Source: an uncultured Acidobacteriota bacterium
GTDB taxonomy: Bacteria; Acidobacteriota; Thermoanaerobaculia; Multivoradales; UBA5704
Direction: 5' to 3'
DNA length: 64,000 bases
Assembly (NCBI GenBank): GCA_963770895.1
Contig: CAVYRF010000002.1
Span: 1,920,001-1,984,000 of the forward strand
The notes below the pieces were generated by a model. That model was not told the DNA's origin, did no database searches, and worked only from the letters and a program-made list of their open reading frames with translations. A program made the translations under genes and the position numbers. Below, one piece after another: positions 1-64,000 of this stretch; the first letter of the stretch is position 1; each line of letters opens with the position of its first letter.

Positions 1-42
1 CCGCTGGCCGTACGACAGCGCCGGCCGCGCCTCGCCGCTCAT
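1..42 (-). CDS. 5' end of next NRPS gene (C-domain start), runs off window
   Basis: ATG at 42 overlaps the TGA of the upstream NRPS (ATGA). Reads MSGEARPALSYGQR; LSxGQR is a condensation-domain start motif. Confidence 0.7.
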   Translation of the reverse strand, partial: MSGEARPALSYGQR

Positions 43-3000
43 GGTGTGTCCCGTCCCGGATCGGCGCCGGCTGCCGCGCCGGCGCGGCGGCGGTGGGTGC
101 GGCTCTGGCGCACCTGCGCCCGCTCCCCCGCCCTCTTCACCACCGGCTCGCCGCCCCCGCCCTGGTCTTGCCGCAGAAATCCGGCCAGGCCTGCGATGGT
201 CGGATAGCGGAACAGCGTCAGCAGGGGAATCCGCTGCCGCAGCGTCTCTTCCAGCCGGGCGTGCAGCTTGACCAGCAGGATGGAGTGGCCGCCGAGCTCG
301 AAGAAGCTGTCGTGGATGCCGACCCTGGGCAGTTGCAGCAGCTCCGACCAGAGCGCCGCCAGGGACTGCTCCAGCTCGCTGCGCGGCGGCTCGAACGCGG
401 TGGCCAGCTGCGGCCGCTGGCTCTCCCAGGGGGGCAGGGCCCCGCGGTCGACCTTGCCGCCTAAGGTCTGCGGCAGCACCGGCAGCAGGGCGTAGTCCGC
501 CGGCACCATCGGCTCCGGCAGCAGGGTGCTCAGGTGGGCGCGCAGCTCCCAGGCCGGCAGCGGCCCGTCTGTCGCCGCCACGTAGGCGATCAGCCGGTGC
601 TCCGAGGGAGTCGCCTTCCAGAGCAGGACCGCCGCCTGCCGCACCCGCGGATGGCGCAGCAGCGCCGCCTCGATCTCGCCCAGCTCCACCCGGTGTCCAC
701 GCACCTTGATCTGGCGGTCGATGCGGCCCAGGTACTCCAGCTCGCCGTTCGGCAGGTGGCGGCCGAGGTCGCCGCTGCGATAGAGCCGCGATCCCGCCTT
801 GTCGCTGTAGGGATGGGGCACGAAGCGCGCGGCGGTCGTGCCGGGCACGCCGCGGTAGCCGCGCGCCACGCCGGGGCCCGCCACGCACAGCTCGCCGGGC
901 ACGCCGATGGGCACCGGCTGCTGGTGGCGGTCCAGCACGTGGATCTCGAGATCCTGCAGCGGGCGGCCGATCCAGCTGCCGAGCGGCGGCGTCAGGTCGG
1001 CGAGCCGCATGCGCCGCAGGGTGGAGTGCACCGTCGTCTCGGTGATGCCGTACATGTTGTAGAGCCACGGCTCGCCGGCCGCTTCGCCGCCGCAGCTGTC
1101 GAACCACCAGCCCAGGCCGCCCACGTCCACCGCTTCGCCGGCCAGGATGATCAGGCGCAGGGAACCGCGCTGCAAGGGCGCCAGCGCCAGCTGGCCGAAG
1201 GCCGACGGCGTCTGGTTGAGCACCGTCACCCGTTCGCTCACCAGCAGCTCGGCCAGGGCGCCCGGCGACTGGCGGATCGACTGCGGCACCACCACCAGCC
1301 GGCCGCCGAACGCCAGGGCGCCCCAGAGCTCCCAGACCGCAAGATCGAAGGCGTAGGAATGGAACAGGGTCCACACGTCGGCGGCGCCCATGGCCAGCTC
1401 GCCGGCGTCCGCGGTGAGCAGCCGCGCCACGTTGCCGCGCGTCACCTCGACCCCCTTGGGGCGGCCGGTAGAGCCCGAGGTATGGATCAGGTAGGCCGCG
1501 GACTCGGCCTCGAAGCTTGCCGCGGGCGGGGGGGCGTGCCCGCTCACGCCGCTCGCGGGCGGCGGCATGTCGCCGTCGACCACCAGCAGCGCGCAGCGTT
1601 GCAACGGCAGCTGCGCCGCCAGCGCCGGCTGGGCGATCAGCACGCGTGCACCGCACTCCCCCAGCAGCGAGGCCAGGCGCGCCGGCGGGTTGGCAGGGTC
1701 GAGCGGCACGTAGGTGCCGCCGGCATCGAGCACCGCCAGGATGGACCAGACCAGCTCCGCCGAGCGCTCCAGGCAGAGAGCGACGCGCACCTCCGGACCG
1801 ACGCCGAGCCGGCGCAGGCGGGCCGCCAGCTCGAAGGCGCGGGCGCCCAGCTGGGCGTAGGTCAGCCGCTCGACCTGCCCCCGCCGCCAATAGGTCACCG
1901 CCTCCGCGTCCGGCCGCAGGGCGACCTGGTCGCGGAAGAGCAGCGATACGTCGATCGCCGGCGGCGCCGGCCGGTCCGGCCGCAGGGTGACGTCGGCCCA
2001 CTCCCGCAGCAGCTGGTGGCGCTGCACAGGGTCGAGCAGCACGGCGTCGGCAAGGCGGCGCTCGGGCGCCGCGACAAGATCGTCGAGCAGCACCGCGTAC
2101 TGCGCCGCCATCCGGCCGCAGGTCGCGGCGGTGAAGAGGTCGGAGTTGTACTCCAGCCAGCCGGCGACCGCGTGCCCGCTGTCGGACAGCTCGAGCGCCA
2201 GGTCGAACTGCGCGGTGCCGGGCGCGACCTCCACGGGGTGCCACGCGAGGCCGGCCGCCTCGGCTCCGGAGAAGGGGTCGCTCTCCAAGCTGAACAGCAC
2301 CTGAAACACCGGTGTGCGGCTGGGGTCGCGCTCGTGCTGCAGCTCGTGGACCAGCTTGGCGAACGGCAGATCCTGGTGGTCAAAGGCGGCGAGCGATGCC
2401 TGCCGCACCCGCCCCAGCAGCTGCCGCAGCGTGGGATCCCCGGCGCACTCGATGCGCACCGCCAGGGTATCGGCAAAAGGGCCGATGAGGTCCCTGGTCT
2501 CCGCCCGGCCGCGGTTGGCGACGCCGGCGCCGACCACCAGGATGTCGCCGGCGCCGACGCCGACGCGTGCGAGCAGGGCGCTCCACGCGGTCAGCAGCGT
2601 CATGAACAGGGTGGCGCCTTCCTGCCGTCCGAGCTGGTGCAGCGCCTCGACCGCCGGTCGCGCCAGCGCCAGCCGGCGGCGCTCGCCGCGCTGCGTCTGC
2701 ACTTCGGGCCGGCGGCAGGTGGGCAGCTCGAGGGTCACGGCCTGGGCGTGCAGCTCGCGCCAGTAGGCGAGCTGGCGCTCGAGCCGCTCGCCCGCCAGCC
2801 AGGCGCGTTGCCAGGCGGCGAAGTCGCCGTACTGCAGGGCAAGCTCGCGCAGCGGTGACGCGCCGCCGCCGGCGAACGCCTGGTAGAGCGCCGCCAGCTC
2901 GCGAAAGAAAATCCCCAGCGAGCGGCCGTCGAAGGCGATGGCGTGAACGTGCAGCAGCAGGACGTGATCGGCGGCGCCAGCGCGGAGCAGCGCGACGCGC

Positions 3001-3407
3001 AGCAGCGGGCCGCGTTCCAGGTCGAAAGGCCGCGCGGCCAGCTGCCGCGAGATGCGCTGGACCTGCGCCTGGCGCGCGCCGGACGGCAGGTCTCCAAGAT
3101 CGACTGCCGCGAGCGGCGGCGCCTGCACGGGATCGATGTGCTGCACCGGCTCCCCCGCCTGGCTGCGGAAGCGCGCCCGCAGCACCTGGTGGCGCGACAC
3201 GATCTCGCGCAGACCGCGATGCAGCGCCGCCACCTGCAGCCGGCCCGCCAGGCGGACGCCGCCGGCGATGCCATAGGCCGTGGCCAGCGGGTTGAGCTGG
3301 TGGAGGAGCCAGAGGCGCTGCTGGGCAAAGGAGAGCGGCCAGGAGCTGCCGGGGCGGCGTGGGATCGGCGCGTTGCCGGGGCCGTCCGCAGTACTTGTGA
3401 TGACCAC
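39..3407 (-). CDS. Non-ribosomal peptide synthetase, C-A-PCP (Thr-like A domain)
   Basis: LSFAQQRLW; degenerate C motif HAIAFDG; A motifs TSGSTGRPKG, NMYGITETTVH, YRSGDL; PCP LGGHS; basic C-terminal tail. Confidence 0.95.
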   Translation of the reverse strand: MVITSTADGPGNAPIPRRPGSSWPLSFAQQRLWLLHQLNPLATAYGIAGGVRLAGRLQVAALHRGLREIVSRHQVLRARFRSQAGEPVQHIDPVQAPPLAAVDLGDLPSGARQAQVQRISRQLAARPFDLERGPLLRVALLRAGAADHVLLLHVHAIAFDGRSLGIFFRELAALYQAFAGGGASPLRELALQYGDFAAWQRAWLAGERLERQLAYWRELHAQAVTLELPTCRRPEVQTQRGERRRLALARPAVEALHQLGRQEGATLFMTLLTAWSALLARVGVGAGDILVVGAGVANRGRAETRDLIGPFADTLAVRIECAGDPTLRQLLGRVRQASLAAFDHQDLPFAKLVHELQHERDPSRTPVFQVLFSLESDPFSGAEAAGLAWHPVEVAPGTAQFDLALELSDSGHAVAGWLEYNSDLFTAATCGRMAAQYAVLLDDLVAAPERRLADAVLLDPVQRHQLLREWADVTLRPDRPAPPAIDVSLLFRDQVALRPDAEAVTYWRRGQVERLTYAQLGARAFELAARLRRLGVGPEVRVALCLERSAELVWSILAVLDAGGTYVPLDPANPPARLASLLGECGARVLIAQPALAAQLPLQRCALLVVDGDMPPPASGVSGHAPPPAASFEAESAAYLIHTSGSTGRPKGVEVTRGNVARLLTADAGELAMGAADVWTLFHSYAFDLAVWELWGALAFGGRLVVVPQSIRQSPGALAELLVSERVTVLNQTPSAFGQLALAPLQRGSLRLIILAGEAVDVGGLGWWFDSCGGEAAGEPWLYNMYGITETTVHSTLRRMRLADLTPPLGSWIGRPLQDLEIHVLDRHQQPVPIGVPGELCVAGPGVARGYRGVPGTTAARFVPHPYSDKAGSRLYRSGDLGRHLPNGELEYLGRIDRQIKVRGHRVELGEIEAALLRHPRVRQAAVLLWKATPSEHRLIAYVAATDGPLPAWELRAHLSTLLPEPMVPADYALLPVLPQTLGGKVDRGALPPWESQRPQLATAFEPPRSELEQSLAALWSELLQLPRVGIHDSFFELGGHSILLVKLHARLEETLRQRIPLLTLFRYPTIAGLAGFLRQDQGGGGEPVVKRAGERAQVRQSRTHRRRAGAAAGADPGRDTP

Positions 3408-3438
3408 TAGGTTACCAGCTTACATGCACAAAAAAACA

Positions 3439-11652
<8,214 letters not shown>

Positions 11653-11947
11653 GTTTCTATGACTAGCGTAACCCGTAAGGCCACCCGGCGCTGCCGGGTG
11701 GCAAGAACCGATTCGGCGATGCAGCAGAAGGTGCGGCAGCGCAACCCCACCATGTTTGGTGTACCTGCCGGTTGCGTCGTGACAAGAGCTCCGATTCGAA
11801 TTGCCCCCGGGGGGACGATGGCGACGGAGCGTAACCTTGTCGGCGCCGCTCGCGTAGTAGGACACGCAGCGCCCGCCGGCGGGCGGCCCGCACGACGCGG
11901 CGGGCGCTCGTCGCAATGGCGGCGACTTTGGCGGAGGGATCGAGCGG

Positions 11948-14572
11948 ATGAACCCATCGGATGGCGCTCAGCGCGGGGTGCCGGCGCTGGAAAGCCTGGC
12001 GCAGGATCTGCGGTACGCGGTGCGCATGCTGGGCAAGAGCCCGGGCTTCACCGCCGTCGCGCTGCTGTCGCTCGCCTTCGGCATCGGCACCAACAGCGCC
12101 ATCTTCAGCGTCGTCGACGCCCTGCTGCTCAAGAGCCTGCCGGTGGCGGGCGCCGATCAGCTGGTCATCCTGCAGCACACCGCGCCGTCGGACTCCGAGC
12201 GGCATGAGCTCTTCACCTACCGCGGCTTCGAGCAGCTGCGCCAGGCGAGCGACGTGGTCGCCGGCATCTTCGCGCTCACCCGCCAGTTCACCGCGGTGGT
12301 GCGGCCGATGGGCGGCGGCGGCCTGCCGGAGGGCGACGCGGCGGCGGGGGCCGAAGCTACCGAGAAGGCCACGGCGCAGCTGGTCTCCGGCAACTTCTTC
12401 GCCGTCCTGGGTGCCGGCGCCGCCCGCGGGCGGACCTTCGACCAGACCGAGGACGTGCCGCCGCGGATGCACCCGGTGGCGGTGCTCAGCGACGGCTACT
12501 GGCGGCGGCGTTTCGGCGGCGACCCGCGCGTCGTCGGCGCCACGGTGAGCGTCAACGGCGCTCCGGTCACCGTGCTCGGGGTCATGCCGAAGGGCTTCTT
12601 CGGCGTGCTGGTCGACGTGGCGCCCGACGTCTACCTACCGCTCAGCCTGCGCGAGGCGGTGCACTACAACGGCGACACCGACACCAACGGTCCCGATCAC
12701 TTCGAGATGCCCGTCTGGCAGCGGCCGCACACCCAATGGCTGGAGCTGATGGCGCGGCGCCGGCCCGGCGTCACGCCGCAGCGCGCCACCGCCGTGCTGG
12801 ACGTGCTGTTCCATCGCGAGATCGTGGCGGCGCTGGCCGACATCAAGGACGCGAGCGACCGTCGCGACGAGCTCGCCCGGCGGCTGGTGCTCCTGCCGGG
12901 TGGGCGCGGCCTGTCCAACCTCCGCGAGCGGATCACCCAGCCGCTGTTCATCCTGATGGGAGTGGCCGCGCTGGTGCTGCTCATCGCCTGCGCCAACATC
13001 GCCAACCTGCTGCTGGCGCGCGCCGACCGGCGGCGCAAGGAGATGGCCGTGCGGCTGGGGATCGGCGCCGCCCGCGGCCGGCTGGTGCGCCAGCTGCTCA
13101 CCGAGAGCCTGCTGCTTTCCGGGCTGGGCGCCGTCCTGGGCCTGCTGTTCGCCTTCTGGGGCAGCCGCTTCCTGTTCACCCTGCTGGCGCGCGGCGACGT
13201 GCCAGTGCAGCTCGACGCGGTGCTCGACCTGCGGCGTCTGGGGTTCGCCGCCGCCGTGGCGCTCGCGACCGGCGTCTTTTTCGGCCTGGCGCCGGCCCTG
13301 CAAGCGACGCGGGTCGATCTCAGCGCCACCCTCAAGGATGCCGCCCGCTCCGTCGGCGCCGCCAGGCGAGGCCGCGGCGGGGGGTTCCACCTGCCGCTCG
13401 GCAGCCTGCTGGTGGTGCTGCAGATCGGGCTGTCGCTGGTGCTGCTGGTCGGCGCCGGCCTGTTCGTGCGCAGCTTGCGAAATCTGCTGAGCGTCGATCC
13501 CGGCTTCGATCGCGAGGCGCTGTTCCAGGTGCAGATCAACCCGCGCCTGCTGGCGCTCAGCGAACCGCGGCTGCTCGACCTCTACCGCCGGCTCGAGGAC
13601 CGCATGGGCGCCCTGCCCGGCGTGCGCTCGGTGAGCCTGTCGCTGGACGGTCAGCTGGGCACCCACGTGCGCTCCGAGGGCTTTTCCGTGCCGGGCTACG
13701 ACCAGCATCGCCTCAACGACAACGAGCAGGTGACCCATGTCGGGCTGGTGACGCCGGCCTACTTCGCCACCGTCGGCGTGCCGCTCCTCCGTGGGCGCGC
13801 CTTCACCGCCGCCGACCGCGCCGGCGCCCCCAAGGTCGCGATCATCAACGAAACCCTGGCGCGCCGCTTCTTTCCGCACGGCCCGGTGATCGGCGAGCAC
13901 CTGGGCTTCGGCGACGCCGCGCACGCGCGGGACTTCGAGATCGTCGGCCTGGCCCGCGACTCCAAGTACAACACCCTGCGCGAGACCACCCCCTTCATGG
14001 TCTACCGCCCCGTCGCGCAGGCACCCGACAACCTCGAGTACGTCGAGGTCCGCTCGACCCCCCAGGCCGCCGTCGCCGTGGCGTCGCGCCTGCGCCGGAC
14101 AGTCGCCGAAGTCGAGCCCGCCCTTGCCGTGTTCGACGTGTCCGCCACCGACCAGCAGGTCGCCCGCTCCCTCGCCAGGGAGCAGGCCATCGCCCGCCTC
14201 ACCGGCTTCTTCGGCGTGCTCGCCCTGCTGCTGGCCGCCATCGGCCTCTACGGCGTCCTGTCCTATGGGGTCGCTCGCCGCACCAACGAAATCGGCCTCC
14301 GCATGGCCCTGGGCGCGCCGCGCGCCAACGTCCTCTCCCTGGTCCTGCGCGACAGCTGTCAGCTCGTCGCCTTGGGTCTTGGCGCCGGGCTCCTGGCCGC
14401 ACTCGCCGCCACCCGCCTCGCCGCCAGCCAACTCTACGGGCTCGCCGCCAACGACCCTCTCACCTTCGCCGTCGCCACCGCCGCCATGGCCCTGGTCGCC
14501 CTCTTCGCCGGCTATCTTCCCGCCCGCCGCGCCGCCGACACCGACCCGATGACCGCGCTGCGGCACGAGTAG
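11948..14572 (+). CDS. ABC transporter permease, ADOP / MacB-FtsX duplicated type
   Basis: QDLRYAVRMLGKSPGFTAVA, LLIACANIANLLLAR..RRKEMAVRLGIGA, RRTNEIGLRMALGA, DPMTALRHE. Confidence 0.95.
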   Translation: MNPSDGAQRGVPALESLAQDLRYAVRMLGKSPGFTAVALLSLAFGIGTNSAIFSVVDALLLKSLPVAGADQLVILQHTAPSDSERHELFTYRGFEQLRQASDVVAGIFALTRQFTAVVRPMGGGGLPEGDAAAGAEATEKATAQLVSGNFFAVLGAGAARGRTFDQTEDVPPRMHPVAVLSDGYWRRRFGGDPRVVGATVSVNGAPVTVLGVMPKGFFGVLVDVAPDVYLPLSLREAVHYNGDTDTNGPDHFEMPVWQRPHTQWLELMARRRPGVTPQRATAVLDVLFHREIVAALADIKDASDRRDELARRLVLLPGGRGLSNLRERITQPLFILMGVAALVLLIACANIANLLLARADRRRKEMAVRLGIGAARGRLVRQLLTESLLLSGLGAVLGLLFAFWGSRFLFTLLARGDVPVQLDAVLDLRRLGFAAAVALATGVFFGLAPALQATRVDLSATLKDAARSVGAARRGRGGGFHLPLGSLLVVLQIGLSLVLLVGAGLFVRSLRNLLSVDPGFDREALFQVQINPRLLALSEPRLLDLYRRLEDRMGALPGVRSVSLSLDGQLGTHVRSEGFSVPGYDQHRLNDNEQVTHVGLVTPAYFATVGVPLLRGRAFTAADRAGAPKVAIINETLARRFFPHGPVIGEHLGFGDAAHARDFEIVGLARDSKYNTLRETTPFMVYRPVAQAPDNLEYVEVRSTPQAAVAVASRLRRTVAEVEPALAVFDVSATDQQVARSLAREQAIARLTGFFGVLALLLAAIGLYGVLSYGVARRTNEIGLRMALGAPRANVLSLVLRDSCQLVALGLGAGLLAALAATRLAASQLYGLAANDPLTFAVATAAMALVALFAGYLPARRAADTDPMTALRHE

Positions 14573-14733
14573 CAGCGGCGGCCTGCCTGGCCGCCGAGGC
14601 CGAGGCCGAGCCAGGAGTCGAGCGCGGTCGCGGCGAACGAAGCTGTCGAGGTCTGCGATAATCGCCAACTCCCAGATTGTGTCCCGCAGCCAGGGAACAT
14701 TTCACTGCTCTGCCGACAGGAGGATGGCCCAAG

Positions 14734-15696
14734 ATGCTCCGCCAGACCTGTGTAGCTCTGCTGCTGGTCTCTGCCGCGGCCCTCGGTGCCGCGGCGCCGA
14801 GCACCGCGCATGCGGCCGCCAAGGCCGCGATCACCACCCTGGAGCCCGGCACGCTCAAGGTCTGCCTGTACGCCGGCTTCGCGCCGTTTGCCTCGAAAGT
14901 GAACGGTCAGTGGCAGGGCTGGGACGTGGATTACCTCGCCGCCTTCGCGGCCGCCAATTCTCTTAAGTTTGTGGTGGTCGAGCACGATTTCAACGGCATC
15001 TGGCTGGCCCCCGGTCAGAAGCTGTGCGACGTTGCGGGCACGGGAATCTCCGACATCGCGGAGCGCCGCCAGGCCGCGGGCAAGGACGCCGTATGGTCGA
15101 ATACCTACTACGGCGTGGTGCGGACCTTCCTGGTGCGCACCGAGCAGTTCGCCAATCTTGCCAAGGTGGAAGATCTGCGCGGCAGGAAGGCCATCATCAC
15201 CAAGGGCTCGACCGCCAATACCGATCTCTGCTATCGCATGGCGGCCAGCAAGCTGCATCCGTGCGTCAAGCCCGGCGGCGACCAGCCGTGCAGCTTCCCA
15301 GGCTTCGATCTGAAACCCACCACCGACAAGTCGTGCGTCGACATTCAGTACCCGCAAGACAACGACGAAGGCAAGGCCGCGGCGGCGGTCGCCAACAGCG
15401 GCAGCGATTACTCTCCCTTCGCCTACGGCGGCGGCTATGGCAGCATTCAGACGCTGGTCTGCCAGTGGTCGTCCACCCAGCGGCTGGCCACCGTCTGGCC
15501 GCATTGCAACATGTCGAGCAACGGCGTGAACGCCTACGCCGAGCCCTTCTCCTTCGTCGTGCGCGCTGCCGATGCGGGCCTGGCGAACGCCATCAACTGC
15601 TTCATCGGCGCCAACAAATACGCGGGAACGCCGATCCCCGACCTCGGCTGCCAGCGTCCATCCTGGACGCCGCCGCCCGCCGCCTGTACCAGGTAG
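14734..15696 (+). CDS. Secreted Cys-rich solute-binding protein (family 3-like)
   Basis: Signal peptide MLRQTCVALLLVSAAA; GTLKVCLYAGFAPF, GWDVD, DLRGRK motifs. Confidence 0.75.
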   Translation: MLRQTCVALLLVSAAALGAAAPSTAHAAAKAAITTLEPGTLKVCLYAGFAPFASKVNGQWQGWDVDYLAAFAAANSLKFVVVEHDFNGIWLAPGQKLCDVAGTGISDIAERRQAAGKDAVWSNTYYGVVRTFLVRTEQFANLAKVEDLRGRKAIITKGSTANTDLCYRMAASKLHPCVKPGGDQPCSFPGFDLKPTTDKSCVDIQYPQDNDEGKAAAAVANSGSDYSPFAYGGGYGSIQTLVCQWSSTQRLATVWPHCNMSSNGVNAYAEPFSFVVRAADAGLANAINCFIGANKYAGTPIPDLGCQRPSWTPPPAACTR

Positions 15697-15762
15697 GCCG
15701 AACGGCCTGGCACAAAGGAGCCCGCCGCCAGGCCAGCCCGGAAGGGAACGCCTGGCTGCCGA

Positions 15763-16416
15763 TCAGCCGATCCGGGTGGGCTGCGACCTGTAGCTGATGA
15801 GCGTCTCGGCGATGTTGGCCGCGAGGTCGGCCATAGCCTCCAGCTCGTCGGTAATGGCGCCATGCAGCTCCAGCTGAAGCGGAGTCAGCAGAGGGCCTAT
15901 CCATTCTGGGTCGACCACGGTTCGCTGGAACAGCGCCGTGGTCTCGTACCGATTGGTGAGGACCTGCTGAAGTCGGAGGGTGATCTCGTTGTTTGGCTCG
16001 GCGCACCGCAGATCCAGCTGATCGAGAGCTCCAAAGCACTCCGCGAGCAGTCTCTGGGTCAGAAGAACCAGCTGCAGCAGACTCGGCGAGGGAGGCCCCA
16101 TGCCCTGGGTGCGAAAGCGAATCCTGTTGCTGCAGGCCAGGATGTACACGATGTCGCTACCGACGATGATCATCGTTCGCAGCAGATGAAGGTCAGCGGC
16201 CGCCGGTGTGAACCGGGCAAAGGCGTAGCAGATGTCCTCCTGCAACCTGCGCATGTGCAAATCGGCCTGGCGATCATCGAGATCGTTGCCCAAGGGAAAG
16301 CTGGGCTCTTTTAACTTGATGAGGGTATCGGTCACGAAACCCTCGACCCTGCGCCCAAAGACGCGCAGGCGGTCCAGCTCATGCTTGATAGACGCTTCAA
16401 AGATCACTCTGCTCAT
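15763..16416 (-). CDS. PhoU-domain (phosphate uptake regulator-like) protein
   Basis: Two-repeat helical pattern (DDRQADL..LQED; PAAADL; ELEAMADLAANIAETLI, similar to the PhoU LER.gDha.NIaE motif). Pho-box-like site upstream. Confidence 0.65.
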   Translation of the reverse strand: MSRVIFEASIKHELDRLRVFGRRVEGFVTDTLIKLKEPSFPLGNDLDDRQADLHMRRLQEDICYAFARFTPAAADLHLLRTMIIVGSDIVYILACSNRIRFRTQGMGPPSPSLLQLVLLTQRLLAECFGALDQLDLRCAEPNNEITLRLQQVLTNRYETTALFQRTVVDPEWIGPLLTPLQLELHGAITDELEAMADLAANIAETLISYRSQPTRIG

Positions 16417-16480
16417 ACCAATGCTCCAAAGATCTACCAGAGAGAATACTCAATTCGCCCGCGCAGGTCCTCGACGATGT

Positions 16481-16498
16481 GTGACAGCCGTGTTACGG
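16481..16498 (-). promoter_or_regulatory. Pho-box-like direct repeat
   Basis: Minus strand CCGTAAC-ACGG-CTGTCAC (11-bp period), about 65 bp upstream of the PhoU-like gene. Extra half-site TTGTCAC at 16511-16517. Confidence 0.55.
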
Positions 16499-16793
16499 AG
16501 TCCGGGCAATGTGACAACACGCTGGCGCCAGTTCGTAAGTAGAAGAAAGAAAGGCTCCTTAGGACCACACATGGGCACCGCAACGTCGCTCTCGGCGCCT
16601 GTCGAGTCGAGGAGCGCCTCGCCAGCCGGTTGGCGTAACGGGTGCCGAGATGGCCGGGCTGATCGCCGCCCCCCAATGCCGCCTGGGTTTCAGCTCGGGG
16701 CCGCTGCAAGCGTGCGAGGCGGCCGAGAAATCCGTAGACTGTGGAGACGCAATCGCTTCGATGATCTCCCGCGACCCGCCCATGAGGTGAGCC

Positions 16794-17342
16794 ATGGTAT
16801 CCGACCCTTCGACACCTTCGTCTGCCGCTCGCAAGTCCAACCATCATATGCGCTTCCACGTCCCGCACCTGCACCTGGCGCCGGTGTTCGGGGAGGGGTG
16901 GTTCGGCGCCAAGGCCGAAGCGTTTGCGCGCTTCTTCGGCACGCCGACCTTCCTGGTCGCGCAGTCGCTGATCGTCGGCGTCTGGATCGCGGTGAACGTC
17001 GTCGGCTGGACGAAGTTCGACGTCTACCCCTTCATCTTGCTGAACCTCGCGTTCAGCCTGCAGGCAGCCTACGCCGCACCGCTCATCCTGCTCGCCCAGA
17101 CCCGTCAGGCCGACCGCGACAAGGCGCTGGCCGAGGCCGACGCACAACACCGCGAGGCCCTGGCAACCGCCAGCCTGGAGCGCCAGGAGGTGGCGGCCAG
17201 CCAGGGTGAGCAGCTGCTGGTGCTCCTGCGTCAGAACACCGAGCTGACGCGGCTCACCCAGGAGCTCACCGCCCAGATCCGCCTGCTGACCGAGGAGATC
17301 CACAGCCGCACCTGCCCCGGAGGATGTGACGAAGTGCCGTAG
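16794..17342 (+). CDS. DUF1003-family membrane protein
   Basis: FARFFGTPTF, FDVYPFILLNLAFSLQAAYAAPLILLAQTRQADRD. Confidence 0.9.
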   Translation: MVSDPSTPSSAARKSNHHMRFHVPHLHLAPVFGEGWFGAKAEAFARFFGTPTFLVAQSLIVGVWIAVNVVGWTKFDVYPFILLNLAFSLQAAYAAPLILLAQTRQADRDKALAEADAQHREALATASLERQEVAASQGEQLLVLLRQNTELTRLTQELTAQIRLLTEEIHSRTCPGGCDEVP

Positions 17343-17351
17343 TCTGGGATC

Positions 17352-18044
17352 TCACCCCGGATGGACGTTGAAGAATCGTGCCGACTGCGGCGAGGGGTTG
17401 TCGAAGGAGATCACGTTGCCATCGACTTTCATCTTGTCGATCGTCAGCAGGCTGCCTTCGCCGGCGCCGCTGCCCTGGGCGGGCAGTTGGATTTGCAGGA
17501 TGACAAAGCGCGAGCTGCGGGTCAGGGTGGAAAAGCTCAGAAAGGGGCTGATGGCCAGCGGCGGGCGGTTGAGGACCGCCAGCAGCTGCCGCCCCTTCGG
17601 CGTCTCCTGGATGGCGGCGGCGGCCAGTGGATAGGTCATCTGGTCGTCCAGGCTATGGCCGATGACCAGGCTGCCGGCGCTGGCTTTCCACTGTGCGTCG
17701 CGGAGCGGATAGGCGCCTGAGCTGTCGACGTCATCGACAACGGCATCGTCGATCTTGGCGATGCGGCCCAGCGCCGCCGCCAGCTGCGTCATCTCTCCGT
17801 TGTCGGCAAAGTGATTCACCGACAGGGTGAACGTGGCGCGCGCCCGGCTGGTGACGTTCACCACGTCGCCGCTCCAGTGCGTCGCACGCTCCGGTGCCGC
17901 GGGGAGAGCTGGCGCAGCGGCGGCAGCCGGGGGCATGGAGGCGGTGGAAGCCGTGGAGGCAGCCGGCAGGGCAGTCGCGGCCAACGAGCCATAGATTGCA
18001 GCGGCGGCGGCCAGCCCGAGAATGCGTGAAGCCCAGAAATTCAT
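17352..18044 (-). CDS. Secreted hypothetical protein
   Basis: RBS GGAAGGAG before MNFWASRILGLAAAA; signal peptide plus Ala/Pro linker. Confidence 0.7.
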   Translation of the reverse strand: MNFWASRILGLAAAAAIYGSLAATALPAASTASTASMPPAAAAAPALPAAPERATHWSGDVVNVTSRARATFTLSVNHFADNGEMTQLAAALGRIAKIDDAVVDDVDSSGAYPLRDAQWKASAGSLVIGHSLDDQMTYPLAAAAIQETPKGRQLLAVLNRPPLAISPFLSFSTLTRSSRFVILQIQLPAQGSGAGEGSLLTIDKMKVDGNVISFDNPSPQSARFFNVHPG

Positions 18045-18365
18045 TGCATCTCCTTCCCCAATGGACGGAGCCGTTGCGGCTCCGCTCGAAACCACCCCAT
18101 TGCAACCGCAATACCATTCTAAGGGAATGGCTAAGGCATTGATCCACATTGGTTTGTGATTGCCACCGGGAGCTGTGGAGGCGTTTGGATAACGGCAGTG
18201 TGCTCTAGAGTGGACGCCGCGAGGGATTGGCGTGCCTGCCGGGCGCGAGCGATCAGAATCTTCGATGTCATGCGAAGTGCGCTACCATCAAACAAAGTTT
18301 CACCTCTGCCGCGCTGGACAGCGACCGGCGTGGCAACTCGACCGATATTCGGCTGGAGGAGTCAA

Positions 18366-19412
18366 GTGCGAAACCATCCTGCGGCCGGGGTGCTGCTTTG
18401 CGCACTATCGGCGATCGCCTTGCCGTCCCGCGGCGATACGCCGCTCGTGCGCAGCTTCGAACTCCACTACCAGGCCCGCATCCAGGTCCCCGCCGGCGCC
18501 GGCAGCGTCGAGGCATGGCTGCCCTATCCCACCTCCGATGCCCACCAGCAGATCTCCGAGGTGCACGTCGACGCCCCGGTTGCTTTCACCGTCGTCGCCG
18601 GTGACCCGGTGCTGGGCAATTCGATGCTCCACCTGATGGCCCCTGGCGGTTCTGCGGCGCGATCGCTGGCCATTGAAATGGTTTTCAAAGTCGATCGCCA
18701 AGAATATGTGCACCGGGATTTCGCCGCGGCTGCGCCGCCGCCGCCGGGCGTCCTGCCGGACGAGGTTGCGCGCTGGCTGCGTCCCGACCGCCTGGTGCCG
18801 CTCGACGACACCATTCGCCAGCTCGCCAACTCAGTCACCGCCGGCTCTCGCACCGACCTCGACAAGGCGCGCGCGATCTACGACTACGTGGTGGCGACCA
18901 TGGCCTACGACAAGAGCGGCACCGGCTGGGGCAACGGTGACATCTATTGGGCCTGCAGCGCCAAGCGCGGCAACTGCACCGACTTTCACGCTCTCTTCAT
19001 CGGCCTCTGCCGCGCCGCCGGCCTGCCGGCCAAGTTCGAGATCGGCCTGCCGCTCCCGCCCGGCCGCGGCACGGGCGAGATCGCCGGCTATCACTGCTGG
19101 GCTGAGTTCTACCTGCGCGGCTATGGGTGGGTGCCGGTGGACGCCTCAGAAGCCAAAAAGCACCTTGAAAAGAAGGACTACTTCTTCGGCGCCCACGACG
19201 AGAACCGCGTGCAGCTTTCGGCCGGCCGCGACCTGGTTCTGAGCCCCAAGCAGGCGGGCGCTCCGCTCAACTACTTCGTCTATCCCTACGTCGAGGTCGA
19301 TGGCAAACCGTTGCCTGCCCTGGCTGCCGTGTCCGCGGTGGGCGCCGGGGCGGCCAGCGCCACGGCGACCGCCGGTGTTGCCACCACGATCCGTTTCCGT
19401 GACTTGCCCTGA
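18366..19412 (+). CDS. Transglutaminase-like (Cys-His-Asp) protein
   Basis: GGAGGAG then GTG start; GNCTDFH, YHCWAEFY, GWVPVDA. Confidence 0.9.
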   Translation: MRNHPAAGVLLCALSAIALPSRGDTPLVRSFELHYQARIQVPAGAGSVEAWLPYPTSDAHQQISEVHVDAPVAFTVVAGDPVLGNSMLHLMAPGGSAARSLAIEMVFKVDRQEYVHRDFAAAAPPPPGVLPDEVARWLRPDRLVPLDDTIRQLANSVTAGSRTDLDKARAIYDYVVATMAYDKSGTGWGNGDIYWACSAKRGNCTDFHALFIGLCRAAGLPAKFEIGLPLPPGRGTGEIAGYHCWAEFYLRGYGWVPVDASEAKKHLEKKDYFFGAHDENRVQLSAGRDLVLSPKQAGAPLNYFVYPYVEVDGKPLPALAAVSAVGAGAASATATAGVATTIRFRDLP

Positions 19413-19533
19413 AATCCGGCCGCCGGGCGCGGCGCGCCGAGCAGCGGCAGATAGCGTTTCGGCGACAACGCCTGCGCAGACCGCGGATCGACGCCCGCCA
19501 GGCCGGTATCTATCGTATGACGAAGACACACCG

Positions 19534-19557
19534 ATCCACCTCCGCCGCGAGGTGGAT
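19534..19557. terminator. Hairpin between convergent genes
   Basis: ATCCACCTC-n6-GAGGTGGAT, 9-bp stem. Confidence 0.4.
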
Positions 19558-19595
19558 GAGCCCGACCGGCGGGCGGCGCTTGATGAGCGCCCCGG

Positions 19596-19778
19596 TCAGG
19601 GCTCGCAATGCGTTGCGCAGGAGGTGATCGTACCGCCATCGCAAATACAGCAGTCAATGCATTCCCCGGTCTCGTAGCAGGCCAGGCACCAGTTCAGCGC
19701 CGACGCCTTGGGTGCAGAGGCGAGAAGCGCCGCGCCGGCGATCAGGACGACCAGGGCGAACTTGGCCATTCTCTTCAT
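19596..19778 (-). CDS. Small secreted 8-Cys peptide (60 aa)
   Basis: RBS GAGGAGGA. MKRMAKFALVVLIAGAALLASAPKASA|LNWCLACYETGECIDCCICDGGTITSCATHCEP. Confidence 0.8.
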   Translation of the reverse strand: MKRMAKFALVVLIAGAALLASAPKASALNWCLACYETGECIDCCICDGGTITSCATHCEP

Positions 19779-19964
19779 GATTTCCTCCTCAAATCGGCGC
19801 ACCCTGCACCAGTGGCGATCCCGGTCCAGGCGGCCTTGGTTTCGACCTCGATTGTGACTCCACTCAATTGGGTAAGTGCTGCTGGTCGGAGGCATGGCGA
19901 CAGGCGCCGACATGGGCCACCGTTCCCCGCAGCACAGCTTTCGACCGGGGCGCAGTCAGCGTAG

Positions 19965-20022
19965 GCAGACAACTAGTCTGCTCTGCAGACTTATTGACAT
20001 CGCCTTAGTAGTCTGCGATGAT
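19965..20022 (+). promoter_or_regulatory. Sigma70-like promoter with GCAGAC/GTCTGC operator-like inverted repeats
   Basis: TTGACA at 19994-19999 and GATGAT 17 bp later; AGTCTGC-TCT-GCAGACT inverted repeat at 19975-19991; further GCAGAC/GTCTGC copies. Confidence 0.5.
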
Positions 20023-20028
20023 GCATCC

Positions 20029-20823
20029 ATGCGCGGACGAGCGACGCAACCCGTGGACCTCGGCAAGATCGCCTTCCTGACTCGCCGCTTCCGGCACCTG
20101 CAGGGGCTGCGATTGGCGGTTCCGCAGGCGCTTTTGCTCGCGGCTATCAGCTTGCCCCATGCGCGCATCCTGCCGGTAACGTCCGCAGTGCTCCTTGATT
20201 CCACTCTCCTGATCGCCTACCTCGCGCTAAGCCGTTACGGCGCAAAGTACTACGCTGCGCGGCTGGGCGTCGTGCTCCCTCACCGCTCTCCGCTGGACGG
20301 CATCCCGCAGGCGGCCGTGGCAGGCGTACCCTCGCGCCGGCAAGGCGCCGAGGGGGCGGGCTCTCTGCAGATCGATGTGGGGGCCCTTGCGGCGATGGCG
20401 ATCCAGGTGGGCGGATTCAGCCTCTCGATCCTGGCGTTCGGCTTTTTGCTCGCGTTTTTCTACCTCGATCTGGCGCCCAGGTACGATCCCGCGGTCCTGG
20501 CCGCGACGAAAGCCTTCTATCTGCTGGGAGCTACCGCCTTTCTGGGCGACTGGTGCCTGAGCCGGGAGCGCCGCCTCGACCAGATCCATGTGGCTCTTCT
20601 GGGCCTGGGCATCCTGGCCATGGCCGCCTTCAGCGGCCAGCTGCACCTGTTCGATGCCCGGACACCGCATGTGGACTTCTGCTCGGCCGTGCTGATCCTG
20701 AGCGCCGCCGTTGCCATCCGCGGAACCTGCGACCTCCTGCAGCTGCTGCGCGCCTTCCCGCTATCGCCAGATGACGGCGCGGCGGGAGGAGCGCGCTCCG
20801 CCGCAAGCAGCTCGAAGTCCTGA
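20029..20823 (+). CDS. Multi-pass membrane hypothetical protein
   Basis: MRGRATQPVDLGKIAFLTRRFRHLQGLR followed by several hydrophobic segments. Confidence 0.65.
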   Translation: MRGRATQPVDLGKIAFLTRRFRHLQGLRLAVPQALLLAAISLPHARILPVTSAVLLDSTLLIAYLALSRYGAKYYAARLGVVLPHRSPLDGIPQAAVAGVPSRRQGAEGAGSLQIDVGALAAMAIQVGGFSLSILAFGFLLAFFYLDLAPRYDPAVLAATKAFYLLGATAFLGDWCLSRERRLDQIHVALLGLGILAMAAFSGQLHLFDARTPHVDFCSAVLILSAAVAIRGTCDLLQLLRAFPLSPDDGAAGGARSAASSSKS

Positions 20824-20913
20824 GCCCACCCCCTCGTGCCGCCCACCCCCGCCCTGGGGCTCGCCGCGGGCCAGGAATTGTGCTGCTCAGGAGCGTCGAG
20901 AAGTGCCTCTATA

Positions 20914-21966
20914 TCAGCCTTCGGCGGGGAGGTACGAGAAGGTCGGACCCGCGTTGGCTCCCGGGTGTCCTGACAGGGGGTTGCGGATCAGCTCCAGCGC
21001 TTTGTACTTGAGCTCGAACATCGTGCCGACAGCCGGCAGGAGAAGGTCCGGGCGGCCGTCGAAGGCGCCCTGGAGCTGGCGCAGGAGATGCGAGTAGATA
21101 CGGTCGAACGCCTGCGAGGCGTCGCGCAGCTCGCCGGGGGGGAAGTCGTCCGGCCGCAGGTCGTGGAGCATCGGGTAGACGGCGGTGTAGTCGACTGGAA
21201 AGGGTTCTCCCCTGGGCTCGTCGAAGCGGCCGTCGTGGACTGCGTGCCGCTGGTCCGCGGCATAGCGGCGCTGGTATTTGATCTCCATGAAGCGGAAGAA
21301 GTGTGCGAGGTCGCCGTCGCCGTCGTACATCGAGTGGGTGTCGCCCTCGCCCTGGTCGATGATCTGATCGAGGGCTTGCCTGGCGGCGGTGAGGTCGTGG
21401 ACCGGGATCACGGAGCCGCCGCCGCCGTAGTAGTGCTCGGGAGCGACCTGGCGCGCGGGGTCGCCGGCGAAGACTGTGCGCTCGCCGAGCCGCTGCACCA
21501 GGGTTGCCAGTCCGTCGACGATCGCCTGGTAGAACTCGCCCACGGTCCGGTAGGGTCCGAGCTCGGCGACCCACAGCGGGGTGGCCGCGTGGCGCTCGGC
21601 GAGCGCCGGCTCGACGTGCGGACGCGAGGGCTCTTCGATCTTCAGAAAGGTTTCGATCGCCGCTGCGGAAAAAGGGAGCAAATGAACCATGAACTGCCGC
21701 TCGCCGTCCGGGAGGTAGGCGGGATAGCGAGGGACGAAGCCGGGCTCGTCGATCCGCAGGCGGCCGTCGACGGCGTTGAGAACGTTGGCCGCAAGGGTCA
21801 TGTGGAGCATCTCCTCGACCAGGACCGAGCGGAGGATCTGCCCCACCTCGTCGTTGCTCCCCGGTTGCAGGGTGTAGTAGGCGCAGAGGTAAGGCGGCAG
21901 CACCGCCAGCTCCAGCTGGACGGCGGCTTTGAGGTGCCGGCGGAGGTCCTCCAGGGTTTCGATCAT
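20914..21966 (-). CDS. Ferritin-like domain protein (VioB-associated ferritin-like family)
   Basis: AVQLELAVLPPYLCAYYTL, VEEMLHM..AANVLNA, IIDQGEG, AHFFRFMEI. ATG overlaps the GMC stop. Confidence 0.85.
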   Translation of the reverse strand: MIETLEDLRRHLKAAVQLELAVLPPYLCAYYTLQPGSNDEVGQILRSVLVEEMLHMTLAANVLNAVDGRLRIDEPGFVPRYPAYLPDGERQFMVHLLPFSAAAIETFLKIEEPSRPHVEPALAERHAATPLWVAELGPYRTVGEFYQAIVDGLATLVQRLGERTVFAGDPARQVAPEHYYGGGGSVIPVHDLTAARQALDQIIDQGEGDTHSMYDGDGDLAHFFRFMEIKYQRRYAADQRHAVHDGRFDEPRGEPFPVDYTAVYPMLHDLRPDDFPPGELRDASQAFDRIYSHLLRQLQGAFDGRPDLLLPAVGTMFELKYKALELIRNPLSGHPGANAGPTFSYLPAEG

Positions 21967-23825
21967 TGCCCGTTGCTCCTTGCCTGCGCCGGTTCCAGGT
22001 CGCGCAGGATCGACCGCGCCGTCCGGAAGGAGAGGGCGGCCAGGGTGAGCGTGGGGTTCGAGGTGCCGATCGTGGGGAAGCTGCCGCAGCCGACTGCGTA
22101 CAGGTTCGAGTGGTCCCAGGTACGCTGCCAGGAGTCGACCACCGAGCTCCCCTGGGAGGTCCCCATGATGTGGGTGCCGGCGAAGTGGCCGGCGCCGCCC
22201 CACAGCAGCTCCTGGTTGCGCCAGGTGTAGGAGCTGACGAAGCTTCCCGCCGGATTGGTGCGGTCGTCGACTCCCAGCCACTGGAAAAGCCGGGTCGCCA
22301 GCTCGTTGCCCGCCGCCATGCCCGCCGCGACGTAGTCCGAGAAGGCGTATTGGATGACCGGCCGGTAGTTGCCCAGCGGGTCCAGGTATTGCGGGTCGAT
22401 GGTGACCCGGTTGCCGGGATCGGGGGTCTGCTCGATCAGGAACCCGAGGCGCATCTGGCGGGGCACGGTGTCGGCCAGGAAGGCGCGCAGGCGGGGACCG
22501 AACAGGTTGCCCGGATCGACGGCCTGGTCGATCCAGGTTGCCGGCGCGCCGGTGGGCCAGGTCCAGCCGTCGTTGCCGATCTCGATGCGAAACGCCGAGA
22601 GGTCGCGCCGGAAGTCGCCGCCCCGCAGGTCCTCGATCCCGGAGGTCGAGAGCGGACCGCGGTAGGCGCCCGCCGGCTCGGGCAGCAGCCCCCAGCGCAA
22701 GACGACCGGATGGTCCATGAGGTTGCGGCCGACCAGCCCTGAGGATCGTGCCAGGTTCGAGGCGAGGAGCAGCTTGGCGTTTTCGACCGCGTGGGCGGCG
22801 AGCACGTAGATCCGCCCCCTCGCCGTCCGCGTCGTGTGCGCGGGCGAGCTTGGATCGGCGTAGGCCTGGTACTCGATCCCGGTCACCCGGCCGCCGTCGG
22901 GTTCCACCAGGACCCGCGCCGCAACCGCCTGCACCGCGACCGTCAGGCGGTCCCCGTCCGCCTGCGCCAGGCTCTTGAGGGCGTTGTACTTCGCCTGGAT
23001 GGGGCAGATCGGGACGCAGGCGCTGTTGCCGGCGCAGCGCTGGCCGAGGTCCCTGGCCAGATCCTGACCGCGCCGCCGTGGATCGACCGCGCCGACCGGC
23101 CGGTAGCCGCGAGCGCCGTCCGGCGGTCCGTAGCCCTCCGGGTAGCGGTAGTCGGGGTTGGGGATCGAGTTCCGCCCCTGTGGGGTGCTGCGCACCTGGA
23201 GCGCTCGGCGCACGCCGCCGAGCTCGACCGTCCGGCCGTCGATCGTGCGGCCGAGGACCTGGTCGAGCCAGCTCTGGGGAATCTTGCGCATGGGGAAGAC
23301 GTAGTCCTGCGGAAAGCGGATCCCCAGGTACTCCTGCTCGCCGACGTCGGCCGATACGCCGATCTCCATTTCGGCCAGCGCGTAGTCGGCCTGCAGCTCG
23401 TCGTAGCCCAGCGGCCAGTCCAGCCCGACCCCGAAGCGGCTGCGCAGCGCGAAGTCCTCTGGCAGCATGCGCAGGCAGGTGCCCAGCCAGTGGAGCGTCG
23501 TGCCCCCCGCGGTCCGGGTGTAGGTGCTGCCGAAGGTCACCGGTCCCTGCTGTACGAAGTAGCCGGTCCCTGGAATGCCGATGTCGAGCACGTTGGGCTG
23601 CGGCGCGTCGGGGTTGTAGGGGTACGGCGACTCCGGGGTCTTGGCGTTCGCGGTATAGAAGCTCTCGAGGTTGCTCTGGTAGCCGCCCCAGGTCCGGGCG
23701 GTGCCGGTGCCGGCCTCCAGCACCAGCACGCTTTTGCCCGCCCGGGTCAGCGCCCGGGCCAGGATGGCGCCGGCGATCCCGGCGCCGACGATGACGACGT
23801 CGTAGTCCTCTCGGTGGCTGTCCAT
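21963..23825 (-). CDS. GMC family flavoprotein oxidoreductase
   Basis: YDVVIVGAGIAG, GGTTLHW, C-x4-C-x3-CPIQAKY, VGRNLMDH, HFAGTHIMG, NPTLTLAAL. Confidence 0.93.
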   Translation of the reverse strand: MDSHREDYDVVIVGAGIAGAILARALTRAGKSVLVLEAGTGTARTWGGYQSNLESFYTANAKTPESPYPYNPDAPQPNVLDIGIPGTGYFVQQGPVTFGSTYTRTAGGTTLHWLGTCLRMLPEDFALRSRFGVGLDWPLGYDELQADYALAEMEIGVSADVGEQEYLGIRFPQDYVFPMRKIPQSWLDQVLGRTIDGRTVELGGVRRALQVRSTPQGRNSIPNPDYRYPEGYGPPDGARGYRPVGAVDPRRRGQDLARDLGQRCAGNSACVPICPIQAKYNALKSLAQADGDRLTVAVQAVAARVLVEPDGGRVTGIEYQAYADPSSPAHTTRTARGRIYVLAAHAVENAKLLLASNLARSSGLVGRNLMDHPVVLRWGLLPEPAGAYRGPLSTSGIEDLRGGDFRRDLSAFRIEIGNDGWTWPTGAPATWIDQAVDPGNLFGPRLRAFLADTVPRQMRLGFLIEQTPDPGNRVTIDPQYLDPLGNYRPVIQYAFSDYVAAGMAAGNELATRLFQWLGVDDRTNPAGSFVSSYTWRNQELLWGGAGHFAGTHIMGTSQGSSVVDSWQRTWDHSNLYAVGCGSFPTIGTSNPTLTLAALSFRTARSILRDLEPAQARSNGQ

Positions 23826-23842
23826 CGGTCCCTCGCCGCGGG

Positions 23843-24307
23843 TCAGACGTTGGAATCGTTGCGCGGAGGCTGCGCCCAGGTGCCATAGCCGGGCTGGTTG
23901 GCACCCTGGGCGTGGGTTCCGCCGGCAATCCACATCAGACCCTGCGGGTAGGACTGCGGGGACACCACGCGGGTGACGTCGCCGGGCGACACGCCGTGGG
24001 CATCGCGCCAAGCCTGCGGGAGCTCGTTCCAGCTCCCCACATACCAGAGCGTGATCAGGTTGCGGGCGACAGGTCCGAGCCGGGGATCGCCCAGGATGCG
24101 GGTGCGGATGCCCATGTCGAGGTCCCCTGCCTGCTCGATTTCCGAGAAGGTCCGCAGGAGGTCGGAGGTGACGCCGTCCCCCACCACCTCGATCAGGGTC
24201 TGGAAGTAGGTCTGACCCACGCCGGTGCCCTGGAGCTCGACGGCGGAGAAGCCGGTCAGGGCCACCGAGAGCTCATGGAACGTTTGCAACCGAGGATCGT
24301 CCGCCAT
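23843..24307 (-). CDS. Small subunit of FAD-dependent sugar dehydrogenase (sorbitol/gluconate-2-DH subunit-like)
   Basis: F.ELSVALTGF, ARNLITLWYVGSW, Y.QGLMW..H..G..QPGYGTW. Lies directly upstream of the GMC gene; GGAGG RBS. Confidence 0.8.
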   Translation of the reverse strand: MADDPRLQTFHELSVALTGFSAVELQGTGVGQTYFQTLIEVVGDGVTSDLLRTFSEIEQAGDLDMGIRTRILGDPRLGPVARNLITLWYVGSWNELPQAWRDAHGVSPGDVTRVVSPQSYPQGLMWIAGGTHAQGANQPGYGTWAQPPRNDSNV

Positions 24308-24423
24308 GCCTCGCCACCTCCCCGTCGAGCGTCGGGCGCGCCAGCGCCGGCCTGCAGCGTAACGCTGGGAGCCTAGCCGTCGCCTTATTTATTTGCAATG
24401 CCTTATTGCTAAAGGAGGTGCCT

Positions 24424-25884
24424 ATGCGGTTCCGCGGCAAGCTTTTGGGTCTGATCCTGTTGCTGGCTGCCGATGTGATGGCGGGCTGCACCATGAACAA
24501 CGTCCCCGTCACCGGCGGCGGCGGGCCGACCGCCCAGGAAGGTCAATCGGAAACGTCGGTTACTGTCGGGTCGGCGGGCAAGCAGAGCATCGTCAATGTC
24601 AGCTTCAACGACGAGACCGGCACCGAGTCGACGATTCAGTACACCCCCACTTCCCGTATCGTGCAGAGCGGCGCCAGCCTGATGGGCTGGTCCTATTCGA
24701 CCGACGGCGGCAACACCTGGGCCTACGGCGGCAAGGTGAGCCCGCCCAAGGACTGGCCCATCCTGTGGGGCGATCCGGCAAGCACCACCTCGCGCACCAA
24801 CCCGGCCGCGGTCTTCATTTCAAACCTCGCCGTTCCGGCTGCCAACTATCCGGCGGGTGGCGTGGTGAGCCAGAACGGCGGCAGCGGCTTCTACACCGCT
24901 CTCGGCGGCGCCTGCATCGCGAAGTCGAAGGACGGCGGCAAGACCTTCGCCATCTACCAGTGCATCGACAACGCCCAGCACTTCTACGATGGAGGCAGCA
25001 TGGCGGCCGGCCCGGACGGCTCCATCTACGCTGCCTATGTCGATACGGTCACCAGCCAGATCGACGTCTGGAAGGCTGCCAACGAAAACGGCGTCTTCAC
25101 CCTGATGCCGCCGCCCTTCCCCAATCTCGCGATCGGTACCCATCCTCGCCTGCGCGTCGACCAGAACGGCTCCCAGCTCTACGTCGCGGCCCAGGCCGAG
25201 AACCAGGTCGTTTTCATCACCCGCTTCCTCGGACCAGGCTGGGACAGCCCGGTGCCTGCCAGCAACCCGATCGCCTGGTACCCGACGATCAACCTTGCCG
25301 ACCGCGTCCTCCGCACCGGACCGCAGTTCACCTTCGACGTGTCGTCCGCCAGCGTCCTCGGCGGCGACGAAGTGCGCGTGATCTATACCGCCTTCGACTC
25401 CAAGAGCAACCGCTACGTCCTCATGGGGTCGCGCTGCCCGCTGGCCCTCGGCACCTGCTTCGATGTCCCACCCTGGGCCACCACCAACGCCAACTTCACC
25501 ACCCTCCAGGGCGACCAGTTCAACCCCTCTCTCCGCGCCTTCGCCGGCACTTCCCCCAACACGCCCGCGGAGTGGAAGCTCACCTACCTCTCGCGACAAG
25601 AGGACCCCACCGGCAACAGCGTCATCGTCCAGCAGGGCAACCTCGCGGTTATCGGCACCGGCACCCCGGTGCGCATCCTCTTCCCCTTCAAGCTCATCAA
25701 CCCGCTCACCGTGTGCCCCGACACCCGCGGCTACTGGGGCGACTACGAAGGTCTCGAGTTGCTCGGCGTCAATCAAAACGCCCCAACCTTCCTCGCCGCC
25801 TTCACCGACTCCTCGCAGGGCTGCACCCAGCAGTGGGAGTACACCTCCTCCCAGGTCCACGTCAGCGCCACTCCCTTCCAGTGA
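24424..25884 (+). CDS. Secreted BNR/Asp-box (sialidase-like) protein
   Basis: AAAGGAGGT RBS; lipoprotein-like signal (..MAGC); SYSTDGGNTW, KSKDGGKTF, YWGDYEGL. Confidence 0.8.
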   Translation: MRFRGKLLGLILLLAADVMAGCTMNNVPVTGGGGPTAQEGQSETSVTVGSAGKQSIVNVSFNDETGTESTIQYTPTSRIVQSGASLMGWSYSTDGGNTWAYGGKVSPPKDWPILWGDPASTTSRTNPAAVFISNLAVPAANYPAGGVVSQNGGSGFYTALGGACIAKSKDGGKTFAIYQCIDNAQHFYDGGSMAAGPDGSIYAAYVDTVTSQIDVWKAANENGVFTLMPPPFPNLAIGTHPRLRVDQNGSQLYVAAQAENQVVFITRFLGPGWDSPVPASNPIAWYPTINLADRVLRTGPQFTFDVSSASVLGGDEVRVIYTAFDSKSNRYVLMGSRCPLALGTCFDVPPWATTNANFTTLQGDQFNPSLRAFAGTSPNTPAEWKLTYLSRQEDPTGNSVIVQQGNLAVIGTGTPVRILFPFKLINPLTVCPDTRGYWGDYEGLELLGVNQNAPTFLAAFTDSSQGCTQQWEYTSSQVHVSATPFQ

Positions 25885-25920
25885 CGCCGCGATCTGCTCG
25901 AAGCCAAGGAGATCCAGGTC

Positions 25921-26349
25921 ATGAACCCGACCGTTCGGCTCAACCACCGCCGCCACCAGGCCGCCGTCCTCGCCCAGATCCTGGCCGGCGCCCTCGCCCT
26001 CCTCGCCCTGGCCTGCGCGCAGAACCCGCCACCGCAGAGCGTCGCCCCCACAGCCGGCGGGCGTCCGCCAGTCCAGGTCGCCGAAAGACCCATCGGCCCG
26101 GGACCTGAAGTGCCGAAGATGGACATCGCGCCCAGCCACGGCACCTGCGCCCCCGAGAAGAAGACGCCCTTCGCCCTGGTCGCCTGCTGCAACGGCAAAG
26201 AGGCCTGTTCCGGCCAGTGCGTCCACACCGTCGCCGGCGAGGTCGCCTGTGCCTGCTACGAAACTCCCGGCGGCTGCCGCGAAGGCCAGGTCTGCTGCCG
26301 CTTCCGGCACGCCTGCACCGCGGCCCTGGACTGCGCGCCTCCCGAGTGA
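25921..26349 (+). CDS. Cys-rich lipoprotein
   Basis: LALAC lipobox; C-terminal domain with many Cys including CC pairs. Confidence 0.75.
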   Translation: MNPTVRLNHRRHQAAVLAQILAGALALLALACAQNPPPQSVAPTAGGRPPVQVAERPIGPGPEVPKMDIAPSHGTCAPEKKTPFALVACCNGKEACSGQCVHTVAGEVACACYETPGGCREGQVCCRFRHACTAALDCAPPE

Positions 26350-26519
26350 TCCACCCGGCCCGCGAGCGGCCCCACCTTCACGAGTCGTCGCGCGGTTTGC
26401 TCCCAGGGTCAGTCTTCGATCGCCGTCATCGTGATGCGCAGGCGGGGGCAGGGGTCGCCTCTCGCCTGGCACGTCAAGCAGGTATGCTGGCGGCAGCCAT
26501 CCCTTGGAAGGAGCTACCC

Positions 26520-26945
26520 GTGTCGAGAATCGCTCGGAGCATCCGCCGCGTCATCCTCCCGTCGCTCGCCCTGGTCGCCGTCGTCGCCGTAAGCGCGATC
26601 GCCGGCAGCCTGCTGTCCGCAAGAGCCGCCGCCGGTCAGGACGCCGCTGCCGTCAGCCCGACCGTCGTCAAGGTGAAGTTCGCAAACGCCCGCGTCCGCG
26701 TGCTCGAAACCATCAGCCACCCCGGCGACCACGAAGGCTGGCATTCCCATCCCGCCAACATCGTCTACGTGATCGCCGGCGGCAAGCTGCGCATCACTAC
26801 CCCCGACGGCAAGTCCAACGAAGTGGAGTTCAAGACCGGCGATACCCTCTACCGAGATCCCGTCATCCATGCCGCCGAAAACATCGGCACCACCACCCTG
26901 CACGCCATCATCGTCGAGCTCGAGCCGGCCGCGGAAGTCAGGTAG
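26520..26945 (+). CDS. Secreted cupin-domain protein
   Basis: GGAAGGAG then GTG; WHSHP..VYVIAGG, H.AENIG..LH.IIVELE. Confidence 0.85.
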   Translation: MSRIARSIRRVILPSLALVAVVAVSAIAGSLLSARAAAGQDAAAVSPTVVKVKFANARVRVLETISHPGDHEGWHSHPANIVYVIAGGKLRITTPDGKSNEVEFKTGDTLYRDPVIHAAENIGTTTLHAIIVELEPAAEVR

Positions 26946-27041
26946 CGATTGCCGATACCGACCCGAGCCGCGACCGGTCCACATGGCGCCGCCAGCTCGT
27001 TGCTCCCGGTTAGCGCCCGCCTCCATGTGCGCTTGGCTTTG

Positions 27042-27071
27042 CGACCCCCTCTCTCGGTCGAGAGGGGGTCG
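27042..27071. terminator. Perfect 12-bp stem hairpin
   Basis: CGACCCCCTCTC-TCGGTC-GAGAGGGGGTCG. Confidence 0.45.
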
Positions 27072-27097
27072 GTGCAAGGTGGGTTGGAGGAGCGGCC

Positions 27098-28288
27098 TTG
27101 AAAGCTCCGACGGGCCTGCTCGCCACCGCGGGCATGGCCTTCCTGCTGCTTGCGGCCCTGGAAAGCGCCGGCGCCCCTGCTTCGTCTGCGCCCGCCCGGC
27201 CGCGTCTGCGCGAGCTGGGGAGTGCGCCAGGCGTCCTGCCTCCAGGGTCGCTCGACGCCATCACCGATGTCGTCGGCGTGCGGGTCGGGCATCAGACACT
27301 GGTGCGCGGTGACGGGGTGCGCACCGGCGTCACCGCCATCCTCCCGCATGGCGGCAACCTCTTCCAGCAGAAGACCCCGGCCGCGGTCTACGTCGGCAAC
27401 GGCTTCGGCAAGGCGGCGGGCTTCCTGCAAGTCCAGGAGCTGGGGAACCTGGAAACCCCGATCGTCCTCACCAACACCCTGGCTGTCGGCACCGCGGTCG
27501 AGGCGGTCGTCGGCTGGACCCTGGAGCAGCCCGGCAACGCCGATGTGCGCTCGGTCAATGCCCTGGTCGGCGAGACCAACGACGGCTACCTGAACGACAT
27601 CCGCGGCCGCCAGGTCACCGCGGCCGACGTGCGCGCCGCCATCGCCGCCGCGCGGCCCGGCCCGGTCGAAGAAGGGAGCGTGGGGGCGGGCACCGGCACC
27701 GCGGCGCTCGGCTGGAAGGGCGGCATCGGCACCGCCTCGCGAGCGCTTCCCAAGAGCCTCGGCGGCTACACGGTGGGAGCGCTCGTGCAATCCAACTTCG
27801 GCGGCATCTTGACCATCGACGGCGTGCCCGTCGGCCGGCGCCTGGGCCGCTACGATTTCCGCCAGCAGCTGGGGGAGGGAGGAGCACCGCCGGCGGGCGA
27901 CCGCGCCGGCTCGTGCATGATGATCGTTGCCACCGACGCCCCCCTGTCGTCGCGCAACCTGGAGCGTCTGGCCCGCCGCGCCCCGCTGGGCCTGGCGCGC
28001 ACCGGCTCCTACCTGGCCAACGGCTCGGGCGACTTCGTGATCGCCTTCTCCACCCGCAACCTCGTCCCCCACGAGGCAACGACCGCGACCCTCACCGTCG
28101 AGGATCTTCCCAACGACGCCATGAGCCCCCTCTTCCTGGCCACCGTCGAAGCGGTCGAAGAGGCCGTCTACAATTCCCTCCTGAAGGCGACGACGGTGAC
28201 CGGCTTCCAGGGCCACACCGTCGAAGCCATCCCCATCGATCCACTGCGCAACCTGCTAGCCGAGGCCGGACGCCTCAAGGCGCCCTGA
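27098..28288 (+). CDS. dmpA: P1/S58 family peptidase (DmpA-like aminopeptidase)
   Basis: AITDVVGVRVGH, NGFGKAAG, ETNDGYLNDI, VGAGTG, KGGIGTASR, autocleavage site NGSGDF. Confidence 0.9.
   Translation: MKAPTGLLATAGMAFLLLAALESAGAPASSAPARPRLRELGSAPGVLPPGSLDAITDVVGVRVGHQTLVRGDGVRTGVTAILPHGGNLFQQKTPAAVYVGNGFGKAAGFLQVQELGNLETPIVLTNTLAVGTAVEAVVGWTLEQPGNADVRSVNALVGETNDGYLNDIRGRQVTAADVRAAIAAARPGPVEEGSVGAGTGTAALGWKGGIGTASRALPKSLGGYTVGALVQSNFGGILTIDGVPVGRRLGRYDFRQQLGEGGAPPAGDRAGSCMMIVATDAPLSSRNLERLARRAPLGLARTGSYLANGSGDFVIAFSTRNLVPHEATTATLTVEDLPNDAMSPLFLATVEAVEEAVYNSLLKATTVTGFQGHTVEAIPIDPLRNLLAEAGRLKAP
28121..28154 (+). repeat. 34-bp direct repeat copy 1 (inside dmpA)
   Basis: ATGAGCCCCCTCTTCCTGGCCACCGTCGAAGCGG; 33/34 identical to 30552-30585. 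Confidence 0.9.
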
Positions 28289-28387
28289 CTCGCATCCGCA
28301 CTGTCCGCCGTAGCAGACGGCGCGGCGGTTGAACGCGCGTTGTCGCAAATCGGACTTCGTGATCTCCGGCTGATCGAGCCGAAGGGA

Positions 28388-29047
28388 TTAGGCGGGCCGC
28401 CGGCGCGTTTCCGCGTCGAGCAGCATCGCCGCGGCGACGAGCGGCTTGGCCCAGGCGGGGGTGGCGCTCAGGTCGCGCGGAGCCACGATCCTCCCGCGCC
28501 TCACGTGCAGGAGGAGCACCAGGATGGGGGCTGCGCCGGCGTGGGGGTCGGCGTCGCCGCTGTTGTCGTAGACGCGCAGCTCCGTCAGCGTGGGTAGGAG
28601 GCGGATCACGTTCAGCCGGCCCGTTTCCCAGCGCCGGCGGATGTCAGCCTCGGCAATGTCGTGCCCGCCCTTGGCGACCCTCGCACGGACGCGCGCCATG
28701 TGCAGCTCCGGGCTGATCAAACCCACGTACCAGACGCGAACTTCGATCCCGAGGGCAGCAGCTCTGGCGAGGAGACCAGGAATGGTAGTCGCGCCAAGCG
28801 TAGACTCGAAGGCGAAGTCGAGCCGGTCGGCGATCGCTCGCTCCAAGAGCCGCCGCCCTTGGTGCCACGCGGCACTGTTCGCCTCGGCTTGGGTCACGCC
28901 AGGATCGGTCGATCGGATCCGCTGCGCGGCCTCGTCCGGGTTGAAGTAGTCCGCGCCGGCCTCGTGGAGCATGGCGCCGCCGAGGCTGCTCTTGCCGGCG
29001 CCGTTCGTCCCGCCGAGGACGTAGATCCGGGGAGGCCGACTAGCCAC
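28388..29047 (-). CDS. Zeta-toxin-like P-loop kinase/ATPase
   Basis: IYVLGGTNGAGKSS, FNPDE, FAFESTL, RVRARVAKGGHDI, VYDNS. GTG start overlaps the antitoxin stop. Confidence 0.85.
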   Translation of the reverse strand: MASRPPRIYVLGGTNGAGKSSLGGAMLHEAGADYFNPDEAAQRIRSTDPGVTQAEANSAAWHQGRRLLERAIADRLDFAFESTLGATTIPGLLARAAALGIEVRVWYVGLISPELHMARVRARVAKGGHDIAEADIRRRWETGRLNVIRLLPTLTELRVYDNSGDADPHAGAAPILVLLLHVRRGRIVAPRDLSATPAWAKPLVAAAMLLDAETRRRPA

Positions 29048-29390
29048 GTTTCTTCGCCGCCGCGACCGCGGACCTGCCGAGCCGGACGGGTGGAGCGTTG
29101 AAGGCGTCGGCCATCCCCTTGCGCGCGGCCGGTGTCTGCATCCGGGCCAGGAGCTCGTCGAACTCGGCGGTGAGTGTGTCGAGCTTCCGCTCACCGGCCG
29201 CCACCAGAGCGTCGAACTCTTTGATTGAAAGCAGTACCGCCCTCGGGGTGTCGCGCCGGGTGATCGCGACGGCGCCCTTCTCGACGGCGGTGTCGAGGAC
29301 GCGACCGAACTCGTTCTTGGCCTCCGTCGCCGTGAACGTCGGCATCGCGACCCGTTCGCCCCCACGATCGTGAAATACTGATTTAGCCAT
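29040..29390 (-). CDS. Phd/YefM-family antitoxin
   Basis: FTATEAKNEFGRVLDTA..GAVAITRRDTPRAVLLS. Confidence 0.88.
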   Translation of the reverse strand: MAKSVFHDRGGERVAMPTFTATEAKNEFGRVLDTAVEKGAVAITRRDTPRAVLLSIKEFDALVAAGERKLDTLTAEFDELLARMQTPAARKGMADAFNAPPVRLGRSAVAAAKKRG

Positions 29391-29407
29391 GATGGCTATT
29401 ATAGCCA
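29384..29407. promoter_or_regulatory. Overlapping palindromes, likely TA autoregulatory operator
   Basis: TAGCCAT-G-ATGGCTA and TGGCTAT-T-ATAGCCA across the antitoxin start codon. Confidence 0.65.
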
Positions 29408-29487
29408 ATCTGGACGATATGCGCCCACGAAAGCTGGACGCGGCATTATGCGAATCGTACGATTGGCCACGTGACCGGGGATCCGCG

Positions 29488-30555
29488 ATGACACGTGAAA
29501 ACCGATTCCTCTCCAGGGCCGCTGCAGGGCTCCTCTTCGCCGTCGCGGCACTCGCCGCGCCGGCTCCGCCAGTGACTTGGCCCGCTTCGCCCGCCAGCCT
29601 CGCAATCCGAGCGGCCGGGCACGGGGATGCGCTGGTGCACAGTGCGATCACCCCGGAGGCGCGCGATCGTGCGGTCGACGCGGTGGCCAAGGGGGTCGCC
29701 GACAACTATGTCTACCCGGAGAAGGGTCGAGCGATGGCGGAGGCGCTGCGCCGGAACCAAGTGCACGGCGACTATGCGGCGATCACCGACGACGGCAAGC
29801 TCGCCGAACGCCTCACGGAGGACCTCCGGTCGGTGAACCACGACCTCCATCTCTCGGTACAGGTCGAGCCTCCGGAGGCTGGAGCTCCGACACCTGGATC
29901 AGGTCCTGATGACGACGGAGCGCGTGACAACTTTGGATTCCGGCGGGTCGAGCTGCTGGACGGCAATATCGGTCTCGTGCGCTTCGACGGCTTCATGAAC
30001 GGGCCGGAGGCGATGCAGACTGCGGACGCCGCGATGGCATTTCTCAAGCACGCCGATGTGCTGATCTTCGATTTGCGGTGGAACCACGGCGGCGATCCAG
30101 TCATGATCCAACGTCTCGCAGGATACCTGTTCAGCAACCGCACCCACCTCAACAGCATGGTCGACCGGACTGGCGCCGTGGTCGATGATTTTTGGACCGG
30201 CAACGTTCCCGGGAAACGCTTCCGCGCCGATCTGCCGGTCTACGTTCTCACCAGCTCGGATACCTTCTCGTGTGCCGAGGAGTTCACCTACGACCTCAAG
30301 AACCTGCGGCGCGCCACGATCGTGGGCGAGACGACGGGCGGCGGCGCGCATCCCGTGATGCCCGTCCGGGTGGATGGCCGCTTCGTCGTGATGGTGCCGT
30401 TTCTCCGCGCCCTCAACCCGGTCACCAAGACGAACTGGGAAGGCGTCGGCGTAGAACCCGACGTCAAGACAACCGCGGACGCAGCCCTCGACAGGGCGCT
30501 TGTCCTCGCACGGGCGGCAGCCCACCCGCAGAGAAGTCCGGCACCTAGGGAATGA
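29488..30555 (+). CDS. S41 family peptidase (secreted)
   Basis: YVYPEKG, DLRWNHGG, TFSCAEEF, IVGETTGGGAHP, NWEGVGVEPD. Confidence 0.92.
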   Translation: MTRENRFLSRAAAGLLFAVAALAAPAPPVTWPASPASLAIRAAGHGDALVHSAITPEARDRAVDAVAKGVADNYVYPEKGRAMAEALRRNQVHGDYAAITDDGKLAERLTEDLRSVNHDLHLSVQVEPPEAGAPTPGSGPDDDGARDNFGFRRVELLDGNIGLVRFDGFMNGPEAMQTADAAMAFLKHADVLIFDLRWNHGGDPVMIQRLAGYLFSNRTHLNSMVDRTGAVVDDFWTGNVPGKRFRADLPVYVLTSSDTFSCAEEFTYDLKNLRRATIVGETTGGGAHPVMPVRVDGRFVVMVPFLRALNPVTKTNWEGVGVEPDVKTTADAALDRALVLARAAAHPQRSPAPRE

Positions 30556-30585
30556 GCCCCCTCTTGCTGGCCACCGTCGAAGCGG
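30552..30585 (+). repeat. 34-bp direct repeat copy 2 (dmpA fragment; supplies S41 stop codon)
   Basis: ATGAGCCCCCTCTTGCTGGCCACCGTCGAAGCGG. Confidence 0.9.
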
Positions 30586-30599
30586 ACGCGAGCGGTCCG

Positions 30600-50984
<20,385 letters not shown>

Positions 50985-51294
50985 TTGTCGAATAAGCGAT
51001 GTCAGGCCTGCGGCCTGCCGCCCGCTTGCAGCGGCGTCTACTGCTGAAGGTCCCCCACTATAACCAAGGCTGCAGAAGAGGGAGGCGGCAACGACCCTGG
51101 AAGTGGCGTCATTTGACGGTATTCATGCGTCACCGCCGAATGGCGCGGGCAGCTGGCAGGCCGATGGGCCGAGGCGGTGGCGCCTACCACAACTCGGCGA
51201 GCCGCACCCGCCGGTGCCGGGCACCGGCGGCGGTGGAAGGCTGGGGGTCGGAAGGAAGAGTTTTCAGCAGATCACGATGGTGCAGGTGAAGGTG

Positions 51295-51387
51295 CCGCTC
51301 GCGTGCATAGACGCCCAGGCCGACGAGGCCGATGAGCAGGTTGTAACCGCCCGGCCAGGGACCGTCTGTCAGGGCATCCATCAGCAC
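51295..51387 (-). pseudogene. Lanthionine synthetase LanC-like fragment
   Basis: DALTDGPWPGGYNLLIGLVGLGVYARER resembles the LanC (W..)YDLI.GL.G.G.Y.LER repeat; no flanking LanC sequence. Confidence 0.6.
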
Positions 51388-51509
51388 GAACGAGCTGCGC
51401 GGAGCTGCTCAAACGAGACCTGGAAGAGACCGCCTTGGTGCGAGAAGAGGCGGCGCCCAGCGCGCCGCCCAGATCGACATCCCAGAGCCGTGGCCTCAGG
51501 CTACGGCTA

Positions 51510-51689
51510 TCAGCAATACCCCTGGCCACAGAGCGTGGGGCAGGTACAGGTGACGCAGGAGACCGTACAGGCGCAGGTCCTTTCAAACCTGGCCGTGTTG
51601 GCCCCGCCGTTCGCCTGGACGAGATCCGGCGCGCCCAGACCGCGCACCGTATCGCGATTGAGCTGCAGCTTCTTGCGGGTCTTCTTCAC
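51510..51689 (-). CDS. Lanthipeptide-like RiPP precursor 1 (59 aa; absent from ORF track)
   Basis: AGGGAGG RBS, GTG start. MKKTRKKLQLNRDTVRGLGAPDLVQANGG|ANTARFERTCACTVSCVTCTCPTLCGQGYC*. Confidence 0.85.
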   Translation of the reverse strand: MKKTRKKLQLNRDTVRGLGAPDLVQANGGANTARFERTCACTVSCVTCTCPTLCGQGYC

Positions 51690-52064
51690 ATCGCCTCCCT
51701 TGCTAGACCTCGTTCGACGTCGTTGTCAAACGAGGCGCCGCCCGGCAGCGACGCCGCATCCGGCCTGAAGAGCTGCCGGGCCGGCGTCACCAGGGGCCAT
51801 GCCCTGCTCGCCCCCGCATTAACATGCGCACTTGAGCGACAAGAAGTGACATCATCTGCCCGACGGTCAAACCGGTCGCCTGCGCCTGAGGCAGCACCAG
51901 GCGGGAGCCCTGTTTCAAAACGGCGGCACCGGCCGCGATTGCCGGCGGGCTGTCGTCGCTGGGGGCCATCTGCCCCAGCGGGGCGCAGCGGGCTTGCACG
52001 CCCTCAGCAAGCCCGCCACCATGGCGGGCGAGCGCTCAGGGTCATCCTTCGCACGAACCCGCCG

Positions 52065-52772
52065 ATGACCCGAGCCGAGAAAGCGCGCCGCATCTTAGCG
52101 ATCCTCGACGCCCTCTACCCCGAGGTCGCGATCCCCTTACAGCATGCCGATCCCTTCACGCTGCTCGTCGCCGTCGTGCTCTCGGCGCAGACGACCGACA
52201 AGCTGGTCAACGAGGTGACGCCGGCGCTCTTCGCCCGCGCCGCGACACCGCAGGCGATGGCCGCTCTGCCGGTCGAGGAGATCGCGCGGCTCATCCGCCG
52301 CATCGGGCTCACGGCTATGAAGGCGAAGCACTTGAAGCGTCTCTCCGAGATCCTGGTCGCGGAGCATGGCGGCGAGGTGCCGCAGACGTTCGCCGCCCTC
52401 GAAGCGCTCCCCGGCGTCGGCCACAAGACCGCCTCCGTCGTCCTGAACCAGGCCTTCGGTCTCGCCACCTTCGCCGTCGACACCCACATCCATCGCCTCG
52501 CCGCGCGCTGGGGCCTGTCCTCGGGCAGGAACGTGGTGGAGACCGAGCGCGACCTGAAGCGCCTCTTCCCCGAGGACGCCTGGGGCCGCGCGCACCTCGA
52601 GATCATCTACTTCGGCCGCGAATACTGCCCCGCCCTCCGCCACGATCTCGACGCCTGCCCAATCTGCTCCTGGGCCGCGTCTAAAAAACGCAAGGAGGCG
52701 GAGCGGAAGAGGAACCGCGGTCTAGCCCGGCGGCCCGCCCCTAGTGCCCCGAGTCAGAAATTCACACCATAA
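52065..52772 (+). CDS. nth: Endonuclease III
   Basis: PFTLLVAVVLSAQTTDK.VN, HhH LPGVGHKTA, AVDTHIHR, GREYC. Confidence 0.93.
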   Translation: MTRAEKARRILAILDALYPEVAIPLQHADPFTLLVAVVLSAQTTDKLVNEVTPALFARAATPQAMAALPVEEIARLIRRIGLTAMKAKHLKRLSEILVAEHGGEVPQTFAALEALPGVGHKTASVVLNQAFGLATFAVDTHIHRLAARWGLSSGRNVVETERDLKRLFPEDAWGRAHLEIIYFGREYCPALRHDLDACPICSWAASKKRKEAERKRNRGLARRPAPSAPSQKFTP

Positions 52773-52907
52773 TTCGGCGGCCCCCCACGCCCCTGGCGGC
52801 GTTGCGCCTCCTCGACATAGGTTCGACTATGCCTGCGGCGGCGCGCCTGGCCAGGAGCGCGGATGACTCGCCGACTTATGCCGCTAATTTCTGACTCGGG
52901 ACACTGG
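52741..52907. mobile_element. MITE/REPIN-like palindromic element (~167 bp)
   Basis: Terminal inverted repeats AGTGCCCCGAGTCAGAAATT (52743-52762) and AATTTCTGACTCGGGACACT (52886-52905), 19/20 match; internal imperfect hairpin. Confidence 0.75.
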
Positions 52908-53078
52908 CGATTTACGGCGGCTGTCGGCTGCTGGGCGAAATCGACCCTGCTGCTTACCCGAAGCTGAGGAGCGGGCCGGCGGGCAGGGCCAAGTTTTCGC
53001 CTTGAATTGGTGCACCCCCATCAGGCAGGGCGCGCCATACGGCGGGGAGCGCCGGGCGGATTGATATCATTGCCGCCC

Positions 53079-53609
53079 ATGGAGGGTGCTGCTCCGGAGA
53101 TCGAGTTCGACACCGCGGCCGCCTCCGATGCGCCAGCCCTCGCCGCCTTGCACGGGGCGATCGCCGACGACCTCACCGCCCGCTGTGGCAGGGGCCACTG
53201 GTCGTTGCGCGCGAGCGAGAGGGGGGTCCTCCTGGCGCTGCGCACCGCGCGGGTCCGCGTCGCCCGTCGCGGCGGTGCGATCTGCGCCACCTACGCGCTC
53301 GTCAGCAAGAAGCCGTGGGCGATCGACATCCGCTTCTTCACCGCGTGCGCCCGCGCCCTCTACCTCGTCAACATGGCGGTCGATCCTGCCCACCAGCGCC
53401 GGGGCCTCGGCCGTCTGTGCTTGGCCGATGCGAAAGCTGTGGCGGTGGACGTCGCGGCGTCGGCCAGGGGCCGGGTCGGCGCCATCCGGCTGGACACCTA
53501 CGACGGCGCCGCCGGCGCGGCAGGCTTCTACGCCAAGGCCGGCCTGCGCGAGGTCGGCCGGGTCGTCTACCGGCAGACGCCGCTGGTCTATTTCGAGCTG
53601 CTGCTCTGA
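53079..53609 (+). CDS. GNAT acetyltransferase
   Basis: MAVDPAHQRRGLGR, IRLDTYD..GAAGFYAKAG. Confidence 0.9.
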   Translation: MEGAAPEIEFDTAAASDAPALAALHGAIADDLTARCGRGHWSLRASERGVLLALRTARVRVARRGGAICATYALVSKKPWAIDIRFFTACARALYLVNMAVDPAHQRRGLGRLCLADAKAVAVDVAASARGRVGAIRLDTYDGAAGAAGFYAKAGLREVGRVVYRQTPLVYFELLL

Positions 53610-53765
53610 TCCAACTTGCGCGACGCCCGTTTATGGGCTCGCCAGCGGCCTTTTTCCTCAGCCGCGAGCCTGTGGGGCGATGAGGGAGCTTGCGTGAACC
53701 GGCTGCGCCCCCCGGCGGCGGGCCAGGATGGAACGACCGCTGCCTCGCAGTCGGGGCGACGCGAA

Positions 53766-54583
53766 CTACCCGAATTCAACATCCGTCGGATGATTTTGAC
53801 GCACGACCGTATTGCGATGCACCGACACGAGGGCGGCGCCACCCTCGACAAAGATGCCGCCGCCGCGCCCGCACGGACTGCCGTTGCCAACGATGACACT
53901 ACCACCGAGCTGGACGCCGATCGGTGCGTTGAAATAGATGCCAGCTCCTGCGCACCAAGCAGCGCGCAGGGTATTGTCCGTCACGCGGCTGCGCCACATT
54001 CGCAATTTGCTGCGCTCGCACCAGATCCCACCTCCACGGGCACCGGCCCCAGAATAAACTTCGTTGGCCTGGACGGTGCCGCCGGCAATTTCCACCTGGC
54101 AGTTCTGAAAGAAGAGACCGCCGCCGCCGCCGTGCCGCCGTTCACCACGTTTCCCACGATGGTGGTCTTCTGGATTCGAACGCTTGAATTTCGGCAATAC
54201 ATGCCGGCGCCGAAGAGTTCGTCAGCACCCTCGCCGATACGGTTACCAGCCACGATGGAGTCCTGAAGGCTGAGCGACGAGTTCATCACCCAAAGGCCCC
54301 GGTTGCATGCATTCGAACGGATTTCGACGCCGCTCAGATGAAGGCTCGACCGCTCCACGCAAAGTACCGCCAACCCACCGTCGCCACTGATGGTGACGCC
54401 CCGCCTGGTTAGCAAGGCGCTCTGAATTACAACGTCTTGCTTATCGCGGATGCTCAGGCTCTCTGCATACACCTCAGGCGCCACAACGATGGTGGTGCGA
54501 CCCCTCGCCGCATCGATCGCAGCCTGAATCGTCAGGAACTGCTGTGGGACAAGGAACACCTCGTGTGCAACGGTCGCCGCCAT
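53766..54583 (-). pseudogene. Right-handed beta-helix (pectin-lyase-like) protein, frameshifted
   Basis: VP.QF.TIQAAIDAA..VAP..Y.E in one frame; GGGLF, GGGIW, GGGIF repeats continue in another frame after the GCC run near 54120-54140. Confidence 0.75.
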
Positions 54584-54589
54584 CGGTCG

Positions 54590-55066
54590 CTAGATGCCAG
54601 GACGCTGAACCGCCCCATCGCCGGTGAGAATGCGACGCGCATAGTCGATCTGGCCGAGATGCCAGTTCAGGTGTCCGTAGAGGTGGACGAGAAATGCCTG
54701 CGTCGAAAGGGCCCTTTCGAGCACCACTTGCGGGTACTCGCTCTCCATCTCGGCCGAGGAAAGCCCTTCCAGAACACCAGGAATGAGGGTCGTCAGCTCC
54801 GCAATCCGCGCCCCCAGCTCCGCCCTGCCAATACCCGTTGAGCTGAACTCCATTTCGCGCTGCCGGCTGTACGGCACCTTGCCCAGCTGGCGGCCGATAT
54901 ACTCCCTCAGGTTCCCTTCCAGGTGAAGCACAAGGTTCCCCGGCGAATTGGCGATTCCGGGAAGCCTCTGCCACAGCACCTGGTCATCAGGGAAAGCCTT
55001 GACCTGCTCATAGAGCATGGCGAGGTCGCGCCGAAACAACACCGCAAGGTCTCGCGTGAAGCTCAT
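54590..55066 (-). CDS. DinB/DUF1572-family protein
   Basis: NSPGNLVLHLEGNL..YIG, Y.R.RE.EF, HLYGHLNWHLGQIDY.RR. Confidence 0.88.
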   Translation of the reverse strand: MSFTRDLAVLFRRDLAMLYEQVKAFPDDQVLWQRLPGIANSPGNLVLHLEGNLREYIGRQLGKVPYSRQREMEFSSTGIGRAELGARIAELTTLIPGVLEGLSSAEMESEYPQVVLERALSTQAFLVHLYGHLNWHLGQIDYARRILTGDGAVQRPGI

Positions 55067-55283
55067 GGCAGTTTGAACCGGCCGATAACGCTGCCGTGCT
55101 TGAGGATAGCAGTGTAGGTTCTGGCGGGCATTCGTAGCCTCCGACTCGATCTTAGCACCGGGTGCCAGCGAGGTGCTGACCAGCCAGAAACGAGCCGAAA
55201 ACGCCGTCTCGCCCGGCCCGCACTCGTCACCGGCCGAGAGGGGCGTCTCAGCCGGTGACTCGATGGTTGGAGTAAAGCGGCGG

Positions 55284-55463
55284 TCAGCCGTTGGCGATGG
55301 AGCAGACGTCCTGAGACCAGGTGGTACAGCCGAAGACGCGCTCGGTGGTATAGCAGGCCCACGTTGCGAGCGGGGCGCCGGCGGCAGCGCGCGTGAGCTC
55401 TTGCGGGGTGAGGCGGCGCAGGGATTCACGATGCAGCGGAAGCTTCTGGAGCTGGGTTTTCAT
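55284..55463 (-). CDS. Lanthipeptide-like RiPP precursor 2 (59 aa)
   Basis: MKTQLQKLPLHRESLRRLTPQELTRAAAG|APLATWACYTTERVFGCTTWSQDVCSIANG*; leader matches precursor 1. Confidence 0.75.
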   Translation of the reverse strand: MKTQLQKLPLHRESLRRLTPQELTRAAAGAPLATWACYTTERVFGCTTWSQDVCSIANG

Positions 55464-55773
55464 GAGAGTGGTCTTTCTGGCCTCTGGCCGTTGGTGACGA
55501 GGAGCCGGAACCGCAAGGCGCGTACCATCCCCCGGCGCCTTTCGCCTCCGGGTATAAAACCTTTCGTTTCCAAGAGCTTGGCGTTGTAGAGCGGCCTCCA
55601 GGCATGGATCGGGGTTGAGGTGGAAATGCCAGAGATGAGGCGGCTTCGCCAGAGGCTTCGCTGAGCAGGCCCACGATCCGATACATTTGGACGTAAGTTC
55701 GGTGCCATCGCACGGGTGAAGTTGCGGCATGTGGCTTGCGGTTCAGGGGCGGTGCCGAAACGGATGGAGGAGC

Positions 55774-55970
55774 ATGCGTTCGCTTGTCGATCCGGTCGAG
55801 AGCGCGCGGATGGCGGGCTTGCGCCAGGTGGCCGACGACGGACCAGGGATTCGGCGTCGGCGCCAGGAAGCCGGGTTCAGCTACCGGGATGCGGCGGGAC
55901 GGGTGGTTCACCAACGAAAGGTCCTGCGGCGGATCGCCGGCCTGGCGATCCCTCCGGCCTGGAGGGACCT
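55774..55970 (+). pseudogene. DNA topoisomerase IB N-terminal fragment
   Basis: GGAGGAG RBS; SARMAGLR.V.DD.PGIRRRR...GFSYRD..G......L.RI..LAIPPAW.D, then similarity stops. Confidence 0.8.
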
Positions 55971-56202
55971 GCGGGAGTTCCGCGGACTCGACGCGCCCGC
56001 CCCAAGGCGGCGGCGCCGCAGGACGGCCTCTTGGTCGGAAATCCGGGAACGGCCGCACTGGCGATCGCCTACGCTGCGGGGAGTGTTTACGGTGGACTGG
56101 AACCAGCCGGCGCCCGATGGCTCTGGAAAGCCGCTCACCCGAACGAGGTGGTCGCCACCGTCGCCGCGGAACCGGCCTCCGTGGTCAGGTCGCCCACCGC
56201 CC

Positions 56203-57064
56203 TCAGAAGCGCATGGCTGGTCTTGCCGTGGCTGACGCCACGTCTGTCGAAAGGCTCACGTCCCACCACTGCGCGCCCTCGGCCGCCCGCGTTTTCTCGG
56301 CTTCGGCGGCGAAGCGAACCGCGTCGCTACCGATCAAGAGGTGCGCCGGAAGACGGTCACTGGATGCCAGACGAAGCACAACCTGAGCTACCTTGGCGGG
56401 ATCACTGATCTCTTTCCCCCAATACGATTTCAAGGCCTTGGCAACGGCCCCGACGGAGGGTTCATAGTCCGGGAGCAGTTCCGGCGTGGCCTGATTGGCT
56501 CGGGCGCCCCAATTCGTCCGCATGCCACCGGGTTCGAGGGCGCACACCTTCACGCCGAACGGGGACAGCTCCTGGGCAAGAGATTCCGTGAAGCCTCCGA
56601 CAGCCCATTTCGCTGCATGGTACGGCGTGCTGCCGGGCCGAGTCAGGCGGCCGCCGACCGATGATATCTGGAGGATGCAGCCGCTCCTTTGCTCGCGCAT
56701 GAGCGGTACGGCCGCACGGGTGACGTTAACCACGCCATAGAAGTTGGTATCCATCACCGCCTTGAACCTCTCCGCGCTCAGCTGTTCGAACGGCGCGATA
56801 TCGCCGTACCCGGCGTTGTTCACGACGACGTCGAGACGTCCAAATGTGGCCATCGCCATCTGCACGGCGGCCTGAGCGGCGCTTTCATCTGTCACGTCAA
56901 GAGGAACCGCGCGAACGCGATCGCCGTATTTGTTTACCAAGTCATCGAGTCGCTTTGGGTCGCGTGCCGTGGCGACGAGGCGATCGCCGGATTCGAGCAC
57001 GGCTTCCGCGATGTCTCGGCCCAAACCGCTCGCACTGCCCAGTCACTAACCACACTTTATTCAT
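56203..57064 (-). pseudogene. Short-chain dehydrogenase/reductase, +1 frameshift near start
   Basis: GGAGG then MNKVWLVTG; an extra base at 57038-57040 separates it from SASGLGRDIA. Also NNAGYG and YHAAK. Confidence 0.85.
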
Positions 57065-57089
57065 CACCTCCTACCTTTCTTCCGTGCGC

Positions 57090-58113
57090 CTATTGCCTGG
57101 GTTCAGATCGTGGGAGCACTGCCCTCAACTGAGAGGGTGTCGTCCCTTCCCACGTTCGGAAGGCTCGATAGAAAGAATTCGAATCCTCGTAGCCGAGCAG
57201 AAATGCCACTTCCGTGACATCCATCTCCGGCCGATTGAGATACTCGTGCGCCAGTTCCTGCCGCGCCTCAAGAAGCAACTGCCGGAAAGTTGCGCCGTCA
57301 TCGATGATTCGCCGCTGCAAAGTCCGATCGCTCAACCCGAGTTCGCGAGCCACGGCCAATATCTTCGGCCGGCTTCCCGCGAGCAGGCGCTTGAGAATCC
57401 ATTTCACCTGCTCACTGATCGAGCTCTGCGCGCGGCGCTCTTCAAGTGCGCGTTCGAGTTGCGGATTCAGCATGTCAAAGCAACTCGGCATTGTAGGTAA
57501 GGAATGGCCGATCGAGATCGGTCGCGTGCAGGACGAGCGCATTCCGTCGCGCTCCGAACGTGATTGGGCCTTTAAAATAGGCTTCGTGGAAGCCGGTCGC
57601 CTCCGCGCTGCGCTTCAGCTCGACCCTTTTCGCCGTCACAAAATGTCCTGTGCCGCGGCGACCAAGTTCAACGAACGAGACAAAGGCGGCGTCTGTCAAC
57701 AGAGTCGGGGTTTCTTCCTGCGCGTGCAGCCACACAGGCTCGATCACGCACTCGTCCTTGCTCACTTTGATTTGCAGTTCCTCGGGCGAGCACAGTTCCT
57801 TGAAGCGAGCAAGGCGGGTGAGGGCGTCTCGGTAGTCGCGGGCGTAATAGGCCGCCATAGTTGACGGTGGCCGATTGCCAACGTCGATCTGAGTGGCGAT
57901 TTTTAGGCCCGCGGCCGGATCGGCGGAGAGCTCGCCTACGGCACGCCAGAGTGCGAAGAACTGAGCCGTCGTGACCAGGTTCTTCTTGCCGTCGTAAACA
58001 GTCAGCGGCAACCGAGCTTGGCTCAGCACGGCTGTTGGCGTAAGTCCGATCTTAGCGAGCCCTATCCAAAAGGCGTTCGCGGCTTTGAAAAGGTCTGGCA
58101 CATGGACGGTCAT
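57090..58113 (-). pseudogene. AraC-family transcriptional regulator, frameshifted
   Basis: Ligand-binding part ends ..NAELL*; HTH part (LSDRTLQRR, VAFLLGYEDSNSFYRAFRTWEGTTP) is in another frame. Extra T near 57477-57480. Confidence 0.85.
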
Positions 58114-58170
58114 TTTTTTCTCGCCGGTATTTCATCTGGAAGCAATCGCGCTGTCAGGACATCCCTCAGG

Positions 58171-58326
58171 TTAGCCGATTATCGCTTTGGGTTCCAGGTA
58201 CTCCTGCAGCCCGAAAATCCCGCCTTCGCGATCGACGACCTGGGTTCCATGGAGAGTGACGAATTGACCGTTGATGTAGGCACGATCAAAAGCTTTTACT
58301 GGAGTCGGGGTTGCTTGTCCGTTCAT
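58171..58326 (-). pseudogene. Aldehyde dehydrogenase remnant with internal deletion
   Basis: N-terminal YINGQFVTLHG fused directly to C-terminal REGGIFGLQEYLEPKAI. Confidence 0.75.
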
Positions 58327-58570
58327 TTGTCTCACCTTTATGACGTTCAGCGTTAACAAGGTCGCCGTGTCCTTCAGGGGGCCCCAGCCACAATTCCATT
58401 CTGGCTGAATAAGGTCGGCGTGTAACTAGCAAAAGACGCCAGCTCTCTCGCAAAATATGCCAAACGATCTATTGCTCGCATGGTCCCTTGTAGTCCCCAA
58501 CTTGTTTGGCATCACCGGATGGCTTAGGGAGGTATAACCGAAAGTCGTGTTTGAGGGGGTACGCCGCCTT

Positions 58571-58612
58571 CGCCTCCGCCATCGCTTGACCCTTCTCCGG
58601 GTAGACATAGTT
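58571..58612 (-). repeat. 42-bp copy of S41 peptidase internal sequence
   Basis: Reverse complement matches 29704-29745 at 41/42 positions. Confidence 0.9.
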
Positions 58613-58752
58613 CGCGGTCTCGCCGGCCGGCGCGATCCACTGGACGGGGCCGTCCTCGCCGGACCGGAAGGTGGTGCGCAAGGCCTCGTGGCGCTCCAGC
58701 AGCGCGGCGAAGGCCGCCTCCAGGGCGGCGACGGAAAGCTTTCCCGCCAGGA
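58613..58752 (-). pseudogene. NRPS condensation-domain fragment
   Basis: LAGKLSVAALEAAFAALLERHEALRTTFRSGEDGPVQWIAP. Confidence 0.8.
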
Positions 58753-58774
58753 GGTCGGAAGGCTCATCTACGAC

Positions 58775-59002
58775 ATGGCCGTCGAAACGACCAGCTTCCC
58801 CGACGAAGACTCGATCACCCGCGCCGAGCTGCGGGCCGCGGCTGCCGAGCTGCGCTTCGTCGAAGGCTTCCTGCGCTCCGTGCGCAAGTCCGCCCAGGAT
58901 TCGTGCCTGGAACCGGCCGACGACGACCTGGCCCACTTCGCCGGCAAGCTCGCCGGAAAGGTGGGCAACGTGGCCGGCGAGATCGAAGGAGAGCTGTCAT
59001 GA
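58775..59002 (+). CDS. Hypothetical helical protein (possibly 5'-truncated)
   Basis: GC-rich coding pattern; stop overlaps the next ATG. Confidence 0.5.
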   Translation: MAVETTSFPDEDSITRAELRAAAAELRFVEGFLRSVRKSAQDSCLEPADDDLAHFAGKLAGKVGNVAGEIEGELS

Positions 59003-59481
59003 ACGGCCAGCCCCTGGTGAGGGTAGGGAGAACCCGAGACGCCGACGAAGCGCAGCTCATTGGGCTAGCGATCTTGAAACTCCGCCGAGAATCCGGCATC
59101 ACCCTGCGGCAGCTTGCCGCGCAGGCTGGGTGTACCTCGACGGCCCTGACCCAATACGAGCAGGGCAGCCGCCAGCCAAGTGCGCCCACCCTCCAGCGCA
59201 TCGTGGCAGCGATGGGCTTCACCCTGACGGATCTTTACCGAGCCCAGCAAAGCACCGCTGGCCAGGGAGGCCCGCCGGAAGATGGCACCCTACCGCCGGA
59301 TACCCGGACGCCGCCGGCGAGATCCCACAAGGACACCCTGCGGCTGGCTCAGGAGTGCGGCAAAGCCGTGGCGCACTGCTGCCTGGCCTTCATGGAGCTA
59401 CAGTCCGGGACCTGGCGCGCCCGAGGTGCCGGCGCCACCACCGCTGCGTCCGCCGCCACGCCGGCACTGGAGGCCGAATGA
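58999..59481 (+). CDS. XRE-family helix-turn-helix protein
   Basis: LRRESGITLRQLAAQAG....ALTQYEQGSRQPS...LQRI. Confidence 0.85.
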   Translation: MNGQPLVRVGRTRDADEAQLIGLAILKLRRESGITLRQLAAQAGCTSTALTQYEQGSRQPSAPTLQRIVAAMGFTLTDLYRAQQSTAGQGGPPEDGTLPPDTRTPPARSHKDTLRLAQECGKAVAHCCLAFMELQSGTWRARGAGATTAASAATPALEAE

Positions 59482-59777
59482 CCATGGGCCAATTCGACAC
59501 GGTGAACGTGGACGTGCTCTCGGCGGCCTTCCAGACCCAGCAACTCGGCGAGGGCATGCTGACCTACCGCCTGCGCGCTGACGGCCGCCTGGTGGCCCCT
59601 TGCGGCGTCGTGGTCGCCTACCACGGACTGCTCCACCTGATGGGCGAGGACGGCGCCGAGTTCATGGCCATCTTCACGCACGGGAGCCTGGAATCGCTCG
59701 ACCCCCTGGTCGAAGAAGTCTCCGACGTGTACCGGTTGCTGGGCCGCGGTTTCCTGTGGGCGCGGCACTCCTGGTGA
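59478..59777 (+). CDS. Hypothetical protein
   Basis: ATGA-coupled to the XRE gene; MGQFDTV..FQT..L..Y......G.L pattern. Confidence 0.6.
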   Translation: MTMGQFDTVNVDVLSAAFQTQQLGEGMLTYRLRADGRLVAPCGVVVAYHGLLHLMGEDGAEFMAIFTHGSLESLDPLVEEVSDVYRLLGRGFLWARHSW

Positions 59778-59791
59778 CCTGATAATTCCCG

Positions 59792-59834
59792 GCCAGCCGG
59801 CGAGGCGATCGTTTCCCACGCCTCGCCGGCTGGC
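59792..59834. terminator. 16-bp perfect stem hairpin between convergent units
   Basis: GCCAGCCGGCGAGGCG-n11-CGCCTCGCCGGCTGGC. Confidence 0.6.
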
Positions 59835-59939
59835 AGGCGCCGGAAGCGCCCCCGGCGAGTCATGCCTGCAAGTACGACCCGTCAGCCAGTCTGCACCCGG
59901 GGGGCGATGAACAGCCGGGTTCCAGCTGGTGGTGCGGAT

Positions 59940-60227
59940 CTAGGCAGCCGAGAGGCGCTTGACGCGCAGCGAGGCGCGCTTCTTCTCGGCCTGCCAGAGG
60001 TCGTATTGAAGCTGCTGGTCAAGCCAACTCTCGGCTGTGGTGTTGAACGCCAGCGAGAGCCGGACCGCCATCTCGGGGCTGATCCCCGACCGGCCGTTGA
60101 TGATCGCCGAAAGCGTCCTACGGCTCACTCCCAACCCATCCGCGGCGGCGGTGACAGTTAGGCCGAGCGGCTCCAGGCAGAAAGACTTGAGCACTTCTCC
60201 GGGATGCGGTGGGTGGTGCATCTTCAT
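59940..60227 (-). CDS. higA: HigA antitoxin
   Basis: [33 protein letters not shown]...ISPEMAVRL....W...Q..YDL. Confidence 0.93.
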
Positions 60228-60239
60228 TGGTGCCGCTCC

Positions 60240-60521
60240 TTAATGATAATCCTCGTAGTCCACCTGGTCCGCGTCGCTTCCGACGAATACGAACGTGACC
60301 CGCCAGTTGCCGCTCACGCGGACGGACCAAGTTCCCCGACGGTCTCCCTTTAGGGGATGCAGTTGAAGGCCCGGTAGGCCCATGTCTCTCGGCTCCCTGG
60401 CCACGTTGAGCCTGCCTAAGATGAGCCTCAGCCGGTCTGCATGTTCGGCTTGGACTTTGGAGGCTTTCCCCGCAGTAAAAAGGAGTTCGAGGCCTTTATG
60501 CCGGAAGCTGCGGATAGTCAC
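60240..60521 (-). CDS. higB: HigB (RelE/ParE) toxin
   Basis: IRSFRHKGL, LHPLKGDRRG.WSVRVSGNWRVTF, VDYEDYH; toxin gene upstream of antitoxin. Confidence 0.93.
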   Translation of the reverse strand: MTIRSFRHKGLELLFTAGKASKVQAEHADRLRLILGRLNVAREPRDMGLPGLQLHPLKGDRRGTWSVRVSGNWRVTFVFVGSDADQVDYEDYH

Positions 60522-60848
60522 TTCAGGAGTGTAACCCTTCCCTTCTCAGTCTGCAAGTCGTTGGCGACGCCACCCCCAAATTCGCATGCCGTTTTGTCGA
60601 AGCGGCAGAGGTAACCCGAGTAGCGGTTTCCCGGCGCATCCAGGCCCGCGATCTCACCTGCGACGTGCACCGCACTCTACGCGGCAGGACCGACCTGAGG
60701 CTGTTGTGCACGTGCTGGCGATCGTAGAAGCAGTTGACATGGCGCCGCCGACGCTATCGCGGCTGCCGCAACCGCCGCCGCCACAGGTTATATAATGGGC
60801 CGGCATAAGCAGGATACCGCATCCCAAGGACCGCGGTAGGAGGACGGA

Positions 60849-61412
60849 ATGGCTACAGTAGAGCACGCTACTCTGTTCCATGTGAGTCGGATTATTCGCC
60901 GTCCCGGCGAGGAGGTGGCGCCAATTGCTGACGTGTCACATTTCGTTAGGAACCAACTGACTACTCCGTTGGGGCGCCGAATTGAGGAAGTCCTCGAGCG
61001 CGAGCGACCCGCAGCATGTGTTTCGCGGCACAAGGCACACTATGCCTGTCTCGAACTTCCAGAATGCGCCGCGTTCATGAGTGGTGAGGACGGGCGCAAC
61101 TCTCGCTCTTCCTCGGCCGCTCCGCTTCATTTTTACCGGGTTTTGATGGAGCGCGCAAGTAAGTCGCCCATAGCTCTGGTTGACGGCGTAGGGAGACATC
61201 TTGAGGATGCCGAGGCCCTTTCAGCCATCATAAGTGAGTACTGGGCTCCGAGGCTTGATTGGGATTTCTATGAATACCTCGGGCTTGCTATGACTATTAT
61301 CCGAGAAGTAGAGTCCCCGGATATTGCAGATGAAAGCGCAGCGCGGTTCGCATATGGAAGAGACCGAGAAAAGTGCTTGAGGCAGTGGCCTGATCGCAAG
61401 GCTCTTGGGTGA
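60849..61412 (+). CDS. Hypothetical protein, DUF2441/ADP-ribosyltransferase-like
   Basis: AGGAGG RBS; lower GC; early His and E.VLERERP...SR...Y pattern. Confidence 0.55.
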   Translation: MATVEHATLFHVSRIIRRPGEEVAPIADVSHFVRNQLTTPLGRRIEEVLERERPAACVSRHKAHYACLELPECAAFMSGEDGRNSRSSSAAPLHFYRVLMERASKSPIALVDGVGRHLEDAEALSAIISEYWAPRLDWDFYEYLGLAMTIIREVESPDIADESAARFAYGRDREKCLRQWPDRKALG

Positions 61413-61903
61413 CGATGGCGCGCTGTTAGGTGCAAGGTTGTACGGAAATCGAATCCTCGCAACAGACGGTGGCGCTTCCTCATTAGGGTCCCCCCCTCAT
61501 CCTCTATGCCAGCACTTGCCCTGAACGTATTTGCGGCTTAGGGAATGCCGCTCGCGACGACTTGCGAGTCGCTGTCCTCCGAGCGATCAGGCCGAGGTCA
61601 ATCCCAACTGGTAGGAATGAGGGCTCTCTCATTGTCCTCGACCACCCACGCCGCGCACGCTGATCGGAGGTGCAGAGGCGTGGTTTTTCCTCACCCTGGC
61701 GGTCGGCCGGATGTGCTCGAGCCAGCTCTGCGATGTCTCGCCCCCTCCTCAAAGTGGCTGTCTGCCATGCTAGGCCTTGCCCTCCTCCACCTCGAAGAGT
61801 ACTGTTCCATTTACCGCAGATCGGTGTGCGGCACATCCCGGACTTGGCCAGTTTGTCGCTACAATGAGTACCACGGTGGCGGACGCCCCGCTGCGGACCT
61901 CAC

Positions 61904-62248
61904 ATGGCAAGGGAAATCGGCAGGCTTGCCGACAAAGACGGTAACGAGTTCGAACGCCTATGGCTGGTGTCATTGGCTTTGCGCGCGCTGGCCGGCGAAA
62001 TCACCTCGTTGCACTGGGAGCGCGCCGGCGAGATCGGATTCGGCATCGAGTGTGAGGTCACCTTCCCCGACGGGCGGCGCCAGGTTCACCAGTGCAAGAT
62101 CGAGAACGGCGCCCTGGGCCGCTGGTCGGCCGCTGACCTCGCGGCGGCGGGCGTTCTGGATGCCGCCCTTCGCCACCTTCAGAGACCAGGAGTCGCGGAG
62201 TTCGTCTTTGTCTCCCGCGACCCCGTCCTGGTGCTGCGCGACCTGGGC
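61904..62248 (+). pseudogene. Truncated N-terminal restriction-endonuclease-like domain (defence/STAND-type protein remnant)
   Basis: G..ADK.GN.FE..W, G.E.....QCK, W...DL...GVL, FVFVS; frame then enters unrelated sequence. Confidence 0.6.
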
Positions 62249-62392
62249 GTGCCCCCCTTGGGGATCGCGTCGAGAAGGAAGAGGTACTGGCCCCAGAAGT
62301 CCCGCTGCTGTCGCGGTGTCCCGACCACCTTCTTGTTCCGCCGCAGCACCACGTGCCCCCCGCCCCGCCGCCCCCGCCCCCCAACGCAAGCA

Positions 62393-62693
62393 TGGGCTAT
62401 GGAAGGTGCCGCGCCTGATGGAAACCGCGGACCCAACAGGGGGCCGCCCGCGTCGCTGCGCTCCGCTGCCGCCCGCCCCCGCGGCCCCCGGTCCGCCGTT
62501 TCCACAGTCGCTTGCAAACCGGCTCCCGGCCCCCCACCACACCCGCCCTCTACCTACCGCCCTCGCCGGTTAGCACACCTCCCACAGCCCCGGCGGCGAC
62601 GGCTCATGTAGACTCTTCTTGAAGGACCAAACCCGCTGAGGGTGGGTCACTTTCCAGTCGTTGCCCTGGGTCACTTTCCGAGCGTTGCCAGCA
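62393..62693 (+). mobile_element. IS21-family-like terminal remnant
   Basis: Tandem 24-bp TGGGTCACTTTCC-n3-CGTTGCC repeats (62643-62690) ending near CA; upstream TGGAAACCGCGGAC/GTCCGCCGTTTCCA inverted repeat; no transposase. Confidence 0.6.
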
Positions 62694-63405
62694 GGAGGTG
62701 CGGCGAGCCAGACCGCGCCGGACCGCCCCGAGCGACGGCTCTGAAGCTGCCCCTCGGAGATCACCTCTTTAGTATGCCAGATATCGCACCTCATGAGTAT
62801 GCAAAAAGAGTAGCACGCATTTCCGGTCTCCGCCAAGCGCCGCCGCGCCTTACGTCGGCTCCTGCTAGAGGCCCACGGTAACGCGCTCGGCGTCCTCGTC
62901 AGAGGGTGCGCCGCCAGACTACCGGGACAACGGCCATTGCCATCATTGGCTGGCCCTGACGTGCATGCTTCTGAAGATGCGGAAGGTTTAGGCCGCCAGC
63001 TATGGGCCTATCCTCGCCAGGCTGAGTAGCGGGCGCCGGTCGTGGGGTTGGTGGACCCGAGCAGCGCGGGTAGCTCGCTGGCGCGTTAGACGGGGCGCAG
63101 CTCGCCGGGGGGGCCACCTGGGCGTTGTTGCTTGCGTAGATGACGACGTTGCCAAGGACCCGCTTCGCACAACGACGACGAGGGGGGCGTAGCGACATTG
63201 TCCAGCTTTACGGCAAGCGCGCCCCGAGTGGCGAGAACCATTCCGCGAGACGGGCGGGAGCGATCAGATGCAGCTCCTGGCTCCAGGAGGTTTGGGTTCG
63301 TCAGAAAGACCCGCCGCTGACACCGCGGACGCCTCTGCGCTGTCGCTGTGTCCGGTGACCTGCTCCCCGCTGGAGCGCTATACTGAACGGGGGGGTGTAG
63401 ATGCG

Positions 63406-63642
63406 ATGGTGTACCACGGAACAGTAAAGGGTGGCGCAATTGTGCTTGATCCCGGTGTCAAGCTGCCAGACGGAGCGACAGTGCGCGTGGAGTTTGACCC
63501 GCCGGAGGGCTCGCCGAGCGGCGCCGGCGACGATCCGCTCCTGAAGATGGTCGAGCTGGCTGTCGAGACCGGCATCCCGGACCTCGCCACCAATGCCGAT
63601 CACTACCTCTACGGCCATCCCAAGGCGAGCGATGCCGGCTGA
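63406..63642 (+). CDS. Putative antitoxin (DUF104/VapB-like)
   Basis: YHGTVKGGAIVLD...LPDG..V.V and DLA.N.DHYLYG; overlaps the PIN gene. Confidence 0.75.
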   Translation: MVYHGTVKGGAIVLDPGVKLPDGATVRVEFDPPEGSPSGAGDDPLLKMVELAVETGIPDLATNADHYLYGHPKASDAG

Positions 63643-64000
63643 GGCCGTGTTTCTCGATACCAACGGCTGGCTGGCTCTGCTGAACTCCTCCGATCTACTC
63701 CATTCCGCTGCGCGCCAGGCTTGGGCAAGCCTGGTAGCCCGACAGCGCCGGGTCGTTCTTACCGATTGGATCGTCGCGGAAACCGGGAACGGCTTGGCTA
63801 AGAGCCGCGGACGGGAGCAGTTTGTGGCCGCTGTGGGTCTTCTTCGCGCCAGCCCAAGGGTGGAACTGCTCCAGGTCTCCCCGCCGCTTCTCGACCGCGC
63901 CCTTGCGCTCTACGCGCGGAGGGCCGACAAGTATTGGGGATTGGTGGATTGCGCGAGCTTCGTGGTCATGGAGGACATGGGGATATCGCAAGCCTTCACC
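63632..64000 (+). CDS. vapC: PIN-domain VapC toxin (runs off window)
   Basis: MPAEAVFLDTNGWLAL..D..H, TDWIVAET, WGLVDCASFVVM...GI..AFT. Confidence 0.88.
   Translation, partial: MPAEAVFLDTNGWLALLNSSDLLHSAARQAWASLVARQRRVVLTDWIVAETGNGLAKSRGREQFVAAVGLLRASPRVELLQVSPPLLDRALALYARRADKYWGLVDCASFVVMEDMGISQAFT

Follow-up and report, generated by a model that had tools for sequence, protein, structure and literature searches.

Can a short peptide gene be assigned to a class of modified peptides when no modifying enzyme is encoded in its vicinity? The question is raised by a 59-codon frame on the minus strand of a 64-kb stretch of DNA from Thermoanaerobaculia, a class of the Acidobacteriota (the whole 64,000-nucleotide stretch that was analysed is called the window here). 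Its product has the look of a class I lanthipeptide precursor, and the answer depends on whether the frame is a gene at all, on what its leader and core have in common with related peptides, and on where its modifying enzymes and its regulator might be encoded. The parts of the gene are as follows.

51510..51689, minus strand: open reading frame with a GTG start, 59 codons (59 aa) and a TGA stop
51510..51512, minus strand: the TGA stop codon, as read from the sequence
51603..51689, minus strand: leader peptide, residues 1-29 (MKKTRKKLQLNRDTVRGLGAPDLVQANGG), from the GTG start to a Gly-Gly end
51513..51602, minus strand: core peptide, residues 30-59, with 7 Cys, 7 Ser/Thr and the tail TCPTLCGQGYC

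Translation of 51510..51689 yields the peptide quoted in the initial annotation, which had therefore placed the frame correctly, and the clear ribosome-binding site that it claimed is present as the Shine-Dalgarno (SD) sequence AAGGGAGG at 51701-51694 on the minus strand, 4 nt 5' of the GTG. Its further statement that the gene was unannotated and missed by the ORF track has to be withdrawn, since the exact 59-aa protein already occurs in NCBI- and ENA-sourced protein sets, on a contig of 5,832,828 bp. The three codon positions differ in GC content (0.53/0.58/0.82; the window as a whole has 70.6% GC) in the direction expected of a coding frame, which is weak evidence for a frame of only 59 codons. 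Much more comes from the relatives. An exhaustive HMMER search with the single peptide against 1.84 billion representative proteins (threshold E ≤ 1e-3) returned 46 matches, 37 of which are proteins of 50-95 aa aligned over their full length; the other nine (811-3295 aa, with 7-14 short matching stretches each) were set aside as compositional. A word-indexed homology search with the same single peptide returned only the peptide itself, and a profile of 38 sequences (the window peptide and its 37 relatives; alignment A1) retrieved 131 proteins at E ≤ 1e-3. All 37 short relatives share the leader pattern MKKxxKKLxLNRETLRxL...GG followed by a Cys/Thr-rich core, and the tail CPTxCGQ(W)YC, as found in the window peptide, is common to many of them.

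Five related loci (L001-L005), all from Thermoanaerobaculia/Acidobacteriota MAGs, were fetched with a 10-sequence alignment and with the C-terminal motif as the search pattern; they sample the CPTxCGQxY sub-branch only, and the genome of the window is not one of the five. Codon alignments of seven copies gave dN/dS values of 0.31-0.88, below 1 in 21/21 pairs, with dS near saturation. Mean pairwise identity in a further alignment (A2) was 0.52 for the leader, 0.28 for the mid-core and 0.78 for the tail, the last value being inflated by the choice of A2 for the C-terminal motif. Across the aligned family, the leader and the C-terminal motif are thus kept and the mid-core is variable. Because 37 short relatives align over their full length, dN/dS stays below 1 in every pair, third-position GC reaches 0.82, and an SD sequence and hairpins accompany the frame, 51510..51689 is a real precursor-type gene.

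The peptide divides into leader and core as had been proposed for it. The leader motif L8-x-L10-x-R12-x5-L18 fits LxLx[K/R]x5L, and the leader closes with G28-G29, the double-glycine end of leader peptides that are exported by C39-peptidase ABC transporters, with G28 at least 90% conserved in A1. The 30-residue core holds equal numbers of Cys (7, at residues 39, 41, 45, 48, 50, 54 and 59) and Ser/Thr (7, at residues 32, 38, 42, 44, 47, 49 and 52), and hence enough Ser/Thr to at least match its Cys. A second protein of the same cluster at 90% identity or more (P0159), encoded on another contig, shows seven differences, none of which affects a core Cys, Ser or Thr. Leaders of the LxLxKx5L type ending in Gly-Gly are described for class I LanA precursors of Bacteroidetes in those parts of Walker et al. 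(2020; PMC7268733) that deal with this group; the same parts report that a C39 protease is often encoded in these clusters and that the family was found by requiring a LanC gene within seven genes.

Does the window peptide belong to that family? Its sole NCBIfam match is NF038153 (lant_leader_L1a, 'class I lanthipeptide'), with E = 0.005 and 16.9 bits, and it runs over residues 1-29 and over model positions 1-32 of 32; the curated cut-off of 22 bits is not reached. A search of the Pfam-A copy used gave no match. Among the 38 aligned members, NF038153 is matched by 27 at E ≤ 0.01 (best 1.3e-8), TIGR04149 by eight (E ≤ 0.01), NF038158 by two and TIGR03892 by one. Neighbours in the ESM Atlas at 0.86 are clusters carrying PF28317 (Lant_leader_dom), which serve as leads only, and NCBI names two of the relatives (P0064 and P0148) 'class I lanthipeptide' and others 'hypothetical protein'. 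The peptide would then be a near miss by a divergent member, and its place in the NF038153/PF28317 family is probable, but not established in the strict sense, because the model cut-off is missed and LanB and LanC are not clustered with it. The original label of a lanthipeptide-like precursor stands in part: a precursor-type gene, NF038153 as the only match and fitting Ser/Thr and Cys counts speak for it, and the score below 22 bits speaks against it.

Perhaps the chemistry can be read from the cores of the family at large. Leader and core could be parsed in 128 of 146 short family proteins, the 18 without a recognisable motif or cut site being dropped; the cut is heuristic and the sequences are related, so that the counts which follow are not independent. 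Ser+Thr equals or exceeds Cys in 126/128 cores. Subtracting Cys from Ser+Thr gives a distribution with a sharp edge at zero (1, 1, 36, 33, 27, 15... cores for -2, -1, 0, 1, 2, 3), and exact equality occurs in 36 cores against a permutation mean of 17.2, a number reached in 0/5000 permutations. Ser or Thr immediately preceding Cys is also enriched (256 observed, 161 in shuffles). The floor at zero is expected if each Cys needs a dehydrated Ser/Thr partner, and the counts fit one thioether per Cys, i.e. lanthionine. Odd Cys counts are as common as even ones (66 and 62 of the 128 cores, with no bias either way), which argues against an all-disulfide peptide.

If lanthionine rings are formed, the enzymes have to come from somewhere, and the surroundings of the gene were searched for them. 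The window contains, among several other ordinary genes and one for a GNAT acetyltransferase, the following features.

39-50984, minus strand: three NRPS genes with, in all, 8 AMP-binding, 12 condensation and 9 carrier stretches
within 51435-52772, plus strand: endonuclease III domains, from the domain scan
21963-24011, minus strand: GMC oxidoreductase, with generic GMC matches only
11948-14572: MacB/FtsX-type permease, from the domain scan

Three scans were made: the first covered 29 proteins including the three NRPS genes (the largest of them in two halves, which makes four of the 29), the first two also took in 46 further selected ORFs, and the third took every stop-to-stop frame of 120 aa or more that lies beyond the NRPS genes, 136 in total. 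None of them found a LanB, LanC, LanM, LanKC, YcaO, radical-SAM or C39 domain in the 64-kb window, where the permease is the only transporter part. The 56 ORFs around L001-L005 held no lanthipeptide enzyme, YcaO or C39 domain either, and gave a single radical-SAM match, a methyltransferase in L004. Hence LanB and LanC are absent from the neighbourhood of the gene both in the window and in the five related loci, and the window peptide is an orphan precursor with no maturase nearby, the chemistry of which has to be inferred. A stretch in the frame 51184-51387 (minus strand), which we took to resemble LanC repeats, was considered as a LanC remnant and rejected, as Pfam gave nothing at E ≤ 0.01 and a PDB sequence search an unrelated reductase (E = 1.1).

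An NRPS gene lies downstream of the peptide gene both in the window (about 0.5 kb away) and in L005 (1.3 kb). A link between the two was tried and rejected: the two NRPS genes begin with differing domains, and at the DNA level they are alike only in generic NRPS stretches. The adjacency is unexplained and is not counted as evidence.

The account that we consider somewhat better than evenly balanced is that of an independently transcribed precursor of a RiPP (a peptide made by the ribosome and then modified by enzymes) which falls within a branch of the LxLxKx5L/Gly-Gly leader family centred on Thermoanaerobaculia, is modified in trans by a class I dehydratase and cyclase to carry lanthionine rings, and is expressed through an alternative sigma factor. 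On this account, the 29-residue leader would recruit maturases from other parts of the genome, the likeliest being a class I dehydratase of the LanB type, intact or split, together with a LanC cyclase. Ser and Thr residues would be dehydrated and each of the seven Cys added to one of them, so that the 30-residue core could carry as many as seven (methyl)lanthionine rings. A C39-type peptidase/ABC exporter would then cut the leader after Gly-Gly. Transcription would probably depend on an alternative sigma factor, for which an ECF sigma associated with a Ser/Thr kinase, like that of L003 and L004 (see below), is a candidate.

How well do other chemistries account for the same peptide? It may belong to a different RiPP class with the same leader, in which radical SAM (rSAM) enzymes encoded elsewhere would introduce C-methyl groups or thioethers of the sactionine or ranthionine type. 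A third, more distant family member in L004 (19247-19444, minus strand) indeed lies directly upstream of the methyltransferase gene just mentioned, the product of which is a RiPP-maturation radical SAM C-methyltransferase (TIGR03975, 717.5 bits against a cut-off of 281.85), and the model matched by eight of the 38 relatives, TIGR04149, is that of an 'rSAM-modified RiPP'. In view of that L004 gene pair, the leader type is not specific to lanthipeptides and serves more than one maturation system; the motif and the Gly-Gly site themselves are as the initial annotation gave them. For the window peptide itself, however, TIGR04149 gave no match even at E ≤ 10, no rSAM gene is found in the window, and the rSAM-linked copy of L004 lacks the CPTxCGQxYC tail. 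Moreover, rSAM thioethers do not require Ser or Thr, so that the floor in Ser+Thr seen in 126/128 cores would be left unexplained, and we regard an rSAM product as unlikely.

Alternatively, the core might not be modified enzymatically at all, the mature product being a plain or disulfide-bonded secreted peptide, such as a toxin or signal resembling class II bacteriocins, with the Gly-Gly leader used for export only. Double-glycine leaders are treated as general export signals in the relevant parts of PMC7268733, no maturase is encoded near any of the six CPTxCGQxYC-type loci, and the position of the gene in L003 and L004, directly upstream of a sigma/kinase-TPR pair, is one in which a signal peptide would make sense. 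This view has to contend with the odd number of Cys in the window peptide (7) and with the equal frequency of odd and even Cys counts in the family, which is unexpected for all-disulfide folds; it offers no explanation for the Ser+Thr floor, and the C39 exporter on which it would call is likewise absent nearby. We consider it decidedly unlikely.

In a third alternative, a YcaO-type enzyme or a GMC-family oxidase would convert Cys residues to thiazol(in)es, with or without additional lanthionines. There is precedent for it in Thermoanaerobaculia, where, according to the sections of PMC13083261 on the tha and the clusters, the GMC oxidases ThaO and TheO make thiazoles in Cys-rich precursors. The window has a GMC oxidoreductase gene of its own, one of the 38 relatives matches a thiazolylpeptide precursor model (TIGR03892), and the enrichment of Ser/Thr immediately preceding Cys could be read in the same sense. 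The GMC gene, however, lies some 27 kb away, past a 20-kb NRPS gene, and is recognised by generic GMC models only; those sections place the modified site at a Gly-Cys motif, in a cluster of the LanM type, and YcaO is absent from the window. An azole-containing or mixed product would therefore come as a surprise. As for the frame being a chance ORF in a GC-rich intergenic region and no gene at all, its mere 59 codons, the abundance of spurious ORFs at 70.6% GC and an empty sigma-70 consensus promoter scan may be cited in its favour, but the conservation data (37 short relatives aligned over their full length out of 1.84 billion proteins, the best at E = 1e-9; dN/dS below 1 throughout; SD, start and stop positions kept across six loci of differing context) contradict it and make it extremely improbable.

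Returning to the precursor matured in trans by class I enzymes, how would such a gene be expressed without an operon around it? The following features flank it.

51822..51851, minus strand: promoter-like motif TGTCAC-N17-CGCATGT (candidate -35/-10), a match to a conserved pattern
51690..51815, minus strand: predicted 5' UTR of about 125 nt with two hairpins and the SD sequence AAGGGAGG (51694-51701), its start placed from the motif
51441..51508, minus strand: two hairpins past the stop (51486-51508 and 51449-51469), from folding

The pattern TGTCMY-N17-CGCATNT was drawn from aligned upstream regions as two conserved hexamer-like blocks at a fixed spacing. It has a single exact match in the 64 kb (0.01 expected) and seven matches in L001-L005, all on the coding strand and each 70-136 nt 5' of a family start codon; six of these eight sites were those from which the pattern had been derived, and two are independent of the derivation, namely that of the L003 tandem copy (9664-9885) and that at 8702-8731 in L004. 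The latter precedes a gene for a secreted repeat protein of 335 aa that shares its first 15 residues with the leader. With up to two mismatches, the window holds nine matches against 11 expected, none of them 5' of the paralog described below. A scan for sigma-70 consensus promoters found none, and the only terminator-like site that came with that scan lies on the plus strand, inside the ORF, and was discarded. The conserved motif would function as the promoter of an alternative, possibly ECF-type, sigma factor.

Two hairpins had been noted upstream of the gene, and both were recovered, at 51708-51735 (arms 51708-51718/51725-51735, 11 nt, 91% complementary) and at 51740-51781 (arms 51740-51749/51772-51781, 10 nt, 100% complementary). 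The 121-nt upstream RNA folds with -63.8 kcal/mol (z = -3.39; 1/200 shuffles as good), and an alternative pairing, seen in the inverted-repeat list and in the MFE fold, covers the SD sequence. At the DNA level, the window and L002 are 74% identical over 220 nt (51851-51636), and the two have an extra 5' UTR hairpin of about 60 nt in common. The core of the SD-proximal hairpin, GGAC-N6-GTCC, is kept in 8/8 upstream regions. A conserved RNA element is nevertheless not claimed, given that only one of the four pairs of the consensus fold covaries and that five of the eight individual UTRs fold no better than their shuffles (z = -0.51 to +1.32); the SD-proximal hairpin could equally be a protein-binding palindrome. 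Rfam returned for 50900-52200 only a sub-threshold match to P24 sRNA (18 bits against a gathering score of 100).

Past the stop codon, CUCUUCUC follows the GC-rich stem of the second hairpin (51449-51469), which looks like a terminator; a comparable structure, a strong GC-rich hairpin with a pyrimidine or U-rich tract behind it, stands after the stop in 6/6 loci (the window and L001-L005). The neighbouring genes vary from locus to locus around this recurring cassette, and the unit of promoter, UTR, ORF and terminator hence behaves, by its distribution, as a self-contained module.

Several loci carry more than one copy. The A1 profile, run against all frames of the window, found a second, more distant family member.

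55284..55463, minus strand: second family member (A1 profile, E = 1.1e-12)

It has 59 aa, an ATG start, a leader ending in AAG, three core Cys, a GC content by codon position of 0.60/0.58/0.80 and a strong hairpin after it (z = -3.30); its exact protein, too, is in the NCBI/ENA-derived sets. An NCBIfam search of this paralog gave no match, and the promoter motif is absent 5' of it even when two mismatches are allowed. There are thus two copies in the window, two in tandem in L003, and two peptides plus the long protein with the leader-derived start in L004.

In L003 and L004, and only there among the loci, the peptide is directly followed by genes for an ECF sigma factor (PF07638; TIGR02999, 182 bits) and a Ser/Thr kinase-TPR protein, with terminator-like hairpins between the peptide and the sigma gene in both; no sigma factor or kinase gene was found in the window. 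Association with a kinase is a hallmark of group ECF43, the sigma factors of which are activated by phosphorylation, as set out in the portion of PMC13147305 on that group, and ECF sigma factors often auto-regulate their own locus, which makes their target promoters predictable (PMC7826278, in its account of ECF targets). The sigma sequences of the two loci read DTTV where that portion of PMC13147305 has a QTTA-type replacement of the acidic DxxD motif, which, on our reading, is weak evidence. By analogy with L003 and L004, the conserved motif may be the target of a kinase-associated ECF sigma factor of this kind.

It is conceivable, if on the improbable side, that these observations belong together as a dispersed library, in which stand-alone cassettes, all with the same dedicated promoter, structured 5' UTR and terminator, are co-activated by a kinase-gated ECF sigma factor, while a single promiscuous set of enzymes matures their products in trans. 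To take the idea further, the peptide that heads the sigma/kinase-TPR locus may itself be the signal sensed by the kinase.

What would follow if the peptide were indeed a lanthipeptide? It would have a 30-residue core with up to seven thioether rings, from a group, the Thermoanaerobaculia, which is now mined for new peptide chemistry, as PMC13083261 indicates. Precursors of this kind would be missed by cluster-based genome mining, since no enzyme is encoded nearby; with the shared promoter motif as a guide, every copy in a genome could be located simply, and perhaps the regulator too, and the bookkeeping of Ser/Thr and Cys across the family provides an argument for thioether chemistry that needs nothing beyond sequences.

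Among known systems, the gene resembles in its workings the class I precursor family with LxLxKx5L/GG leaders (NF038153, PF28317, pinensin-type; PMC7268733 in the parts on that family), to which it probably belongs as a divergent member. It shares with these precursors the L-x-L-x-R-x5-L motif and Gly-Gly end, a full-length match to the 32-position leader model, and a core rich in Cys and in Ser/Thr with Ser+Thr at least equal to Cys. It differs in scoring under the model cut-off and in its C-terminal motif CPTxCGQ(W)YC, which, like the other core motif strings, was absent from the literature searched; nor was a description of the subfamily found in the literature on lanthipeptides of Acidobacteria/Thermoanaerobaculia. 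Furthermore, whereas the family as described in those parts of PMC7268733 belongs to Bacteroidetes and has LanC nearby, the branch discussed here is, to judge from the five related loci, one of Acidobacteriota (Thermoanaerobaculia), and the window peptide has no clustered LanB/LanC or C39 gene.

The precursors associated with TIGR04149 (GG_sam_targ_CFB) and TIGR03975 likewise have a basic N-terminus, a KKLxLxKETL-type motif and a Gly-Gly end, and the family touches them through its eight TIGR04149 matches and the one relative that adjoins a TIGR03975 enzyme; the window peptide differs from them in having neither a TIGR04149 match nor an rSAM gene in its window. ThaA and TheA, likened here by their description in the cluster sections of PMC13083261, come from the same bacterial class and also combine an N-terminal leader with a Cys-rich core, and they differ in that their clusters also encode a class II synthetase and a GMC oxidase, whereas the window peptide has no LanM nearby.

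For the arrangement of the genes, a parallel is provided by the prochlorosins, with which the family shares a conserved leader joined to a hypervariable core (here 52% identity in the leader and 28% in the mid-core, in A2) and the presence of several copies per genome (here two in the window, two in L003, and two plus the long protein in L004). Prochlorosins have Nif11-type leaders, are made by a LanM enzyme and occur in cyanobacteria, whereas the present leader is of class I type and any enzyme putative. As class II peptides whose numerous and diverse precursors are encoded a long way from one shared synthetase, they share with the window peptide its stand-alone position and set the precedent for a remote arrangement of precursor and synthetase (PMC7268733, in the part on these peptides). 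The dispersed library, if true, would amount to a class I version of the prochlorosin system in Acidobacteriota, with signalling as an added input.

Within window positions 51692-51737 (-), the segment CGCCTCGTTTG has two possible pairing partners, namely the hairpin arm at 51708-51718 and the Shine-Dalgarno (SD) region CAAGGGAGGCG of the gene encoding the lanthipeptide-type precursor (51510-51689 (-)). Because it can pair with either, two mutually exclusive folds arise at this site, which could act as a gate on translation of the window peptide gene.

Relatives of this peptide are encoded at other loci in Thermoanaerobaculia/Acidobacteriota MAGs, two of which (L003 and L004) carry the following features:

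L003 9664-9885 and 10001-10204 (+), a tandem pair of family precursors, both preceded by a separate copy of the promoter-like motif TGTCMY-N17-CGCATNT
L004 19247-19444 (-), a peptide-family member directly upstream of the TIGR03975 gene
L004 17166-19235 (-), a TIGR03975 RiPP-maturation radical SAM C-methyltransferase (717.5 bits)
L004 8702-9810 (+), a protein of 335 aa, predicted to be secreted, that contains DWDG-type repeats and has a tail rich in Cys

The precursor and methyltransferase genes at L004 together look like a compact RiPP cluster with the leader type of the window peptide. Downstream of the tandem precursors of L003 come genes for an ECF sigma factor and a kinase-TPR protein, an arrangement that recurs in the sigma/kinase pair after the precursor at L004. 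The 335-aa protein opens with residues 1-15 of the peptide leader, and its gene shares the promoter motif and SD region of the peptide cassettes, which gives the look of a fusion between a precursor cassette and a different gene.

The window itself encodes a second 59-aa peptide of the same family (55284-55463 (-)), a more distant relative, whose leader ends in AAG and which contains 3 Cys; its SD is weak, its downstream hairpin is strong, and a search for the promoter motif at this gene returned no copy. A DinB/mycothiol-S-transferase-like ORF (within 54590-55429 (-)) comes after it. The paralog lies in a stretch (54000-64000) where GC falls to 0.60-0.67, versus 0.70-0.76 in the NRPS region, and where many frames have no family matches; others are:

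55720-56232 (+), a topoisomerase IB N-terminal fragment
58555-59478 (+), an XRE-type HTH frame

A gene for a PIN-domain protein at the end of the window (63593-64000 (+)) and a Zeta-toxin/AAA_33 kinase-like gene beside a Phd/YefM antitoxin-like frame (28391-29705 (-)) are probable toxin-antitoxin modules.

The window also carries NRPS genes:

39-50984 (-), three consecutive NRPS genes of 1122, 2825 and 6794 aa

Together they contain 8 adenylation, 12 condensation and 9 carrier stretches, and the window peptide gene lies ~0.5 kb upstream of the largest. At L005, another related locus, an NRPS is found 1.3 kb downstream of the peptide, with a different domain order. Distant from the window NRPS genes, 58472-58996 (-) contains a lone, short match to the beginning of an NRPS condensation domain (positions 35-89 of the 456-position profile), possibly a gene fragment. 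Within 20914-24011 (-), a GMC-family oxidoreductase (21963-24011) adjoins a Ferritin-like (PF12902) protein; for Thermoanaerobaculia, a recent report (PMC13083261) describes GMC oxidases that form thiazoles in Cys-rich peptides.
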